Positions 1-64,000 of a stretch of 64,000 nucleotides of DNA are shown in pieces; positions within the stretch are counted from its first letter, which is position 1; the number at the start of each line of letters is the position of its first letter. The notes below the pieces were generated by a model. It did no database searches. It worked only from the letters and a program-made list of their open reading frames with translations, and was not told the origin of the DNA. Location of the stretch: contig CACZQB010000038.1 in NCBI GenBank assembly GCA_902783255.1, positions 5,458 through 69,457 on the forward strand, given 5' to 3'. The translations under genes were made by a program, and so were the position numbers. The DNA comes from Oscillospiraceae bacterium. GTDB lineage: Bacteria > Bacillota > Clostridia > Oscillospirales > UBA644.

Positions 1-57
1 TTATAATCTATCGATGTTAATATGCGGAATTATGCGAGACGGTAGTGGAGGACGTTT

Positions 58-765
58 ATGGATGAAAAAATAATCGATTTTCACAGTCATATTCTTCCCG
101 GTGTCGATGACGGCAGTCCCGATGTTGAAACTAGCCTTGAAATGCTTCGCCTTTCTTCGGAACAAGGCGTTCATATCCAGGTATTAACACCTCACTACTA
201 TCCATGGAAGGAAGACATTTCTTCTTTTTTCGGCAGACGAGAAAAAAGCCTGTCGGTATTATCCGAGAAATCACCCTCCGAACCAAAGATCGTTTGCGGC
301 GCCGAAATTGCCTTTTTCCGTCACATGAGAGACGGTGATCTCCAACATCTTTGCATCGGAAACAGTCGTGCGATCCTCATAGAAATGCCATTTGAAAGCT
401 GGAGCAACAGCGTCGTGGACGATGTTTCTTCACTTTGTCTTGATTTGGATTACCGTGTGGTACTTGCTCATGTTGAAAGATTTATGCGATATTCGGGAAA
501 CCGACGCAAATTGCAGGATCTTTCCGCACTGCCGATAGTATATCAGATCAATGCAGAGGCATTTCTCCATTTCGGAACAAGAGGGCTGGCTGCCGATCTG
601 ATAAGATCCGGCTATGATATCATTCTTGGGAGCGACGCACATAACTGCACATCGCGAAGGCCGAATCTCGGCGAAGCTCGAATTTATATCGAAAAGCATT
701 TCGGCAAAAATTGCCTTCGCAGAATGGATGCGACAGCAATGTCTCTTCTCGAAATCCAAACATGA
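58..765 (+). CDS. cpsB: PHP-family protein-tyrosine phosphatase (CpsB/Wzh/YwqE type)
   Basis: 235 aa. Has the N-terminal HSHILPGVDDG motif and the C-terminal GSDAHN motif typical of CpsB phosphatases. GGAGGA RBS just upstream. Sits next to the CpsC/CpsD pair. Confidence 0.85.
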   Translation: MDEKIIDFHSHILPGVDDGSPDVETSLEMLRLSSEQGVHIQVLTPHYYPWKEDISSFFGRREKSLSVLSEKSPSEPKIVCGAEIAFFRHMRDGDLQHLCIGNSRAILIEMPFESWSNSVVDDVSSLCLDLDYRVVLAHVERFMRYSGNRRKLQDLSALPIVYQINAEAFLHFGTRGLAADLIRSGYDIILGSDAHNCTSRRPNLGEARIYIEKHFGKNCLRRMDATAMSLLEIQT

Positions 766-812
766 ACAGAAACTGTTAACGAAAAATATATACTTGTGCA
801 AGGAGTTTTTAA

Positions 813-1652
813 ATGAACAAAGAAAATGCAGTTGCCGACCGCAGGCGGCAGGAAACAACGGAAATCGATATTCTCGATTTGCTGACAGTCTGGAAACAGC
901 ATATTATTGTGATCGCCGTAGCCGTGTTGATCGGTGCAATCGCAGGACTTTTGTATACGCGTTTTTTTATTACGCCTATGTATACGGCAAAGTCAAGTAT
1001 TTATGTTGTATCGACCGAGGAAAACATGAATATCCAGGACCTTAACCTCGGTACTTCTCTTACAAAAGACTATGTCGAACTTCTGCAAAGCAAAATGATG
1101 CTTGAGCAGGTTGCCAATGTAACCGGAAGAGTTTATTCTCCCGGTGCTCTGAAAGGCATGCTTTCAGTAACAAACAAGGCAAACACGCGAATCGTAGAGA
1201 TACAGATCACATCCTCCGATCCCGCTAAAGCGCAGTATGTTGCAAAATCATTCGGCGAACAGGCAACAACATACCTTCCCGAAATCATAAATATGGGCGC
1301 AAAACCGCCTATTCTTATCGACTCGGCAGAGCTGCCTTCTTCTCCGAGCAATATCAGATATGGCAGAAACGCGCTTTTAGGCGCTCTTGCATGTTTAGTT
1401 ATTATTCTTGTGTTCTATACCATATTGTATTTTCTTAACGATACTTTCAATTCCGCAGAAGATGTTGAAAATTATCTCGGATTCGCCCCCATGGCAGTTA
1501 TTCCGAAAAACGGTTTGAAACATAAAGGCGCATATTCATACGAATACAAGAAGAAAAACTCCGGACAGAACAAAAAATACACGTCCCAGCCCGTAAACAC
1601 AGTGAAAAAGGAGAGCACCGATGAAACAGGTAAAAATCAAACAACTGATTGA
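813..1652 (+). CDS. cpsC: Polysaccharide co-polymerase / tyrosine-kinase modulator (Wzz, CpsC/YveK type)
   Basis: 279 aa. Hydrophobic segments near both the N- and C-termini flank a soluble domain. The gene overlaps the downstream BY-kinase by 32 nt. Confidence 0.8.
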   Translation: MNKENAVADRRRQETTEIDILDLLTVWKQHIIVIAVAVLIGAIAGLLYTRFFITPMYTAKSSIYVVSTEENMNIQDLNLGTSLTKDYVELLQSKMMLEQVANVTGRVYSPGALKGMLSVTNKANTRIVEIQITSSDPAKAQYVAKSFGEQATTYLPEIINMGAKPPILIDSAELPSSPSNIRYGRNALLGALACLVIILVFYTILYFLNDTFNSAEDVENYLGFAPMAVIPKNGLKHKGAYSYEYKKKNSGQNKKYTSQPVNTVKKESTDETGKNQTTD

Positions 1653-2319
1653 AAACGACTATTTTGTTCAGACCGAACTTGACCGTCTGCGTGTTAACGT
1701 GGGATTTACGGGCGTAGATAAAAAAGTTATCATGATATCGAGCAGCAGACCGAATGAGGGCAAGAGCTTTGTGGCAACGGGTCTCTGGCTTGAACTCGCA
1801 AAAGCAGGAAAACAAGTCTGTTTCATAGATGCCGATATGCGAAACAGTTATATGCGCAGCAATCTGAGAATGAAATTTTCAGACAGTGAAAATGGCTTCG
1901 TAGGCCTTTCACACTATCTTGCCGGAGCGAACATGGATGATATCATTTATCAGAGCAATATCGAAAATGCGTATATTATTCCTACCACTAATATAGAAAA
2001 TCCCAGTCTGCTCCTTGAAGGAGACAGATTTAAAACTCTTCTGAGCTACCTCCGCACACAGTTCGATTATATTATTATAGATACTCCGCCTCTTGATCTT
2101 ATTTCGGACGGACAGAGAATTGCCAATATCTGCGACGGATGTATTCTTGTCGTTCAGGCTCATGTTACGAGCCGCAGCGATGTTCAAAAAGTCATTTCCA
2201 TGCTTGAAGTAACGGGTTGCCCTCTTCTCGGCGTGGTATTGAATCAGCAGGAAGACAAGAAGATCGGTAAATACCGCAAATATTCTTCAAAAGAGTATAA
2301 ATATTACTACGGATCGTAA
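1621..2319 (+). CDS. cpsD: Bacterial tyrosine (BY) kinase, CpsD/Wze/YwqD type
   Basis: 232 aa. Walker A SSSRPNEGKS, Walker B-like YIIIDTPP, and a C-terminal tyrosine cluster KEYKYYYGS. Confidence 0.85.
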   Translation: MKQVKIKQLIENDYFVQTELDRLRVNVGFTGVDKKVIMISSSRPNEGKSFVATGLWLELAKAGKQVCFIDADMRNSYMRSNLRMKFSDSENGFVGLSHYLAGANMDDIIYQSNIENAYIIPTTNIENPSLLLEGDRFKTLLSYLRTQFDYIIIDTPPLDLISDGQRIANICDGCILVVQAHVTSRSDVQKVISMLEVTGCPLLGVVLNQQEDKKIGKYRKYSSKEYKYYYGS

Positions 2320-2366
2320 CATTATTTTTTTCTTCATTAAAAATACAGGGTAATAAGAGGAATATA

Positions 2367-3455
2367 ATGGATAAGACGATTTGCGATATATGCAAAGGCT
2401 TTAAGATACCCGGCACATATCTTTCATACGAAGAAATAACGGTCGGCAATGTAAATAAAACATATAAAGTTACTTATCAAGAAGCCAACGGAACATTAAA
2501 GTCGTATGTGGTCCAGCAACTTAACACCTATGTTTTCAAAAATCCTATACAGGTTATGGAAAACATAGAGAAAATAACTGAATATATACGCGAAAAAAAG
2601 CCGAACGAACCCTCTCTTCATTTTCACCATACGCTTGACAGAAAAACATACATACACGATAAAACGGGATTCTGGAGACTTTTCAATTTTATCCCGTCAT
2701 TCACATGCGATGTATGCGACGATCTTAAAATGGTAACAAGCGCAGGGGAGGCATTCGGAGAATTTCAGATGCTTCTTTCCGATTTCGACGCATCAAGCCT
2801 TTATGAAACTATCCCCGATTTTCATAACACTATAAAGAGATACGAAACTCTTGAAAAAGACAGTAAAAACGATCCTTTCGGAAGAGTAAAAGAAGTCGGC
2901 AAGGAGCTCGAATGGCTCTTTTCGGTAAAAGACAAAGCGTGCAGAATGACCGAAATGAAAAATACGGGTCTTTTGCCGCTTCGCGTAACTCATAACGATA
3001 CAAAGATCAACAACGTTCTTTTTGATAAAAATACGAAAAAAGCGCTCACGGTAATAGACCTTGACACCGTAATGCCGGGACTTGTCGGACATGATTTCGG
3101 AGACGCAATCAGATTTGCGACGAATTATGTTGAGGAAGACAGCAAAAAATACGAAGAGGCGGGAGTAAACCTTGACGTATTTACGGCATTCAGCCACGGA
3201 TTTATAAAACAAACGGTAAATTCTCTTACCGAAAACGAGCTTTCTACCCTGGCTCTCGGCGGATTTGTCCTTGCATGCGAGCTTTCAACAAGATTTCTTG
3301 ATGACTATATAACGGGCGACAGGTATTTCAAAATTCTTTACCCCGATCATAATCTTGTAAGAACAAGATGTCAGATAGCGCTTGCAAAAGATATGCTCAA
3401 AAAAATGGGCAGCATGGAAAAAATTGTCGAAGATTTTATTAAACAGTATAAATAA
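2367..3455 (+). CDS. APH-fold sugar kinase resembling N-acetylhexosamine 1-kinase (NahK/LnpB family), copy 1
   Basis: 362 aa. Catalytic-loop motif VTHNDTKINNVLFD and metal-binding IDLDTVMPG...HDFGD. This recalls the NahK-type phosphotransferase family. It is a paralog of 7381-8472. Confidence 0.6.
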   Translation: MDKTICDICKGFKIPGTYLSYEEITVGNVNKTYKVTYQEANGTLKSYVVQQLNTYVFKNPIQVMENIEKITEYIREKKPNEPSLHFHHTLDRKTYIHDKTGFWRLFNFIPSFTCDVCDDLKMVTSAGEAFGEFQMLLSDFDASSLYETIPDFHNTIKRYETLEKDSKNDPFGRVKEVGKELEWLFSVKDKACRMTEMKNTGLLPLRVTHNDTKINNVLFDKNTKKALTVIDLDTVMPGLVGHDFGDAIRFATNYVEEDSKKYEEAGVNLDVFTAFSHGFIKQTVNSLTENELSTLALGGFVLACELSTRFLDDYITGDRYFKILYPDHNLVRTRCQIALAKDMLKKMGSMEKIVEDFIKQYK

Positions 3456-3473
3456 CAGAGGTATGGATCAAAT

Positions 3474-5375
3474 ATGAAAGCAAATGCTTTAAAGCGTATC
3501 AGATGGGCGCTGTATAGTTATGACATCTTGATATTTTTTGTCATTTCCGCGCTTCTGTTTTTTGTATTCCCCGAAATAAGAGAAGGTTTTCCGTCTTCCC
3601 TCGTTCCTTTTGCAATAGGTTTTGTATCGCTGACAGTTGCAAGAATGTGTTTTAAAGTTTACGTACAGATCTTACGCTATGCAGCTGCCGGATATTATCT
3701 CAGACTTATTGCTGCAGACTTTATATCATGTTTTTTAACTGTGATATATGTTTTTTTCTTCCCGTCCGCACCGATCTCTTCTGTTCTGATCCTCTTTTTC
3801 GTTAATCTTGTATTCAGCATTACTTCACGGCTTCTTTATCAAAAAGTCTATCAGAGCAGAAACAAAAACAATATTATCGAGAAAATTGCGCTGAAACTTG
3901 TTAAAGTATTTTTCGGCGTGTCTTTTCTGAATAACGGAAATACCAATCAGCAGAAAAAAATAGCCATTATAGGCGCGGGTGAAGTGGGCACAATGCTCGC
4001 GAAAGAACTTATAAGCAATCCCGCATCCGAGTATTCTCCCGTATGCTTCGTTGACAGTGACAAATTAAAAATAAACAGATCCATCGACGATATTCCGGTC
4101 ATTTCTCCCACAGGCAACCTTAAAGCAAGGCTTGAAGACCTCGGTGTTGCGGAAGTAGTTATAGCTGTTTCAAATATTTCGAAAGACAAACGCCTCGAGC
4201 TTTATAACATATACAGGGATATTGGTTTCAAGGTTAAGACATACGATTATCCCATTTTGGACGACAATGAAGATGCCATGCGTAAAATTCACGATATAGA
4301 CATGGAAAATCTTCTTTTCCGCGAAAAAAGACATTTTATGGATGCAAAAGTCAGGTCCTTTTACAGCGGTAAAAATGTTATGATAACCGGCGGCGGCGGA
4401 TCTATAGGCTCAGAGCTGGCAAGACAGGTCGCCTCCTGCGGTCCTGCAAGGCTCACTATACTTGATGTTTACGAAAACGGCGCTTACGATATCCAGCAGG
4501 AGCTTCGCAGCATATACGGCGATAAGCTTGATATGCGTGTGGAAATCGTAAACGTCTGCGATCAGGAGCATGTAAACAAGATCTTCCGCGAACATACTCC
4601 GGATATAGTTATTCATGCCGCCGCGCACAAACATGTTCCGCTTATGGAGCGCAATGTTATTGAGGCAGTCAACAACAACGTATTCGGCACTCTCAATGTT
4701 GTCAAAGCATGCGAAACATACGGTGTAAAACGCTTTATTATGGTCAGCACCGATAAGGCTGTAAATCCCACAAATGTAATGGGCGCCACAAAACGTATGT
4801 GTGAAATGATAGTGCAGAGCCGTTCCGGCGTTTCAACATCATTTTCCGCAACAAGGTTCGGCAACGTTCTCGGCAGCAACGGATCTGTTGTTCCTCTTTT
4901 TAAGCGCCAGATCGCCAAAGGCGGTCCGATCACATTGACAGACAGACGTATCACGAGATACTTTATGACTATCCGCGAAGCTTCACAGCTCGTTTTAACA
5001 AGCGGCGCTATGGCAAAAAACGGAGAGCTTTATGTGCTTGATATGGGTGAACCTGTCAGGATCCTCGATCTTGCAGAAAGCATGATAAGATTGAGCGGTC
5101 TTACACCGTATAAAGATATAGATATCGTTGAGATCGGTCTCCGTCCCGGTGAAAAACTGTATGAAGAACTTCTTATCAAAACAGAAGAACTCGATAAGAC
5201 AGACAACGACCTTATTTTTGTTGAACGCGATAAACCTCTTGAAAAAGAAGAAATTTCAAGAAAGCTCGAGATCCTTAAAACAGCCCTGGCATCAGAAAGC
5301 AACAGGGTCGTCAAGGATGCTCTTAAAAAAGTCGTTCCCACTTACCATGACCCTAAAGAAGTAAACGAAAAATAA
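3474..5375 (+). CDS. capD: Membrane-anchored UDP-GlcNAc 4,6-dehydratase (CapD/PglF/WbpM family)
   Basis: 633 aa. N-terminal hydrophobic helices are followed by an SDR domain with ITGGGGSIGSEL and the NVMGATKRMCE active-site block. Confidence 0.85.
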   Translation: MKANALKRIRWALYSYDILIFFVISALLFFVFPEIREGFPSSLVPFAIGFVSLTVARMCFKVYVQILRYAAAGYYLRLIAADFISCFLTVIYVFFFPSAPISSVLILFFVNLVFSITSRLLYQKVYQSRNKNNIIEKIALKLVKVFFGVSFLNNGNTNQQKKIAIIGAGEVGTMLAKELISNPASEYSPVCFVDSDKLKINRSIDDIPVISPTGNLKARLEDLGVAEVVIAVSNISKDKRLELYNIYRDIGFKVKTYDYPILDDNEDAMRKIHDIDMENLLFREKRHFMDAKVRSFYSGKNVMITGGGGSIGSELARQVASCGPARLTILDVYENGAYDIQQELRSIYGDKLDMRVEIVNVCDQEHVNKIFREHTPDIVIHAAAHKHVPLMERNVIEAVNNNVFGTLNVVKACETYGVKRFIMVSTDKAVNPTNVMGATKRMCEMIVQSRSGVSTSFSATRFGNVLGSNGSVVPLFKRQIAKGGPITLTDRRITRYFMTIREASQLVLTSGAMAKNGELYVLDMGEPVRILDLAESMIRLSGLTPYKDIDIVEIGLRPGEKLYEELLIKTEELDKTDNDLIFVERDKPLEKEEISRKLEILKTALASESNRVVKDALKKVVPTYHDPKEVNEK

Positions 5376-5415
5376 CCGGATCAACAACACACAACACACT
5401 GACGGCATCAGTTTT

Positions 5416-6702
5416 GTGAAATGCCGAAAAAAACAGATGAGTAATAGTGAACTGAAAGAATCTATCAACAATAAAACAAAAAGAAAAATACCTCTTGCGT
5501 TAAAAATAATTCTTATTGTCCTGATATGTATTGCGCTTGTCGCTGCAGGACTTCTTATTTATGTTCATTCGCTTCTCAATAAAATAAACCGTCCGGATCC
5601 GAATGAGACATATATAACCGAAGAAGAACTTGCAGAAATCGAAAGACAGGAAGAAGAGGCAGAAAACGAAGAAGGCGGATTTTTTGAAATAATTCCCGAC
5701 GATGACGAAGAGCTCTGGGATCCGTTTGAAGAAAATTCTCAGACTGTAGCTGAAGACCCCGAAAATACAAATAACGAAACGGAGTCGCCGTCTGAACAGG
5801 AATCAAACGAAAACAAAAGCGAAACTTCATCCGACACATCCACCGGCAACAGCTCTTCTTCAGGCAGCAACTCTTCATCAGGAACAACCGTTACAGTAGA
5901 TAAGACCCGTGTAATTTCTCCGGATCAGATAAAATTCAATCCTCTTGACAATGCCACGATAACAGGAAAAAATCTTATCAATATCCTCCTTATAGGGCAG
6001 GACAGAAGACAGTATGAATCGACCCGTCAGCGTTCGGATGCAATGATTCTCTGCACTGTCAACAAAGAAAAGAAAACGGTCACATTAACATCGTTTGTCC
6101 GTGACATCTATGTTCAGATCCCAGGATACCAGAACAACAGAATAAATGCAGCCTTCCGTTTCGGCGGAATGAAGCTTCTCGATCAGACATTCGAAAAGAA
6201 CTTCGGCGTCAAAATTGATGCGAATGTATGCGTCGATTTCGGGCAGTTTATACAGCTTATCAATAAGCTCGGAGGAATCGATTTAGAGATCACGGATGCG
6301 GAAGCAAAAGTCCTTTCGCTTCCGTCGTCAGGCTTGGTCCATCTCACCGGCGGAAAAGCCCTGTCGTATGTCAGAATAAGAAAACTTGACTCGGATATAA
6401 AACGCTCCGAAAGACAGCGCAAGGTTTTACTTGCAATATACGAAAAATATAAAGATAAGAGCGCAACCGAGCTTTTGTCTCTGCTTGACGACATTCTTCC
6501 CATGCTTACGACTGATCTGAGCAACTGGGAAATAATAGGCTACGCAACCGAACTTTTGCCTATGTCAAAAGATTTTACCGTGATAACTCAGAGAGTTCCC
6601 ATCAATAAATCATATTATTACGCAACGATAGACGGGCGCGCACTGACGATAATAGATTTTGAAAAAAATCAGCAGTTTCTTATAGATACTCTTCTCGACT
6701 GA
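5416..6702 (+). CDS. LytR-CpsA-Psr (LCP) family polymer-to-peptidoglycan ligase
   Basis: 428 aa. One TM segment, an acidic/Ser-rich linker, and an LCP core LLIGQDRR...RSDAMILCTVN...FVRDIYVQIPGY...NRINAAF. The track start is GTG; an ATG at 5437 is an alternative start. Confidence 0.8.
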   Translation: MKCRKKQMSNSELKESINNKTKRKIPLALKIILIVLICIALVAAGLLIYVHSLLNKINRPDPNETYITEEELAEIERQEEEAENEEGGFFEIIPDDDEELWDPFEENSQTVAEDPENTNNETESPSEQESNENKSETSSDTSTGNSSSSGSNSSSGTTVTVDKTRVISPDQIKFNPLDNATITGKNLINILLIGQDRRQYESTRQRSDAMILCTVNKEKKTVTLTSFVRDIYVQIPGYQNNRINAAFRFGGMKLLDQTFEKNFGVKIDANVCVDFGQFIQLINKLGGIDLEITDAEAKVLSLPSSGLVHLTGGKALSYVRIRKLDSDIKRSERQRKVLLAIYEKYKDKSATELLSLLDDILPMLTTDLSNWEIIGYATELLPMSKDFTVITQRVPINKSYYYATIDGRALTIIDFEKNQQFLIDTLLD

Positions 6703-6730
6703 TTATCAGCGATAATTTCAGGAGCGGAAA

Positions 6731-7381
6731 ATGAAAACAATTTTGAGCGGCATCCTTGCCGGGATAAGTATTTCCTTAGGCGGAACGGTTTTTCTCCTTT
6801 GTGAATCAAAAATAATCGGGGCAATATTTTTTACCGTCGGTCTTTTTTGCGTTTGCGTATTCGGTTTTAATCTGTTCACAGGCAAAATATGCTATGTTTT
6901 CGATAACGATGCGAAATACGCGCTTAAACTTCCCCTTATATGGCTTGGCAACCTCATAGGAGCGCTTTTTACCGGCTTTATAGAAATGCAGACGAGACTT
7001 TTTCCGTCTCTTTCCGAAAAAGCGGCGTCTGTCTGTGAAACAAAGCTTTCACAAAGTCTCCTGAGTGCATTTATCCTTGCGTTTTTGTGCGATATCATGA
7101 TATATATTGCCGTCGAAGGATATAAATCGTCACAGCACGAAATAGGGAAATACCTCGCCATCTTCTTCGGCGTTACCGTTTTCGTTATCTGCGGCTTTGA
7201 ACATTGCGTCGCGAATATGTATTATTTCACGGTAGGGCAGGCGTGGAACTTGAATACAGCGCTTTATCTTCTCGTAATGACCGCAGGCAACGCCGTCGGC
7301 GGCGTATTTATCCCGCTGGTGAGAAAGCTTATTGACATAAAGCCCAAAACTTCCGAAGTTCAAAAAGAAGAAAACAGGTAA
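6731..7381 (+). CDS. Short formate/nitrite transporter (FNT) family channel
   Basis: 216 aa polytopic membrane protein with the FNT-like GFEHCVANMYYF block. Its stop overlaps the start of the next gene (TAATG). Confidence 0.6.
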   Translation: MKTILSGILAGISISLGGTVFLLCESKIIGAIFFTVGLFCVCVFGFNLFTGKICYVFDNDAKYALKLPLIWLGNLIGALFTGFIEMQTRLFPSLSEKAASVCETKLSQSLLSAFILAFLCDIMIYIAVEGYKSSQHEIGKYLAIFFGVTVFVICGFEHCVANMYYFTVGQAWNLNTALYLLVMTAGNAVGGVFIPLVRKLIDIKPKTSEVQKEENR

Positions 7382-8472
7382 TGGAAGAGAAAATAAAAGA
7401 GATCTGCAGATCATTCGGAATACCAGGCAAACCCGTATCGTATAAAGAAATAACCGTCGGCAACGTTAACAAAACGTATAAAGTAGATTTTGTCTGCGAA
7501 AACGGCACTGTAAAATCATATGTTGTCCAGCAGATAAACACATATGTTTTCCGAAACCCTGCGCAGGTAATGGCAAACATAGAGAAAATAACAGAGCATA
7601 TTAATAAAAAGAAGCCCGACGGATCGTTTCTTCATTACCTTCACACGCCCGAAGGTGAAACATATATACACGATAAAACAGGGTATTGGCGGATTTGCGG
7701 TTACATACCATCAATAACTTTCAGCGTATGTGACGACCTCGAAGCGGTTTGCAGCGCAGGGGAAGCATTCGGTGAATTCCAGCAGCTTCTTTCGGACTTT
7801 GACGCCTCTACTCTTTTCGAAACCATTCCTGATTTTCATAATACCGTGAAGAGATACAAAACACTTGAAAAGGACGTTCAAAACGATCCCTTGGGCAGAG
7901 TAAAAGAAGTAAAAAGAGAACTCGACTGGCTCTTTTCGGTAAAAGAAATAGCGTGTAAAATGACTGAAATGAAAAACGCAGGTCTTTTGCCGCTTCGCGT
8001 AACTCATAACGATACGAAGATAAACAACGTTCTTTTCGATAAAGAAACAAAGAAAGCGCTTACGGTAATAGATCTTGATACCGTAATGCCCGGTCTTGCA
8101 GGACACGATTTCGGCGACGCTATAAGATCTGCCGCAAACTATGTTGCAGAAGATAGTAAAGAATATGAAAAGGCGGGAGTAAATCTTGACATTTTCAAAG
8201 CGTTTGCCAAAGGGTTTATAAGCAAAACGGCACATACTCTTACGGAAAACGAGCTTTCAACACTTTCGCTCGGTTGCTTTGTTTTAGCGTGCGAACAGGC
8301 TGTCAGATTCGTTGATGATTATGTAACCGGCGATAAGTATTACAAAACAACTTATCCCGAACATAATCTTGACAGAACAAGAACTCAGACAGCTCTCGCA
8401 AAGGATATGCTTGATAAGATGGACGCCATGAACTCAATTGTTCGTTATATCCTTACAGAATGCGGGAAATGA
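7381..8472 (+). CDS. APH-fold sugar kinase resembling N-acetylhexosamine 1-kinase, copy 2
   Basis: 363 aa. Colinear with 2367-3455; 40 of the first 60 residues are identical by hand count. Same HNDTKINNVLFD and IDLDTVMPG motifs, and the two genes share a 34-nt exact DNA match. Confidence 0.6.
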   Translation: MEEKIKEICRSFGIPGKPVSYKEITVGNVNKTYKVDFVCENGTVKSYVVQQINTYVFRNPAQVMANIEKITEHINKKKPDGSFLHYLHTPEGETYIHDKTGYWRICGYIPSITFSVCDDLEAVCSAGEAFGEFQQLLSDFDASTLFETIPDFHNTVKRYKTLEKDVQNDPLGRVKEVKRELDWLFSVKEIACKMTEMKNAGLLPLRVTHNDTKINNVLFDKETKKALTVIDLDTVMPGLAGHDFGDAIRSAANYVAEDSKEYEKAGVNLDIFKAFAKGFISKTAHTLTENELSTLSLGCFVLACEQAVRFVDDYVTGDKYYKTTYPEHNLDRTRTQTALAKDMLDKMDAMNSIVRYILTECGK

Positions 8473-8607
8473 ATTGCATGAGGATAAATAAAATGAAGAA
8501 TGAGATTAAGATAATTCTGGCTACTGACGGACTCGAAGTTCGCTTTTAATATATTCAATATAATTATAATTAAAAATACAACACAAGTCTTTCTTTAAGG
8601 TGTTGTA

Positions 8608-9468
8608 TTGAGGAACATAAGTATGAATCCATGGTTAATCGTATTACTTGTCATATTAGGACTTTTCCTTGTCCTGGAAATCATCGCATTGATTAAAAGA
8701 CCGGGGAGCAGATATAAAAATCACCCGGCCGAACAGAATCCCATGCAGGGAAAAATGGTTCGGTTCGTAGAAGATGAAAACGACAAATTGAACGCTGACG
8801 GTAAGAGCGGCCATCTCGAAGCAATCGGAGATTCTTCGCATAAAGCAGGATTATATGAAAAAGTATTTAAGCGAATTTTCGATGTCGTTTTATCCTTTGG
8901 AGGGCTTGTCGTCCTGTCTCCTGTTTTCCTTATACTGTCTTTATGGATTATTATCGATGATCCGGGGCCCGTACTCTTTACTCAGAAAAGAGTCGGTAAG
9001 GATAAACAGTATTTTAAACTTCATAAATTCCGCTCCATGAAAATGTCAACGCCGCACGACAGACCGACACACATGCTTGAAAACCCCGAACAATATATAA
9101 CAAAAGCAGGTAAATTCATTCGCGCTCACAGCCTGGACGAGCTTCCGCAAATATGGGATATTTTTATCGGCAATATGTCTGTTATCGGACCGCGCCCCGG
9201 ACTGTGGAATCAGGATTGGCTGACGGCATGCAGAGACGAGTATGGTGCGAACGATATTAAGCCCGGACTTACAGGGTGGGCACAGATCAACGGACGCGAT
9301 GAGCTTGAAATACCTGAAAAAGCGAAACTTGACGGAGAATATACAAAAAACCTGAGTTTTAAGATGGATTGCAAATGCTTTCTTGGCAGCCTTCACGTAT
9401 TCGGTAAAGACGACAGCGTAGTCGAAGGCGGTACCGGTGAAATCAAGAAACAGGAGAATGCCAAATGA
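8608..9468 (+). CDS. Initiating phosphoglycosyl transferase (bacterial sugar transferase, CapM/PglC/EpsL-like)
   Basis: 286 aa. N-terminal TM plus KLHKFRSM and DELPQIWDIFIGNMSVIGPRP motifs. The track start is TTG. An ATG at 8623, with GAGGA 8 nt upstream, is the more likely start. Confidence 0.85.
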   Translation: MRNISMNPWLIVLLVILGLFLVLEIIALIKRPGSRYKNHPAEQNPMQGKMVRFVEDENDKLNADGKSGHLEAIGDSSHKAGLYEKVFKRIFDVVLSFGGLVVLSPVFLILSLWIIIDDPGPVLFTQKRVGKDKQYFKLHKFRSMKMSTPHDRPTHMLENPEQYITKAGKFIRAHSLDELPQIWDIFIGNMSVIGPRPGLWNQDWLTACRDEYGANDIKPGLTGWAQINGRDELEIPEKAKLDGEYTKNLSFKMDCKCFLGSLHVFGKDDSVVEGGTGEIKKQENAK

Positions 9469-10352
9469 AAAAAGTCCTTATAACCGGAGCAAGTTCATAT
9501 ATTGGTGTTTCCTTTGAAAACTATGTAAAAGATCATTATAGTTCTGAGCTGAATATCAATACTGTTGACATGATTGACGGCAGTTGGAGACAAAAAGATT
9601 TCAGTTCCTATGATATAGTGTTCCATGTGGCGGGAATCGCGCATGCGGATATTGGAAAAGTAAGCGAAGAAACGAAAAAAAAATATTATGCCGTAAATAC
9701 CGATTTGGCTATAGAGACATGTAGAAAAGCCAAAGGTGAGGGCGTTAAACAATTCGTTTTTATGAGCAGTTCGATTATCTACGGCGACAGCGCTCCTTAC
9801 GGCAAGCAGAAGAGGATAACAAAAGAAACAGATCCGACTCCATCCAATTTTTACGGAGACAGTAAATGGCAGGCGGACAAAGGCGTAAGAGAATTTGCGG
9901 ATGATCAATTTACCGTAACCGTCCTTCGCCCTCCGATGATTTACGGAAAAGGCAGTAAAGGCAATTATCCAACTCTCAGTAAGATGGCCAAAAAGCTTCC
10001 CGTATTTCCTGATATTCAAAACGAGCGCTCAATGCTATACATTGAAAATCTTTGCGAATTTCTTTCACAGGTAATGATACGTGGCGAAGGCGGCATATTC
10101 TGGCCGCAGAATGCGGAATATACACGAACAAGTGAAATGGTAAAAATGATAGCGGATGTAAACGGGCATAAAATACGAGTTTCGAAAGCGTTCAATTGGC
10201 TTGTTTCTCTGGCGTCACGCCTTCCCGGCAAGCCCTCAGGTATGGCAAACAAGGCGTTCGGCAATCTTTCGTACGATCAGAGCATGAGCATATTTGGTTT
10301 CGAGTATAGAACAGTAGGTCTGAAAGAGTCCATAGAGAGGACGGAAGGCTGA
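9465..10352 (+). CDS. NAD-dependent epimerase/reductase (CapN-like, probable UDP-4-keto-6-deoxy-HexNAc reductase)
   Basis: 295 aa SDR with ITGASSYIG and YGDSK (YxxxK). Its size and its position beside the initiating transferase resemble S. aureus CapN. Confidence 0.6.
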   Translation: MKKVLITGASSYIGVSFENYVKDHYSSELNINTVDMIDGSWRQKDFSSYDIVFHVAGIAHADIGKVSEETKKKYYAVNTDLAIETCRKAKGEGVKQFVFMSSSIIYGDSAPYGKQKRITKETDPTPSNFYGDSKWQADKGVREFADDQFTVTVLRPPMIYGKGSKGNYPTLSKMAKKLPVFPDIQNERSMLYIENLCEFLSQVMIRGEGGIFWPQNAEYTRTSEMVKMIADVNGHKIRVSKAFNWLVSLASRLPGKPSGMANKAFGNLSYDQSMSIFGFEYRTVGLKESIERTEG

Positions 10353-11566
10353 TGGAAAAGCATATTCTGGTTGTTTCACAATACTTTCATCCTGAATGCT
10401 TTCGAATTAACGATATAGCCATTGAATGGGTTAAACGAGGTTACAAAGTAACTGTTTTAACTGGAATTCCTAATTATCCGCAAGGGCAGTATTACGACGG
10501 GTATAGCAAAACAGAAAGAAAAACTGAAAACTGGCAAGGCATTCAGATCGTTCGCTTACCGATAGAGCCTCGAAAATCTGGCTCTATAAATCTGGCGAAG
10601 AATTATTTATCATTTGTTATTCAGGGAAGAAAATGGGTAAAAAAGACAGATTTGAAGGCTGACATTGTCTTCACTTATGAAGTATCACCCATGACACAAG
10701 CACTTGTGAGCGTGTGGTATGCAAAAAAGAATAAAATTCCTCATATACTTTATGTAACTGATTTATGGCCTGAAAATGTCGAAATAATTACCGGGATTCA
10801 CAATAAACTTTTTCTGGGTTCTATACAGAAAATTGTGGATTATATCTATAAACACAGTAATAGAATTCTAACTTCTTCTCGAAGTTTTATTATGGCAATC
10901 AAAAACAGAAGTATTAGTGAGGATAAAATAGAATTTTGGCCACAATATGCTGAGGATTTTTATAAACCTGTTGATAGAAAAACAGGTTTGGAGATACCTG
11001 ACGATGGCTCGTTGAATCTGGTTTTTGCAGGAAATATCGGATTTGCACAAGGTTTGGGAATATTGCCTGAGGCGGCACAAAAGCTAAAAGAAAAAAAGAC
11101 AAAAGTTAGATTTAATATTATTGGTGATGGCCGATATTTGCCAGAATTGAAAAAAAAGATAGAAGAGCTTGAGGTAGACAAATATTTCAATTTTGTCCCA
11201 CGAAAACCTGCAGAGGAAATTCCTCAATATTTGGCTTGGGCGGATGGATTATTGATAACACTGTCAAAGAGTGAAGTGTTTTCGATAACTATTCCGGCAA
11301 AAACCCAATCATGTTTAGCTTGTGGAAAACCGATTTTGGTCTCTGCCGACGGAGAAGTTCAGGCAATCATAAAAGAAGCCGGTGCAGGTCTTGTCAGTAA
11401 TGCAGAAGATGTTGAAGGATTAGTAAATAGCATATTGACATTTATAGACTTGTCCCAACGAGAACGAGAAGAAATGGGTCAAAGAGCTTTGAAATATTCT
11501 AAAAACCATTTCAGTAAAGAAAAATTACTGAATCGTATGGATGAACTGTTTAAAGAGGAGATATGA
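10352..11566 (+). CDS. GT4 glycosyltransferase, WbuB/CapL-like (putative L-FucNAc transferase)
   Basis: 404 aa. The N-terminus VVSQYFHPECFRINDIA...GIPNYPQGQYY is characteristic of WbuB-like GT4 enzymes. It lies immediately upstream of fnlA/B/C. Confidence 0.7.
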   Translation: MEKHILVVSQYFHPECFRINDIAIEWVKRGYKVTVLTGIPNYPQGQYYDGYSKTERKTENWQGIQIVRLPIEPRKSGSINLAKNYLSFVIQGRKWVKKTDLKADIVFTYEVSPMTQALVSVWYAKKNKIPHILYVTDLWPENVEIITGIHNKLFLGSIQKIVDYIYKHSNRILTSSRSFIMAIKNRSISEDKIEFWPQYAEDFYKPVDRKTGLEIPDDGSLNLVFAGNIGFAQGLGILPEAAQKLKEKKTKVRFNIIGDGRYLPELKKKIEELEVDKYFNFVPRKPAEEIPQYLAWADGLLITLSKSEVFSITIPAKTQSCLACGKPILVSADGEVQAIIKEAGAGLVSNAEDVEGLVNSILTFIDLSQREREEMGQRALKYSKNHFSKEKLLNRMDELFKEEI

Positions 11567-11567
11567 C

Positions 11568-12617
11568 ATGTCTGTGTTTAACGGAGCGACACTTTTAATT
11601 ACCGGAGGAACCGGTTCGTTCGGCAATGCCGTACTAAAACATTTTCTTGAAAGCGATGTCGGACAGATCCGTATTTTTTCCCGTGACGAAAAAAAACAGG
11701 ACGACATGCGTCATGAACTTCAGGCTAAACATCCTGATTATGCGAATAAAGTAAAATTTTACATCGGCGATGTAAGAGACCCCCGCAGTCTTGCAGACGT
11801 AATGCCCGGCGTTGACTATATTTTTCATGCGGCTGCTCTGAAACAGGTTCCATCGTGTGAATTTTTTCCCATGCAGGCTGTCAAAACAAATATTGAAGGC
11901 ACCGATAATATGCTCCACGCAGCCATAGAGGCAAAAGTAAGTCGAGTCGTGTGTCTCAGCACCGATAAAGCAGCGTATCCGATCAACGCAATGGGTATTT
12001 CCAAAGCGATGATGGAGCATGTTATAACTGCCAACGCGCGTGTTGCTGCTGAACGCGGCAATACTGTTATCTGCTGCACCCGTTACGGCAATGTAATGTG
12101 CTCACGCGGATCTGTTATCCCTCTTTTTATCGACCAGATAAAAGCCGGCGCGCCTATCACTATTACCAATCCTGAAATGACGCGTTTTCTTATGAATCTT
12201 GATGAAGCGGTCGATCTTGTGCAGTTCGCGTTTGAACACGCAAATCCGGGCGATCTTTTCGTTCAGAAGGCCGACGCGTCTACGATAGGTGATCTTGCAA
12301 AAGCGGTTCAGCAACTGTTCGGCGATACAGGAACACGCATTATAGGCACGCGACACGGTGAAAAACTCTATGAAACGCTTCTTACAACTGAAGAAAAACT
12401 GCGATCCGAAGATATGGGCCGCTATTTCCGCGTTTCTGCCGACAATCGTGATTTAAACTACGATAAATATTTCGTTAAGGGCGAGATACTTACACAATCG
12501 GATGAAGCATATACAAGTCATAATACGATCAGGCTTGATGTTGCCGGAGTTGTAAAAAAACTTCTTACCACCGATTACGTTCAGGAACAGCTCGCAAATG
12601 AAAACAATAAGGGGTAG
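11568..12617 (+). CDS. fnlA: UDP-GlcNAc 4,6-dehydratase/5-epimerase (FnlA/CapE)
   Basis: LITGGTGSFG and NAMGISKAMMEH blocks. I moved the start to the ATG at 11568 (MSVFNG...), 1 nt after the upstream stop, with AAGAGGAG upstream. The track ORF starts at 11541. Confidence 0.85.
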   Translation: MSVFNGATLLITGGTGSFGNAVLKHFLESDVGQIRIFSRDEKKQDDMRHELQAKHPDYANKVKFYIGDVRDPRSLADVMPGVDYIFHAAALKQVPSCEFFPMQAVKTNIEGTDNMLHAAIEAKVSRVVCLSTDKAAYPINAMGISKAMMEHVITANARVAAERGNTVICCTRYGNVMCSRGSVIPLFIDQIKAGAPITITNPEMTRFLMNLDEAVDLVQFAFEHANPGDLFVQKADASTIGDLAKAVQQLFGDTGTRIIGTRHGEKLYETLLTTEEKLRSEDMGRYFRVSADNRDLNYDKYFVKGEILTQSDEAYTSHNTIRLDVAGVVKKLLTTDYVQEQLANENNKG

Positions 12618-12620
12618 ATT

Positions 12621-13475
12621 ATGAAATTTCTTGTCCTTGGATGCAACGGCATGGCGGGACATACCATCAGCCTTTATCTTAGAGAAAAAGGCCATGATGT
12701 CCTTGGTTTCGATCTCCGTCCCTCCGATCTGATAACTTCTGTTGCCGGAGACGCCATGAATGCGGAACTTATCAAAGATCTCGTCGGAAAAAACAAATTT
12801 GATACTGTCATCAACTGTATAGGTATCCTTAATCAGTTTGCAGAAAAAAACAAGGCTGTAGCAGTATATCTCAATTCGTTTTTTCCTCATTATCTTGCGC
12901 AGCTGACTGAAGGAACGGATACACAGGTCATCCATATGAGCACCGACTGTGTTTTCAGTGGTAATCGGGGTCACTATAAGGAAGATGATCTCAGAGACGG
13001 CACAACGTTCTATGATCGTTCGAAGGCTCTAGGAGAGATCGAAAACGAAAAAGATCTAACCTTGAGGCAATCAATAGTCGGACCTGATATCAATCCAAAA
13101 GGGATCGGACTTCTGAACTGGTTTTTGCAGCAGCATGGCGAAGTTTCAGGGTATACGGGCGCTATGTGGACAGGTCAGACTACACTTCAGCTGGCAAAAA
13201 CAATGGAGACAGCGGCAAAAGAAAAAGTTCACGGACTTTATAATATGGTGCCTGATACAAGCATTTCAAAATACGGTCTGCTGTTGCTGTTTAATCAATA
13301 CATACGAAAAGAAAAAATAACCGTTATTCCATCGGATAAAATCACCGCCGATAAAAGTCTGGAAAGAACACGATGGGATTTTACATATGCAATCCCTGAC
13401 TACGAAATTATGGTATCAGAGCTTTCCGAGTGGATGAAAGACCACAGATCCCTATATCCGCATTACGGAATCTGA
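12621..13475 (+). CDS. fnlB: SDR reductase of the RmlD/FnlB (CapF-like, short form) type
   Basis: 284 aa, starting MKFLVLGCNGMAGH. It is sandwiched between fnlA and fnlC, as in L-FucNAc operons. Confidence 0.65.
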   Translation: MKFLVLGCNGMAGHTISLYLREKGHDVLGFDLRPSDLITSVAGDAMNAELIKDLVGKNKFDTVINCIGILNQFAEKNKAVAVYLNSFFPHYLAQLTEGTDTQVIHMSTDCVFSGNRGHYKEDDLRDGTTFYDRSKALGEIENEKDLTLRQSIVGPDINPKGIGLLNWFLQQHGEVSGYTGAMWTGQTTLQLAKTMETAAKEKVHGLYNMVPDTSISKYGLLLLFNQYIRKEKITVIPSDKITADKSLERTRWDFTYAIPDYEIMVSELSEWMKDHRSLYPHYGI

Positions 13476-13526
13476 TTCGCATACAGGTAAATAATTCATA
13501 CGATCAATAGAAACAGGAGTATCGAC

Positions 13527-14660
13527 ATGGAGATAAAAAAACTTCGTCTTATGACCGTTGTTGGAACGCGTCCCGAAATAATCAAAATGTCTGAAATAAT
13601 AAAAAAGGCGGATCAATACTTCGATCAGATCCTTGTACATACCGGACAGAACTATGATTATGAACTGAATAAGGTCTTTTTTGAAGACCTTGGAATTCGT
13701 GAGCCTGATCATTATCTCGGCGTTGTCGGCGAAAATCTGGGTCAGACAATGGGTAACGTTATTTCAAAATCATATGACCTGATGTTGAGCGTTAAACCTG
13801 ATGCCCTGATAATTCTCGGAGACACCAATTCCTGTTTATGCGTTATATCTGCAAAGCGTTTGAAAATACCCGTCTTCCATATGGAAGCAGGCAATCGCTG
13901 CAAAGATGAAAACCTCCCTGAAGAGGTAATACGCAGAATAGTTGATGTAACAAGCGATATCAATCTCTGCTATTCCGAGCATGCCAGACGGTATATACTT
14001 GACAGCGGTGTAAAGCACGAATATACGTTTGTTGTCGGTTCTCCGATGAAAGAGGTCCTTGACAGATACAAGGATGTCATTGATTCAAGCAGTATTCTTG
14101 ACGATCTCGGTCTTGTTTCCGGCAAATATATCCTGCTGTCGGCTCATCGCGAGGAAAATATAGATATAGAAAGCAACTTTCTCAGCCTGATGAATGCGGT
14201 AAACGCGATGGCGGAAAAATATGATATGCCGATTTTGTATTCATGTCACCCCAGAAGCAAAAAATATATAGAAGCGCGCAAATTTGTATTTGATAAAAGA
14301 GTGATACAGCATAAACCGCTGGGATTTTTTGACTATAACAAGTTACAGAAAAATGCCTTCTGCGTGGTAAGCGACAGCGGTACGATCCCGGAGGAAGCCG
14401 CTTATTTCAAATTTCCAGCAGTATCTGTCAGAACCAGCACGGAACGACCCGAGGCAATGGATAAGGGAGTATTTACGATCGGCAGCATTACCGCACAGCA
14501 GGTACTTCAGGCAGTTGATCTGGCAGTTTCCATGCACGCCAATGGCGACGACGGTATAACCGTACCCGCTTACAACGATGAAAATGTGAGCACAAAGGTC
14601 ATAAAGATCATCCAGAGCTATACAGGCATCGTAAACAAAATGATATGGAGAAAAGCGTAA
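13527..14660 (+). CDS. fnlC: UDP-2-acetamido-2,6-dideoxy-hexose / UDP-GlcNAc 2-epimerase (FnlC/CapG)
   Basis: 377 aa with the VVGTRPEIIKM N-terminal signature of non-hydrolysing 2-epimerases. It is the third gene of the fnl triad. Confidence 0.8.
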   Translation: MEIKKLRLMTVVGTRPEIIKMSEIIKKADQYFDQILVHTGQNYDYELNKVFFEDLGIREPDHYLGVVGENLGQTMGNVISKSYDLMLSVKPDALIILGDTNSCLCVISAKRLKIPVFHMEAGNRCKDENLPEEVIRRIVDVTSDINLCYSEHARRYILDSGVKHEYTFVVGSPMKEVLDRYKDVIDSSSILDDLGLVSGKYILLSAHREENIDIESNFLSLMNAVNAMAEKYDMPILYSCHPRSKKYIEARKFVFDKRVIQHKPLGFFDYNKLQKNAFCVVSDSGTIPEEAAYFKFPAVSVRTSTERPEAMDKGVFTIGSITAQQVLQAVDLAVSMHANGDDGITVPAYNDENVSTKVIKIIQSYTGIVNKMIWRKA

Positions 14661-14680
14661 TCGATCAGAGGAACCATTGT

Positions 14681-15775
14681 ATGAATGTCGGTTTTGTCAC
14701 AAACAACTTCAGCTCCGGGGGAGCACAAAAAATGATGGCATTTGTCGTCCGTTCTCTTGCTCCCTGTGCTGATAAAATATTTTTGATTACAACACAGCAG
14801 GGTAATATATACTCTTTTCCCGACAATGTTCAGCAAATATATATAGGTGATCTTATAAAAAAGGGAAAAGGTTCTTTCGGAAAGATAAATGAATTAAACA
14901 ATATCGCAAAAAAAACAAGAGAAATTGTCGTTCGGGAAAATATCGATATTTTATGTGCGTTCGGGTATTATTTCACTACCGTTGCGGTCAAGGCGGTGAA
15001 AAGCACAAAATGTAAGGTGATCGGTTCTGAACGCCGTGCTCCCCAGATGATCTCTGCGTTTAACCAGCTGATGAGCAAATATGCATATAAAAAATGCGAC
15101 AAGGTAGTATTTCAGCTTCAGGGAGCAAGAGATTTTTATCCGAATATCCCGGATAATAAAACTGCAGTGATCCCAAATCCGTTCCTGCCTTCAGAGAGCA
15201 GTTTTGATCGGAATCCGGAAAGAAAAAAGATCATAGCAATGGCAGCAGCGAGGCTTGAGCAGGAAAAAGGCTTCGATATAGGCATTAAAGCCATGAAAAA
15301 AATTATTGAAAAATACCCGGACTATAAACTGCGGATATACGGAGACGGCGATTTTGAAAAGCTTTACGGACAGCTGATCGACGATCTGCAAATAAGACCG
15401 TATATAGAATATATGGGACTTTCGTCCCATATAATTGAAGATATTCACGATGTCATGGTTTTTCTTCTTCCTTCAAGAAGCGAAGGGATCCCAAATATGC
15501 TTCTTGAATCGATGGCGGCAGGAATTCCCTGTGTCGCAGCCGACTGTCCGCCGGGCGGACCGAGAATGCTGTTGGAAAATGATAAAAACGGGCTTCTCGT
15601 GCCGGTAGAAAACGTTGATGCAACAGCTGATGCAGTCTGTGAGCTGATAGGCAATGCAGAATTGCGTAATTCCGTAGCCGAAAACGCCACTAAGGTAACC
15701 GAACGTTTCAAGCCTGAAAAAATAGAGGAAATGTGGCGTCAATGCTTTATAACGATAATGGATGGTAATAACTGA
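14681..15775 (+). CDS. GT4 family glycosyltransferase
   Basis: SRSEGIPNMLLESMAAGIPCVA (EX7E motif). I moved the start to the ATG at 14681 (MNVGFVTNN...), downstream of the previous stop, with GAGG upstream. Confidence 0.8.
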   Translation: MNVGFVTNNFSSGGAQKMMAFVVRSLAPCADKIFLITTQQGNIYSFPDNVQQIYIGDLIKKGKGSFGKINELNNIAKKTREIVVRENIDILCAFGYYFTTVAVKAVKSTKCKVIGSERRAPQMISAFNQLMSKYAYKKCDKVVFQLQGARDFYPNIPDNKTAVIPNPFLPSESSFDRNPERKKIIAMAAARLEQEKGFDIGIKAMKKIIEKYPDYKLRIYGDGDFEKLYGQLIDDLQIRPYIEYMGLSSHIIEDIHDVMVFLLPSRSEGIPNMLLESMAAGIPCVAADCPPGGPRMLLENDKNGLLVPVENVDATADAVCELIGNAELRNSVAENATKVTERFKPEKIEEMWRQCFITIMDGNN

Positions 15776-15776
15776 A

Positions 15777-16886
15777 ATGAAAAAAGTATGTATTGTTTTT
15801 GCAAGCGCTCCCCGTCATATGATAATGGCAAATATTTATTTCGATTATCTGAAACAAAACGGTATTCCGTATGACGTTATTTATATGAATAAATATGATG
15901 AAGATGAAAATACGGGAGCAGAGGTGAACTATCCTGTTTCATACAAGAAAAAGAATAAGCTCCAGAAGCTGTTCGGCTTTTTTAAATTCGGAAAAGAAGC
16001 CTCTTCCATCCTTAAAAAGAATAAATACGGATTTGTTATTGTATGGAGTGAATATACGGCTGCTTTTATCTGCCGGGTGCTGAAAAAAGAGTATAAGCAA
16101 AGATACTGCGTAAACGTCAGAGATCTGAATGTGGGTCTTAGACAAGTGTTGAATATTCCATTGAATTCAGCGATAAAATCCTCTCTCTTCACTACTGTTT
16201 CTTCCGAGAAATATATTCCCGAACTGACACATAATTTTGACAATTATCTTTTCTTCCACAGCTATAACCAGAAGGTTATGGATGAAACTCTTCAGTCAAT
16301 GGCGAATATTGACAAAAACCCCGAGAATAACGATAAGATCAGAATTTTATATATCGGATATATCAGATTCTACGATCACCTTTTAAAATTTATTGAACAA
16401 ATAAAAAACGATCCCAGATACGAGCTTACTGTCGCAGGTGCCGGCTCTGAGACGATCAAATCCTACATTGATGAAAAAGGCATCACAAACGTCATTGTAC
16501 ACGGTAAATTCCCCAAGGAACAGACAGGCGAGTTCCTTGCTGACGCTGATGTGATTTTCAATTTATATGGAACAGAAGATCTGAATTTAAGATATGCGTT
16601 GTCCAATAAGCTTTATTATGCTGTAGCGCTCGGCTTACCCATACTTGTATACAAAAATACATATGTTGCCGAACTTGCGGAAAAATGCGGCATCGCATTT
16701 GCTGCAGATGACTGCCTTGACGGAAGTTTTGCCGATAAGTTTTATGACTGGTATAAAAGCCGTGATTTTGACGAGATAAAGCTTAAATGCAATGAATTTC
16801 TGAAAGACGCCATCCATTCGCAGGACGAACTCAGATCACGCATGGATGAAGTAAAAAATCAACTGTTAGAAATAGAGGAGAACTAA
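15777..16886 (+). CDS. Putative glycosyltransferase / capsular biosynthesis protein (GT-B-like)
   Basis: About 369 aa from MKKVCIVFASAP. The C-terminal half resembles a GT-B nucleotide-sugar domain (GLPILVYKNTYVAEL). The assignment is weak. Confidence 0.45.
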   Translation: MKKVCIVFASAPRHMIMANIYFDYLKQNGIPYDVIYMNKYDEDENTGAEVNYPVSYKKKNKLQKLFGFFKFGKEASSILKKNKYGFVIVWSEYTAAFICRVLKKEYKQRYCVNVRDLNVGLRQVLNIPLNSAIKSSLFTTVSSEKYIPELTHNFDNYLFFHSYNQKVMDETLQSMANIDKNPENNDKIRILYIGYIRFYDHLLKFIEQIKNDPRYELTVAGAGSETIKSYIDEKGITNVIVHGKFPKEQTGEFLADADVIFNLYGTEDLNLRYALSNKLYYAVALGLPILVYKNTYVAELAEKCGIAFAADDCLDGSFADKFYDWYKSRDFDEIKLKCNEFLKDAIHSQDELRSRMDEVKNQLLEIEEN

Positions 16887-16887
16887 A

Positions 16888-18099
16888 ATGATAAACGTTA
16901 TCGGACTTGGATATATAGGACTTCCTACCGCTCTTATGATGGCATCTCACGGGGTTGAGGTAATAGGAACTGACTACAATAAAGAACTTGTAGCCACGCT
17001 TCAGTCCGGCCATACCACGTTCAAAGAGGATGGACTCGATGATCTTTTTCAGGATGCTTTAAAAGCTGGTATCAGATTTACAACGGAATATCAGGTAACA
17101 GATACTTACATAGTTTCTGTTCCTACTCCTTATGATAAATTCAGCAAAAAAGTAGATCCTTGTTATGTTGTTGCAGCGGTTAAGGATGTCCTTAAAGTAG
17201 CGCCTGCAAACGCCATACTTGTAATCGAATCGACAGTTTCTCCGGGAACTATCGAAAAAAGCATAAGACCTGTTCTGAACGAAGAAAACAGAACAGATAT
17301 CAACCTTGTTCACGCTCCCGAACGCATTATTCCCGGCAATATGGTTTACGAGCTTTTGCATAACAACAGGACCATCGGTGCCGACAACAGACAGATAGGT
17401 GAAAAAATAGCAAAGTATTACTCTTCTTTCTGCAAAGGAGAGATCGTTGTCACAGATATCAAAACCGCTGAAATGACGAAAGTCGTTGAAAATACGTTCC
17501 GCGCGGTAAACATCGCATTTGCCAATGAAATAGCTAAAATATGCCGTCACGACAATATGGATGTTTACGAGATAATCAGAATCTGCAATATGCATCCCCG
17601 TGTCAATATCCTTCAACCCGGTCCCGGTGTCGGCGGTCACTGTATTTCCGTAGATCCGTGGTTCCTTGTAGGAGACTATCCTTCCCTTGCAAAAGTAATC
17701 GACGAATCGATGAAAACAAATGACGGAATGCCTGATTTTGTTCTGAACAGGATCTATGAGATCATGAAAGAAAACGGTATGAGCGATATCTCCCGTGTCG
17801 GACTTTACGGTCTTACCTATAAGGAAAATGTTGATGATATGCGTGAATCGCCGACTCTTCAGCTTCTTGAAAGTCAGGAACGTCATCTTGGAACGGGACT
17901 GAAAGTTTATGACCCGTACATAACAAAGGAAGTAGTAAAAAATCAGTATTACAGCCTTGATTCATTTTTGAATGATGTTGATTTTGTTGTAATAATGGTA
18001 AAACACAACGAAATCAAGGATAATATGCAAAAACTGATGGGAAAAATCGTTTTGGATTGCCATAATATTTGCGATCTGCCAGGGGTATACCATATCTGA
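16888..18099 (+). CDS. wecC: UDP-N-acetyl-D-mannosamine dehydrogenase (WecC/CapO)
   Basis: 403 aa with VIGLGYIGLPTALMMA (NAD binding) and the GPGVGGHCISVDPWF catalytic-Cys block. Confidence 0.85.
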   Translation: MINVIGLGYIGLPTALMMASHGVEVIGTDYNKELVATLQSGHTTFKEDGLDDLFQDALKAGIRFTTEYQVTDTYIVSVPTPYDKFSKKVDPCYVVAAVKDVLKVAPANAILVIESTVSPGTIEKSIRPVLNEENRTDINLVHAPERIIPGNMVYELLHNNRTIGADNRQIGEKIAKYYSSFCKGEIVVTDIKTAEMTKVVENTFRAVNIAFANEIAKICRHDNMDVYEIIRICNMHPRVNILQPGPGVGGHCISVDPWFLVGDYPSLAKVIDESMKTNDGMPDFVLNRIYEIMKENGMSDISRVGLYGLTYKENVDDMRESPTLQLLESQERHLGTGLKVYDPYITKEVVKNQYYSLDSFLNDVDFVVIMVKHNEIKDNMQKLMGKIVLDCHNICDLPGVYHI

Positions 18100-18142
18100 T
18101 GTTAAACCGTTTCAATTTTTTATTGTATAATGAGGATCTGAA

Positions 18143-19564
18143 ATGAAAACAACTGTTTCAAAGGGAGAAGCATTACTGTGGATTATCACAATTATTTTTA
18201 TGATAATCTGCCTTGTTGTCCTTGCATTTTTCTGGTCTTCTGATAAAATCAGCAGCGGAGGATGGTCAGCGCCCGTTTTCTATCTTTCTGTGGTGTCTTT
18301 ATTGATAAATGCTGCTTTCCTTATTAAATATAAGGTAAAAATCACCGAGTTTCCTGCAGTTATGACGCTGCTTACATATCTGTTCATGTTCGGGCGTGTC
18401 TGGCTCAATTATCTCGGACAGGACGGCAAAATCTACTGGGTGCTCCATAAATTATATGAGCCCCTTGAAATGCAGCGAACAGGCATTATGGTCGTGTGCT
18501 GTGTTCATGCTCTTTTCATAGGTATGATCAGCCTTTACAGAAAAAAAAGCAAAAGAGAATTTTTGCTGACAACATCAAATATCGATGAGAGTCAGCTTTT
18601 CAATCTTGGAATGATACTTCTTGTAATAGGTCTTCCCTGCAGGATCATAACCGATATCCAGTCTGTCATTTCAACATCCGCAACAGGTAATTTTCTTTCG
18701 ATTACCGCAAACACGGGATTGATCGACGATCTTGCTTTTTTGTATGTTCCTGGACTTATCTGTCTGATGGAAAGCCGACCCGCCATCAAAAAACCTGTTA
18801 TTATAATACTTGCCGCTTATTTTATCGTAATAATGGCAGTTACCGGTGACAGGAGATACTACGTATCGGCAATAGTAACATTCGGCGCATATATGTTCAG
18901 AAAAAAGACGGGAGACAGTAATAATAAAGTTAATATTGGCAGAGTTATTCTGATAGTGCTTCTTGTCGCTCTTTTCCTTAATTTCCTTGAAATCATTCGA
19001 AGGATCAGGACCGGAAATCTCACGGATTTCTTCGGATTTTTAGGCAATTACGGTGCGGATGTTTTCGCACTTGACGGTTTAATATACGATGTATTTGAAG
19101 AATTCGGCATTTCTTTTTTTTCTGTTGTTTCTATCGTTTCATGCTTCCCGTCGGTCTTTCCGTTCCAGTACGGTATGACTATACTCCGAACGATCCCTTC
19201 CGCTTTGCCTATAGGATCTTTGTTCGGCGATCTGTTTTCGCAAGCATCTCCTTCAACCTATGTCAACCCATATTTGGGCAGAGCCGTCGGCGCGACGATG
19301 TTCGGCGATCTGTTTTCGAATTTCGGTCTGTTCTGCATCCCTGCGGCTTTTCTGATAGGATTGATGCTTGGTTATTTTTTCAGGGCAGAAAAAGCTACTG
19401 AAAACAATTATGACTGTGTAAGATACTATACATATTACTATATTTTAATAAATCTGGTCAGATGCAGCCTCTTTGAAGTATTCAGACCGATGATTTGGTG
19501 TACGTTTATTCCTCTCGTAATTTTGTCTGTCTTAAGAACTCGAAAGAGCAGACTATTGATATGA
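18143..19564 (+). CDS. wzy: Putative repeat-unit polymerase (Wzy)
   Basis: 473 aa and highly hydrophobic, with many predicted TM helices. It sits in the low-GC variable core of the cps locus. No soluble-domain motifs. Confidence 0.55.
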   Translation: MKTTVSKGEALLWIITIIFMIICLVVLAFFWSSDKISSGGWSAPVFYLSVVSLLINAAFLIKYKVKITEFPAVMTLLTYLFMFGRVWLNYLGQDGKIYWVLHKLYEPLEMQRTGIMVVCCVHALFIGMISLYRKKSKREFLLTTSNIDESQLFNLGMILLVIGLPCRIITDIQSVISTSATGNFLSITANTGLIDDLAFLYVPGLICLMESRPAIKKPVIIILAAYFIVIMAVTGDRRYYVSAIVTFGAYMFRKKTGDSNNKVNIGRVILIVLLVALFLNFLEIIRRIRTGNLTDFFGFLGNYGADVFALDGLIYDVFEEFGISFFSVVSIVSCFPSVFPFQYGMTILRTIPSALPIGSLFGDLFSQASPSTYVNPYLGRAVGATMFGDLFSNFGLFCIPAAFLIGLMLGYFFRAEKATENNYDCVRYYTYYYILINLVRCSLFEVFRPMIWCTFIPLVILSVLRTRKSRLLI

Positions 19565-19579
19565 AATGAGTGAAATAAA

Positions 19580-20686
19580 ATGAATATATTGCTTCATGGC
19601 GCAGTCAGCGGGTCCAATTTCGGCGATTGTCTCTTTGCCGATATCTTCTACAATTCTTTACGACAGTCATTCCCGGATGACAATATCTGGTTTTTCGACA
19701 GACAGCCGTTTGGGATAAGCCAATATCTGCGCTCAAGTCTTGATTATCGTTATATTATGTCCGATGACGATTACAATAAAGTTGATGCATTGGTTTATAT
19801 TTCAGGCGGTTATTTGGGGGAAGATAAAAAATCTCTGAAAGAGTCTCTTGTCCGCTATAAAAGGTATGTTCAGCTCGGAAAAAAATATATCAGCAAAAAA
19901 ATACCGATATTGATAATCGGTCTTGAGGTCGGACCGATTTATTACGGTTTTCTTCGTAAAGGAATTCGTAATATCATTGACAGATCTGTTGTCCTGACTG
20001 TCAGAAATAAAGAATCATATGACTATTGCGTTGAAAATCTGAATATACGCAAGGCGATCAAAACACAGGATACCGCAATATGCGTTGCATCTATGGATAT
20101 TCCGCAAACGACCGGGAAATTGGATCGTTTGTTTGAAGATGCAAAAAAAACTCTGTTTCTTCATGTTCCGTTCGGAGCAAAAGATGATGAAAAATACAAA
20201 AACAACATTCTGATCCCTGTCGTTGATTTCTGTAAAAAACATACGGAATACAGTGTCATTTACGGAATGGATAACGAAGAGAAAAATACAGACCTTACAT
20301 TTATAGAAGAATTGTTCAAAAGCGAATCCATAGCCTGCAGACACTACTTGTATTCATCATACTGGGAAATGTGCAGTTTGCTTAGCCGTGTCGATTTTAT
20401 CGTCACAACAAAGCTTCACGCCGGAATTATCGGCGCGGCTTACGGAAGAGCAGTGGTATCAACGCCTGTTCACCGCTTTAAAACCGAAAGATTTTATCAT
20501 GAAATCGGCTATTCCGATCACTCGTATTCTTATCATAACCTTACCCCTCAGATCATGGATACGCTTCTTGAAGAAAAACATGACAAAAAAATTATTTTAG
20601 ATAAGTCAGTTTATGATAAGTCATTGTCAAATCTTACTATTCTGACAGACAGTCTGAAAAAGATCCGCGAGAACATTAAAGCATGA
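19580..20686 (+). CDS. Polysaccharide pyruvyl transferase family protein
   Basis: 368 aa. N-terminal GSNFGDCLFADIF and C-terminal TTKLHAGIIGAAYGRAVVS match the pyruvyl-transferase (CsaB/WcaK-like) pattern. Confidence 0.7.
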   Translation: MNILLHGAVSGSNFGDCLFADIFYNSLRQSFPDDNIWFFDRQPFGISQYLRSSLDYRYIMSDDDYNKVDALVYISGGYLGEDKKSLKESLVRYKRYVQLGKKYISKKIPILIIGLEVGPIYYGFLRKGIRNIIDRSVVLTVRNKESYDYCVENLNIRKAIKTQDTAICVASMDIPQTTGKLDRLFEDAKKTLFLHVPFGAKDDEKYKNNILIPVVDFCKKHTEYSVIYGMDNEEKNTDLTFIEELFKSESIACRHYLYSSYWEMCSLLSRVDFIVTTKLHAGIIGAAYGRAVVSTPVHRFKTERFYHEIGYSDHSYSYHNLTPQIMDTLLEEKHDKKIILDKSVYDKSLSNLTILTDSLKKIRENIKA

Positions 20687-22140
20687 AAAGTTTAAAGAAG
20701 AATTATGCGTACAATATGGTATACCAGGTTTTGCAGATGATCCTGCCCCTGGTTACCGCTCCGTATATATCAAGAGTCCTTGGTACCGACGGGGTAGGGG
20801 CTTTTTCTTATACGCGTTCCATTGCATATTATTTTTTACTGTTGGGAATGCTCGGAATAAACAATTACGGCAACAGAAGCATTTCTCAGGTAAGAGATAC
20901 CAAAGAAAAAACCGACAGAACATTTTCCGAGTTATATTCTGTCCAGTTTCTTGTTTCCGCATTTTTCCTTTCCGCCTATATCCTTATTTTCATAGTTTTT
21001 AATAATACAGACAAACTCCTGTATGTTGCACAGTTGCCTTATGTATTAAGCGCATGCTTTGATATAAACTGGCTCTTTTTCGGCCTTGAAGAATTTAAGA
21101 TCACGGTTACAAGAAAAGTAGTTATTAAACTGTTTACTACAGCAGGAGTGTTTTTGTTTGTAAAAACTCGGGATGATCTGCTCCTTTATTCCTGGATCAT
21201 GAATATCGGTTATTTTGCAGGGCAGTGCTACCTTTGGATCGGACTTCGCAAATACATCTCTTTTTGTAAAACAAATATTGTCGAAAACTTCAAAAAACAT
21301 ATTAAACCATTGCTGATTTTGTTCATTCCTATCCTCGCAACAAGCATTTACAGGGTTATGGATAAGGTAATGATTGGTTCCTTCGGATCGTATTCAGAAG
21401 TTGCGTTATATGAAAATGCCGACAAAATCGTAATGGTCTGCCTTGGAGTCGTTACCGCATGGGGCAATGTTATGCTCCCGCGAATCAGTAATCTTGTTGC
21501 AAATAACAATCTTGAACAGTGCAGGGTATACCTGAAAAAATCGTTCCAGTTTATCAATTGTATCACTATAGCGATGGGTATGGGGATCTGCGCCGTCGCA
21601 GACAGATTCGTCATTATTTTTTACGGAAACGATTTCGCGGGCAGCGGCGTACTGTTATCCGGTCTGGCGTTTACCCTGATTTTTATCGGATGGTCAAACA
21701 CCTTCAGAAATCAGGTTCTTATACCTATGGAACAGGATAAATACTACGTTCGGGCTATCATCACTGGTGCCGCTGTAAATCTGATAATAAATTCTGTTTT
21801 AATACCTTTACTTGGCGCTATAGGAGCAATGATAGGCACAATGATTGCCGAGCTGACTGTTGCGATATGCCAGATCATACCAATGCGTAAAAGTGTGGAT
21901 ATAAAAACATATATTATTGACGCACTGCCGTTCCTGGCTATGGGCATAATTATGTTTGGCTCAGTCAGATTGATTGACTGGTTGATGCCTTCATACACTA
22001 TAATCAGCCTGTTGATTCAGATAGCATGCGGCGCCGCTGTTTATTGCTCTTTGTGTCTTGTTTATTTTATCAGACATAAAGATACTTTCGGTTATCAGAT
22101 ATTAAAACGTATACTTAAAATCCTGCATATAAATATCTGA
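20683..22140 (+). CDS. wzx: Wzx flippase (MOP/PST family polysaccharide transporter)
   Basis: 485 aa polytopic membrane protein with the typical PST N-terminus (NYAYNMVYQVLQMILPLVTAPYISRVLG). Confidence 0.8.
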   Translation: MKSLKKNYAYNMVYQVLQMILPLVTAPYISRVLGTDGVGAFSYTRSIAYYFLLLGMLGINNYGNRSISQVRDTKEKTDRTFSELYSVQFLVSAFFLSAYILIFIVFNNTDKLLYVAQLPYVLSACFDINWLFFGLEEFKITVTRKVVIKLFTTAGVFLFVKTRDDLLLYSWIMNIGYFAGQCYLWIGLRKYISFCKTNIVENFKKHIKPLLILFIPILATSIYRVMDKVMIGSFGSYSEVALYENADKIVMVCLGVVTAWGNVMLPRISNLVANNNLEQCRVYLKKSFQFINCITIAMGMGICAVADRFVIIFYGNDFAGSGVLLSGLAFTLIFIGWSNTFRNQVLIPMEQDKYYVRAIITGAAVNLIINSVLIPLLGAIGAMIGTMIAELTVAICQIIPMRKSVDIKTYIIDALPFLAMGIIMFGSVRLIDWLMPSYTIISLLIQIACGAAVYCSLCLVYFIRHKDTFGYQILKRILKILHINI

Positions 22141-22250
22141 TTTTTCTCCCGAGGATTTTTGATTCAGTACCTGAAAACAGTATTCAAAAATTCCTGATGC
22201 TGTTTTATGTAAAATAAAAATGTTGAAATACCGATACACAGGAGATACAA

Positions 22251-23372
22251 ATGGCAAAAAAAATAATGGCTGTTTTCGGCACACGTCCAGAAGCTATTAA
22301 AATGTGTCCGTTGGTCAATGAACTGAAAAAAAGAAAGAACCTGCAAACTGTTGTTTGCGTAACCGCGCAGCACCGCCAGATGCTCGATCAGGTGCTCGCA
22401 ACATTCAACGTCGTTCCCGACTACGACCTTAACATAATGAAAGACCGTCAAACGCTTTTTGATATAACCGTAAATATCCTTTCGGGCATCAAAGACGTCC
22501 TGGAGAAAGAAAAACCTGATGTCGTTCTTGTTCACGGCGATACTTCCACAACTTTTGTCACATCGCTTGCGTGTTTTTACCTTCAGATTCCGGTAGGACA
22601 TGTTGAGGCAGGTTTGAGAACATATAACATCTATTCTCCGTATCCCGAAGAGTTCAATCGTCAGGCGGTAGGCATTGTATCTCAATACAACTTTGCACCT
22701 ACTCACCTTGCCGCGGAACATCTTATTAAAGAGGGTAAAAATCCGGATAAGATCTACATCACGGGCAACACGGTAATTGACGCTATGCAGCATACGGTCA
22801 AAGAAGATTATACTCATCCCGAACTTGACTGGGTAGGGGATGGAAAGCTGATTTTCATAACCGCTCACAGAAGAGAAAATCTCGGCGAACCAATGCATAA
22901 TATGTTCAGGGCTATCCGCCGCGTTTTAAACGAACATCCTGACTGTAAGGCAGTATACCCGATTCATATGAATCCTACGGTTCGGCGTATTGCTGATGAA
23001 GAGCTCGGAGATTGCGACCGGATCCATATTATTGAACCGATAGAAGTATTCGACTGCCATAATTTTGAAGCTCGAAGCTATTTGTGTCTCACAGATTCGG
23101 GAGGAATCCAGGAAGAATGCCCCAGTTACGGAGTTCCCGTTCTTGTAATGCGCGATACAACAGAAAGACCGGAGGGCGTAGATGCAGGAACACTTCGCCT
23201 TGTAGGAACAGACGAACAAACGATTTACAAAGCATTTTCGGAACTTCTCGATAAACCGGAAGAGTATGCAAAGATGTCTCATTCAGTAAATCCGTACGGT
23301 GATGGACACGCATGCGAACGAATAGCAGATATTCTTGAAGGCAAGGAGTATATACCGTGGAAATCCGTTTGA
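22251..23372 (+). CDS. wecB: UDP-N-acetylglucosamine 2-epimerase, non-hydrolysing (WecB/MnaA/CapP)
   Basis: 373 aa with VFGTRPEAIKMCPL, HVEAGLRT and TDSGGIQEE blocks. Confidence 0.9.
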   Translation: MAKKIMAVFGTRPEAIKMCPLVNELKKRKNLQTVVCVTAQHRQMLDQVLATFNVVPDYDLNIMKDRQTLFDITVNILSGIKDVLEKEKPDVVLVHGDTSTTFVTSLACFYLQIPVGHVEAGLRTYNIYSPYPEEFNRQAVGIVSQYNFAPTHLAAEHLIKEGKNPDKIYITGNTVIDAMQHTVKEDYTHPELDWVGDGKLIFITAHRRENLGEPMHNMFRAIRRVLNEHPDCKAVYPIHMNPTVRRIADEELGDCDRIHIIEPIEVFDCHNFEARSYLCLTDSGGIQEECPSYGVPVLVMRDTTERPEGVDAGTLRLVGTDEQTIYKAFSELLDKPEEYAKMSHSVNPYGDGHACERIADILEGKEYIPWKSV

Positions 23373-23412
23373 TCAGGATATACGGAAAATAATATAGTAA
23401 ATCAAAAATAAA

Positions 23413-23448
23413 GGAGATCGTCATTTCAGACGGTCTCCATTTTTTTTT
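23413..23448. terminator. Bidirectional rho-independent terminator between wecB (+) and plsY (-)
   Basis: GGAGATCGTC (23413-23422) pairs with GACGGTCTCC (23429-23438) for 10 bp including one G-U. A T8 run follows on the + strand, and the A-rich run upstream provides the U-tract for the - strand. Confidence 0.8.
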
Positions 23449-24067
23449 ATTCACTTTTCCCGAGGCTGAATTTGCTTTCGGTGCCGGAAATAAGTCTTTT
23501 AATATTTTCTTTATGCCTTATAATCATAAATAAAACGCATACCGAATATATTATGGCGGCAACGGTATTGCATCCGAAAAGAAAAAGCATTATAGCTCCC
23601 ACGCTAAGCGCGCACATCGTGGCAAGAGACATATATTTTACCGTCAGCAGCAGTATAACCATTACGGCAACCGCGATCAGTCCGGCAGGCAGATCAATAA
23701 CAAAAAGCACTGACAGCAAAACAAGGAACCCTTTTCCGCCTCTGAATTTATACTGTATAGGAAACGAATGACCGAGCATAACAAACATACCGGTGAATGC
23801 CGCCCCAAGCTGAAAATCATAATTGAATGACGAGATCCATAAACCGAAAAGCAGGCTCATTATTGCGCCTTTCAGCAAATCAAACGCCAATACAAACCAT
23901 GCGTATCTGTTGCCGTATACACGCTTGAAATTCGTAAACCCGGGATTTCCGCTTCCGACATTCCGAATGTCTTCATGATATATCGCCTTTGAAAGCGTGA
24001 TTGCAGGGTTGAATCCTCCGATAACCCAACTGAATACTGCCGCAATAAACCATACTGCTATATTCAT
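23447..24067 (-). CDS. plsY: Glycerol-3-phosphate acyltransferase PlsY
   Basis: 206 aa membrane protein with the GSGNPGFTNFKRV motif. Confidence 0.9.
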   Translation of the reverse strand: MNIAVWFIAAVFSWVIGGFNPAITLSKAIYHEDIRNVGSGNPGFTNFKRVYGNRYAWFVLAFDLLKGAIMSLLFGLWISSFNYDFQLGAAFTGMFVMLGHSFPIQYKFRGGKGFLVLLSVLFVIDLPAGLIAVAVMVILLLTVKYMSLATMCALSVGAIMLFLFGCNTVAAIIYSVCVLFMIIRHKENIKRLISGTESKFSLGKSE

Positions 24068-24079
24068 ACAGTTTTCTCC

Positions 24080-25717
24080 CTATTCAATAATAATGATATA
24101 GCTGTATATCTCCTGTCCGCCGTTGATCACGAAAACCTCGCAGTCGCAATGCGATTTACGGATATGATCCGCAATTTCTTCCGCTTCGTTTTCGTTCGAA
24201 TCCTCCCCGCGAACAATGATGCATATTTCATGACCGTTAAAATCAAGACGGTCTGCAAGCATGCATGCCGTATCACGCCTGTCATTATCCGCGGAAACGA
24301 TTTCTTTCCCCTCAAAACCTATATACTGCCCGTCATGAAGCATGAAGCCGTCCATTTCGGTATTACGGATACATTTAGAAACGTAGGCAGTCGTTACGCC
24401 TTTCATAGCCTCACGCATTTCACTTTCTATTTCATCAGCATTCCCTGAATCCGTATCAAGCATGGTCAAAACCGCATAGCAGTCGCCGACTGAACGACTT
24501 TCAATTACCCGCACGTCTGAATCAGAATACATTTTTGCAGCCTGTTTTGCCGCGAGGATCACATTCCCGTTGTTAGGCAAAACAAAAATAACATCCGCAT
24601 TCACCTGTTTGAACGCCTCAATGAATTCATCTGCGGACGGATTCATGCTTTGTCCGCCTTCTACGATATAATCTGCGCCCATTTCGCGGAATGTCTGTTT
24701 TATTCCTTCTCCGGATGTTACAGCTACAACGGCGAATTTTTTTCGTTCCGTCTTTTCGGCAAGCTTGCTTTCAGACGGCAGACTGTTATGCTGCAAAGAC
24801 ATGTTTTCTATTTTAACGGTCAGATATTCTCCGTATTTCTGGCAAAATTCAAGGACCTTATAGGGTGTTTTTGTGTGAACGTGTATTTTTACTATGCTTC
24901 CGGTTCGAAAACAAACAATAGAATCACCTACGGAAGCCAGGTATCTTTTTATTATATCCGGGTCGAAATTTTCGACATCTGTTTTGGCGTTTTGCAGCCG
25001 CAGCAAAACCTCTGTACAATATCCAAACGTGAGTTCGCTGTTTTCGTCAAATCTGTCAAAGTTGATTTTATTGCTCTGAAACTCATTGTTCTGTTTTGTA
25101 TTGCTCGCTGAAGTATCGCCGTTCAGCGCATTGACAGCTCCTTCAATTATATATATAAGTCCGGCGCCACCAGAATCAACAACGCCTGTTTTTTTGAGGA
25201 CTGCAAGCATATCCGGTGTAGCTTCAAGAGTTTCTTTCGCCTTGAAAAGAAAATCAGAAAGGTAATCATTCACATTTTCGTGACGTTTTTCCTTCGCGTA
25301 ATTAGACGCTTCACGCATCACGGTAAGAATGGTTCCTTCGGTCGGTTCTGCTACCGCGCTGTATGCGCTGTTTACACCGCACAAAAAGGCGTCTGCAATC
25401 TCTTCTGCATCTGCGTAGTCTTTATCTGCAAGTCCGTCGGCAATTCCGTCATAAAACTGAGAAAGTATCACGCCGGAGTTTCCTCTTGCAGAAAGCAGCA
25501 TACCGTTTGCTGTCTTCCTCGAAACTTTTCCGATCTCCTTGTTTTCACAATCCGTTTCGCCGCCCTGCAAAGTCAGCAGCATATTGCTGCCCGTGTCTCC
25601 GTCCGGTATGGGAAAGACATTCAGGTCGTTTACCTCATCTGCATGCAATGAGAGATTATCTATCCCTCCGCGAATCATTTTTATAAAAAGAGAACCGTCA
25701 ATACGCTCGCTTTCCAT
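24080..25717 (-). CDS. DAK2 domain fusion protein (YloV family)
   Basis: FPIPDGDTGSNM DAK2 motif. I moved the start to MESERIDG (25717), adjacent to the degV stop. The track ORF extends to 25771. Confidence 0.8.
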   Translation of the reverse strand: MESERIDGSLFIKMIRGGIDNLSLHADEVNDLNVFPIPDGDTGSNMLLTLQGGETDCENKEIGKVSRKTANGMLLSARGNSGVILSQFYDGIADGLADKDYADAEEIADAFLCGVNSAYSAVAEPTEGTILTVMREASNYAKEKRHENVNDYLSDFLFKAKETLEATPDMLAVLKKTGVVDSGGAGLIYIIEGAVNALNGDTSASNTKQNNEFQSNKINFDRFDENSELTFGYCTEVLLRLQNAKTDVENFDPDIIKRYLASVGDSIVCFRTGSIVKIHVHTKTPYKVLEFCQKYGEYLTVKIENMSLQHNSLPSESKLAEKTERKKFAVVAVTSGEGIKQTFREMGADYIVEGGQSMNPSADEFIEAFKQVNADVIFVLPNNGNVILAAKQAAKMYSDSDVRVIESRSVGDCYAVLTMLDTDSGNADEIESEMREAMKGVTTAYVSKCIRNTEMDGFMLHDGQYIGFEGKEIVSADNDRRDTACMLADRLDFNGHEICIIVRGEDSNENEAEEIADHIRKSHCDCEVFVINGGQEIYSYIIIIE

Positions 25718-25718
25718 T

Positions 25719-26615
25719 TTATCTTTCTCCGATCCTGTAAGTCTGTTCATCTCCGAATGCAAATACCGCAACAGCCTCAGGTCCTATAGATGCGCCTATA
25801 ATTGGACCGATCGTGCAAACATATACATCTTTGCAGGGGATTTCTTTTTGGATCTTATTCTTAAGATCATTAATTTCTTCCGATGAACAGTCTGCATGCG
25901 CGAGATAAACTGTCTGATTCTCGGCATCTTTGATATGCTCTTTAAGAAGAGAAACAATTTCATTAAGGGACGCAGAGCGACCTTTCACTTTCTTTATCGC
26001 TGCCTGTTCTCCGTCCGCATCGGCAACAATTATCGGTTTTACACCAAGCAGATTTCCGAAGAACGCAGCAGACGCCTTTACTCGTCCTGCGCGCTTCAGG
26101 TAGTCAAGTGTGTGCGCCGTGCAAAACTGATGCGCATAATTACGCATATTGTTTATGTATTCAGCAACCTCGTCCGCAGTCGTTCCGTTTTTTGCAAATT
26201 CCGCCGCTTTTATAGCGAGCAGTCCTTCTCCGACGGATGCGTGTAGTGAATTTACGCAGCGGATATTTGCCCCGTCGTATTCCTGCATCAGTTTTTTCGC
26301 AAGCACGGTCGCCGTGTTCACCGAGCCCGACTGTTTTATCGAACATCCGATATACACTATATCGCAGTCTTTATCAAGATACTTTCGGAATACCCTGTTA
26401 AACTCTTCAACGGGTACCTGAGTTGTTGTAATCCTTCCTCCGTTGCGCATGATATCGTAAAATTTATGTGCGTCTTCCGATGTCCATGCAAGATCTGCCA
26501 CGGCGGATTTCCCTTCATAAACGGTTGCCATCCGTGCATAATCAATATCGTATTTTTGCATCAGTTCTGTTGTCAGATCAGAACATGAATCTGTAATTAT
26601 CTTAACTTTTCTCAT
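25719..26615 (-). CDS. degV: DegV family fatty-acid-binding protein
   Basis: 298 aa with the KIITDSCSDL N-terminus typical of DegV. Confidence 0.85.
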   Translation of the reverse strand: MRKVKIITDSCSDLTTELMQKYDIDYARMATVYEGKSAVADLAWTSEDAHKFYDIMRNGGRITTTQVPVEEFNRVFRKYLDKDCDIVYIGCSIKQSGSVNTATVLAKKLMQEYDGANIRCVNSLHASVGEGLLAIKAAEFAKNGTTADEVAEYINNMRNYAHQFCTAHTLDYLKRAGRVKASAAFFGNLLGVKPIIVADADGEQAAIKKVKGRSASLNEIVSLLKEHIKDAENQTVYLAHADCSSEEINDLKNKIQKEIPCKDVYVCTIGPIIGASIGPEAVAVFAFGDEQTYRIGER

Positions 26616-26654
26616 TTTTTACCCCTTTGTATATCTGAAATGCAGCTTTCATTC

Positions 26655-27683
26655 TCAGACGTTATCTGATTCATTATCCGATTCCGATTTCGTCTGAACG
26701 GCGGGTTTATATCCGTCATATTTACGCCAGAATTCTTTAACTGTTGATTCGTATTTTTCCTGCTCGATAAAATAACTGAGCCCGTGTTCAGCTCCAGGAA
26801 CTATCAGCAGCTCTTTCGGCGCGAGGCACGCCTTATAGTTGTCATATGTCATCGTTACCGGCACAAAAGTATCGTCAGACCCGTGAATGAACAGCACCGG
26901 GCGTGTATTGCTCTGCAGAGCAGTCAATGTTGAATATTCATCTGCACGATATTGAATCTTCTGACTGCAAAGATCATCAATAACTTTTTGTCTTACAGCG
27001 TATGAAAGATGCATATTGTCTTCGCAAACATGTTTCCATATCGCTTTTGCGGATGTGAATCCGCAGTCTGCAATTATGCCGTGGACATTTTCGGGAAGCT
27101 CAAGCCCCGAAGCCATCAGCACTGTCGTCGCTCCCATAGAAACGCCTATAAGATAGATCGGCAGTGAAGAACCGCTTTTTCTGTTTGCCCATTCTGCCCA
27201 GTCTGCGCAGTCATATCGCTCCGTCATGCCAAAGCCCATATAACCTCCGCCGCTTTCGCCCTGACCGCGCTGCTCGGCAAAAAGCACGCTGCAATTATTT
27301 TCGAAAAGAAAATCCGCTACAGCACCGAAATCCCACGACCATGTAGAACGCCAACCGTGCATCGCTATAATAATACGTTCGCAGCTGCTTCTATTAAACC
27401 AGTGTCCCACAAGCTTTGTGCCGTCTCTGCCCTCAATTTCAACACGCTCATGTTCTCTTGCCTCGAGTTCTTTTGCCGCCTCAAGCGCTTTTGCATATTC
27501 AGGCGTTTCCTTGAATGTTCCCGTTATGCGAGTCTTTGCCTTTTTCATTACTTCAGGCTCATTGCGGTCAAGCGCTTCCTGAACAAGAGTCGTTGTGATC
27601 ACGTATGATATCCCTGCAGTCACCGCGGCAGCAACTGCAAGAAACCCTGTTCCGACGATAATATTTTTTGTTTTACCTTTCAT
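26655..27683 (-). CDS. Membrane-anchored alpha/beta hydrolase
   Basis: 342 aa with an N-terminal TM, the nucleophile elbow GVSMG, and HGSDDTFVP near the C-terminus. Confidence 0.7.
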   Translation of the reverse strand: MKGKTKNIIVGTGFLAVAAAVTAGISYVITTTLVQEALDRNEPEVMKKAKTRITGTFKETPEYAKALEAAKELEAREHERVEIEGRDGTKLVGHWFNRSSCERIIIAMHGWRSTWSWDFGAVADFLFENNCSVLFAEQRGQGESGGGYMGFGMTERYDCADWAEWANRKSGSSLPIYLIGVSMGATTVLMASGLELPENVHGIIADCGFTSAKAIWKHVCEDNMHLSYAVRQKVIDDLCSQKIQYRADEYSTLTALQSNTRPVLFIHGSDDTFVPVTMTYDNYKACLAPKELLIVPGAEHGLSYFIEQEKYESTVKEFWRKYDGYKPAVQTKSESDNESDNV

Positions 27684-27770
27684 GTCATGCCCTTTCTCGG
27701 AATCTTCCAGTAATCTTTATTATCACAAACATACGAAATTATACATCCTGTAACTAAACTGAAACGAAAC

Positions 27771-27794
27771 AAAAAAACAGACTGTGCAAGTCTG
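27771..27794 (-). terminator. Rho-independent terminator (- strand)
   Basis: CAGACT (27778-27783) pairs with AGTCTG (27789-27794). On the - strand the hairpin is followed by a U7 run (A7 at 27771-27777). Confidence 0.6.
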
Positions 27795-27827
27795 CTTTCT
27801 TCGTTATTATTTTTTTACGCCATTGCT

Positions 27828-28420
27828 TCAAGCATTTTTTTTTGTGACGGAAAACTGTGTTTTTAGACCTGCATCAAAAGCTTTATATTCCTCAAACATG
27901 TATTCCGCCATTCTGTGGACTTCATTTCCTATCGATCCAGCTATATGAGGCGTTAAAATCACATTCGGAAGAGTATATAAACAGTTGTCCGGCTCAGGCG
28001 GTTCGGGCCATGTCACATCAAGGACTGCAACTCTTGAGGGAACGGCGCGCAACGCCTCTGCAAGATCTTTTTCAACGACCTGCGCACCTCTGCCCATGCT
28101 GAAAATACAGCGATTTTTTCAGCAAGAAATTATTTTGCAAAATGCTGGACCGAGCCTGCTGCATAAAAAACAGCTTTCAGCTTTGGCAGGTATTTCCGTA
28201 TTTCTTTCCTTTCAAAATGCGGCATTCCCCATGTAGTGAAAATATAATCCGTTTCTGAAAGTATATCTCTGTATTTTTCTGTTTCATTTTTAGAGATCAC
28301 TTTATCTGTTTCAAAATCCAGATCGTCATGAAGTTTTTTTACCGTGTCTTTTGAATACACATATTCAATTTGCGCTTTATCACCGAAAAATAAGGCGTTT
28401 TTCTTTTTAATATTATCCAT
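27828..28420 (-). pseudogene. Decayed D-isomer-specific 2-hydroxyacid dehydrogenase (nonsense codon plus internal deletion and frameshift)
   Basis: The N-terminal fragment (28130-28420) ends at TAA 28130-28132. The same frame then continues FLAEKIAVFSAW. The C-terminal fragment (27828-28097) is in another frame and starts at the ...GRGAQVVE... region. About 185 aa are encoded and the NAD-binding core is missing. Confidence 0.8.
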
Positions 28421-28486
28421 AATAAGTGTTTCGCTCCGTTATTTTATATCAGGGGAGGATATTTATAACTGATCAAATTAATAAAT

Positions 28487-28513
28487 AAGCACACGGCAGA
28501 ATGTCGTGTGCTT
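28487..28513 (-). terminator. Probable terminator downstream of aqpZ (- strand)
   Basis: AAGCACACG (28487-28495) pairs with CGTGTGCTT (28505-28513). A T-rich stretch follows on the - strand. Confidence 0.5.
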
Positions 28514-28532
28514 GATGTCTGGTTTGCGGCGC

Positions 28533-29213
28533 TTATTTTTCAAGCTTTATCAGTTTGTAAATAATTGCTGCGAGCGCACCTCCAACGAGCGGCGCTACGA
28601 TGAAAATCCAAAGGTTTGCGAGAGCTTCGCCGCCTGCAAGGAGAGCGGGTCCGAAAGAACGCGCGGGGTTTACTGAAGTTCCCGTAAGTCCGATGCCGAG
28701 AATGTGAACGAGCGTGAGCGTAAGACCGATCACAATACCTGCAACATTGCTGTTTTCAGTTTTGCTCGTTACGCCGATTATTGCAAGAACGAATACGCAT
28801 GTAAGAAGAACTTCAATTATTATCGTTGCTGCAATATTTCCGCCTGCGAGTCCGTTTGAACCGAGAGCACCGGTCTGGTCTGTAAGTCCGGCAAGTGAAA
28901 AAATTCCTTTGAGGACTGCTGCGCCTGCCGTTGCGCCGGCAAACTGAGCTACGATGTAAATAAAGAAATCAGCTGCGCTCATCTTGCCCGAAATCAGCAT
29001 TGCAAGCGATACTGCGGGATTGATGTGGCAACCGGAAACATTTCCGATAGAATATGCCATCGCAACTATTACGAGACCGAAGGCCAGCGCAGTAAGAACA
29101 TAACCGCCGCCGTTTACGGCATCACATCCTACTGTCATTGCAGTTCCGCATCCTATAAGGACCAGAACAAACGTGCCGAGAAATTCGGCGATCGCCTTTT
29201 TCAGCTTTTCCAT
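28533..29213 (-). CDS. aqpZ: Aquaporin / MIP family channel (AqpZ-like)
   Basis: Two NPA boxes (HINPAVS, SVNPARS). I moved the start to MEKLKKAIAEFLGTF (29213); the track ORF extends to 29273. Confidence 0.9.
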   Translation of the reverse strand: MEKLKKAIAEFLGTFVLVLIGCGTAMTVGCDAVNGGGYVLTALAFGLVIVAMAYSIGNVSGCHINPAVSLAMLISGKMSAADFFIYIVAQFAGATAGAAVLKGIFSLAGLTDQTGALGSNGLAGGNIAATIIIEVLLTCVFVLAIIGVTSKTENSNVAGIVIGLTLTLVHILGIGLTGTSVNPARSFGPALLAGGEALANLWIFIVAPLVGGALAAIIYKLIKLEK

Positions 29214-29317
29214 AAAATTTACTCCTTTATTCTTATTTTGCGGAATATCCGCATTTTCATCGTAATTATACACCTGTTTTACTGAAAAGTCAAGTTTTAC
29301 GGAATTATTTTTGATTC

Positions 29318-30712
29318 TTATTCGTCCGCTTCACCGTAAACAGCTATTTTTGCGCGGTAGCAGGGGATCATATACTGCTCAACAATGTTGTCATATCGAT
29401 CCTTATTCGATTCAAGTATCTGCGATACTGAAGTTCTTGTTTCACCGACACCTTCAAGAACACTGCGCGCACCTTCGCTGTAAAAACCGTATTCCGTATT
29501 GGTAACTTCCTTTACAACTACTTCAGCATCTCTTCTGTCAAAGAAGATCTGGCTTGCCATATAATCTATTATATCTTCTTTTGTTTTGTATTTATCAAAC
29601 GGTTCAAGCATTGCGCTGAGAATAGCCGCCGATGCCGCCGGATCTTTTGCGTTTGCCGGAATAGCAAAAACATTAAGAAGGTTTTCGTTATATGAAAGAT
29701 ATTTGCCCGGAGTTGCGTGAGGACCCTGCGGAAACGGAAGGACGCCTACATTGTCCATATTATACATGATCCATCTTGTGTTTCCGGTAAGCTCGTTCAT
29801 CCATGTAAGATACATTACCGCTTCGCCGTTTACAAATTCGTCGTCGCCTACGGAGTCCGTAAGAGGATGGAAATAATCGCTGCATGTTTCATAATAAATT
29901 TTCTGAGCGCGTTCAAGCGCTTCTCTTCCGGCCTCGGTATACACGCCCGCCACTACCTGGCCGTTTTCATACGAAGAGATCGCAACGCCGTTTGAGAGAA
30001 ACATGTTGATCGCGTAATACGGACGGTGGACCCTTACTCCGTATACTGTTTTGTCACCTTCCGTGTATGTGTAATCTGCAAGCACCTCTTCAAATTTATC
30101 CCATGTCCATTCATTGTTTTCCACATAATCTCTCGGGTCCGTCTGACCGAGCTTTGCAATAAGATTTTCGTTTACCGCAAGTATGTGTCCGGAAAGTCTG
30201 TATATGATATCGGGCCATGCAAACGGAACAACACCGAAAAGATCGTCTTCCCAGAGCATTTGCTGCAGCATATTCGGAGTTCCCCATTTTTCCGTATTCT
30301 GAACGTCAATATACTGTGAAAGACCTGCCAGATATCCTGCGCGCACATCGGGCATTAAATAACCGTCTGCGGCGATTATATCGTAGTCCTGATATCCCGC
30401 GAGTATACCTGCGCGAAAATTCTCAAGAAGACTTGATGAAAATCTGAGTTCAACTGTGCATTTCAGGGAATCTTCAACATCTTTTCTTCGTGCAATCACG
30501 ATGTCGGCATTTTCAGTGTCGGGTATAAAGCCGAAAACAGAGCTGCCTTCGCTTCCCTTCCAGCACCATACGGCTTTAAATCCGCCAAGGTCTGCCCCGG
30601 AGGTATCCACGTCAAATTCGGGAACGGTTTCGGGTTGCTCGGTCGTGCCGCAGGCGCATAAACCAAATGCAGCTATCAGCGCGAGAATAACAATACGTCC
30701 AAATACTTTCAT
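29318..30712 (-). CDS. Orphan lipoprotein, solute-binding-protein-like, paralog family member 1
   Basis: 464 aa with a signal peptide and Cys lipobox (AFGLCACG). It shares long conserved blocks with 62659->64000 and more loosely with 34979-36406. No adjacent ABC permease or ATPase. Confidence 0.7.
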   Translation of the reverse strand: MKVFGRIVILALIAAFGLCACGTTEQPETVPEFDVDTSGADLGGFKAVWCWKGSEGSSVFGFIPDTENADIVIARRKDVEDSLKCTVELRFSSSLLENFRAGILAGYQDYDIIAADGYLMPDVRAGYLAGLSQYIDVQNTEKWGTPNMLQQMLWEDDLFGVVPFAWPDIIYRLSGHILAVNENLIAKLGQTDPRDYVENNEWTWDKFEEVLADYTYTEGDKTVYGVRVHRPYYAINMFLSNGVAISSYENGQVVAGVYTEAGREALERAQKIYYETCSDYFHPLTDSVGDDEFVNGEAVMYLTWMNELTGNTRWIMYNMDNVGVLPFPQGPHATPGKYLSYNENLLNVFAIPANAKDPAASAAILSAMLEPFDKYKTKEDIIDYMASQIFFDRRDAEVVVKEVTNTEYGFYSEGARSVLEGVGETRTSVSQILESNKDRYDNIVEQYMIPCYRAKIAVYGEADE

Positions 30713-30783
30713 GCTGATTTCCTTTCTGTTGTTTCATCGTTTGTTATTTGCAAGTTAACGAATTTCGGTTTTTGTCTTTTCAT

Positions 30784-30812
30784 ATCATACCATAAAATCA
30801 AAAAAAAATCAA
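30784..30812 (-). promoter_or_regulatory. Sigma-70-type promoter for lipoprotein 29318-30712
   Basis: On the - strand: TTGATT, 17 nt, TATGAT, with TG at the extended -10 position. Confidence 0.5.
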
Positions 30813-30844
30813 TATGGACAAGTCGTTTTCAAGCATATTTTTAT

Positions 30845-30873
30845 TTGACTTTATTTAAATTCTGTTATATAAT
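30845..30873 (+). promoter_or_regulatory. Sigma-70-type promoter for 30909-31304
   Basis: TTGACT (30845-30850), 17 nt, TATAAT (30868-30873). Confidence 0.6.
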
Positions 30874-30908
30874 GAATAATAACAAAATAAACTCTGAAAG
30901 AAGCTCAA

Positions 30909-31304
30909 ATGAAATTCAAACACACTTCAAGACCCGGGTTTCTGCTCGGTTTTATCGACTTTTTCACAGCCGGCCTGTTTTTCCTTATCTATATGCTGTT
31001 CGGAGGTTTGCAAAGCGAACTTGAGACGATTCTCGGACATAAAATACAGCCATATTATCAGGCGTATCTGCTCGGCATCCCCACTCTTTTCATATATACT
31101 CTTGTGTGGATGGCGAACATATCGGAAGAACTCAAAGAAAAAGCCGAAAAAATGGGTATTCCCGGTCCTCATACGTCATGGAAGCATATGTTCTGGTGGA
31201 ATATGCTCGGTTGCTTTTGTTTCGGACCGATGATCGCCACACACCGTTTCTTCGACACTCTGAACAGAATCGAATCATCGATAAATCAGGAAAGCCGACC
31301 GTGA
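30909..31304 (+). CDS. Small membrane protein (DUF4234-like)
   Basis: 131 aa with two or three hydrophobic helices. The family assignment is from memory only. Confidence 0.4.
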   Translation: MKFKHTSRPGFLLGFIDFFTAGLFFLIYMLFGGLQSELETILGHKIQPYYQAYLLGIPTLFIYTLVWMANISEELKEKAEKMGIPGPHTSWKHMFWWNMLGCFCFGPMIATHRFFDTLNRIESSINQESRP

Positions 31305-31361
31305 GATCATACATATCATCAATAATCTTCTGCTTATTTCATTCTGTTTTTCTGCCATAGC

Positions 31362-31403
31362 GAAAAAAAATAAAAACGCCTCTGCATCAATAGCGGAGGC
31401 GTT
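31362..31403. terminator. Terminator between convergent 30909-31304 (+) and cstA (-)
   Basis: AACGCCTCTGC (31375-31385) pairs with GCGGAGGCGTT (31393-31403). The A-rich run at 31362-31374 gives a strong U-tract on the - strand. Confidence 0.7.
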
Positions 31404-31411
31404 TATGCTTT

Positions 31412-32857
31412 TCAGTTGGTTTTATTTTTACTTAAATTGCATATCAGCAAAACGATGTAAATGATAAAGATTATCGCTGCGCAAGCAGCTCCCAAGGCGT
31501 ATGATATTGTTTTATCGAGATGAAAACCTTCATTTGCCATAAGGATATATGTAACGCTTACAGCAGTCATGAAAGCTGCGGGAACGGCGGTAATAAGAGA
31601 TCCGAATCTGTATTTTCCTTTTTTTAACAGATATGCGGTAGATACCCACAGCGAGATCATTGCAAGTGTCTGATTGCTCCAAGAAAAGTATCTCCATATA
31701 ACCTGAAATCCGTTGTCGTTGAGCATGGCAAACAGCGTAAGCAGTCCGCCGGCAATCAGTAGCGGAATGGTTATATACAGCCTGTTTATAAGTTTTTTCT
31801 GATTAAGACCGAATGATTCCGCAAGAATAAGTCTTGCGCTTCGAAAAGCAGTATCTCCCGATGTTATCGGGCATATTACCACTCCCGCAACGGCAAGAAT
31901 ACCTCCTGCAGGACCGAGTACGCCGGTTGATATTTCGTAAACTACGTTTGATGTGCCGCTTGCAAGAGCCTGATTGAGAAGCTGGGTTGATCCGTAAAAC
32001 GAAACACCGGCTGCTGCCCATACGAGCGCGATCACCGACTCGCTTATCATAGCGCCGTAAAATACTTTTCTGCCTGCTTTTTCGGATGTTATGCATTTTG
32101 CTATCATCGGCGACTGTGTTGCGTGAAATCCCGATACCGCGCCGCAAGCCACTGTTACAAACATATAAGGCCATACAGGTGTTCCGTCAGGATGCAGATT
32201 TGATAATGATATTTCGGGAATCGTGTATGTCCCTCCCGAAAAAACAATACCGCATATAACCGCAACAGCCATCGTTATCAGTAAAATTCCGAAAACGGGA
32301 TACAGTTTGCCTATAAGTTTGTCTATCGGCAGCAGTGTTGCAAGAAGATAATATATAAGTATAACAACAGTCCAGAATGTTCCGTTCATCCAGTCCGGAG
32401 TAAGCTTGTCAAGAAGACCTGCGGGGCTTGTAACAAACACTGTTCCGCAAAGGACAAGCAAAAGAACTGAAAAAATGCGCATGATTACTTTGACTGCTTT
32501 GCCGAGGTATGTTCCCGAAAGCTCCGCAACGGATGCCCCGTCATGCCGCAGACTTATCATTCCGCTCATGTAATCATGAACGGCTCCTCCGAGAACAGAA
32601 CCGAAAACGATCCATAAAAACACAACCGGGCCGAAAACTGCGCCCATAAGCGCGCCGAATATCGGTCCTGTGCCAGCGATATTGAGCAACTGGATAAGAA
32701 AAGCCTTCCATGTTTTCATCGGAACAAAGTCAACGCCGTCATTAATCGTTAATGCAGGCGTTGCTCTGTCATCGGGCGAAAAAACTTTTTCGGTTATTTT
32801 ACCGTATACAAAATAACCTATTATAAGAACTGCAAAAGATGCCAGCAAAGAAAACAT
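31412..32857 (-). CDS. cstA: Carbon starvation protein A family transporter (CstA)
   Basis: 481 aa polytopic protein with the CstA-type N-terminus (...VDFVPMKTWKAFLIQLLNIAGTGPIFGALMGA...). Confidence 0.85.
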   Translation of the reverse strand: MFSLLASFAVLIIGYFVYGKITEKVFSPDDRATPALTINDGVDFVPMKTWKAFLIQLLNIAGTGPIFGALMGAVFGPVVFLWIVFGSVLGGAVHDYMSGMISLRHDGASVAELSGTYLGKAVKVIMRIFSVLLLVLCGTVFVTSPAGLLDKLTPDWMNGTFWTVVILIYYLLATLLPIDKLIGKLYPVFGILLITMAVAVICGIVFSGGTYTIPEISLSNLHPDGTPVWPYMFVTVACGAVSGFHATQSPMIAKCITSEKAGRKVFYGAMISESVIALVWAAAGVSFYGSTQLLNQALASGTSNVVYEISTGVLGPAGGILAVAGVVICPITSGDTAFRSARLILAESFGLNQKKLINRLYITIPLLIAGGLLTLFAMLNDNGFQVIWRYFSWSNQTLAMISLWVSTAYLLKKGKYRFGSLITAVPAAFMTAVSVTYILMANEGFHLDKTISYALGAACAAIIFIIYIVLLICNLSKNKTN

Positions 32858-32950
32858 TTTATTCTCCGAAACTTGATTTTAAAATATAAGTATATAATAG
32901 GAAAATCACGGCGGTAAAACGTGGCAGCAGTGATTTTGAAATATGTGAAA

Positions 32951-33523
32951 TCAGCTGTTCGTTCTGTCGGAACAGTAAATTTGTTCCCAGTGTTCTCTTG
33001 TCATCAGGTTTACGTGACCTTTGCGCAATTCTCCCATCTGCGGCACAGGCACATTGTCACTCGTCCATTGATACACAAATCCGAGTTTTTCCTGCACCCG
33101 CTTCGATTTCTCGTTTCCGTCGAAATAACCGCACCATACTCTCTCAAGATCCAGGTCTTCAAATGCGTGGCGCAGCATTTCCTTCGCTGCTTCGGGAATT
33201 AGCCCCTGACCCCAGTAGGGAACGCCTATCCAGTAACCGAGTTCAGCTTCATCGTCTTTTGTCGTCAGACCGCTGTTAATCAGACCGCTGTTAAAATGAA
33301 GACCGATACTGCCTACTGGCAAATTTGTTTCTCTAAGCACGACCGCATAAGTTTCCGGAACGGCAAGAAAATCTTTTATTATCTGTCTGCTGTTTTCCGC
33401 ACTTGTGTGAACGGGCCATCCCGCAGCAGGACCGACGCGCGGATCTTTCGCGTATTTAAAGCATTCTTCCGCGTCATCTTCAGTCCACGGACGCAGAATA
33501 GTTCTCTTTGTCTGTAAAATCAT
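32951..33523 (-). CDS. GNAT family N-acetyltransferase (RimJ/RimL-like)
   Basis: 190 aa. The pattern TKRTILRPWTEDDAEE...LGYWIGVPYWGQGLIPEAAKEML is typical of this GNAT subgroup. Confidence 0.75.
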   Translation of the reverse strand: MILQTKRTILRPWTEDDAEECFKYAKDPRVGPAAGWPVHTSAENSRQIIKDFLAVPETYAVVLRETNLPVGSIGLHFNSGLINSGLTTKDDEAELGYWIGVPYWGQGLIPEAAKEMLRHAFEDLDLERVWCGYFDGNEKSKRVQEKLGFVYQWTSDNVPVPQMGELRKGHVNLMTREHWEQIYCSDRTNS

Positions 33524-34088
33524 TGATTCTTCTTTCCATCTGTTTTGATTTTCTTTTTTTTCTGATTATCAGACTGACCGAAAAATATATCACAGCACCT
33601 GTCAGCGCTCCGAGCGTGTTGAGGATGAGATCGTCGGCGTCCGTCATTCTTTCATATAAAAGCAGCTGCGAAAGTTCTATAAAAAGCGAAAAACCGAGTC
33701 CTGCCGCCGTGACCTTCAATATGTTGTTCATTTTTTTAAAGCAAAACGGCCATATAATACCGATCGGAATAAAAAGGATTATGTTTCCGATTAGATTTCG
33801 AAGCCATCCGGCATATCTGTCAAAAATATGTATTATCGGGACTGGATTAAGCAGGGGAGGAATAATCCTTTCCGAATCGAATTTCATTGTTCCGATCTGC
33901 CCGGATGCAAAATTCATGGGAAAATAAACTATCATAGCCATTATTTCAATATAAAAATAGAAAATCAGAAGTTTCAGCTCGTGCCTGATGTCGATTTTGC
34001 GGTTTTTCAATGCAACTATGGCACGAACAATCACCCATAAAACGGTTATGAACGTAAAAACGGTTATGTAAGGTATTTCTGCCATCAT
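33480..34088 (-). CDS. VanZ family membrane protein
   Basis: I moved the start to MMAEIPYITVF (34088), which removes the track ORF's overlap with the upstream gene. Four hydrophobic helices show a VanZ-like pattern. Confidence 0.6.
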   Translation of the reverse strand: MMAEIPYITVFTFITVLWVIVRAIVALKNRKIDIRHELKLLIFYFYIEIMAMIVYFPMNFASGQIGTMKFDSERIIPPLLNPVPIIHIFDRYAGWLRNLIGNIILFIPIGIIWPFCFKKMNNILKVTAAGLGFSLFIELSQLLLYERMTDADDLILNTLGALTGAVIYFSVSLIIRKKRKSKQMERRINDFTDKENYSASVD

Positions 34089-34119
34089 GATCGTATTGCG
34101 CTTTCCTTTTTTGTTTAGT

Positions 34120-34803
34120 TTATTGTATTTTGAGCTTTTTAAGATATTCCTTTTTATCAGAGGAAATTCTGTAACTTTCCACAGCTTTCTGGATCGTTTT
34201 ATTGTGTGTCCACTTATCAAGGCGTTTTTGTTCGATATACGGAATGACCGTTTCATACTGTTTTGCGAGAGCAGTCGCAAAATACCATGCGATCATCATA
34301 TTCACATAATATTCATCGGAATGTATTTCAAAAACTATTTCGGGGTATTCAGGATCAAAACCTTCGTCAAGAAAATGCTGCATAAGCATACCGATGCCGA
34401 ACCTGATCGTATATGTTTTTTCGGAAGCTATCCAGTTCTTTATTTCCTCATAAAGTCTGATGCGGTTCTTTCCGAAAACTTTTGGTGAAAGCTGGTCACA
34501 TGTCGCCCAATTGTCGATATATGGTAAAAAATCATTGACTCTGCCGATACATTCGTCATAATTTTTCAGTTCGGAAATAATAAATGCGTGAAGCTGATTT
34601 TCTTCAAAATATAAGTGAGGCAGACTGTTCAGAAAATTGTCCGTGTCATTTTCTTTGATCAGTATTTTAGCGTATCTGCGCAACTCCGGCGTGCGAACGC
34701 CCAATACGGTTTCGGGACTTACCGAAGGAATAATACGGCACTGGAAAACGCGATATTTTTCGTCTGCCAGAGAAAAAAGCATTTTTCTGATACTTTCAGG
34801 CAC
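34120..34803 (-). CDS. DNA alkylation repair enzyme (AlkD-like HEAT-repeat family)
   Basis: 227 aa. The pattern LADEKYRVFQCRIIP...VLGVRTPELRRYAK is typical of the DNA_alkylation family. Confidence 0.7.
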   Translation of the reverse strand: MPESIRKMLFSLADEKYRVFQCRIIPSVSPETVLGVRTPELRRYAKILIKENDTDNFLNSLPHLYFEENQLHAFIISELKNYDECIGRVNDFLPYIDNWATCDQLSPKVFGKNRIRLYEEIKNWIASEKTYTIRFGIGMLMQHFLDEGFDPEYPEIVFEIHSDEYYVNMMIAWYFATALAKQYETVIPYIEQKRLDKWTHNKTIQKAVESYRISSDKKEYLKKLKIQ

Positions 34804-34920
34804 TTAAGGCTCCCCCATATTCATGCAGTTCCGATCTCTTTTGCGAATATTGTTCCGCAAATAATTATTGTTATTACAGTATACAACATAAACTGCATAA
34901 TGTCAACACATTTTATTCAG

Positions 34921-34958
34921 AAAAAAGCTGTCTCCGTGATCCGGAGACAGCCTTTTCT
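34921..34958. terminator. Bidirectional terminator-like hairpin downstream of lipoprotein 34979-36406
   Basis: GCTGTCTCCG (34927-34936) pairs with CGGAGACAGC (34942-34951). An A6 run lies upstream and a T-rich stretch downstream. Confidence 0.7.
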
Positions 34959-34978
34959 GAAAAGAGGCTATTCAATTA

Positions 34979-36406
34979 TCAATCGTGGAACATTTCATCA
35001 TATTCATAAAGAGTCTGGTATGCGGGGAGCACGTATTTTTCGGCGTTTTCATACTGCGCCGTTTCATAGGTCTGCAGTCCTCTTGCTATGCCGTTGCCGG
35101 GGAACTGGTCAAACATAGTGCTGAAACTGTGCATATGATCATGATAATATACATGGTTGTTTTTAGTCATCTCAACAAAGAACTTCGCATCGCGGATGTC
35201 GCTGAAATAATTCTTATACATATAATCTATTATGTCGTCTTCAGTTTCGTATCCTGCAAACGGTTCATAGATCTTATCAAGAACAAAACCTGATATTTCG
35301 GGGTCTTTTGCTGTAAGGGGAATGCACATGGTAAAGTCGGCGGAGGAATAAGATGTTTTATAGTCATCCTGTCCTTTCGCATTAGGACCTACCGGCATAG
35401 GCAGAACAGCAAAGTTATCCATGCGGTATGCAAGAGAGTCTGTTGTGGAATAAATCTGCCATGAGCTCAGAAGAGACATTACCGTTTCGCCGTCTGCGAC
35501 CATTCTCAGAAATTCATCGCCCGAACCGTTGCTCAGCACATTCGATACGGTATCTCCATAGAACCATGCGTAAGCCTGATTATACGCCTCTACTGCAGGC
35601 TGAGAGAAGTATCCGAGTGTGAAAGTGCCGTTATCGTTGAAGGTAAATACATCCACACCGTTGGACATTGCAAGCTCTCTTGAAAATCCGCCAAAGCCCG
35701 AAGCAAGAGAATATACGGGTTCGTTTGTTACCTGATTTGTATGAGCATATGTTTTTATGCAGTTGTCAAAGGAGCTCCAGTTCCATTCGGAGTTCTCGAA
35801 AAGATCTCTGGGGTCTGTTGCCTGAATGCTTGAAATGCCGTCTTCATTTACAACAAGAACGCAGTCTATCGAGTTGGAAAGCCGCATCGGATGTGCTGCC
35901 GGAAGCACGCCGTAGATCCCTCCGTTGAACATCGTTGAAACCAGCATGTATCTGTTGCCCCATTTTGATTCGTCAAACACATCCAGACTGTCGAGTGTTA
36001 CGAGGTTTACAAAAGCGTTGGCTCTTACGTAATTAACAAGGAAGAACGACTCTTCAGTGATAAAGTCGAAAAGATATACACCGGCAACGGCGGAATTATA
36101 CGCAAGTTCTCCTGATCTGTTGACATAATCAAATTTTATTTTGCAGTTATACTTTGATTGAACATCGTTCAGTCTCTGTCTTGCAAGATCGCCGAATTCC
36201 GTATTGTTGGTGTAGCTGAGCGTTGAGTCGGCACCTTCAAAAAAATAGTCCTGAACAATACCCATTATAAGCGTTTGTCCCGCAAGGTCTACAGACGATT
36301 CCAGAGCAGAGTCGTCATATTCCGGCACGATCTCTTCAGGCGCCGCGCATGAAACGCAGAGAAGAAAGAAGATAATGCTTAAAACAGAAGCGATCAGTCT
36401 TTTCAT
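34979..36406 (-). CDS. Orphan lipoprotein, solute-binding-protein-like, paralog family member 2 (divergent)
   Basis: 475 aa with a signal peptide ending ...LLCVSCAAPEE. It shares the blocks MDNFAVLPMPVGP, DPRDLFENSEWNWSSFDN and AKDPEISGFVLDKIYEPF with the other two members. Confidence 0.65.
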   Translation of the reverse strand: MKRLIASVLSIIFFLLCVSCAAPEEIVPEYDDSALESSVDLAGQTLIMGIVQDYFFEGADSTLSYTNNTEFGDLARQRLNDVQSKYNCKIKFDYVNRSGELAYNSAVAGVYLFDFITEESFFLVNYVRANAFVNLVTLDSLDVFDESKWGNRYMLVSTMFNGGIYGVLPAAHPMRLSNSIDCVLVVNEDGISSIQATDPRDLFENSEWNWSSFDNCIKTYAHTNQVTNEPVYSLASGFGGFSRELAMSNGVDVFTFNDNGTFTLGYFSQPAVEAYNQAYAWFYGDTVSNVLSNGSGDEFLRMVADGETVMSLLSSWQIYSTTDSLAYRMDNFAVLPMPVGPNAKGQDDYKTSYSSADFTMCIPLTAKDPEISGFVLDKIYEPFAGYETEDDIIDYMYKNYFSDIRDAKFFVEMTKNNHVYYHDHMHSFSTMFDQFPGNGIARGLQTYETAQYENAEKYVLPAYQTLYEYDEMFHD

Positions 36407-36441
36407 TTTAAATCCGTTCCTTTTCTGAAATGATATGTAGT

Positions 36442-36470
36442 ATTATAAATTATTTTATCGTAAATGTCAA
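36442..36470 (-). promoter_or_regulatory. Consensus sigma-70 promoter for lipoprotein 34979-36406
   Basis: On the - strand: TTGACA (complement of 36465-36470), exactly 17 nt, TATAAT (complement of 36442-36447). Confidence 0.7.
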
Positions 36471-36511
36471 TAAGTATTTGCGGCTTTTTACCAACAACGC
36501 ATATCTCTTGT

Positions 36512-37333
36512 TCATTCATCCTTTTCGTCTTCGTTTACGATCCTTACGGCAATCCTTTCTTCCGGATCGTCTATGCCGTTGCTGCTCAGCGCCTTACTGC
36601 ATTTTTCGATAAGATCGAAATAAACGTCCCAGTATTTTGCAGTATCGCACCACGCCCTGACGGTAAAAATATATGTATCGTCGTCTACAGCCGTCAGTCT
36701 CGCGAACGGCGCGGGATCTTCAAGAACACCTTCCGTATCTCTTGCCGCATCGATAAGCACAGATTTTACTATCTCCTGATCTATATCATTTGTGATCTTG
36801 AAATCAAGGTCAACTCTTCGTATTTTTTCTGAAGTAAGATTCGTGATATTTGAGTTCATCAGATCGCCGTTCGGCACAAGCACAAGCCTGTTGTCAAGAG
36901 TAAGCAGTTTTGTATAAAAAATACTGATATCCTTCACAACGCCCTCGGCGTCAGAGACCTGAACGTAATCGTTAAGTTTGAAGGGCTTGAAGATCATGAT
37001 CAGAAATCCTCCCGCTAAATTTGCAAGCGATCCCTGAAACGCCAGTCCGACGGCAAGTCCTCCGGAAGCTACAAGCGCCGCAACGCTTGTCATAGGCACA
37101 CCGAGTATCTCTATAATGCCTATAAGAAGCAGAATGTAAAGAACGATTTTGATAATTTTTGAAATCACGGTTTTGACCGCGGGGTCAAATTTCGTTTTTT
37201 CAAGCTGCTTTACCGCAACTTTAGAAAGCAGTTTGATAATTATAAGTCCTATTACGGCAACAGCAATGGCGAGCAGCACTTTGCCTCCTGATGTTGTGCC
37301 AATTTCGATAGACTTGCTGATAAACTCTTCCAT
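36512..37333 (-). CDS. mscS: Small-conductance mechanosensitive channel (MscS family)
   Basis: 273 aa with three N-terminal TM helices and the MscS beta-domain block PFKLNDYVQV...GVVKDISIFYTKLLTLDNRLVLVPNG. Confidence 0.85.
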   Translation of the reverse strand: MEEFISKSIEIGTTSGGKVLLAIAVAVIGLIIIKLLSKVAVKQLEKTKFDPAVKTVISKIIKIVLYILLLIGIIEILGVPMTSVAALVASGGLAVGLAFQGSLANLAGGFLIMIFKPFKLNDYVQVSDAEGVVKDISIFYTKLLTLDNRLVLVPNGDLMNSNITNLTSEKIRRVDLDFKITNDIDQEIVKSVLIDAARDTEGVLEDPAPFARLTAVDDDTYIFTVRAWCDTAKYWDVYFDLIEKCSKALSSNGIDDPEERIAVRIVNEDEKDE

Positions 37334-37564
37334 AAAATCAACTCCGTTTTGATTCGAATAATTGTTTTATCCCCGATCCCGCCCTCATCTGAACGTCGGC
37401 AATAGGTATTGACAATACATAATAACGGTGCAGATGTAACATTACAGGGCATACATTGTAAATACGGAGATTCGAACTCCATGCGCGCCCCTGCACATTA
37501 CCACGACACAGTTCATTCTCAACTGCGGGAGATCATGCCCGCCCGGTCAGACTACTCACATTTT

Positions 37565-38017
37565 TCAAATCAGATCCGTCGTCCAGTTAAGACTCTGTAT
37601 CAGTTCGTCAGTCTCGCGAAGCTGTTTGGCAAGATCATCTGTTTCTTTTCTCAGCTTTGCAACATCAACGGTGCTGTTGATTCTGATTTCCGTTTTTGAA
37701 TATCTCGTCACTCTTGAGCTTGCCTCGTCAAGAAAACTTCTCAGTATTTTTATCCGGTTCGACAGACAGTCTCTTTTGGCTATCAGCTCTGTGATGCTTT
37801 TTCCGTTGTATTTCGTTTCGTTATTTGTTATGTTTATATGCGCAATAAGCTCTTCAAGCCTTAAAAATGCGCTGTTCAGTTCATCAATAAGCCCGTAAGG
37901 GTTCTCGTCTGGTTCGTCGCCTTCCTGAACTTTTGCATTCATATTCAGTCTTGTTGACAATCCGGATATTTTGCGCTGGATATCGGCTCTTTCCGACAAT
38001 GCAGTAGCTAATTTCAT
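37565..38017 (-). CDS. DIP1984-family protein (septicolysin-like, function unknown)
   Basis: I moved the start to MKLATALSERADIQ (38017), which has an AAGGAAGGA RBS. Coiled-coil-rich, about 150 aa. The family is recalled from memory. Confidence 0.5.
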   Translation of the reverse strand: MKLATALSERADIQRKISGLSTRLNMNAKVQEGDEPDENPYGLIDELNSAFLRLEELIAHINITNNETKYNGKSITELIAKRDCLSNRIKILRSFLDEASSRVTRYSKTEIRINSTVDVAKLRKETDDLAKQLRETDELIQSLNWTTDLI

Positions 38018-38216
38018 ATGTTGATCATCCTTCCTTTTAAACCATTTAGTCATATTCCGTATCGACAATATTTACATTTGTTTTGACTGCCTTTTTTTCA
38101 GTTTACCACATTTCTTCCGTAAAGTCAATATAATTATGTGTAAATATCAAATTGTAATCAATGTTTGAAGTTTGATCTAACTCGTCAATATATTTACAAA
38201 ATGACTGTTTTTTTTA

Positions 38217-38245
38217 TTGACTTGAAAAATCGTAAATGATAAAAT
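38217..38245 (+). promoter_or_regulatory. Sigma-70-type promoter of the corrinoid uptake / B12 operon
   Basis: TTGACT (38217-38222), 17 nt, TAAAAT (38240-38245), preceded by TGa (extended -10). This leaves a leader of about 110 nt before the ATG at 38359. Confidence 0.6.
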
Positions 38246-38358
38246 ATCTCGCTGAGAATGGGTAGTTTCGGCAAAAATTTAAATTATATAGATTTAATGA
38301 CCTTTTTCGGTGTTGTTACTAAATTATTCAATAATATAAACATATTTGGAGGATTTTT

Positions 38359-39516
38359 ATGAAAAAAATCATTTGCCTTGCTCTTGCAGCCATAATGGTT
38401 CTTGCCATTGCTGCATGCGGAGAAAACGGTGCGAAGTCCGATCAGGAACTTGCCGACGAGGCAGCAAAACTTATCGATGCTATCTATGTTCAGGAAAGAA
38501 CTGATAAAACAGATGAGCAGTGCACAGCAGCAAAAGCTGCCTGGGATGCGCTTACGGATGCTCAGAAAGAGCTTGTAAGCGGCGAATACGCAGATCCGGA
38601 TTATTTCGGAAGAGATACGGGTGATGCTTCGGCTGATGATCCGCTCAATGCAGACGAGATAGGAAATAAAGAAATTCTTGTCGTAAGTTTCGGCACATCA
38701 TTCAACAACAGCCGCGCGACGGATATAAAAGGGATCGAAGATGCTGTTGCAAAAGCATTTCCGGACTGGTCTGTAAGACGCGCCTTCACGGCACAGATCA
38801 TTATCAACCATATCCAGGCGCGTGACGGCGAAAAAATAGACAACATGACCCAGGCTCTTGACCGTGCGGTCGCAAACGGAGTTGAAACTCTTGTTGTTCA
38901 GCCCACACATCTTATGCACGGTGCTGAATACGACGAACTTACAGGGGTACTCGATCAGTATAAAGACAAAATAGCCACCATAGTTGTTGCCGAACCTTTA
39001 CTCGGTGCGGTCGGTTCAGACGCTTCTGAAATAAATGAAGATAAAAAGAACGTGGCTGTCGCAATTGCCGATGCAGCAAGAAAAGACGGAAGTTTCACTA
39101 CTCTTGATGCCGTAGAGGAATCCGGTACTGCTTTTGTGTTTATGGGCCACGGCACATCACATACCGCCAAAATTACATATTCCCAGATGCAGGCTCAGAT
39201 GGATGAACTCGGATATAAGAACGTTTTTATAGGCACTGTTGAAGGCGAACCTGAAGAAACTTCATGTGAAGAGATCATAAATCGTGTTCATGAGGCGGGA
39301 TATAAAAATGTCGTTCTGCGTCCTCTCATGGTAGTTGCGGGAGATCACGCCAATAACGATATGGCAGGCGAAGACGAAGATTCATGGATAAGCATGTTCG
39401 CGGCCTCTGGTTATTTTGATAATCTGTCTACTCAGATTGCAGGCCTCGGCAGACTTACAGCTGTTCAGGAACAGTATATTGCCCATACTCAGGCTGCGAT
39501 CGACTCTATTGGATGA
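38359..39516 (+). CDS. cbiK: Lipoprotein-anchored (exported) CbiK-family class II chelatase homolog
   Basis: 385 aa. Signal peptide plus lipobox MKKIICLALAAIMVLAIAAC, a linker of about 100 aa, then a CbiK fold with VVQPTHLMHGAEY and FVFMGHGTSH His-containing blocks. GGAGGA RBS. Confidence 0.7.
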   Translation: MKKIICLALAAIMVLAIAACGENGAKSDQELADEAAKLIDAIYVQERTDKTDEQCTAAKAAWDALTDAQKELVSGEYADPDYFGRDTGDASADDPLNADEIGNKEILVVSFGTSFNNSRATDIKGIEDAVAKAFPDWSVRRAFTAQIIINHIQARDGEKIDNMTQALDRAVANGVETLVVQPTHLMHGAEYDELTGVLDQYKDKIATIVVAEPLLGAVGSDASEINEDKKNVAVAIADAARKDGSFTTLDAVEESGTAFVFMGHGTSHTAKITYSQMQAQMDELGYKNVFIGTVEGEPEETSCEEIINRVHEAGYKNVVLRPLMVVAGDHANNDMAGEDEDSWISMFAASGYFDNLSTQIAGLGRLTAVQEQYIAHTQAAIDSIG

Positions 39517-39531
39517 TCCGGGTAAATTCGA

Positions 39532-40299
39532 TTGAAAAAATTTCTTATTTTAATTATTCTGGCAGTGGCATTCGCTCTTTCGTCATGCAGCAATGCCGCA
39601 GATCAGACTGAGAATAAACCGCTTCTCAGGGATGGGGTTTACTCTGCGAAATTCACCACCGACGGCTCTATGTTTCATGTAAATGAAGCATACAAAGGCA
39701 GAGGAATACTGACCGTAAAAGACGGAACAATGACGATCCATATCACCATGCCTTCAAAAAATACCGTAAACCTTTTTGCCGGGAAAGCAGAGGATGCGCA
39801 GAAAAACGGAGCGCTCCTTATTGCCCCCACAGTCGATACTGTTACTTATGAAGACGGAATGCAGGAAGAAGTATTCGGTTTTGATCTTCCCGTCCCGTAT
39901 ATCGGCGAAGAATTTGACTGTGCTCTAGTAGGCACGAAGGGCAAATGGTACGATCATAAAGTTTCAGTCGATGATCCCGTGAGAATTATTGAAGACGGGG
40001 AGTATACCGTAAATGTTACACTGTCGGGAGGCGCAGGCAAAGCATCTGTAGATTCGCCCGCTAAACTTATTGCAGAAAACGGGGTATATACTGCCGAGCT
40101 TGTATGGAGCAGTCCCAATTACGAATATGTAGTTGTTGACGGAGTTCAGTATGACAGGCTCGACAGAGAGGGCAATTCCGCTTTTCTTATCCCGGTTCGC
40201 ATAGACGAGGAGATCAGGATCAGCGCTCTCACAACGGCAATGAGTACTCCTCACCTTATTGAATACACTCTGTTTTTTGACGGTGAAACGATAGAGTAA
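39532..40299 (+). CDS. Two-domain surface lipoprotein of unknown function (possible tetrapyrrole-binding beta-sandwich repeats)
   Basis: 255 aa with a TTG start and lipobox AFALSSC. There are two tandem domains of about 110 aa, each opening with DG.Y and ending in beta-strand-like ...V/FD. I recognise no confident family. Confidence 0.5.
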   Translation: MKKFLILIILAVAFALSSCSNAADQTENKPLLRDGVYSAKFTTDGSMFHVNEAYKGRGILTVKDGTMTIHITMPSKNTVNLFAGKAEDAQKNGALLIAPTVDTVTYEDGMQEEVFGFDLPVPYIGEEFDCALVGTKGKWYDHKVSVDDPVRIIEDGEYTVNVTLSGGAGKASVDSPAKLIAENGVYTAELVWSSPNYEYVVVDGVQYDRLDREGNSAFLIPVRIDEEIRISALTTAMSTPHLIEYTLFFDGETIE

Positions 40300-40302
40300 G
40301 AA

Positions 40303-41457
40303 ATGAATAACAAAATGCGTACCGGATTATTGTCGGTTTTCATGATCATCGCCGTTGCGATACTCAGTTTATCCGGATGTAATACAGTTCATGCAAAAGA
40401 CGAAAAATCCGGGCAGATGCCGGCATTTCTGTACAGTATGCCGCTTGACTATGCCTCTCAGTTTTCCGTTGATTGTTACGAAAACGGATATAAACTGCTG
40501 TCTTTTGCGAACGGAGACCGTATTTTTATGGTTCCCGAAGGAGCGGATATTCCTTCGGGACTTGACGAAGGAACAAAAATACTGAAATGTCCGGTTAGCA
40601 GTATTTACCTTGCCGCCACATCGGCAATGAGTCTTTTTGATTCACTCGGAATACTTGACGTTATCAGGCTCTCAGGCACTCAGGCAGACGGCTGGTATAT
40701 CGACAACGCCAAAAAAGCAATGACAGAAGGGAAGATCGTATACGCAGGCAAATACAATCAGCCCGACTACGAGCTTATTACCTCCGAAAAATGTCCTCTG
40801 GCAGTCGAGTCGATGATGATAGGTCATGCATCCGATATAAAAGAGCAGCTTGAAAACCTCGGAATTATTGTTCTTACGGATCAGTCGAGCAATGAACCTC
40901 ATCCTCTCGGCCGCGCTGAATGGATAAAGCTTTACGGCGCGATATTCGATAAGGAAGATACAGCTGAGAACGCATTCGGTGAACAAAAAAAATACCTCGA
41001 TGATATTTCTATGAAGGAAACGACCGGTAAGACCGTTGCATTTTTTTATGTCAGCTCCTCCGGAAGAATCGTTGTAAGAAAAAGCGAGGACTATGTCAGC
41101 AAAATGATCTCTCTTGCGGGCGGCAGATATGTTTTTGCGGAAATTGGGGATAATACAACAAAAACATCTTCTGTTACCATCGATCCCGAGGCGTTTTACG
41201 CATCAGCGCATAATGCAGATATTCTGATATATAATTCAACAATAGGCAGCGAGATCAGGTCTCTTGATGAACTTATTGAAAAATGTGAGCTTCTTGCCGA
41301 TTTTGATGCCGTTAAAAACGGAAATGTATGGTGCACGCAGAAAAATATGTACCAGGAAACAATGTCGCTCGGTGCTATGATAAACAGTTTTTACGAAATA
41401 TTTTCTGATAATTCCGGAAATCTTGAAGAAGTACCTTATTTATTTAAATTAAAATAA
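40303..41457 (+). CDS. ABC substrate-binding lipoprotein, cluster A (BtuF/FecB/heme-siderophore-B12 type), copy 1
   Basis: 384 aa with lipobox LSLSGC and the blocks YASQFSVDCYENGYKLL and HPLGRAEWIKLYGAIF. Confidence 0.75.
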   Translation: MNNKMRTGLLSVFMIIAVAILSLSGCNTVHAKDEKSGQMPAFLYSMPLDYASQFSVDCYENGYKLLSFANGDRIFMVPEGADIPSGLDEGTKILKCPVSSIYLAATSAMSLFDSLGILDVIRLSGTQADGWYIDNAKKAMTEGKIVYAGKYNQPDYELITSEKCPLAVESMMIGHASDIKEQLENLGIIVLTDQSSNEPHPLGRAEWIKLYGAIFDKEDTAENAFGEQKKYLDDISMKETTGKTVAFFYVSSSGRIVVRKSEDYVSKMISLAGGRYVFAEIGDNTTKTSSVTIDPEAFYASAHNADILIYNSTIGSEIRSLDELIEKCELLADFDAVKNGNVWCTQKNMYQETMSLGAMINSFYEIFSDNSGNLEEVPYLFKLK

Positions 41458-41484
41458 CAAAAGAACAAAGCAAAGGAAGCTAAA

Positions 41485-42672
41485 ATGAAAAAATTCAATC
41501 TTAAAGCAATTTCAATGCTGCTTGCGGTTGTAATGCTTTTAACAGTATTTGCTGCTTGCTCAAACAATGATTCAAAACCCGAAAACAACGATAATGCAAC
41601 CGAACAGTCACAGCAGAATGAGCAGACCGAAGAAAACTATGACGGCAAACTCGTATTCGATCATTCAATGGAACTCAAGTATGCAAAATGCTTCTCCGTT
41701 GATTACTATAAGGGCGGATACAAGCTTATAAAACTTGTTGACGATTCCGCAATTCTCGTTGTTCCCGAAGGAATGAGCGTTCCGGCAGATAAACCTGAAA
41801 ACGCAGTAGTACTTCAGCAGCCCGTATCAAACATTCTTGTTTCATCCACACCTGTCACATCTCTTATAAATTCCATCGGCGCGCTTGATTCCATATCTCT
41901 TACAACATACGATGCCGATTCGTGGTATATTGACGATGTAAAACAGGCGATCCTCGACGGCAAAATCACCTATATCGGCGATTATAAAGCTCCGGACTAT
42001 GAAATGATCACTGCTGCAGGCACAACTTTCGCATTTTTCTCAACAATGCTCACAGACGATGTCAAAGAGCAGCTTCAGAATATAGGCGTAGACGTTATCC
42101 TTGACCAGTCTGCTCAGGAAGATCATCCCCTCGCAAGAGTTGAATGGGCAAAACTTTACGGCGCGATTTTCAATAAAGAGGATAATGCCGAAACTGTGTT
42201 CAATACCCAGGCAAACTATGTTGACGAGCTCTCAAAACTTGAAAAAACGGGCAAAACCGTCGCCATGTTCTATATAACGTCAAAAGGTGTTCTCTATGCA
42301 AGAAATGCGGATGACTACATGGCAAAAATGATAGCTCTTGCAGGTGGCGATTATGTTCTTTCAGATGTCGGAGTCGGTGAGACCGGAACCGTGAAAATGG
42401 AAATGGAAGCATTTTTCGACAAAGCAAAAGACGCCGACTATATAGTGTATATCTGGTCAATGGGCGGAAAACCCGAAACTCTTGCCGCATTTACCGAAAG
42501 AGCAGAGATCCTCGGTGATATGAAAGCAGTAAAAGAAGGAAATGTATGGTGCACAACACCCGATTATTTCCAGATTCAAAACACGATAGGCAGTATGATA
42601 AACGATATCAGACTTATGATGGATGCAGATGCTTCGACCGATAATCTGACCTATCTGTTCCGTCTTAAATAA
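41485..42672 (+). CDS. ABC substrate-binding lipoprotein, cluster A, copy 2 (paralog of 40303-41457)
   Basis: 395 aa with lipobox TVFAAC. Colinear with copy 1 (YAKCFSVDYYKGGYKLI, HPLARVEWAKLYGAIF, GNVWCT). Confidence 0.75.
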   Translation: MKKFNLKAISMLLAVVMLLTVFAACSNNDSKPENNDNATEQSQQNEQTEENYDGKLVFDHSMELKYAKCFSVDYYKGGYKLIKLVDDSAILVVPEGMSVPADKPENAVVLQQPVSNILVSSTPVTSLINSIGALDSISLTTYDADSWYIDDVKQAILDGKITYIGDYKAPDYEMITAAGTTFAFFSTMLTDDVKEQLQNIGVDVILDQSAQEDHPLARVEWAKLYGAIFNKEDNAETVFNTQANYVDELSKLEKTGKTVAMFYITSKGVLYARNADDYMAKMIALAGGDYVLSDVGVGETGTVKMEMEAFFDKAKDADYIVYIWSMGGKPETLAAFTERAEILGDMKAVKEGNVWCTTPDYFQIQNTIGSMINDIRLMMDADASTDNLTYLFRLK

Positions 42673-43712
42673 TGGGCACTCTCAATAAAAACAATAATAC
42701 GAATACCATGCGGTTCTGCATGGTATTCGTGTCATTTATTATTCTGTATATCATTGCAGTTTTCTGGAATATTATGAGCGGAAGCGTTAATATTTCGGTC
42801 TCTGAAATGGCAGATATCATCTTTAATGGCAACGCAACAAACTCTGTTGCTTACAACGTGATCTGGAAGATCCGTCTTCCGAGACTCATGCTTGCGTCTC
42901 TTCTTGGCGGAGCGCTTTCGCTTTCAGGTTTTCTTATTCAAACTTTTTTCAGAAATCCAATCGCAGGCCCGTTCGTTCTCGGTATATCATCGGGTGCAAA
43001 AATGTTCCTTGCCATCGTTACGATAGCAATGAACGGTTTTTTCAGCAGTATGCCGCTTTCTGTTACCGTTATTGCGTCTTTTGTAGGCTCACTGCTGTCA
43101 ATGCTGCTCGTTCTTCTCTTTACCGGCAGAGTAAAAAACATGTCAATGCTTCTTGTTATCGGTATTATGATAAGTTACATATGCTCCGCCGTAACCGACT
43201 TGCTGATAAACTTCGCGAATGAATCTGATATCGTAAATCTTACGCATTGGTCTCTCGGCAGCTTTTCCGCTGCGTCATGGCAGGATGTAAAAATATCCGC
43301 TTTTATAATCATTCCGTCGTTTATCGCTATTTTCTGTTTTTCAAAGCCGATGTTCGCATATTCTCTCGGCGAGGAATATGCTCAAAGTCTGGGACTAAAC
43401 GTAAAGCTTTTCAGAGCTTTTCTGGTTATCGCCACAGGCATTCTTTCAGCATGTGTCGTTTCGTTTGCAGGACCGATTTCTTTCGTCGGCATCGCGGTCC
43501 CTCATATAGCAAGAATGGTTCTTAAAACATCAAAGCCTATAATAATGATACCCGCAACGTTTTTGCTCGGCGCGTTTTTCTGCGTTATCTGCGATCTTGC
43601 CGCAAGAATGCTTTTTTCGCCTACGGAGCTTTCGATCAGCACCGTTACAAGCGTTATCGGGGCGCCGATAGTTATCTGGCTGATGATCTCAAGGAGAAAA
43701 AATGGAAACTGA
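42672..43712 (+). CDS. FecCD/BtuC family ABC permease
   Basis: 346 aa polytopic protein with the FecCD-type block RLPRLMLASLLGGALSLSGFLIQTFFRNPIAGPFVLGISSGA. Confidence 0.85.
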   Translation: MGTLNKNNNTNTMRFCMVFVSFIILYIIAVFWNIMSGSVNISVSEMADIIFNGNATNSVAYNVIWKIRLPRLMLASLLGGALSLSGFLIQTFFRNPIAGPFVLGISSGAKMFLAIVTIAMNGFFSSMPLSVTVIASFVGSLLSMLLVLLFTGRVKNMSMLLVIGIMISYICSAVTDLLINFANESDIVNLTHWSLGSFSAASWQDVKISAFIIIPSFIAIFCFSKPMFAYSLGEEYAQSLGLNVKLFRAFLVIATGILSACVVSFAGPISFVGIAVPHIARMVLKTSKPIIMIPATFLLGAFFCVICDLAARMLFSPTELSISTVTSVIGAPIVIWLMISRRKNGN

Positions 43713-44898
43713 AAAGGAAAACACACGACTGAAGGCTGATGCTTTGACTGAAAAAAATTACGATCAATCCGGCATTCCAAAACTTGAAATGAATTCCGCC
43801 ACCGTCGGATATAATGGCGCCCCTTTGATCTCCGATATCAATATTTCGGTAGAAAAAGGGGAGATAGTATCTCTGATAGGACCAAACGGAGCAGGCAAGT
43901 CGACAATTCTTAAAAGTATCACGCGCCATCTTGCAATGATTGCCGGCACAGTCTATATAGACGGCAAAAATATGCGTGTAATGAGCGGAAGAGAAACGGC
44001 TCTCAAAATGTCAGTCATGCTTACAGATCGGCTGAAGCCGGATCTTATGACTTGCAGGGAACTCGTATCCGCAGGGCGTTATCCGTACACGGGAGGATTC
44101 GGACTTCTGTCTCAGAAAGATAAGGAAATAATCGAAAGATCTCTCGCCCGTGTAAACGCATCGGATATTGCCGATAAAGAGATAACTGCAATAAGCGACG
44201 GTCAGCGCCAGCGCGTTTTGCTCGCAAGGGCGCTTTGTCAGGAACCGGAAATAATCGTTCTTGACGAGCCTACATCATATCTTGACATTCGAAATAAAAT
44301 AGAGCTTCTCGATATCTTATCAGAAATGGCAAAAAAAGAAAAAATAGCCGTTATTATGAGTCTGCATGAGATCGATCTCGCAGAAAGGATCTCCGATAAG
44401 ATCGTATGCGTGAAGGGCGATCGTATATATTCATACGGCACAGCGTCGGAAATATTTTCGGATACGAATATCGCGTCTCTTTACGATATAAAAAAAGGCC
44501 ACTTTAATGCTCTTTTAGGCAGTATAGAGCTCAAAAAACCTCAGGGCGAAATAAAATGCTTTGTCGTTGGCGGCAACGGCACAGGTATTCCGTTTTACCG
44601 AGCATTGCAAAAGAAAGGAACGGCTTTTGCGGCTGGAATTCTACAAAAAAACGATATCGACTCTGCTGTCGCTCTTGCTCTGGCGTCGGAAATAGTTTTT
44701 TCGGATGCATTCTGCCCCATTACGCCCGAACAGGTTTGCAGAGCAAAACAGCTTATCGATTCCGTTATATTTCTTGCGGACTGCGGATGTGAAACGGGAG
44801 AATACAACAAAGAAAATGCGGCACTTATCGAGTACGCAAAAAAAACGGGGAAACATATTCTGACATCTCCCAAAGAAATTGCGGAGGCTGGATTATGA
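43702..44898 (+). CDS. ABC ATPase (FecE/BtuD type) with a C-terminal extension of about 130 aa and unknown function
   Basis: Walker A GPNGAGKST, signature ISDGQRQRV, Walker B IIVLDEPTS. Residues from about 265 to 398 (from about nt 44494) form an extra domain containing VVGGNGTG. Confidence 0.8.
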   Translation: METEKENTRLKADALTEKNYDQSGIPKLEMNSATVGYNGAPLISDINISVEKGEIVSLIGPNGAGKSTILKSITRHLAMIAGTVYIDGKNMRVMSGRETALKMSVMLTDRLKPDLMTCRELVSAGRYPYTGGFGLLSQKDKEIIERSLARVNASDIADKEITAISDGQRQRVLLARALCQEPEIIVLDEPTSYLDIRNKIELLDILSEMAKKEKIAVIMSLHEIDLAERISDKIVCVKGDRIYSYGTASEIFSDTNIASLYDIKKGHFNALLGSIELKKPQGEIKCFVVGGNGTGIPFYRALQKKGTAFAAGILQKNDIDSAVALALASEIVFSDAFCPITPEQVCRAKQLIDSVIFLADCGCETGEYNKENAALIEYAKKTGKHILTSPKEIAEAGL

Positions 44899-46262
44899 CT
44901 CAACCCCGTGTGCTTATTGCCGGTACCTCAAGCTCAAGCGGAAAAACAACTGCAGTCTGTGCGCTCCTGTCTCTTCTGAAGCGCAGAAGAATATCAGTCA
45001 GATCCTTCAAATGCGGACCTGATTATATCGATCCGATGTTTCACAGATCCGTGATCGGCATAAAGTGCTCTAACCTTGATCCGTTTTTTTGTGATGATGA
45101 TCTTCTCAGATATCTTCTTTTTGAAAATGCGGCAGGTAATCTTGCCGTCATAGAAGGAGTTATGGGGTACTATGACGGAACGGGTGATAACGGCTCTGAC
45201 AACAGCACATACTCCGTCGCAATAAAAACGGATTCACCGGTTATTATTGTCGTGAACGCTAAGGGAGCTTCGTCTTCGCTTTTAGCTGTTGTCGAGGGAT
45301 TTCTTAACTATCTTCCGAACAGCAATATCCGAGGTGTTCTTTTCAACAGAATGTCCTTGATGAACTACAAATACGTATGTTCGCTTATGAAAATGCGCTT
45401 TCGTGATTCCGTAATTCCCGTAGGGTATATTCCCGAACTTCCCGATGAGTGCCTTTTCCCGTCAAGACACCTCGGTCTTGTAACCGCTGCCGAAATAACG
45501 GATTTGCAGAAAAAACTTGATAAGATAGCCGATATATGTGAAAATACCATAGACATAGACGCGGTTCTTTCCATTGCAGATAAAGCAGGAAGGCTCAACT
45601 GCACATCCCCGGCAGTTCCGGCGCACGAAAAGATCAATATTGCAGCGGCATTTGATTCTGCTTTTTGCTTTTATTACAGCGATAATTTTGATCTTCTGAA
45701 AAAAATGGGAGCGGAAATAACGTTTTTTTCACCGCTGAAAAACGAACCTGTTCCGCGGAATGCGGATGGACTCCTGCTGGGCGGCGGTTATCCGGAGCTT
45801 TATACCGATATCCTCGAAAAAAACGAAATATCCAAAAACAGCATTTTAAACAGTATTGAAAGCGGTATGCCTGCAATAGCCGAATGCGGCGGATTTCAGT
45901 ATCTCGGAAAGACTGTGGACGGTAAAAAAATGTGCGGGCTTTTTGACAGCGAAAGCTTTTCTGCAAACAAACTCGTCAGATTCGGCTATAATACCATAAC
46001 ATCCGAAAAAGACGGTATTTTCGGCAAGAAAGGTACCTCTTTCAAAGCACACGAATTTCATTACTGGGACAGCACTTTAAACGGAGACAGCTTTACTGCC
46101 GTAAAACCAAACGGCAAGAGCTGGAAATGCGCCTTTACCACAGATACGCTTTATGCCGGTTATCCTCATTTGTATCTTTGGTCAAACCTGCCGGCGGCAA
46201 ATAATTTTTACAATAAATGCCTGGAATACAAGGAGAGAAAAAATGATCATCAACGACCCTAA
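44895..46262 (+). CDS. cbiA: Cobyrinate a,c-diamide synthase
   Basis: 455 aa with GTSSSSGKTT and the glutamine amidotransferase block AECGGFQYLG. Confidence 0.9.
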   Translation: MTQPRVLIAGTSSSSGKTTAVCALLSLLKRRRISVRSFKCGPDYIDPMFHRSVIGIKCSNLDPFFCDDDLLRYLLFENAAGNLAVIEGVMGYYDGTGDNGSDNSTYSVAIKTDSPVIIVVNAKGASSSLLAVVEGFLNYLPNSNIRGVLFNRMSLMNYKYVCSLMKMRFRDSVIPVGYIPELPDECLFPSRHLGLVTAAEITDLQKKLDKIADICENTIDIDAVLSIADKAGRLNCTSPAVPAHEKINIAAAFDSAFCFYYSDNFDLLKKMGAEITFFSPLKNEPVPRNADGLLLGGGYPELYTDILEKNEISKNSILNSIESGMPAIAECGGFQYLGKTVDGKKMCGLFDSESFSANKLVRFGYNTITSEKDGIFGKKGTSFKAHEFHYWDSTLNGDSFTAVKPNGKSWKCAFTTDTLYAGYPHLYLWSNLPAANNFYNKCLEYKERKNDHQRP

Positions 46263-46860
46263 CGATATAGAAAAACGAAGCATGGAAATAATTGAGAGCG
46301 AGCTTAAAATTGACGTTCCCGACGAAAATAAGGCAGTAGTTAAAAGGGTTATACACTGCACGGCTGATTTCGACTACGCTGTCAACCTGCAGTTTTCCGA
46401 AAATGCCGTAAAGAAAGCTCTTGAGGCCCTGAAAAACGGCTGCACTATAGTCACGGATACCCAAATGGCAAAAGCAGGCATAAATAAGCCTGCCGCAGAG
46501 AAACTCGGATGCAGCGTTTTATGCTATATGAGTGATCCCGATGTCGCCGCCGCCGCAAAAGAGCATGGAGGAACGCGTGCGGCAGCTTCTATGGAAAAGG
46601 CCGCATCACTCGGCAGCAATGTTATTTTTGCGATCGGAAATGCGCCTACTGCATTGCTTAAACTTAAAGAGCTTGCAGATGAAGGCAGAATAGCCCCGAA
46701 ACTTATTATCGGCGTTCCCGTAGGCTTCGTAAACATTACAGAATCAAAAGAGGCGATCATGACGACTGATATCCCGTATATCGTTGCAAAGGGCCGCAAG
46801 GGCGGTTCAAATGTTGCCGCGGCGATCGTCAACGCACTGATGTATCAGCTTACAAGATAA
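46243..46860 (+). CDS. cbiC: Cobalt-precorrin-8 methylmutase
   Basis: VIHCTADFDYA block. I moved the start to MIINDPNDIE (46243), which has AAGGAGAG upstream. The track ORF starts at 46153, inside cbiA. Confidence 0.85.
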   Translation: MIINDPNDIEKRSMEIIESELKIDVPDENKAVVKRVIHCTADFDYAVNLQFSENAVKKALEALKNGCTIVTDTQMAKAGINKPAAEKLGCSVLCYMSDPDVAAAAKEHGGTRAAASMEKAASLGSNVIFAIGNAPTALLKLKELADEGRIAPKLIIGVPVGFVNITESKEAIMTTDIPYIVAKGRKGGSNVAAAIVNALMYQLTR

Positions 46861-47999
46861 TGGACAGTTTTATTACAAAAGACGGAAAACGTCTTCGCAG
46901 AGGATATACTACCGGTTCGTGCGCCGCCGCTGCCGCAAAAGCCGCAGCGATCATGCTCTTTGAAAACAGGAAACTCGATAAAGTATATCTTTTAACGCCG
47001 AACGGAACAGGTCTGTATATCGCTGTTCACGATATCGTCAGAGATAAAAATACCGTTTCCTGTTCAGTCGTAAAAGACAGCGGAGACGACCCCGATATTA
47101 CGAACGGAATAAAAGTTTTCGCAAAAGTCGAAAAAAAAGACGGAATAAATGAGATCACCGTCTGCGGCGGCGAAGGCGTCGGGGTAGTAACGAAGCCGGG
47201 CCTCGACCAGCCTGTAGGCAATCATGCGATCAATTCAACACCGAGAAGAATGATCAAGCAAGAACTTTTAAAAGTCTGTGAAGATAACGGATATAACGGC
47301 GGACTGACTGTAACGATATCTGTTCCCGACGGAGTAAAGATCGCTGAAAAAACATTTAATCCGAGGCTAGGCATAATCGGCGGTATCTCTGTTCTCGGAA
47401 CGACCGGTATCGTTGAACCCATGAGCGACGACGCCGTAGTCGAAACTATACGTACCGAGCTTTCTCTTCGCAGAGCGGAGGGAAAGACGTCGGTATTGTT
47501 TGCGCCGGGTAATTACGCGATGGATTTTATAAGGGACGAGCTTCATTTGAACGCCGAAATAGCAGTAACAACGTCAAATTTTATCGGTGATGCTCTTACT
47601 CTTGCCTCGGAAGAGGGGTTTGCATACGCACTTCTTGTGGGACATGTCGGAAAACTTATAAAGCTTGCCGGCGGATTATTCAATACTCACTCACGATGGG
47701 GCGACTGCCGTGCGGAAATATTTGCCGCCCACGCAGGTATGAACGGCGCAGATGCGGAAACCGTAAAACAGATCATGCAGAGCGCTATGACGGACGATAT
47801 TATCTCGATCACCGAAAAAGCGGGTATTTACGGAAATGTCATGCGAAGTGTCATGGCAAAAATAGATGACAACATATCGCACCGCCAGCTTGGTAAAATG
47901 AAAACAGGTGTTATCATGTTTTCAAAAATATACAGTTCACTCGGCACAACGCCTGATGCTGAAGAAATTCTCGAAATTATTCGAAAGGAATATACATAA
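46860..47999 (+). CDS. cbiD: Cobalt-precorrin-5B C1-methyltransferase
   Basis: 379 aa with the LRRGYTTGSCAAAAAKAA N-terminus typical of CbiD. Confidence 0.9.
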   Translation: MDSFITKDGKRLRRGYTTGSCAAAAAKAAAIMLFENRKLDKVYLLTPNGTGLYIAVHDIVRDKNTVSCSVVKDSGDDPDITNGIKVFAKVEKKDGINEITVCGGEGVGVVTKPGLDQPVGNHAINSTPRRMIKQELLKVCEDNGYNGGLTVTISVPDGVKIAEKTFNPRLGIIGGISVLGTTGIVEPMSDDAVVETIRTELSLRRAEGKTSVLFAPGNYAMDFIRDELHLNAEIAVTTSNFIGDALTLASEEGFAYALLVGHVGKLIKLAGGLFNTHSRWGDCRAEIFAAHAGMNGADAETVKQIMQSAMTDDIISITEKAGIYGNVMRSVMAKIDDNISHRQLGKMKTGVIMFSKIYSSLGTTPDAEEILEIIRKEYT

Positions 48000-48754
48000 T
48001 GGTACATATTGTCGGGGCGGGCTGCGGCGCGCCGGATCTGATTACTCTTCGCGGAAAAAAACATCTCGAAAATGCCGATGTTATCATATACGCGGGATCG
48101 CTTGTCAACGCCGAACTCCTTTCTTTTGCAAAAAAAGATTGTGATATTTACGACAGCGCAAAAATGACCCTTGAAGAAATAATAAATGTGATCGTTTCCG
48201 CCGAAAGCGAAAACAAAACGACCGTGCGTCTTCATACGGGAGACCCGTCTCTTTACGGCGCAATAGGCGAGCAGATCCGCGAATTCAGCATACACGGTAT
48301 AGAATACGATATCACACCCGGTGTAAGTTCTTTTTCAGGCGCTGCGTCCTCGCTGAAAACCGAGTATACGCTTCCCGATGTATCGCAGACAGTTATTATC
48401 ACGCGAGCATCAGGCAATACGTCGGTCCCCGATTCGGAAAATCTCGTTTCACTTGCGAAACACCGCGCAACAATGGTCCTCTTTCTAAGTACCGGTCTTC
48501 TCGATAAGGTGACAAAAGAGCTTATCGAAGGCGGATATTCTCCCGATACACCTGCCGCCATAGTGTATAAAGCAACATGGGCGGACGAAAAGGTGTTTCG
48601 ATGCACAGTTTCAACGCTTAAAAAAACAGCAGAAGAAAACAAAATAACAAAAACCGCGCTTATAACAGTAGGCGATTTTCTGACAAGTGATTTTTCAAGA
48701 TCACATCTTTATGATCCTGATTTTTCAACAGAATTCCGTGAGGCTAAAAAGTGA
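47999..48754 (+). CDS. cbiF: Cobalt-precorrin-4 C11-methyltransferase
   Basis: 251 aa with VGAGCGAPDLITLRG...VIIYAGSLVN. Confidence 0.85.
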   Translation: MVHIVGAGCGAPDLITLRGKKHLENADVIIYAGSLVNAELLSFAKKDCDIYDSAKMTLEEIINVIVSAESENKTTVRLHTGDPSLYGAIGEQIREFSIHGIEYDITPGVSSFSGAASSLKTEYTLPDVSQTVIITRASGNTSVPDSENLVSLAKHRATMVLFLSTGLLDKVTKELIEGGYSPDTPAAIVYKATWADEKVFRCTVSTLKKTAEENKITKTALITVGDFLTSDFSRSHLYDPDFSTEFREAKK

Positions 48755-49767
48755 ATGTAAGTATTTTCTGCTATTCCGAATCAGGTTCTCATATCGCAAA
48801 GGATCTTTGCGATATGTTTGGTCTTTCATATAAATCAGTTCACTCAATAGAAAAATTCGCGTCAAAATACGGATTTGTTTCGCACAAAAGTATTTCTTCG
48901 GATATTGAACCGTTGTTTAACGCCGGCGGCGCACTTATATTTATAGGCGCATGCGGGATTGCGGTGAGAACAATAGCCCCTTATGTGAAAAGCAAAACGA
49001 CCGATCCTGCTGTTATAGTTATAGACGACCAGAAAAAATTCATCATTCCGATTCTGTCGGGGCATATCGGCGGCGCAAATGAACTGACAAGAAAACTCGC
49101 TGAAAAAACAGGTTCTCTTGCCGTGATCACCACCGCTACGGACGGAGCGAGCAGATTTTCCTGCGATACCTGGGCTTTTACGCATAACTGCGCTCTCTCT
49201 TCAATGAAAACAGCAAAAGATGTGTCAGCGGCAATTCTTGAAAACGATATTCCCGTTTCCTCGGAATTTCTGCTGCCGAAATCTCTTCCGTCAGGGCTTT
49301 TCCCAGGAAATAACGGTGAAACAGGTATTTATATCGGTATAAAAAAGGCGTCTCCGTATTCAAATACATTACGTATTATACCCAGAGTCCTTACAGTCGG
49401 TATAGGCTGCAGAAAAGGCGCAAAAAAAGAAGATATATCATGTGCAGTCAGAGCAGTTTTTGAGAAAGCAGGATTGGATTTAAAAGCAGTAAAGAGTATT
49501 GCTTCCATAGATGTGAAGAAAAATGAAGAGGGTCTTCTCTTTTTTGCGGATGAATTGAATATTCCCGCGGTTTTTTTCAGCGCCGATGAACTAAACTCGG
49601 TCAAAGGCGATTTTGAAGATTCGGAATTCGTAAAAAAAACTGTCGGTACGGGAAATGTCTGCGAACGTTCCGCAGCGCTTGCCGGAGGCAGAATCATAAT
49701 CAAAAAAACTGTTGAAAACAGCGTTACGATTGCAGTTGCGCAGAGCGATTGGGAGGTCATATTTTGA
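48751..49767 (+). CDS. cbiG: Cobalt-precorrin-5A hydrolase
   Basis: 338 aa with CbiG N-, middle and C-domain architecture, in the conserved position between cbiF and cbiH. Confidence 0.8.
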   Translation: MNVSIFCYSESGSHIAKDLCDMFGLSYKSVHSIEKFASKYGFVSHKSISSDIEPLFNAGGALIFIGACGIAVRTIAPYVKSKTTDPAVIVIDDQKKFIIPILSGHIGGANELTRKLAEKTGSLAVITTATDGASRFSCDTWAFTHNCALSSMKTAKDVSAAILENDIPVSSEFLLPKSLPSGLFPGNNGETGIYIGIKKASPYSNTLRIIPRVLTVGIGCRKGAKKEDISCAVRAVFEKAGLDLKAVKSIASIDVKKNEEGLLFFADELNIPAVFFSADELNSVKGDFEDSEFVKKTVGTGNVCERSAALAGGRIIIKKTVENSVTIAVAQSDWEVIF

Positions 49768-50495
49768 AGAAAATATATGTAGTCGGCATAGGAGCCGGTA
49801 ATTATGACGGAATGACGGTCGGCGCCGTCAGAACACTCGAAAAAGTCGATGTAATAGTGGGATACACAGTATATATCGACCTTATAAAACCTTTTTTTGC
49901 AACAAAAACGTTTATATCCACACCTATGATGAAAGAGACAGAGAGGTGCAGGATCGCGCTTGAAAAAGCGGCGGAAGGAAAGACCGTTGCCATGATATGC
50001 TCCGGCGATGCGGGTATTTACGGCATGGCGTCTCCGATCCTCGAACTGGCGGAGGAATACGGAGTAGAAACCGAAATTATTGCAGGGGTAACTGCAGCTT
50101 CTTCCGGCGCAGCGCTTTTGGGTTCTCCCATAACATGCGATTTTGCCGTTATCAGCCTTTCTGATCTTCTCACTCCCTACGAAACAATAATAAACAGAGT
50201 TGAAAACATTGCAAAAGCAGACATGTGCATGGTTATTTATAATCCGTCAAGCCGCAAACGTTCGGATTATATGCAGCGCGTGTGCGAGATAATTCTTAAA
50301 TATCGTTCTTCAAACACTGTATGCGGCATCTGCCGCAATATAGGCAGAGAGGGACAGGATTACGAAATAACTACTCTGTCTGAACTGACAACAAAGGAAA
50401 TTGATATGTTCACGACTGTATTTATAGGCAATTCAACAACAAAAGTCGTTAACGGCAGAATGGTTACGCCTCGGGGATACAGTTATGAAAAATAA
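49764..50495 (+). CDS. cbiH: Cobalt-factor III / precorrin-3B C17-methyltransferase
   Basis: KKIYVVGIGAGNYDGMT...VIVGYTVYIDL. The likely start is the TTG at 49764, 7 nt after GGGAGG. The track start is 49749. Confidence 0.85.
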   Translation: MKKIYVVGIGAGNYDGMTVGAVRTLEKVDVIVGYTVYIDLIKPFFATKTFISTPMMKETERCRIALEKAAEGKTVAMICSGDAGIYGMASPILELAEEYGVETEIIAGVTAASSGAALLGSPITCDFAVISLSDLLTPYETIINRVENIAKADMCMVIYNPSSRKRSDYMQRVCEIILKYRSSNTVCGICRNIGREGQDYEITTLSELTTKEIDMFTTVFIGNSTTKVVNGRMVTPRGYSYEK

Positions 50496-52446
50496 GATCT
50501 GTGTATTTGCAGGCACTACAGAGGGCAGAAGAATAGCTGAGATTTTAAACGGGGCGGCTGATATTACCGTATGCGTTGCAACGGAATACGGCGAAGTACT
50601 GCTTGACCATATAAACGGAATAACCGTTCATACGGGAAGACTCGACGAGGCTGAAATGGAAATGTTTTTTAAAAACAACGATTTCGAACTCATTATCGAC
50701 GCCACTCACCCGTATGCGGTAATTGCAACAAATAATATCCGCCTTGCCGCAGAAAAATGCGGCGTCAGACTTATGCGCATTTTGCGCAGTCCCGAAAATC
50801 ATGAAGCCAAGGCAGTTTATGTATCGTCAGTTACGGAGGCAAGAGATTATCTTTTAAACAGAGAGGGCAATATCCTTCTTACAACAGGTTCAAAAGAACT
50901 CTCTTTTTATGTCGGGCTCGATATGCAAAAAGTCTGGGCGCGCGTCTTGCCGTCCCATTCTTCACTTGATCTGTGTGAAAAAGCCGGCATTCCTTCATCG
51001 CATATCATAGCGGCTCAGGGACCTTTTTCGTATGATATAAATATAGCGCAGCTTAGAATGATAAATGCCGAATATCTTGTTACAAAAGCATCCGGAACGA
51101 GCGGAGGATATGAGGAAAAAATAAAGGCAGCACTTGATTTCGGGGCAGTTCCCGTTATTATCGGAGAACCGCCGCAGGATTTCGGGTACACTCTTGATGA
51201 GGCGATCGAAGAGCTTGAAAAAAAATACAATATTCAAAAAAGAGTTATTAACATAATCGGCATGGGACCGGGCAGCGAAAATCTTCTTACGGTTGAGGCA
51301 AAAAACGCATTGAGCGAATGCGATGCGATAATAGGGGCACAATCGGTCGTGAACGGAATATCTTTAAGAAAGCCGGTCTTTTTTGAGTTTTTGCCCGAAA
51401 AAGTCATGGCTGTTTTAGCAAACAATCCCTCTCTCCGTAAAATTGCCGTTATTATGCGAGGCGATACGGGTTTTTTCAGCGGAACAAAAAAAATGACAGA
51501 TGCTTTCCGTAACGAATGCGTCCGTATATTCCCGGGCATTTCGTCTGTTTCCGTCTTTGCTGCGAAACTTGCCATAAACTGGGATGACGCCGCTCTTGTG
51601 AGCATGCACGGACGTTATCACAATATCGTTCATACAGTCCGAGAAAACAAAAAAACGGTCGTTCTTGCTGGAGGAAGCAATTCTGCGGACGTAATATTGA
51701 AAAAACTGTCCGGCTATGGCTTCAATTCTCTGAATGCGGCGGTAGGCGAAAAGCTTACATACGAAGATGAAAAAATATCTGTCGGCACTGTGGGCGAACT
51801 GAAAGACAGAAAATATGACGATTTGTCTCTTGTATATATTGAAAATCCCGAACCGCAAAATATAATGCGGATAGGAATTGACGACTCTGAATTCATTCGC
51901 GGCGATGTTCCTATGACAAAATCCAATGTGCGCGCCGTTTCGGTCGCCGAGCTCTCGCTTGCGTCAGATTCCGTTGTATGGGATGTCGGGGCGGGAACCG
52001 GATCGGTTTCCGTTGAATGTGCTCTTTGCGCGTTTGACGGAACGGTTTATGCCGTTGAAAAAGAAGATGACGCCGTAAATCTCATCAGTCAGAACAAAAT
52101 AAAATTCTTTGCCGACAATATCGAAATAATAAAAGGAAAAGCGCCCGATGTCCTTGCAGGTCTGCCGTCACCTACGCATGTTTTTATCGGCGGCAGCGGC
52201 GGAACACTTTGCGAAACCATAAAAACCGTTCTCCTGAAAAATAAAGATGCGAAAATAGTCATCAATACCGTTACACTTGAATCGTATCATGAAGCATATG
52301 AATGTGCTGAAAAGTTCGGATTCAGAGATTTCAGATGTATATCGGTCAATATTTCCCGCAGCCGGAAGATTGACAGATACAATATGATGTGCGCACAGAA
52401 TCCCGTAACGGTTTTTGTAATGCAGGGAGGAAAGAACTTTGGTTAA
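50485..52446 (+). CDS. cbiJ-cbiET: Triple fusion: cobalt-precorrin-6A reductase (CbiJ), precorrin-6B C5,15-methyltransferase (CbiE) and the decarboxylating C12-methyltransferase (CbiT)
   Basis: 653 aa. Residues 1 to about 250 are CbiJ-like (KICVFAGTTEGR). Residues about 252-460 are CbiE-like (VINIIGMGPGS). From about 463 onward it is CbiT-like (GDVPMTKSNVRAV...WDVGAGTGSVS). Confidence 0.8.
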   Translation: MKNKICVFAGTTEGRRIAEILNGAADITVCVATEYGEVLLDHINGITVHTGRLDEAEMEMFFKNNDFELIIDATHPYAVIATNNIRLAAEKCGVRLMRILRSPENHEAKAVYVSSVTEARDYLLNREGNILLTTGSKELSFYVGLDMQKVWARVLPSHSSLDLCEKAGIPSSHIIAAQGPFSYDINIAQLRMINAEYLVTKASGTSGGYEEKIKAALDFGAVPVIIGEPPQDFGYTLDEAIEELEKKYNIQKRVINIIGMGPGSENLLTVEAKNALSECDAIIGAQSVVNGISLRKPVFFEFLPEKVMAVLANNPSLRKIAVIMRGDTGFFSGTKKMTDAFRNECVRIFPGISSVSVFAAKLAINWDDAALVSMHGRYHNIVHTVRENKKTVVLAGGSNSADVILKKLSGYGFNSLNAAVGEKLTYEDEKISVGTVGELKDRKYDDLSLVYIENPEPQNIMRIGIDDSEFIRGDVPMTKSNVRAVSVAELSLASDSVVWDVGAGTGSVSVECALCAFDGTVYAVEKEDDAVNLISQNKIKFFADNIEIIKGKAPDVLAGLPSPTHVFIGGSGGTLCETIKTVLLKNKDAKIVINTVTLESYHEAYECAEKFGFRDFRCISVNISRSRKIDRYNMMCAQNPVTVFVMQGGKNFG

Positions 52447-53413
52447 ACTGCTTATTCTTCAAACGGCGGCAATCATAGTGGGATTTATAATCGATTTTTT
52501 TGTCGGAGACCCTTATTCCATCCCTCATCCTGTCGTCTATATAGGCAAATGGATTTCTTTTTTTGATAAAAAATTTCGTCGCGGAGAACCGAAAAGCGAT
52601 TTCCGATACGGCATCGTTACGGTTTTACTTGTAACCGCAATATCAACGGTAATTCCCACAGCAGTTCTGTTAGCGGCATGGGTCATTCATCCCGTTTTGT
52701 ATTTTGTGATCAACTGTATAATGTGCTGGCAGCTCCTCGCAGCAAGACAACTTGTAAAAGAAAGCATGAAGGTTTGCGGCGAACTGAAAAATGGCGATAC
52801 CGAAGCGGCGAGAAAAGCTGTCTCATATATTGTCGGAAGAGATACCGATGTTCTTGATAAAAACGGCATTTGCAGGGCGGCGGTTGAAACGGTTGCCGAA
52901 AATACATCGGACGGCGTAACAGCGCCACTTATCTGGATATTCCTTTTCGGCGCAGTCGGCGGATTTTTTTACAAATCCGTCAATACCATGGACTCTATGA
53001 TAGGTTATAAAAACGAAAAATATCTTTATTTCGGCAGGGCTGCGGCAAAAACCGACGATTTCTGCAATTTTATTCCTTCAAGGATATCTGCTTTTCTTAT
53101 GATTTTCGCATGTCCGTTTTGCAAACTTGATATGAAAAACGCATACAGGATTTTCCGTCGCGACAGAATGAAGCATGCAAGCCCCAATTCTGCACAGACC
53201 GAGTCCGTTTGTGCCGGCGCCCTCGGTGTCCGTTTGGCAGGAGATGCGGTTTACGGCGGGGTAGTGCATAAAAAAGAGTATATAGGCGATTTTTTACGTG
53301 AAATAGAACCGGACGACATAAAAAAAACAGGCAGTCTTATGTATGCGGCGTCTTTTATCATGCTTCTTGTCGGTGTAATTCTGAGAACGGCGGTGATCCT
53401 GATTTGCTTATAA
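52439..53413 (+). CDS. cbiB: Adenosylcobinamide-phosphate synthase
   Basis: 324 aa membrane protein with a TTG start after GGGAGGAAAG. Shows the CbiB/CobD pattern FFVGDPYSIPHPV. Confidence 0.85.
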   Translation: MVKLLILQTAAIIVGFIIDFFVGDPYSIPHPVVYIGKWISFFDKKFRRGEPKSDFRYGIVTVLLVTAISTVIPTAVLLAAWVIHPVLYFVINCIMCWQLLAARQLVKESMKVCGELKNGDTEAARKAVSYIVGRDTDVLDKNGICRAAVETVAENTSDGVTAPLIWIFLFGAVGGFFYKSVNTMDSMIGYKNEKYLYFGRAAAKTDDFCNFIPSRISAFLMIFACPFCKLDMKNAYRIFRRDRMKHASPNSAQTESVCAGALGVRLAGDAVYGGVVHKKEYIGDFLREIEPDDIKKTGSLMYAASFIMLLVGVILRTAVILICL

Positions 53414-54444
53414 ACAGATCAAATCCTCACGGAGGGGATATTTACAACAACAGAGTGTTATATGATTTTTCATCAAATCTCAATCCCGCAGGTATGCCTG
53501 ATGCCGTAAAAAAAGCGGTCGCGGAATCGGCAGAACTCAGTTTGCGCTATCCCGATGCGTTTTGCCACGAACTCAGGAAAAAAATCTCTGAGTCGGAAAA
53601 AATACCGTATGAACGTATCATATGCGGCAACGGCGCCGCAGAGCTTATCTATTCGTATGCGTATTCTTTAAACAAAAATAAGCCTGCGCTGATAATCTCG
53701 CCTACATTTTGCGAATATGAAAACGCTCTCAGAGCAGCCGGTATCGAAACAAAACATCTGATCCTTTCGGAAGATAACGGATTTTGCCTGACCGAAGAGC
53801 TTATACCGGATGATCTTTCGGAATATTGCTCCGTTTTTGTCTGTTCTCCCAATAACCCGACGGGAATGACGGTAAAGAACGAAATACTCGTTAAACTTTG
53901 CAATTTATCAACCCGTGTTTTTGCGGACCTTTGTTTTCTTGATCTCTCAGACTGCCCGGATATATACGATATTACGGGGCTGACCGAAAAATATTCCGGA
54001 CTTACCGTTCTGAAAGCTTTCACGAAAAACTATTCAATGGCAGGTATAAGGCTTGGTTATGCTATGTGTTCAGACGGTGCTTTCCTTGAAAAAATGTCTG
54101 AAAAAACACAGTGCTGGAATGTTTCCGAAACAGCGCAGCAGGCAGGTGTCGCGGCGCTTGACTGTGTCGAATGGCTTAACTCTTCCGTGAAAATGATAAA
54201 AGAGGAAAGAAAGCGTGTTTTTGAAGCAGTTTCATCAGTCGGAATAAAAGTGTTCCGGGGTAGTGCCAATTTTCTTCTGCTTCATTCCGAACTCGATCTT
54301 AAAACACTGCTCCTGAAAAAGGGAATACTTATACGTGACTGTTCCAATTATATCGGTCTGTCAAAAGGATATTACCGCATAGCGATAAGAAAGAAAGAAG
54401 AAAACGATATACTTATATCTGCTCTGAAAGAGGTCGTCGAATGA
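53404..54444 (+). CDS. cobD: L-threonine-O-3-phosphate decarboxylase (class I/II aminotransferase fold)
   Basis: 346 aa with NPHGGD near the N-terminus, SPNNPTG, and [14 protein letters not shown] (PLP lysine region). Confidence 0.8.
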
Positions 54445-55898
54445 AAAAAGCACAACCCATTATGATACAGGGAACAATGTCCAATGCCGGCAAAAGTCTC
54501 ATCTGCGCTGCGCTATGCCGTATTTTTAACCAGGACGGATACCGCGTCGCGCCGTTTAAATCTCAGAATATGGCGCTGAATTCCTTTATTACAGACGAAG
54601 GACTTGAAATGGGCCGCGCTCAGGTCGTTCAGGCTGAAGCTGCCGGTATCAAACCGTCCGTTCTTATGAACCCGATTCTGCTCAAGCCAACGACCGACGT
54701 CGGTTCTCAGGTCATTGTCAACGGTGAAGTCCGCGGCAATATGAAGGCGTCCGATTATTTCAGGTATAAAAAACAGCTTATACCCGATATAATGAATGCA
54801 TACTGCAAACTTGAAGCTGAAAACGATATTATCGTTATAGAAGGGGCCGGAAGTCCTGCCGAGATAAATCTCAAGACTGACGACATAGTCAACATGGGTA
54901 TGGCAAAAATGGCAAAAGCTCCGGTTCTTCTTGTGGGAGATATCGACAGAGGAGGCGTTTTTGCTCAACTTTACGGAACTGTTTCCCTGCTCGATAAAGA
55001 TGAAAGAGATATGATCAAAGCAACCGTGATCAACAAGTTCAGGGGCGACAAAACGATCCTTGCTCCGGGTCTTGATATGCTCTACGATCTCGTTAAAATT
55101 CCGTGCGCAGGCGTAGTGCCGTATGTGCATGTTGATATAGACGATGAAGACAGCCTCAGCGAACGCCTTTCTGCGGGAATGAGAAAAGAAATCGATATAG
55201 CGGTCGTTCTTCTTCCGAGAATATCGAATTTTACCGATTTTTCGCCTTTTTCGCGGTTTTCAGGCGTGTCTCTCAGATATGTTAAAAATCTTTTCGAATT
55301 AGGTTCTCCCGATATGATCATCATTCCGGGAACAAAATCAACGATGTCCGATCTGAAATGGATGAGACAAAACGGCATGGAGGCTGAGATACTGAAAAAA
55401 GCATCCCGTGGTACTCCGGTTTTCGGTATCTGCGGCGGGCTTCAGATGCTCGGAAGAAAAATATCGGATCCGTTCAATACCGAGGGAGGCGGAGAGATAA
55501 ACGGAATGTCTCTTCTCGATATCGAAACCGTATTTGCAAAGCAAAAAACAAGAACTCAGACAGACGGTGTGTTTGAAGGAGTAAAAGGCATCTTCGGCTC
55601 GCTGAACGGACTGCATTTTCGCGGATACGAAATTCATATGGGGCAAAGCACGAATGCATCTGCCGTTATTCAGAACGGCAATGTATACGGCAGTTATATT
55701 CACGGTATTTTTGACGAAAACGATATAGCTGAATCAATAGTCAGAGCGCTTTACAAAAACAGGGGCATCGAATTTAATGAAAACGCTGTTTTTGACATCC
55801 GTTCATATCGCGAATCACAGTATGATATCCTTGCGTCTGCAGTCCGCGAATCAATGGATATGGATCTTATATACAGAATTCTGGAGGAAGGTATATGA
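54441..55898 (+). CDS. cobQ: Cobyric acid synthase
   Basis: 485 aa with GTMSNAGKS and the GATase block [11 protein letters not shown]. Confidence 0.9.
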
Positions 55899-56404
55899 TA
55901 CATCTGTATTACGGCAACGGAAAAGGTAAAACCACCGCCGCGTGCGGTCTTGCCGTTCGCGCCGCGGGAAGCGGCATGAAAGTCTTGTTCACTCAGTTTT
56001 TCAAAAACGGAAAATCATCCGAAATAAGCATGCTTTCTTCGCTGAATAATATAAAATGCCTTTTCCCGTCCTCATGCTTCGGAAGATATAAAAACATGAC
56101 GGATGAACAGAAAGAAGAAACAAAAAAAATATACGGAAGCTTATTGTCCGAAATAACCGAAAAAGCCGCTGTTTTTGACATGATAGTTCTTGATGAGGCG
56201 ATCTCCGCTTACAATTACGATATCATTCCGCACGATGTATTAAAAGAATTTCTCAACAGAGAAAAAAACAGATGCGAAATAGTATTAACAGGCAGAAATC
56301 CCTCCGAAGAACTTCTGGATATCGCAGATTACGCAACGGAAATGCGTAAAGAAAAACATCCTTTCGACAAAGGCATAAAGGCAAGAAAAGGAATAGAATT
56401 TTAA
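55895..56404 (+). CDS. cobO: Cob(I)yrinic acid a,c-diamide adenosyltransferase (CobO/CobA/BtuR type)
   Basis: 169 aa with the P-loop [11 protein letters not shown]. Confidence 0.85.
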
Positions 56405-56406
56405 AT

Positions 56407-57525
56407 ATGAAGATCAGTGATTATTCCGAAAACGAATTGCAGAATATTCTTCATTCAATAAAAAACGCCGATAAAGAGGCAATGAAAAGCGCAAGAGAAA
56501 GACAGGATAAACTTGCAAAGCCTCCCCGCAGCCTCGGCAGGCTGGAAGATCTTTCCGTTCAGCTAGCCGGAATTACCGGAAAGGTAAAAAACAAGTTCAA
56601 TAATAAATATATTCTTGTTTTTTGTGCGGATAACGGGGTAGTAGAGGAAGGTGTAGCAAGTGCGCCTCAGTCAGTCACCGCCGCACAGGCAGTAAATATG
56701 ACAAAAGGAAAAACAGGAGTTGCGGTTCTTGCAAAAAAGTTCGGCTGTAATTTAAAGGTCTTCGATGTCGGTATCAATTCAGACGTCCGCGATATTGCAG
56801 TTATACCTGCTAAAATAGGGTATGGAACACGAAATATATGCAAATCAGCAGCGATGACGCGTGATGACGCCTTAAAAGCACTGTTTACGGGAATTGAATC
56901 TGTAAAAGGATCTGCCGAGGAAGGCGCAGATATAATAGGTATCGGCGAGATGGGAATAGGCAATACGACCACATCGTCTGCTGTTCTTGCAGTGCTGTCC
57001 CAAAAGCCCGTAAAAGAAATAACAGGCCGCGGAGCCGGTATCACGGACGATTCATATTATAAAAAACTGTCGGTGATCAAAACCTCTATTGCGCTCAACA
57101 GACCGAACAAAAACGATATCGTTGATATCATTTCCAAAGTAGGCGGTTTTGATATCGCCGCAATGACAGGAGCCTTCATCGGCGCTGCGCAAATGAGACT
57201 GCCTGTTGTTATTGACGGATTTATATCCGCTGTCGCAGCCTTATGCGCATACAGACTATGTCCCGCGGTAAAAGATTATCTTATCCCGTCCCATGCATCG
57301 TTTGAGATCGGATATAATGTTGCGATGAATGAACTCGGCATTACGCCTCTTTTTGATCTCGGTATGCGACTAGGAGAAGGGAGCGGCTGTCCAATTTCGA
57401 TGATGATGGTCGACGCCGCATGCGCCGTAATAAACGATATGGCCACATTCGAAGAGGCGGCTATCAACGATTCGTATCTGTATACCATAAGAAATACAGA
57501 TGCTTTTACCGTGAAGGGAGAATAA
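56407..57525 (+). CDS. cobT: Nicotinate-nucleotide--dimethylbenzimidazole phosphoribosyltransferase
   Basis: 372 aa with the GEMGIGNTTTSSA block. Confidence 0.9.
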   Translation: MKISDYSENELQNILHSIKNADKEAMKSARERQDKLAKPPRSLGRLEDLSVQLAGITGKVKNKFNNKYILVFCADNGVVEEGVASAPQSVTAAQAVNMTKGKTGVAVLAKKFGCNLKVFDVGINSDVRDIAVIPAKIGYGTRNICKSAAMTRDDALKALFTGIESVKGSAEEGADIIGIGEMGIGNTTTSSAVLAVLSQKPVKEITGRGAGITDDSYYKKLSVIKTSIALNRPNKNDIVDIISKVGGFDIAAMTGAFIGAAQMRLPVVIDGFISAVAALCAYRLCPAVKDYLIPSHASFEIGYNVAMNELGITPLFDLGMRLGEGSGCPISMMMVDAACAVINDMATFEEAAINDSYLYTIRNTDAFTVKGE

Positions 57526-57526
57526 A

Positions 57527-58072
57527 ATGAACGTTTTTATCTCAGGCGGCTGCAAAAACGGCAAATCAGGCTTTGCTCAGGATATTGCGGTAAAACTTTC
57601 CGCAAACCGACCGCGATATTATGTTGCAACAATGGTTCCGTATGACGATGAAGACCGCAAGCGTATTGCGCTTCATATCAGTGACAGGGCAAATCTCGGC
57701 TTTACAACGCTCGAAACTGCGCGGGATATCTCTTCATGCCTTACAAAAGCGGAAAAAAACGGGACGTTTTTGATTGACAGTGTTACAGCGCTCCTTCTGA
57801 ATGAAATGTTTCCCGATACTCATTCGGGCAATGCGGACGAACACGCGCTGCAAAGATGCATTGACGGACTTCTGAAAATTACTGAAAATGCAGAAAATGC
57901 AGTTTTTGTATCCGATTATATTTATTCCGACGCAATAAGATACGACACCTTTACCGAAAATTACAGAAAATCTCTTGCCGCAATAGATAAAGCGCTCGCA
58001 AAGGCATGTGATACCGTGATAGAGCTTTGCGCCGGCAATGTGATATTTCACAAGGGGAGGATAGAACTGTGA
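57527..58072 (+). CDS. cobU: Adenosylcobinamide kinase / adenosylcobinamide-phosphate guanylyltransferase
   Basis: 181 aa with Walker A SGGCKNGKS. Confidence 0.85.
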   Translation: MNVFISGGCKNGKSGFAQDIAVKLSANRPRYYVATMVPYDDEDRKRIALHISDRANLGFTTLETARDISSCLTKAEKNGTFLIDSVTALLLNEMFPDTHSGNADEHALQRCIDGLLKITENAENAVFVSDYIYSDAIRYDTFTENYRKSLAAIDKALAKACDTVIELCAGNVIFHKGRIEL

Positions 58073-58818
58073 AGAAGTATCTGAATGCATTTTTTATGTG
58101 TTTTACCATGTTCTGCGCCATTCCCAGTTCTTTTCATAACTGGGACGAGGAATCAAGACCGCTTATGACGCTTTTTCTTCCATTTGTCGGAGCCTGGATA
58201 GGACTTTTATGGGCTTTGGCAGCAATCGCAATATCATATTTCAATATCCCTCTTCTCGTAGGAGCAATCATTCTCACCGCATTTCCTATTATTATTACAG
58301 GCGGTATGCATATGGACGGGTATCTTGATGTTGTAGACGCTGTAAAATCATGGCGGGACATTGAAGAAAAAAGACGGATACTTAAAGATCCTCATGTCGG
58401 ATCATTTGCCGTCATTTCGGCTGTGATCATGATATTGACGCAATTCGCGCTCTTTGCATCTGCCAGTGAAACGGCAAACCCGTTTACGCTTATCATTATA
58501 CCGACAGTTTCACGATGCATGGCGGCTATATGCGTTACACTGCTAAGACCGTTGTCCGTAAGCGAATATTCGGGAGCATACAGAAAAGGAATAAAAAAAT
58601 CGCATATAGTTTTTCTGTTCACTCTTTTCGCTGTTACAGTCGCCGCAGGCTTCTTTTTTCTCGGGAAATACGGTTTTGCGTCACTTGCGGTATGCGCAGG
58701 ATACCTTCTTTTCCTCTTTCGGGCATTTCGTTCGCTTGACGGTATGTCCGGAGATATTTCCGGCTATTCTCTTGTTTTCGGCGAGCTTTGCGGAATAGCC
58801 GTATACGCTTTGATTTAG
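58069..58818 (+). CDS. cobS: Adenosylcobinamide-GDP ribazoletransferase (cobalamin synthase)
   Basis: Membrane protein with GGMHMDGYLDVVD. The likely GTG start at 58069 overlaps the cobU stop and follows AAGGGGAGGA. The track start is 58027. Confidence 0.85.
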   Translation: MKKYLNAFFMCFTMFCAIPSSFHNWDEESRPLMTLFLPFVGAWIGLLWALAAIAISYFNIPLLVGAIILTAFPIIITGGMHMDGYLDVVDAVKSWRDIEEKRRILKDPHVGSFAVISAVIMILTQFALFASASETANPFTLIIIPTVSRCMAAICVTLLRPLSVSEYSGAYRKGIKKSHIVFLFTLFAVTVAAGFFFLGKYGFASLAVCAGYLLFLFRAFRSLDGMSGDISGYSLVFGELCGIAVYALI

Positions 58819-58832
58819 GAGGACATATAATA

Positions 58833-59210
58833 ATGAATTTAATAATCGGCGGTGCCTACCAGGGTAAGCTTGAATATGCAAAAAATAAATATAAACTTGA
58901 TGATTCCGATATTTATACCTGCTCTGAAAACGAATCGATATCTTTTGACGGAAAATGTATAAATGCCATTCAGGAATATACGCTTTATTGCGTTAAAAAT
59001 TCCGTTGATGCCGTCGGGGTGTTCAAGGCAAACAGAGAAAGGTGGCAAAGCAGCGTTCTTATATGCAATGATATCTTTTGCGGCGTTGTTCCTCTGGGAG
59101 CGGATATGCGCGCATGGCGTGAAACAACGGGTCGTCTTTGCGCATATCTCTCATCTCAGGCAGACACCGTTGAAAGGATTTTTTGCGGACTGGAGCAGAA
59201 GCTTAAATGA
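58833..59210 (+). CDS. Short CobU-like protein with an atypical P-loop
   Basis: About 125 aa from MNLIIGGAYQGKLEYA (GGAGGA RBS). The C-terminus ICNDIFCGVVPLGADMRAWRETTGRLCAYL resembles the CobU C-terminal region. The Walker A Ser/Thr is replaced by Leu. Confidence 0.6.
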   Translation: MNLIIGGAYQGKLEYAKNKYKLDDSDIYTCSENESISFDGKCINAIQEYTLYCVKNSVDAVGVFKANRERWQSSVLICNDIFCGVVPLGADMRAWRETTGRLCAYLSSQADTVERIFCGLEQKLK

Positions 59211-59779
59211 AACTTATTCTTATGCGCCACGGTAAAACCGAGGCAAACGAAAAAAGACTGTATTGCGGAAAAACAGATATATCGCTTTCGGATAAAGGGA
59301 AAAACGAGCTTTTGCAGAAAAAATCCGAAGTTCAATTCCCTGATATTTCCGGTATGAGCGTTATCACAAGCGGAATGAAAAGATGCGAAGAAACGCTTTA
59401 TGTTATTTACGGAATTGTTCCTCACTCTGCGGATGCTTCATTTTGCGAAATGGATTTCGGAAAATTTGAAATGCGCTCGTATGATGAAATGAAAAACGAT
59501 CCGGAATACATCGCATGGATAAGCGGCGACAACGAGGCAAACGTTGCGCCCGGCGGCGAAAGCGGCAACATGATGAAAAAGCGTGTTCTTGAAGGACTTC
59601 AAAGGATATTATCATCACAGAGCGATACTTTTCTTGTTACTCACGGCGGAGTTATTGCGGATATAATGGAGTTTCTTTTCAGCAGTGAGAATAAAAACCG
59701 ATACGAATGGCAGCCACAGGCAGGCGGCGGCTATATTTTAGATATCACAGAGAGCGGCAATTCATATAAAGCATTTTAA
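59207..59779 (+). CDS. cobC: Alpha-ribazole-5'-phosphate phosphatase (histidine phosphatase family)
   Basis: 190 aa with the LMRHGKTEAN catalytic RHG motif. Last gene of the operon. Confidence 0.8.
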   Translation: MKLILMRHGKTEANEKRLYCGKTDISLSDKGKNELLQKKSEVQFPDISGMSVITSGMKRCEETLYVIYGIVPHSADASFCEMDFGKFEMRSYDEMKNDPEYIAWISGDNEANVAPGGESGNMMKKRVLEGLQRILSSQSDTFLVTHGGVIADIMEFLFSSENKNRYEWQPQAGGGYILDITESGNSYKAF

Positions 59780-59784
59780 AAAAA

Positions 59785-59819
59785 ACCTCTTTTGCTATAA
59801 TCAGCAAAAGAGGTTTTTT
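59785..59819. terminator. Bidirectional rho-independent terminator between cobC (+) and GH3 (-)
   Basis: ACCTCTTTTGCT (59785-59796) pairs perfectly with AGCAAAAGAGGT (59803-59814). A T5 run follows and an A-run precedes. Confidence 0.85.
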
Positions 59820-59835
59820 CTGTCATTTTTTAATA

Positions 59836-62445
59836 TCAGACGATCATAAAATCGGATTGGAGCGGCAGATCGCTTGAACTTCTTCCAACCATCACTCTCA
59901 TCTGTCCGGGTTCAACCACCCACTCAAATTTCGGGTTCAGCGTTCTGAAAGCAAGAGTGCCGAGTTCTATTTCCACATGCTTTGTTTCTCCCGCCTTTAT
60001 AGCAACTCTTTCAAAACCTTTCAGCTCTAAATCGGGTTTTACAACCGATGCAAAGTAGTCTCTAACATAAACCTGCGCTACTTCTTCTCCGTCAACATTT
60101 CCCGTATTCGTAATATTGAAAGATACCTTCAGAGTTTCGTCGGTTTTGATTTCATTTTTGGAAAGCTGCAGATCCGAATATTCAAAAGTCGTATACGAAA
60201 TACCGTAACCGAATGGGAAAAGAGGCTCTCTGTCTATTCCCTCAACATATCTCTTGCAGCCGGCTGGTCGCTTGCTGTAATATACAGGTATCTGACCGAG
60301 ATGTTTCGGGAACGATATCGGAAGTCTACCTGCCGGATTTACTTTTCCGAAAAGAACGTCTGCGATCGCACGTCCTCCGAGTTCTCCTGCAAAAAATGCC
60401 TGAACGATTGCGGGTATATGCTCGTTTTCCCACATCAGCGTCAATGGACGTCCGCTCTGTAAAACGAGAACAACAGGCGTTCCTGTTTCATAGATGGCTT
60501 TCAGGAATTCCGGCTGTTTTCCCGGAAGATTGAGATCGCATCTGTCAAAGTTCTCTCCCGTTGTGATCTGCGGACAGTCGCCTAACGATACTATCGCAAC
60601 GTCGGCACCTTTTACGGCATTTATAGCTTCATTGATATCCGCGGTTTTTTTCTGCCAGCCTAAAAGGACCTGAGGTCCGCGCTCATCGTTTCTGTATTCT
60701 ATTCTGATTTTATAATCTTTTTTCTCGAATTTGAACGGAACGAGCGAGTCGCCCTTTTTGTCGCCCCATGCATCGATTATGAGCTTATCGTCTATCCAGA
60801 GTTTTATGCTGTCTTTGCAATAAAATCCGATATACGCATCTTCATCATACGGAAATGCGATCGTTCCGGTCCATATCGCAGAGAATCGCGAATCAACGCA
60901 ATCTGCGACCTTATTGGCTATGAAACTGAATTCTATACAACGTTCATTAACTTCAAGAACAGGTTTTCCTACAGGTGCATCTGGATTGTTGAAGTATTGA
61001 CCCTTAAGCTCTTTGAACCACTCATCCGGTATCCTTTCAAGAGTAAGATCCTTAAATTCGCAACCCTTTGCATATACAACTTCGGTCTCGTCACCGACTA
61101 TCTCCTTAACTGAACTTAAAAGGGTGATTTTATCGTATCCCGAACTGTCAACAGTGTAATCGCCGAAATTCAGCTTGTCTGCAGTCGGACCTACTACCGC
61201 TATTTTTTTCAATCCTTTTTTCAGAGGCAGAAGACCGTTTTCGTTTTTCAGCAGGGTGACCGATTTAGCCGCAATACGGTATGCAAGGTCTTTGTGGGCG
61301 TCACAGTGGAAAACTTTTTCTTCAAGGCTTTCATCTATATACGGATTTTCGAAAAGACCGAGATCGAACTTAACTCTCAGCACTCTCGCAACGGCGGTAT
61401 CGAGAGTTTCCTGTGCGATTATTCCTTTTTTGACCAGATCAACTATTGTTCCCTGATAAAACTCATTTGTAAAGTCGTAAAGCTGAACATCCGTTCCGGC
61501 TTCAAGAGCCATTTTTATAGCGTCTTCTTTCGTCGCCGCAACTTTATGCTCTTCGTGAAGCATCGAAATAGCGCACATATCCGAGCGGACAAATCCCCGC
61601 ATGCCCCATTGGCCTCTCAGAACATCCGTAAGAAGTTCATGGTCAGAGGGGAGGGGCTGACCGTCTACAGAACTGTATGAACACATTACGTTGTATGCTC
61701 CGGCATCCTTGACCGCAGCTTCAAAAACAGGCTGACAGTATTCAAAAACCTCATGCCTTCCCATTGCTGCGGGAGCGCAGTTATGACCGCCTATCGGCGC
61801 ACCGTATGCGGTGTAGTGTTTGAGCCCGGCGGCAACTTTGTCCGGCTTTGATATGTCGTCTCCCTGCATTCCTTTTACAATATAATAAGCAAATCTTGAA
61901 GAGTGGTATGTATCTTCCCCGAAGTTTTCTTCCGTTCTGCCCCACCTTGGCTCTCTCGCAAGGTCACATACGGGATTCCATGTTTCCTGAATACCGCAGG
62001 CTCTTGCTTCTCTTGCTATTGCTGCGCCCATCTCTTCACCGAGCGAAGGATCAAAAGTTGAACCGAGCGCGATCTGCTGCGGAAAAACAGTCGCGCCTAT
62101 TTTGCCGTAGCCGTGAAGAGCTTCTTCGCAGCAAAGGAACGGAATACCCAGTCTCGTTTCGTTTACCGCATAGTGCTGTAAATCATTATACAGTTTTGCA
62201 TTGCTTTCTCTTAACTGGATTATTCCGTACGGATTGTCTCCCATTGCTTTTTTCAGATTTTCATAATTAAGAACAAGCTTTCCGGTTTTCTGATCTTTTC
62301 TCGTGATACCTGAAGCCCAGTATGCATTAACATCGGGCGAGTATGATTCGTCTATCTGTCTTGCTTTTTCTTCAAGAGTCATTCTTGAAATCAAATCAGC
62401 AATTCTTTCTTCAACCGGTAAAGAACTGTCTTTGTATTTTATCAT
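59836..62445 (-). CDS. bglX: GH3 beta-glucosidase (BglX-like) with an inserted PA14 domain
   Basis: I moved the start to MIKYKDSSLPVEERI (62445), which has an AAGGAGAAG RBS. Has the GH3 block GFVRSDM. A PA14-like insert (about YFNNPD...RIEYRNDERGPQVLLGWQ) sits between the GH3 domains. Confidence 0.85.
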   Translation of the reverse strand: MIKYKDSSLPVEERIADLISRMTLEEKARQIDESYSPDVNAYWASGITRKDQKTGKLVLNYENLKKAMGDNPYGIIQLRESNAKLYNDLQHYAVNETRLGIPFLCCEEALHGYGKIGATVFPQQIALGSTFDPSLGEEMGAAIAREARACGIQETWNPVCDLAREPRWGRTEENFGEDTYHSSRFAYYIVKGMQGDDISKPDKVAAGLKHYTAYGAPIGGHNCAPAAMGRHEVFEYCQPVFEAAVKDAGAYNVMCSYSSVDGQPLPSDHELLTDVLRGQWGMRGFVRSDMCAISMLHEEHKVAATKEDAIKMALEAGTDVQLYDFTNEFYQGTIVDLVKKGIIAQETLDTAVARVLRVKFDLGLFENPYIDESLEEKVFHCDAHKDLAYRIAAKSVTLLKNENGLLPLKKGLKKIAVVGPTADKLNFGDYTVDSSGYDKITLLSSVKEIVGDETEVVYAKGCEFKDLTLERIPDEWFKELKGQYFNNPDAPVGKPVLEVNERCIEFSFIANKVADCVDSRFSAIWTGTIAFPYDEDAYIGFYCKDSIKLWIDDKLIIDAWGDKKGDSLVPFKFEKKDYKIRIEYRNDERGPQVLLGWQKKTADINEAINAVKGADVAIVSLGDCPQITTGENFDRCDLNLPGKQPEFLKAIYETGTPVVLVLQSGRPLTLMWENEHIPAIVQAFFAGELGGRAIADVLFGKVNPAGRLPISFPKHLGQIPVYYSKRPAGCKRYVEGIDREPLFPFGYGISYTTFEYSDLQLSKNEIKTDETLKVSFNITNTGNVDGEEVAQVYVRDYFASVVKPDLELKGFERVAIKAGETKHVEIELGTLAFRTLNPKFEWVVEPGQMRVMVGRSSSDLPLQSDFMIV

Positions 62446-62471
62446 TATCGTTTCTTCTCCTTTTTTTCTAA

Positions 62472-62500
62472 ATGATAGCATAATAATCTTTTTTTGTCAA
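62472..62500 (-). promoter_or_regulatory. Sigma-70-type promoter for the GH3 gene
   Basis: On the - strand: TTGACA (complement of 62495-62500), a 17-nt spacer, TATCAT (complement of 62472-62477), preceded by TGc. Confidence 0.5.
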
Positions 62501-62587
62501 GAAAAAATCCGGTTATTTTTTTATCTGATAATTGTTTTTATATAGTCGATGCATAGCGGGATCTCCAATGTAAACTATTGACTTACA

Positions 62588-62616
62588 TTGACAAAAGCTT
62601 TTTTTTATGATATATT
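62588..62616 (+). promoter_or_regulatory. Sigma-70-type promoter for lipoprotein 62659->64000
   Basis: TTGACA (62588-62593), 17 nt, TATATT (62611-62616), preceded by TGa (extended -10). Confidence 0.6.
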
Positions 62617-62658
62617 ATAAACAGAATGTATACTGCGACTTTTAAAAGGAGAAACGAA

Positions 62659-64000
62659 ATGAAAAAAATAGTGGCTTTATTTATGATTGCTGTGTTTTTT
62701 CTTTCCGCATGCGGCACATCCGACGTTGAGATCGTTCCCGAATATGATATATCTTCAAATTCCACAGATCTTGGCGGTTTTACGTTGGACTGGGGCTTTT
62801 CAATGAGCGTATACAGTGAAAATACGGATAACGTTTTCGGTTATATTCCAGGAACGGAGTTTGCCGATACGGTGAGTGAGAGAAAAAAACAGGTCGAAAA
62901 CGACCTGAACTGTAAAATCTCCATTTTCAACGATTCAAATTCATCGGTTATCCGTTCAAAGCTGAATGCCGCAATAGCCGGAGGCGCTCATCTTTTCGAT
63001 CTTGCAACAGCAGACAGCAGTGCGATCTCTCCGTTTGCGAGAGCAGGCTCTCTTTACGGTCTCACATCGCTTCTTGATGTGGAAAACACAGATAAATGGG
63101 GCACTCCAAGCATGCTTATGCCAATGCTCTGGAAAAATGATCTTTACGGCGTTCTTCCTTTCGCATGGCCAAATCTCCTTTACTCTTTTGCCGGTCATAT
63201 TATTGCGGTAAATGAAAATATAATATCAAGATTGGGCGAGCCTGATCCGAGAGAATATGTTGAAGCGCTTGAATGGACATGGGATAAATTTGAAGAATGC
63301 CTCGTAAAATACGCATATCAGGAATCTGACAGAACGGTATACGCATTTCAGAGCCATCCGGATTATTTCGCAATGAATATGTCTCTTTCAAACGGAGTTT
63401 CCATGGTGTATGCCGAAGACGGAGATGTATCTGTCGGAATTTACACCGAGGCAGGAAGAGAGGCACTTGAACGCGCGCAGGCGATTTATCTCCGCGACGG
63501 CAAGCCGTATATTCATCCGAGCAATACAACGGCAAGCGGGGAGCTGCTTGTCAACGGAGAAGCCGTTATGATATCTACAGGTCACGGAAGTCTGATATCA
63601 ACGGCAGGTTCGATCCTATATGTTATGGATAATGTCGGCGTTCTTCCGTTTCCTCAGGGACCAAGGGCAACGCCCGGTGTTTATCCGTCATATTACCAGC
63701 AGATCCCGTATGTTACAACGATCCCTATAACATCAAACGATCCTCAGGCTGCCGCATTGATTTTATCTGCGATGTATGAACCTTTTGAAGGACTCGAAAA
63801 TAAAGATGCTATTGCGGATTACATGAATAAACAGATATTCTTTGATGACCGGGATGCGTATATCATTATAAATATGATCGAGCACACAGAATACAATTAT
63901 TTCTGGGAAGGCGGAAGAGACGGCATAGCTAACGTTATTTCGAGCGGCAAACCTGTATCGTATGTTCTTGAATCCTACGAATCTGCATATCAGCAGCTGA
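62659..64000 (+). CDS. Orphan lipoprotein, solute-binding-protein-like, paralog family member 3 (3' end beyond the window)
   Basis: Absent from the ORF track because it has no stop inside the window. ATG at 62659 follows AAAGGAG. My hand translation, MKKIVALFMIAVFFLSACGTSD..., stays open for 447 codons and is colinear with 29318-30712 (EKWGTP, AVNENII..LGEPDPREYVE..EWTWDKFEE, YTEAGREALERAQ, MDNVGVLPFPQGP). Confidence 0.8.
   Translation, partial: MKKIVALFMIAVFFLSACGTSDVEIVPEYDISSNSTDLGGFTLDWGFSMSVYSENTDNVFGYIPGTEFADTVSERKKQVENDLNCKISIFNDSNSSVIRSKLNAAIAGGAHLFDLATADSSAISPFARAGSLYGLTSLLDVENTDKWGTPSMLMPMLWKNDLYGVLPFAWPNLLYSFAGHIIAVNENIISRLGEPDPREYVEALEWTWDKFEECLVKYAYQESDRTVYAFQSHPDYFAMNMSLSNGVSMVYAEDGDVSVGIYTEAGREALERAQAIYLRDGKPYIHPSNTTASGELLVNGEAVMISTGHGSLISTAGSILYVMDNVGVLPFPQGPRATPGVYPSYYQQIPYVTTIPITSNDPQAAALILSAMYEPFEGLENKDAIADYMNKQIFFDDRDAYIIINMIEHTEYNYFWEGGRDGIANVISSGKPVSYVLESYESAYQQL

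Follow-up and report, generated by a model that had tools for sequence, protein, structure and literature searches.

An exported CbiK-type chelatase of gut Clostridia as the probable first component of a cobamide-linked relay for tetrapyrrole uptake

CbiK is known as a sirohydrochlorin cobaltochelatase of B12 biosynthesis, and cobalt insertion by such an enzyme is expected in the cytoplasm. The cobamide operon of an Oscillospiraceae bacterium (GenBank assembly GCA_902783255.1, contig CACZQB010000038.1) begins with a gene for a CbiK that carries a lipoprotein signal peptide, which raises the question of what a chelatase fold would do on the outer face of the membrane. The stretch of DNA analyzed, referred to here as the window, comprises 64,000 nucleotides of this contig. 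The exported CbiK is encoded at the start of a six-gene uptake cassette, together with a tandem NEAT-like lipoprotein, two binding proteins, a FecCD permease and an ATPase (Table 1), and it very probably stands at the head of a cobamide-linked relay for the uptake of a tetrapyrrole. Whether it also inserts cobalt there is a separate and less certain matter, and is considered below with the competing explanations.

Table 1. Positions of the exported CbiK gene, its parts and the neighboring features in the window.
Feature	Position	Strand	Details
Promoter-like site TTGACT-17-TAAAAT	38217..38245	+	10/12 matches; extended -10 TG
Exported CbiK ORF	38359..39516	+	385 aa; protein begins MKKIICLALAAIMVLAIAAC followed by GENG
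Lipoprotein signal peptide, aa 1-20 (MKKIICLALAAIMVLAIAAC)	38359..38418	+	lipobox IAAC, Cys20; kept in homologues
Conserved N-terminal module, aa 28-103	38440..38667	+	invariant columns of the alignment; AlphaFold secondary structure
CbiK class II chelatase domain, aa 104-385 and stop codon	38668..39516	+	Pfam, PDB phmmer, Foldseek
Metal triad	H264 39148-39150, E295 39241-39243, H330 39346-39348	+	aligned to S. enterica CbiK
Tandem NEAT-like lipoprotein, 255 aa	39532..40299	+	two beta-sandwich domains, ~aa 33-150 and 152-250
Substrate-binding lipoprotein 1 (Peripla_BP_2), 384 aa	40303..41457	+	Pfam 120.7 bits
Substrate-binding lipoprotein 2	41485..42672	+	paralogue, 45% identity to binding protein 1
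FecCD/BtuC-type ABC permease	42672..43712	+	Pfam FecCD 273 bits
ABC ATPase with C-terminal extension (MJ0874-type domain)	43702..44898	+	Pfam ABC_tran; precomputed PF27219
Cobamide genes	44895..59779	+	cbiA,C,D,F,G,H, cbiJ-cbiE-cbiT fusion, cbiB, cobD, cbiP, cobO,T,U,S, cobC

The start of the gene leaves little room for a cytoplasmic product. A GGAGGA Shine-Dalgarno sequence lies 5' of codon 1, and no in-frame ATG, GTG or TTG occurs from codon 13 to codon 163 of the ORF. Internal initiation would therefore not yield a full-length cytoplasmic CbiK, and such an isoform was rejected on the strength of these 150 codons. The lipobox Cys is retained in at least 113 of 120 close CbiK homologues in spite of variable flanking sequence, so the secretion signal is not a chance feature. 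At least 568 species gave a match in a genome scan, and all locus counts given here come from the best 80 of these. A lipobox was found in 64 of the 80; the other 16 comprise 14 with a signal peptide (13 of type I and one with a variant lipobox) and two that are cut off. Among distant members, the same CbiK domain is fused to SLH, choline-binding, fn3 or F5/8-C wall and surface modules. The SLH-anchored member (P0255) is the sole gene on its contig. Taken together, the signal peptide, the distribution of start codons and the conservation across species do not agree with the cytoplasmic location expected of a biosynthetic CbiK. As judged from its sequence, the protein is an exported, lipid-anchored lipoprotein at the cell surface, and it should not be counted as an ordinary cytoplasmic B12 enzyme. 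An earlier, sequence-only reading of this DNA had described the signal peptide and lipobox and had considered a cytoplasmic isoform unlikely because the first in-frame ATG past the signal peptide lies well inside the catalytic domain; both points are borne out by these data. It had also stated that this gene opens the operon and that no other chelatase homologue is encoded there; both hold, the latter for the whole window, as assessed from ORFs, Pfam and NCBIfam.

The region between the signal peptide and the chelatase domain had been taken for a linker of about 100 residues. Only aa 21-27 form a short variable linker; the remainder is a conserved module, which AlphaFold predicts to form a hairpin of two helices (28-41 and 51-63) and then a conserved coil (ADPDYFG...DDPxNxDxIG). 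Its alignment shows the motifs IDAIYVQ, AKAAWDxLTDxQKxLV, ADPDYFG and DDPxNxDxIG. The module is present in 59 of the 97 representative clusters that have the full catalytic domain and is absent from short CbiK relatives that have no signal peptide; it marks the exported CbiK clade. The nearest of the signal-less CbiKs (P0324, P0296, P0332 and P0355) lie on short contigs or in metal-homeostasis gene contexts.

The complete CbiK fold that had been proposed to follow the linker is confirmed. The Pfam CbiK model (PF06180) matches residues 104-381 with 235 bits over profile positions 1-261 of 262, and phmmer against the PDB recovers 1qgo (1.4e-34), 9b86 (1.5e-33) and 2xvx (1.4e-26) with the ligands aligned. 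Superposition on solved structures had been suggested as a check, and the AlphaFold model (pLDDT 82) gives Foldseek TM scores of 0.91 with Salmonella enterica CbiK (1qgo), 0.90 with Desulfovibrio vulgaris CbiK(P) (2xvx) and 0.86 with Porphyromonas gingivalis FetB (9b86). In the phmmer PDB alignment, H264 (FMGHG), E295 (TVEGE) and H330 (AGDHA) fall on H145, E175 and H207 of S. enterica CbiK, which we take to be its metal ligands. These residues are conserved at 96-98% over 212-220 aligned domain instances, where mean column conservation is 0.72. Of the two His-containing blocks previously assigned to the metal-ligand regions, FMGHG is upheld by H264, whereas VVQPTHLMHGAEY is conserved but does not hold one of the presumed ligands. 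The window CbiK therefore has a whole CbiK fold with an intact metal-ligand triad. It is named sirohydrochlorin cobaltochelatase in databases, and it scores 179 bits with the NCBIfam CbiK equivalog model (NF047852), under the cutoff of 400.

The next gene encodes a lipoprotein whose relationship to NEAT domains was seen by fold search alone. Its AlphaFold model (pLDDT 85.7) has as top Foldseek matches the NEAT domains of IsdH N2N3, IsdB, IsdX1, Hbp2, Shp and IsdA, at probability 1.0 and with TM scores of 0.5-0.65 per domain. Pfam NEAT gives a weak match of 19 bits, below its cutoff of 32.8, and sequence comparison with the PDB returned nothing significant. The residues M47/F48/H49, H70, H142, Y197, M237, H241 and Y245 are invariant. 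The domain motifs are WYDH in domain 1 and HLIEY in domain 2, rather than the canonical YxxxY, and both are read from the model as lying on the last beta-strand. No LPXTG motif occurs in this lipoprotein, and its homologues carry the NCBI label "iron transporter". It is proposed here as a candidate tetrapyrrole relay protein.

The closest solved relative of binding protein 1 in a profile search is Lmo2184 (5joq, E = 3e-9); the same profile recovered neither BtuF nor IsdE from the PDB at 1e-3, and NCBIfam indicates a weak similarity of the binding proteins to IsdE. Most relatives have a single binding-protein copy, compared with two in the window. The best NCBIfam match of the permease is BtuC (212 bits, cutoff of 334 not reached). 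The ATPase matches the model of an archaeal corrinoid ABC ATPase, PRK09536, with 196 bits (cutoff 537) over positions 3-338 of 402.

The cob genes come directly after the cassette in the same direction, with a 140-aa ORF between cobS and cobC. Those from cbiA to cbiJ-E-T, as well as cobO, were named by NCBIfam; the names from cbiB onward, cobO excepted, derive from ORF length, order and sequence and not from family models. The operon contains no cbiL, uroporphyrinogen methyltransferase, sirC, second chelatase or cbiMNQO. No cbiL was detected in the window by tblastn with CbiL from relatives, no CbiM motif is present in the window, and no CbiM-type cobalt transporter occurs within 10 kb at any of the 80 loci. 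Since CbiL, uroporphyrinogen methyltransferase and SirC are missing from the operon as well, the absence of a further chelatase there is uninformative as to what the genome encodes outside it. A location of the early pathway genes elsewhere in the window was rejected, as positions 1-23 kb are a capsule locus and the tblastn search for CbiL was blank.

Control by cobalamin was assessed from riboswitches. Loci were counted by iterative nhmmer validated with Rfam, the four-sequence alignment being too thin for a covariance model. A cobalamin riboswitch lies just upstream of the cassette in 77 of the 80 loci, and Rfam verified it in 10 of 12 sampled loci and additionally in L006, L007 and L093. 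Through this element, cobalamin switches off the cassette in the relatives. The window was searched for the same element: Rfam gave no hit, either at gathering threshold across all of the window or at E<=10 over 37900-38500, and neither relative-seeded nhmmer nor blastn detected a remnant. A cobalamin riboswitch in the window was thus rejected as truly absent; the element of the relatives has been lost here.

Comparison of the 80 loci shows which genes travel with the exported CbiK. NEAT-like proteins were found at 61, binding proteins at 63, permeases at 64 and ATPases at 58, so that the transporter is the constant partner (58-64 loci) and the adjacent cob genes vary. About 16 loci have cbiP-cobT-cobU-cobS-cobC-cbiB-cobD immediately after the cassette, and about 25 have no cob genes within 10 kb. 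Ring genes continue beyond the 10-kb flank in L036, L041, L055, L074, L075 and L077. No second chelatase was found within 10 kb at any of the 80 loci, those bearing cbiL included. In-frame fusions join CbiK to the NEAT-like protein at 21 loci and the NEAT-like protein to the binding protein at 18, which gives the order CbiK, NEAT1, NEAT2, binding protein, permease. The ATPase is fused to CbiD or CbiP at eight loci. One locus, L093, has a four-gene operon that encodes an outer CbiK-NEAT lipoprotein (NEAT D1) and, joined to the ATPase of the transporter, a second CbiK domain that has no signal peptide; this ATPase-CbiK fusion occurs in one representative cluster only. It is this genetic coupling of exported CbiK, often by fusion, to a NEAT-like protein, a binding protein and a FecCD importer that argues for a relay. 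On sequence evidence, the exported CbiK family is very large and the putative uptake relay is widespread in gut Clostridia.

Relationships to known systems help to define what is new here. The cytoplasmic CbiK of S. enterica (1qgo, 2xwp) has the same two-domain class II fold at ~31% identity and shares the His/Glu/His ligands and the VSFGTS loop. It has neither signal peptide nor N-terminal module, whereas the window CbiK is lipid-anchored and paired with transport genes; Salmonella cbiK presumably adjoins cbiL and cbiMNQO in its operon. D. vulgaris CbiK(P) is, like the window CbiK, an exported paralogue, but it is soluble and periplasmic in a diderm host, and both the N-terminal module and a NEAT partner are missing. 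A His of the protein binds haem at the contact between subunits, and work by Lobo and coworkers in 2008 reportedly found it to be an active cobaltochelatase. A cytoplasmic CbiK(C) exists beside it. In Desulfovibrio, cbiK-cbiL and btuCDF are under a single B12 riboswitch (PMC545781). P. gingivalis FetB/IhtB, a lipoprotein CbiK homologue, is encoded with a binding protein, permease and ATPase in the ihtABCDE locus (PMC12094164), and this exported CbiK inserts Co and Mn into porphyrin in vitro (PMC13065792). Unlike the window CbiK, FetB resides at the outer membrane with a TonB-dependent receptor as partner and lacks both the module and a NEAT partner; present interpretations of its role centre on haem, iron or Mn-protoporphyrin, and a link to a cobalamin riboswitch has not been reported. 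The cassette's CbiK has in common with these paralogues a complete CbiK domain, a secretion signal and neighboring genes for a binding protein, FecCD permease and ATPase, and it joins them as a new variant of exported CbiK. Both precedents had been named in the sequence-only reading, although the Porphyromonas homologue belongs to the iht locus and not to an hmu locus; its remark that no Gram-positive surface version had been characterized agrees with our literature searches, in which no description of an exported Gram-positive CbiK was found. That reading had overlooked the five-gene partner cassette, the conserved module, the size of the family and the cobalamin riboswitch control in relatives.

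The layout of the cassette is that of haem relays in Firmicutes, namely the Isd system of Staphylococcus aureus (IsdH/B/A/C-IsdE-IsdF) and Listeria Hbp2-Lmo2184, in which NEAT domains pass ligand to a cluster-A binding lipoprotein and then to a FecCD permease and ATPase. The differences are that the NEAT-like protein, being a lipoprotein, has no sortase anchor and is very diverged in sequence, and that the cassette has a chelatase-fold head, is controlled in relatives by cobalamin riboswitches and is embedded in cob operons. Haem cargo and iron-responsive control of the Isd/Hbp type were not found, the relatives carrying a cobalamin riboswitch. A relay of surface lipoproteins is also known from corrinoid import in Bacteroides. 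BtuG is a beta-propeller, and the folds of BtuG and BtuH are unrelated to the accessory proteins of the cassette; the window binding protein is not detectably BtuF-like. BtuFCD with BtuG/BtuH is a riboswitch-controlled corrinoid importer with a relay of additional surface lipoproteins (PMC13616437), and in riboswitch control and lipoprotein relay it resembles the cassettes of the relatives. Compared with BtuFCD, the operon content of precursor salvagers suggests a pre-corrin cargo for the present cassette.

How far the exported CbiK takes part in cobalt insertion can be stated only tentatively. The explanation toward which we lean, at somewhat less than an even chance, is that it takes hold of scavenged sirohydrochlorin and metallates it with cobalt outside the cell, the product then being relayed inward. 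The CbiK domain would bind sirohydrochlorin (oxidised precorrin-2) at the cell surface, supplied by the environment or, possibly, exported by the cell itself. Class II chelatases have no requirement for ATP, so the domain could insert Co2+ outside the cell. The new axial metal site would let the product move to NEAT-like domain 1, domain 2 and the binding protein; the permease and ATPase would bring in cobalt-sirohydrochlorin, so that cobalt and macrocycle would enter together; and cytoplasmic CbiL and the ring-contraction enzymes would carry on. Held a little more loosely still is the generalization that Clostridia of gut and rumen, in large numbers, may perform the cobalt insertion of B12 synthesis outside the cytoplasmic membrane, by lipoprotein CbiK acting on scavenged or exported sirohydrochlorin, and then import cobalt-sirohydrochlorin. 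The sequence-only reading had held that an exported CbiK must have a role other than B12 cobalt insertion. The link to scavenged tetrapyrroles stands, but the exclusion is open to challenge: the evidence fits cobalt insertion outside the cell for the B12 pathway at least as well as another role. Several observations count against insertion outside. The inner and outer CbiK domains of L093 are easier to understand if chelation occurs inside and the outer domain only captures; carriers with precorrin-2 synthase (Pseudobutyrivibrio, Roseburia) would make sirohydrochlorin internally; a SUMT-like gene adjoins the cassette in L073; and the window operon has neither cbiL nor a riboswitch. If confirmed, a chelatase that works on the cell surface without ATP would be new biochemistry, as would a NEAT-type relay whose tetrapyrrole is not haem, and both would help in understanding the exported CbiKs of Desulfovibrio and Porphyromonas, for which there is as yet no explanation.

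Other functions of the exported CbiK have to be weighed against this proposal. It is rather unlikely that the CbiK domain has been taken over, without catalysis, as a receptor at the surface for corrinoids, whether complete or incomplete (cobalamin, cobinamide, cobyric or cobyrinic acid), in which the active-site histidines may serve as lower axial cobalt ligand before handover to the NEAT-like and binding proteins, in the manner of BtuG/BtuH. Riboswitch control and the adjacent genes for a BtuC-like permease and a corrinoid-type ATPase are consistent with such a receptor, as are the ~25 loci without cob genes within 10 kb and the ~16 with a late-intermediate salvage gene set directly after the cassette, corresponding to the Acbr and Acbi variants in Rodionov et al. 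(2019), which also has BtuFCD-type systems importing B12 and cobinamide. However, loci with late genes only may continue with ring genes past the 10-kb flank, as six were seen to do, and in precorrin-2-type salvagers the same operon retains cbiD and the later ring-contraction genes (and cbiL where identified), so that import of a finished corrin would make little sense. The triad Glu is conserved equally with both His, the binding-protein profile finds no BtuF in the PDB, and the ATPase-CbiK fusion suggests that the ligand of CbiK is itself the cargo. Capture with no catalysis outside is slightly less likely again: the exported domain would bind metal-free sirohydrochlorin or precorrin-2, or strip another metal, such as iron from sirohaem, and pass the macrocycle in, after which a second, cytoplasmic chelatase, located elsewhere or fused to the ATPase, would add cobalt. 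The pairing of outer and inner CbiK domains in L093 is what such a division of labor predicts, and a complete pathway would require the several early genes missing from the window operon to be located elsewhere; yet that ATPase-CbiK fusion is confined to one representative cluster, and no second chelatase lies within 10 kb at the 80 loci. As far as is known, NEAT domains hold their ligand by an axial bond to its metal, and a metal-free cargo is for this reason a poor fit to the relay. FetB/IhtB has been proposed as a reverse chelatase in a review (PMC12094164), but FetB showed no dechelatase activity with haemin (PMC13065792).

Haem or iron acquisition of an Isd-like or FetB-like kind, merely neighboring the cob genes, is highly improbable. 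The cassette is under a cobalamin riboswitch and not an iron- or haem-responsive element at 77 of 80 loci, it is fused into cob operons (the ATPase-CbiD/CbiP fusions at eight loci), and an Asp of the window CbiK aligns with His96, presumably the haem ligand of CbiK(P). These points are set against the NEAT fold, the weak similarity of the binding proteins to IsdE and Lmo2184, the NCBI name "iron transporter" of the NEAT-like homologues, and the binding of metallated porphyrins by FetB and CbiK(P) (PMC12094164, PMC13065792). There is scarcely any likelihood that the protein is an ordinary cytoplasmic biosynthetic CbiK with a mis-read N-terminus, as its database name and its place in a cob operon might suggest, given the 150 codons without an alternative start, a signal kept in 78 of 80 species, the wall-anchor fusions among distant members and an equivalog score so far under its cutoff.

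The carriers of the cassette connect the preferred reading, cobalt insertion into scavenged sirohydrochlorin, with a known gap in precursor salvage. Shelton et al. (2019, PMC6461909) list 180 species of tetrapyrrole precursor salvagers, mostly host-associated Firmicutes. Among these, Faecalibacterium prausnitzii A2-165 and KLE1255, Gemmiger formicilis ATCC 27749 and Hespellia stercorisuis lack every step through precorrin-2 synthase (PMC6461909, Supplementary Table 10), and no uptake route is given for such "precorrin-2" salvagers. P. gingivalis likewise has no precorrin-2 synthesis, and Pseudobutyrivibrio and Roseburia are porphobilinogen (PBG) or uroporphyrinogen III salvagers with precorrin-2 synthase present (PMC6461909). 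Faecalibacterium, Gemmiger and Hespellia are among the carriers of the cassette, the Faecalibacterium loci all being from MAGs and the strains in the list of Shelton et al. being cultured F. prausnitzii. In two Faecalibacterium MAGs, G. formicilis DFI.6.10 and a Hespellia MAG, the operon continues with cbiD,F,G,H,J and cbiET; the Faecalibacterium and Hespellia loci have an identifiable cbiL, the Gemmiger locus does not, and none of these loci holds another chelatase. The cassette is therefore a concrete candidate for the missing uptake route, which makes the question testable, and a cobalt-sirohydrochlorin relay, if true, would explain how the "precorrin-2 salvagers" Faecalibacterium and Gemmiger make B12.

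These results also bear on the prediction of B12 phenotypes, because prediction pipelines take any "CbiK" as a signature of de novo cobalt insertion. F. prausnitzii is scored as a B12 prototroph in Rodionov et al. (2019), and yet, among the strains of Soto-Martin et al. (2020), A2-165 alone did not grow when cobalamin was left out. Mismatches of this kind between predicted prototrophy and growth could be due to a CbiK that is exported and coupled to a transporter. Cultured carriers of the cassette include Eubacterium ramulus ATCC 29099, Roseburia lenta NSJ-9 and Gemmiger formicilis.

The ORF that opens the B12 operon is genuine. A GGAGGA ribosome-binding site lies 5' of codon 1, and the encoded N-terminus (MKKIICLALAAIMVLAIAAC followed by GENG) carries two lysines, a hydrophobic core and the lipobox IAAC. 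As the sequence-only reading had claimed, this is a lipoprotein signal, and it is conserved in relatives. That reading had denied an in-frame ATG from the signal peptide to well inside the catalytic domain; between codons 13 and 163 no in-frame ATG, GTG or TTG was found, so a complete CbiK domain free of the signal peptide cannot be made. The Pfam CbiK model matched residues 104-381 at 235 bits, and phmmer searches of the PDB matched S. enterica CbiK (1.4e-34), the P. gingivalis lipoprotein homologue FetB (1.5e-33) and the D. vulgaris periplasmic paralogue CbiK(P) (1.4e-26). The complete fold that had been expected was borne out by the superposition suggested at the same time, with an AlphaFold model (pLDDT 82) giving TM scores of 0.86-0.91 to S. 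enterica CbiK, CbiK(P) and also FetB.

In the phmmer alignment to the PDB, H264, E295 and H330 fall on H145, E175 and H207, the metal ligands of S. enterica CbiK. Two His blocks had been read as ligand regions. This held for H264, which aligns with H145, but the VVQPTHLMHGAEY block, while conserved, lies outside the ligand equivalents. Across 212-220 aligned domain instances the metal triad shows 96-98% conservation, compared with a column mean of 0.72. The supposed linker of about 100 aa shrank to aa 21-27, the sole variable part of it; aa 28-103 are a module under strong conservation, which the alignment and AlphaFold model show as a helical hairpin and a conserved coil. The protein is a member of the CbiK superfamily by fold and active site, and it fails the tests for a biosynthetic CbiK equivalog by location and by score (179 bits against an NCBIfam cutoff of 400). 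The original finding of an exported CbiK is correct, and broader than stated.

At least 113 of the 120 nearest homologues in the database (catalytic part 70-100% identical) keep the lipobox Cys, within a variable signal sequence. Among 80 species-representative loci, 64 encode a lipobox and 14 another signal peptide (13 type I, 1 variant lipobox); the remaining two are truncated. Judged by this sequence comparison, the export signal is under selection. Best matches in a 50%-identity representative library were mostly multi-domain proteins of 450-1600 aa, in which the module and CbiK unit either is attached to SLH or choline-binding repeats or to fn3 or F5/8-C domains, or occurs as a tandem duplicate; these are cell-wall and surface contexts. 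In two library proteins (P0250, P0378), CbiK domains from this clade are joined to a CobW-type metallochaperone GTPase and to porphobilinogen deaminase; the GTPase fusion has a 72% identical catalytic domain and no signal peptide. These may be true cytoplasmic variants or assembly chimeras.

The five genes immediately 3' of exported CbiK, all on its strand, make up a single unit together with it. The top structural matches of the NEAT-like lipoprotein were NEAT domains of IsdH, IsdB, IsdX1, Hbp2, IsdA and Shp, and each of its two domains has invariant His, Met and Tyr residues. The nearest solved relative of the two binding lipoproteins was Lmo2184 (5joq), which serves the Listeria NEAT (Hbp) locus as its binding protein; BtuF was not detected among their solved relatives in the PDB. 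Most relatives carry one binding lipoprotein, and the doubling here may mean that the ligand range has broadened or been divided.

Features of the exported CbiK operon, its surroundings and related loci
Feature	Position	Strand	Remarks
Capsular/exopolysaccharide locus	1-23372		large
Exported CbiK	38359-39516	+	385 aa; gene 1
NEAT-like lipoprotein	39532-40299	+	255 aa; AlphaFold pLDDT 85.7, two tandem beta-sandwiches
Cluster-A binding lipoproteins 1 and 2	40303-41457, 41485-42672	+	tandem paralogues, 45% identical
FecCD/BtuC-type permease	42672-43712	+	Pfam/NCBIfam
Hairpin	42697-42732		perfect 16-bp stem (ATACGAATACCATGCGGTTCTGCATGGTATTCGTGT)
ABC ATPase	43702-44898	+	C-terminal extension resembles that of archaeal corrinoid ATPase
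cbiA, cbiC, cbiD, cbiF, cbiG, cbiH, cbiJ-E-T, cbiB, cobD, cbiP, cobO, cobT, cobU, cobS, cobC	44895 onward	+	no break after ATPase
CbiJ + CbiE + CbiT	50485-52446		single 653-aa fusion
ORF between cobS and cobC	58788-59210		140 aa
L093 operon (relative)	550-6755		four genes under riboswitch control
Side module (relatives)	L053 15205-18069; L073 9529-11884; L088 6607-9457 (- strand)		adjoins cassette

With each GTDB species represented by one genome, a scan gave at least 568 relatives among the first 600 pattern matches listed; the 80 loci analysed are the best-scoring of these, not a random sample. They come from Lachnospiraceae, Oscillospiraceae, Ruminococcaceae and a few Treponema/Spirochaetaceae MAGs, with two further records whose titles read Bacteroidaceae (L089) and Thermoguttaceae (L062). 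Among the cultured carriers are Eubacterium ramulus ATCC 29099, Roseburia lenta, Gemmiger formicilis, Allofournierella massiliensis, Waltera hominis, Petralouisia muris, Kineothrix and several Blautia. Scored with the window's proteins, the same strand 3' of exported CbiK held the NEAT-like gene in 61/80 loci, the binding protein in 63/80, the permease in 64/80 and the ATPase in 58/80, many misses being contig ends. Beyond the cassette came ring-contraction genes in some loci, cbiP-cobT-cobU-cobS-cobC-cbiB-cobD in others, and no cobamide-related gene in the rest. Since the transporter genes are steady and the later genes variable, the transporter is the constant partner of exported CbiK.

Stop-to-stop reading frames in the 80 loci point to fusions. 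In 21 loci (e.g. Roseburia lenta) CbiK runs on into NEAT domain 1 or the whole NEAT pair, and in 18 (e.g. E. ramulus) the binding protein is joined to NEAT domain 2 or to the pair. The ATPase is fused to CbiD in three loci of Faecalibacterium and Gemmiger (L023, L059, L086) and to CbiP in five (L039, L064, L069, L077, L080). These in-frame fusions indicate a physical order of CbiK, NEAT1, NEAT2, binding protein and permease/ATPase. In these eight species the ATPase shares a reading frame with an enzyme of cytoplasmic cobamide synthesis, which physically ties the importer to the cobamide pathway.

In L006 an Rfam cobalamin riboswitch (90.5 bits) lies directly upstream of exported CbiK, and a second, divergent one serves a permease-ATPase-cbiA arm; L007 and L093 scored 35.4 and 77.8 bits. 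An nhmmer profile seeded from these elements matched 150-500 nt 5' of the exported CbiK gene in 77/80 loci, and of 12 loci sampled 10 passed Rfam's gathering threshold (61-116 bits). The cassette is thus governed by cobamide status and not by iron or haem. No cobalamin riboswitch or remnant was found in the window, where 38069-38358 lies directly 5' of exported CbiK, nor any riboswitch in L017; the closest relatives (L005, L007, L013, L022, L060) have weak variants with CCACCATTACTG replacing CCGCCACTG. The riboswitch seems to be decaying in the window's rumen lineage.

Two Faecalibacterium MAGs (L023, L086) and Gemmiger formicilis DFI.6.10 (L059) share the order riboswitch, exported CbiK, NEAT-like, binding protein, permease, ATPase-CbiD, cbiF, cbiG, cbiH, cbiJ, cbiET. 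The Faecalibacterium loci have cbiL between cbiD and cbiF; in L059 cbiA follows cbiET and cbiL was not recovered. A Hespellia locus (L082) has the same genes including cbiL in slightly different order, and no other chelatase was found within any of the four. In Supplementary Table 10 of Shelton et al. 2019 (PMC6461909), F. prausnitzii A2-165 and KLE1255, G. formicilis ATCC 27749 and Hespellia stercorisuis appear, with numerous further Clostridia, as "tetrapyrrole precursor salvagers". Missing from them are ALA synthase, PBG synthase, HMB synthase, uroporphyrinogen III synthase and precorrin-2 synthase; they are predicted to require "precorrin-2", with no uptake route given; the experimental test was of ALA salvage only (PMC6461909). 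P. gingivalis also lacks precorrin-2 synthesis (PMC6461909), and its FetB/IhtB is encoded with a TonB receptor and ABC importer (PMC12094164). Retention of the enzymes just after cobalt insertion and loss of all earlier ones point to a cargo at the level of sirohydrochlorin or cobalt-sirohydrochlorin. CbiK is a fold that binds a sirohydrochlorin-level compound. F. prausnitzii strains were scored B12 prototrophs in a genomic survey (PMC6593275 Table_1), and A2-165 was the sole butyrate producer unable to grow without cobalamin (PMC7360928). Counting exported CbiK as a biosynthetic chelatase may contribute to such mismatches, and the relay offers a testable mechanism bearing on an open question of B12 ecology.

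Beside the established export, intact, strongly conserved metal triad, relay coupling and cobalamin control in relatives, we tentatively favour a reading in which surface CbiK metallates sirohydrochlorin with Co2+, a proposal with somewhat less than an even chance of being right. CbiK would bind sirohydrochlorin and insert Co2+; class II chelatases need no ATP. Its axial metal site would then allow the product to be bound by the NEAT-like domains, which would hand it to the binding protein and importer. Outside insertion fits the absence of cbiMNQO (CbiM-type transporter) near the 80 operons and of a cytoplasmic chelatase next to cbiL in the loci examined, and FetB, an exported CbiK, inserts cobalt in vitro (PMC13065792). 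It is made difficult by the L093 operon described below, by some carriers listed as having precorrin-2 synthase and by a SUMT-like gene adjoining the cassette in L073.

Capture of corrinoids is doubtful: loci with late genes after the cassette speak for it, but several of these go on to ring genes further along. Capture outside with chelation inside, which we consider unlikely, draws on L093. There, gene 1 encodes a lipoprotein of module, CbiK and NEAT domain 1; the other three genes encode, in order, a binding protein of 507 aa, a FecCD permease and an ABC ATPase that carries a second CbiK domain without a signal, as a fusion, a layout that places the CbiK fold on both sides of one importer. 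Haem or iron uptake is very improbable, being contradicted by the cobalamin riboswitch, and a cytoplasmic CbiK mis-read as exported is hardly credible given the signal in 78/80 species loci and the missing internal start codon.

Exported CbiK belongs with the exported paralogues CbiK(P) and FetB/IhtB; what these do physiologically is a matter of continuing debate. It is set apart from them by its conserved N-terminal module, its NEAT-like partner, its monoderm lipoprotein anchoring and its clade's near-universal placement under a cobalamin riboswitch inside cob operons. The order CbiK-NEAT-binding protein-importer follows the logic of the Isd haem relay, and the transporter half is closer to the Isd and Hbp haem systems than to BtuFCD. 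Searches of full-text literature found no description of this exported CbiK-NEAT-like-importer arrangement; databases label all members "sirohydrochlorin cobaltochelatase" and the NEAT-like partner "iron transporter".

In the window, cbiA to cbiJ-E-T and cobO were confirmed by NCBIfam, the other late genes being named by ORF order and sequence alone. No CbiL, uroporphyrinogen methyltransferase, SirC or CbiM-type cobalt transporter was found there, nor a second chelatase, in keeping with the claim of a sole homologue. The CbiJ-CbiE-CbiT fusion recurs in L005, L006 and L007. The ORF between cobS and cobC had no match in the NCBIfam scan; its N-terminus (IIGGAYQGKLEYA) looks like a degenerate CobU-type P-loop. 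The hairpin, just 3' of the second binding-protein gene's stop, spans alternative permease start sites used by gene callers and may be a translational or attenuation element within the operon. The side module comprises cbiL, an ABC-2-type ATPase and an ABC-2 permease (MGIITVLWEKWTEF...), joined by a single NEAT-like domain protein in L053 and L088 and by a 533-aa SUMT-like fusion in L073; an exporter beside cbiL might move a tetrapyrrole outward. The capsular locus, unrelated to exported CbiK, encodes CpsB, Wzz, a tyrosine-kinase-like ATPase, LytR-CpsA-Psr, several glycosyltransferases, Wzy, a pyruvyl transferase and a flippase.

Follow-up and report, generated by a model that had tools for sequence, protein, structure and literature searches.

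The locus and its genes

At positions 39532 to 40299 of the window, by which we mean the whole stretch of 64,000 nucleotides that was analysed, lies a gene for a lipoprotein of 255 amino acids that is built of two divergent domains of the NEAT fold. It is the second gene of a five-gene cassette, which encodes an exported CbiK-like chelatase, the NEAT-like protein, a substrate-binding protein, a FecCD-type permease and an ABC ATPase. The window has two binding proteins where most relatives have one. Genes of the cbi and cob series follow the cassette directly. The features considered here are listed below, all of them on the forward (+) strand.

38217..38245, +, best promoter-like site upstream of the cassette, TTGACT-17-TAAAAT with TG (a match in a consensus scan)
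38359..39516, +, CbiK-like class II chelatase lipoprotein, exported (lipobox AIAAC), with an N-terminal extension of about 80 aa (Pfam CbiK, 9e-70)
39532..40299, +, tandem NEAT-fold lipoprotein gene, 255 aa, two divergent domains (ORF, alignment, AF2 model, Foldseek, Pfam, hhalign)
39532..39588, +, signal peptide and lipobox LSSC, residues 1-19, with Cys19 (sequence; Cys19 nearly invariant)
39628..39984, +, domain 1, about residues 33-151, lip S46-M47-F48, beta8 W139-Y140 (DSSP of the model, 259 instances)
39988..40287, +, domain 2, about residues 153-252, Gly-rich lip GGxG...SP, hairpin A236-M237-S238-x-P240-H241-x-x-x-Y245 (sub-threshold Pfam NEAT, 207 instances)
40303..41457, +, substrate-binding lipoprotein 1, Peripla_BP_2, IsdE/Lmo2184-like (Pfam, 8.6e-35)
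41485..42672, +, substrate-binding lipoprotein 2, a paralogue 42% identical to lipoprotein 1 (Pfam, 6e-23)
42672..43712, +, FecCD-type permease (Pfam FecCD, 2.8e-81)
43702..44898, +, ABC ATPase with a C-terminal MJ0874-type domain (Pfam ABC_tran, 1e-29; PF27219 listed on orthologues)
44895..55898, +, cbiA, cbiC, cbiD, methylase, cbiG, methylase, cbiJ-methylase fusion, cbiB, cobD, cbiP, contiguous (Pfam)
56407..58818, +, cobT, cobU, cobS, for nucleotide-loop assembly (Pfam)

A preliminary description of this DNA, made from its letters alone, had placed the lipoprotein between an exported chelatase homologue and two binding proteins, and the Pfam matches to CbiK and Peripla_BP_2 bear this out. 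The permease probably starts about 16 codons downstream of the limit given here; in the locus of a relative that is 90% identical it is called as 330 aa. At the other end of the window, positions 58 to 10352 hold a capsule or polysaccharide locus that is unrelated to the NEAT-like lipoprotein.

Start codon and lipoprotein signal

The N-terminus of the product of 39532-40299, MKKFLILIILAVAFALSSC, is a lipoprotein signal that is read from a TTG start. The automated gene calls of close relatives begin 10 to 11 codons later (244-245 aa), which would delete the signal peptide. The TTG is the better call, because the homologues keep an N-terminus made of MKK, a hydrophobic stretch and the Cys; in a 43-sequence alignment of diverse homologues, Cys19 is conserved at 90% or more. 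Nor is this a chance ORF, since more than 8,000 proteins of a database clustered at 90% match it. The 255-aa lipoprotein with lipobox and TTG start that had been read from the sequence is therefore confirmed as an ORF, in the long form that the homologues favour, and the NEAT-like protein is extracytoplasmic.

A NEAT fold without the haem motifs

The AF2 model, which was built on the 43-sequence alignment (mean pLDDT 90.5, pTM 0.72), consists of two all-beta domains, at about residues 35-151 and 156-250 of the model, and these are true homologues of one another (hhalign probability 97%, E 5e-11). Two tandem domains had been proposed, and the sequences quoted for them are present as written. 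A resemblance to NEAT-type beta-sandwiches had also been suggested, together with a structure search, and this search gives NEAT proteins as the best matches in the PDB. Indeed, the first Foldseek matches are the NEAT-NEAT bidomains IsdH-N2N3 and IsdB (E 3e-6 to 9e-5, prob 1.0), and the single NEAT domains of IsdX1, Hbp2-N2, IsdH-N3, IsdA and IsdB-N2 are matched with target-normalised TM scores of 0.52-0.66. The model and these matches give the eight-stranded immunoglobulin-like beta-sandwich of NEAT domains.

The sequence signal is found at the level of the family. Pfam NEAT (PF05031) matches residues 154-194 of the window protein with 19.1 bits (E 0.0019), which is below the cut-off of 32.8 bits, and it matches 32 of the 43 family members at E<=0.01, the best of them at 2.8e-11. 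A sequence search of the PDB with the window protein and with a 31-sequence HMMER profile gave nothing meaningful and no NEAT. Comparison by hhalign with a small profile of three NEAT sequences (IsdC, IsdX2-N5 and 3SIK) gave weak local matches (19-44%), and a forced global alignment to the same profile is of low confidence. The protein is thus a member of the NEAT superfamily by its fold and by the family-level sequence signal, and it fails the motif tests that define the haem-binding NEAT domains. The YxxxY of beta8, which had already been noticed to be missing, is absent from both domains: domain 1 reads W139-Y140-D-H-K-V at this place and domain 2 reads H241-L-I-E-Y245 (HxxxY). A 3-10 helix lip with SxxxxY is found in neither domain. 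The lip of domain 1 is S46-M47-F48-H49-V-N with a short helical turn, and that of domain 2, GGxGKAS..SP, is free of helix.

Certain residues are conserved throughout the family. Among 259 instances of domain 1, these are M47 (98%) and F48 (99%) on the lip loop, and W139 (96%) and Y140 (91%) at the start of beta8. Among 207 instances of domain 2, they are G167 (100%), M237 (99%), H241 (94%) and Y245 (99%), with the segment A236-Y245 forming the beta7-beta8 hairpin. By NEAT topology, the conserved lip and beta8 residues would line a ligand pocket, for which Met47 and Tyr140 in domain 1, and Met237, His241 and Tyr245 in domain 2, are the candidates; the alignment of Y140, H241 and Y245 with YxxxY could be off by about 2 residues.

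A widespread family of independent modules

Clustered at 50% identity, the family forms at least 2,214 clusters, and species-representative genomes contain at least 589 of its loci. Its hosts are mainly Oscillospiraceae, Lachnospiraceae (Blautia, Butyrivibrio, Acetatifactor, Fusicatenibacter) and Anaerovoracaceae of the rumen and gut. In 150 representatives, domains 1 and 2 behave as independent modules, so that some proteins have domain 1 only (many of these are probably fragments) and others have up to nine modules. Some members carry a C-terminal membrane-helix anchor instead of the lipoprotein anchor.

Fusions connect these modules to the products of the neighbouring genes. On one side, there are [domain 1-domain 2]-Peripla_BP_2 proteins and multi-module proteins that end in domain 2 and a binding protein; the binding-protein domain comes after domain 2 in nearly all fusions, and three are of the form domain 1-binding protein. 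On the other side, there are CbiK-domain 1, domain 1-CbiK and CbiK-domain 1-domain 2 fusions, in every one of which CbiK is next to domain 1. The order of the modules in the fusions mirrors the order of the genes in the window.

The lower Foldseek matches include Ig-like adhesin and glycan-binding modules, and the canonical NEAT haem motifs are missing, so one may imagine a protein that holds no ligand at all, being a surface Ig-like scaffold or adhesin that joins CbiK and the binding protein, or a cell-wall binder. We consider this very improbable. The top fold matches are specifically to NEAT, the near-invariant Met, Tyr and His occupy the lip and beta8, the site of the pocket in NEAT domains, and the modules are multiplied up to nine times before the binding-protein domain, as they are in multi-NEAT haemophores.

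The preliminary description had also called the protein the best candidate in the window for an undescribed component. This holds insofar as no characterised member was found, nor any paper describing the family, and searches of the literature for NEAT in connection with cobamide or B12 had no hits. It does not hold to the letter, as NCBI names some of the homologues 'iron transporter', a label that is probably misleading.

A conserved cassette in cobalamin loci

The cassette is kept in the relatives. In 80 fetched loci, the NEAT-like gene (80) is accompanied by CbiK (73), the binding protein (78), the permease (74) and the ATPase (76), and the missing genes are mostly accounted for by contig ends. 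The context is unchanged around members that are only 40% identical, whose CbiK carries a Sec or lipoprotein signal, and around a multi-module member of 1,965 aa. In about 50 of the 80 loci, cbi/cob genes come directly after the cassette. Linkage to B12 loci in other genomes had been named as a check on the first reading of this gene, and it is found both in this gene order and in the riboswitches that lie upstream.

Indeed, an Rfam Cobalamin riboswitch lies directly upstream of the exported cbiK in six of seven loci tested. A search for the B12 box, which was validated on these seven loci, places one 160-560 nt upstream in 58 of the 66 evaluable loci. A diverged version is carried by 7 of the 66, and 13 loci are truncated upstream of the cassette. 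These 7 remaining loci all belong to the clade of the window, and they have a conserved leader that resembles a diverged cobalamin riboswitch (Rfam Cobalamin 16.7 bits, E 0.05, below threshold) and is followed by a terminator. One locus (L087) has the cassette inside a cbi operon and still provides it with a riboswitch and terminator of its own. From these sequences, a cobalamin riboswitch is predicted to switch the cassette off in most relatives. Rfam finds no riboswitch in the window, either over its whole length or in the leader (38069-38358, at gathering or E<=1). The variant leader motif of the sister lineages is absent from the window leader, and the 90%-identical relative has neither the riboswitch nor the diverged leader. 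The window leader is rich in A and T and contains a single good promoter-like site.

The exported chelatase, the binding proteins and the nature of the cargo

The exported CbiK matches the CbiK of S. enterica (1e-34), FetB/IhtB of P. gingivalis (1.5e-33) and the periplasmic CbiK of D. vulgaris (1e-26) in the PDB, and it is no nearer to the Salmonella enzyme than to the other two. It keeps both metal-binding His positions (PTHLMHG and FMGHGTSH) and is apparently catalytically intact. FetB, its homologue at the cell surface, accepts Co(II) and Mn(II), and not Fe or Ni, for insertion into a porphyrin, and it does not dechelate haemin (PMC13065792). In one locus (L059), a cytoplasmic cbiK without signal peptide adjoins the exported one, so the two are distinct paralogues. 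The exported CbiK was considered as the pathway's own chelatase, and this was rejected, as it always has a Sec or lipoprotein signal and has the cytoplasmic paralogue beside it in L059.

Cobalt acquisition would explain an apparently active extracellular chelatase better than the capture of corrinoids does. In such a scheme, the exported CbiK would put scarce Co(II) into an extracellular tetrapyrrole, perhaps a porphyrin from the environment or an intermediate of the sirohydrochlorin type that has been released, and the NEAT-like domains would pass it to the importer. The cassette would then be the cobalt supply of the B12 pathway, in the usual place of cbiMNQO. The retained catalytic His residues, the metals that FetB uses and the fusion or adjacency of CbiK to domain 1 are all in favour of this scheme. 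The cassette also heads or sits in cbi operons and is repressed by B12 as cobalt transporters are, and a CbiM-like ORF was found neither in the window nor in the 80 loci by a crude regex for the N-terminal motif. On the other hand, no exporter or source of the tetrapyrrole is evident, an imported cobalt porphyrin would need a dechelation step, and cytoplasmic cbiK paralogues coexist with the exported enzyme in some genomes, which is hence not simply the pathway chelatase. We hold cobalt acquisition to be unlikely. A full 'cobaltophore' route, in which surface CbiK loads Co(II), NEAT-like carriers take it over and import feeds cobalt or cobalt-sirohydrochlorin into B12 synthesis, is slightly less likely again.

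The binding proteins point in another direction. Their profile has its best PDB matches in Lmo2184 (3e-9) and IsdE (2e-3) and does not match BtuF in the PDB at E<=1, and NCBIfam gives weak IsdE matches and nothing else. Taken with the NEAT fold, this would suit a system for haem or porphyrin uptake of the Isd/Hbp or Iht kind, which would supply iron or haem, with NEAT-like domains that bind haem and a CbiK that acts on haem or porphyrin. The CbiK homologues FetB/IhtB and the periplasmic CbiK of D. vulgaris have been reported as haem binders, the 'iron transporter' label of the homologues goes the same way, and the candidate Met/Tyr and His residues suit haem iron. But haem uptake gives no rationale for the cobalamin riboswitch (58 canonical and 7 diverged boxes in 66 loci) and for the embedding among cbi/cob genes. 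Besides, YxxxY is absent, the binding proteins do not conserve the axial His229 of IsdE, genes for haem degradation or for sortase are missing from the recurrent neighbours of the 80 loci, and the inability of FetB to dechelate haemin also speaks against it. A haem cargo thus appears improbable to us, about as much as the 'cobaltophore' route.

A putative relay for cobalt tetrapyrroles

Two lines of evidence lead to the reading that we prefer. The fold and the anchoring at the surface suggest a NEAT-type relay of a tetrapyrrole to an ABC importer, as do the IsdE-like partner and the fusions, and a cargo for B12 rather than for iron supply is suggested by the riboswitch and the cbi/cob neighbourhood. 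We thus propose, with a probability of about one half, that the NEAT-like protein serves as a receptor on the cell surface and hands its ligand, a cobalt tetrapyrrole and probably a corrinoid (cobamide or cobinamide), to the ABC importer. Surface capture of a tetrapyrrole, perhaps a corrinoid, had been put forward from the sequence alone; the link to corrinoids is now carried by the cassette, the riboswitch, the cbi/cob genes and the fusions, and the ligand itself is still a candidate.

The protein would work like the Isd NEAT relay, for a cobalt tetrapyrrole. Each domain would hold the macrocycle in a pocket that the lip loop and the beta7-beta8 hairpin enclose, with the Met and Tyr side chains of domain 1 and the His, Met and Tyr side chains of domain 2 as candidate axial or stacking contacts. 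As to the direction of transfer, we infer a route from the CbiK-like protein to domain 1, then to domain 2, to the binding protein and to the importer.

Corrinoid capture seems to us the most economical reading, and several points count against it. The operon of the window is free of a riboswitch, its binding protein resembles the haem binders IsdE and Lmo2184 and not BtuF, and simple capture does not explain an exported and apparently intact chelatase. To our knowledge, every solved relative of the NEAT fold is a haem binder. Ligation by Met and Tyr is classic haem chemistry, as in IsdB-N2, and a corrinoid is bulkier than haem.

Relation to known systems

The NEAT relays that we compared are IsdH/IsdB/IsdA/IsdC to IsdE-IsdF in S. 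aureus, Hbp2 to Lmo2184 in L. monocytogenes and IsdX1/X2 in B. anthracis. The window family shares with them the beta-sandwich fold, in tandem or multiple copies, and the surface location. The partners are also the same, since genes for a FecCD permease, an ATPase and a class III binding protein of the IsdE type accompany that of the NEAT-like protein, and the Met on the lip and the Tyr on beta8 recall IsdB-N2. Unlike these relays, the family lacks YxxxY and SxxxxY, is anchored as a lipoprotein or by a C-terminal membrane helix and not by sortase, and has no haem oxygenase gene in its loci; it goes with a B12 riboswitch and cbi/cob genes instead of iron control, and with a constant exported CbiK.

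A precedent for missing motifs is found in clostridia, where Honsa et al. (2014) described NEAT domains without YxxxY and raised an alternate role in anaerobes (PMC4143258). Like this 'Clostridial group' and the Cht proteins of C. perfringens (PMC5026354), the window family lacks YxxxY, conserves a Met and occurs in several copies per protein (up to seven in those proteins). Unlike it, they are mostly LPXTG-anchored, belong to Clostridium sensu stricto and have been discussed in a haem context only; the words cobalamin, B12 and chelatase are absent from Honsa et al. (PMC4143258).

An exported CbiK homologue, with intact metal-binding His and co-encoded with an ABC importer, is a feature that the cassette shares with two Gram-negative systems. 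One is Iht of P. gingivalis (receptor IhtA, IhtB/FetB and IhtCDE), with its class III binding protein, permease and ATPase, whose operon is insensitive to iron and haem (PMC12094164). The other is the periplasmic CbiK of D. vulgaris with btuCDF, which also has a B12 element; in Desulfovibrio, one such element controls both cbiK-cbiL and btuCDF (PMC545781). These systems have a TonB-dependent receptor (Iht) or no surface receptor, whereas here the tandem NEAT-like lipoprotein takes that place.

The resemblance to BtuG/BtuH/BtuJ/BtuK with BtuB/BtuFCD in Bacteroides is one of logic only: riboswitch loci, accessory surface lipoproteins ahead of the transporter and a gut niche. The folds and sequences are unrelated. 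For BtuG and BtuH this had been anticipated, and neither they nor BtuJ give a Pfam match or appear among the top 50 Foldseek matches in the PDB. The Bacteroides proteins are in the outer membrane and their binding of cobamides has been demonstrated, whereas that of the NEAT-like protein is a candidate function.

Significance

In textbooks, the NEAT fold is a module of pathogens that serves haem only. It would gain a second class of cofactor, and a role in commensals, if a corrinoid or some other cobalt tetrapyrrole is the ligand here. A 2026 review calls the extracellular capture of cobamides in Gram-positive bacteria 'entirely uncharacterized' (PMC13616437), and the family is a concrete and widespread candidate for this capture in the gut and rumen, with hundreds of species and with residues to mutate. 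The 'cobaltophore' route, if true, would be outside every current model of cobalt homeostasis. Finally, an exported CbiK can be miscounted as a biosynthetic cobaltochelatase when B12 producers and auxotrophs are predicted from genomes.

Leader sequences upstream of the cassette

Any riboswitch-like leader ahead of the cassette and the cbi operon has been lost, both in window 38069-38358 and in L082, the 90%-identical relative of the window. Upstream of this region, on the opposite strand, we find genes for a DUF6847 protein and for an MscS-type channel. In the sister lineages, we could align a conserved leader that resembles a cobalamin riboswitch (L010 8463-8653, together with the leaders of L001, L005, L008, L009, L012 and L016), in which the B12 box is altered to AGTCAGTyAACTGCC and a terminator is also present. 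This leader scores 16.7 bits against Rfam, under the threshold of 31.5, and it could represent a variant aptamer class or have an altered ligand specificity.

Components of the cassette

The exported CbiK, encoded next to the NEAT-like lipoprotein, carries an additional conserved region:

38419-38667: helical N-terminal extension of the exported CbiK (residues ~21-103)

Its sequence follows the pattern ..LIDAIYVQE..AAKAAWDALTD.QKE..PDYFGRDTGDAS.DDPLN, which is also found in distant relatives such as the L059 locus, and the extension matched no Pfam family. One related locus, L070, contains at 4094-5865 a second pair of CbiK-like and NEAT-like genes in addition to the main cassette. This pair is far more divergent (33% and 29% identity), and its presence suggests that the cassettes are paralogous.

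Most related loci have a single binding protein, and the window has a tandem pair (40303-41457 and 41485-42672) sharing 42% identity, an arrangement that could reflect two ligand specificities. Two further features lie downstream:

42697-42732: inverted repeat of 16 pairs, directly past the stop codon of the gene for the second binding protein, where it overlaps the permease start as annotated
43702-44898: ABC ATPase gene, encoding a conserved C-terminal domain of ~130 residues (Pfam PF27219, MJ0874-type, as listed on orthologues)

The permease gene probably starts ~16 codons past its annotated start, and the repeat may form an intercistronic stem-loop that would set how much binding protein is made relative to the membrane components. 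The PF27219 domain contains several Cys residues and is missing in some loci.

The cobamide biosynthesis operon and other genes of the window

The operon includes a fused gene:

50485-52446: CbiJ-tetrapyrrole methylase fusion, 653 aa

The methylase part is CbiE-like, and possibly includes CbiT too. The scan of the contiguous operon genes (44895-55898 and 56407-58818) revealed neither a cytoplasmic cbiK nor a cbiL, and therefore both steps must be encoded elsewhere.

Another predicted lipoprotein is encoded in the window:

34979-36406, minus strand: predicted lipoprotein, 475 aa

It has no Pfam match at E<=1e-5. Finally, window 58-10352 is a capsule/exopolysaccharide locus (CpsB, Wzz, a tyrosine-kinase-like ATPase, LytR-CpsA-Psr, a sugar transferase and epimerases), which is unrelated to the NEAT-like lipoprotein finding.
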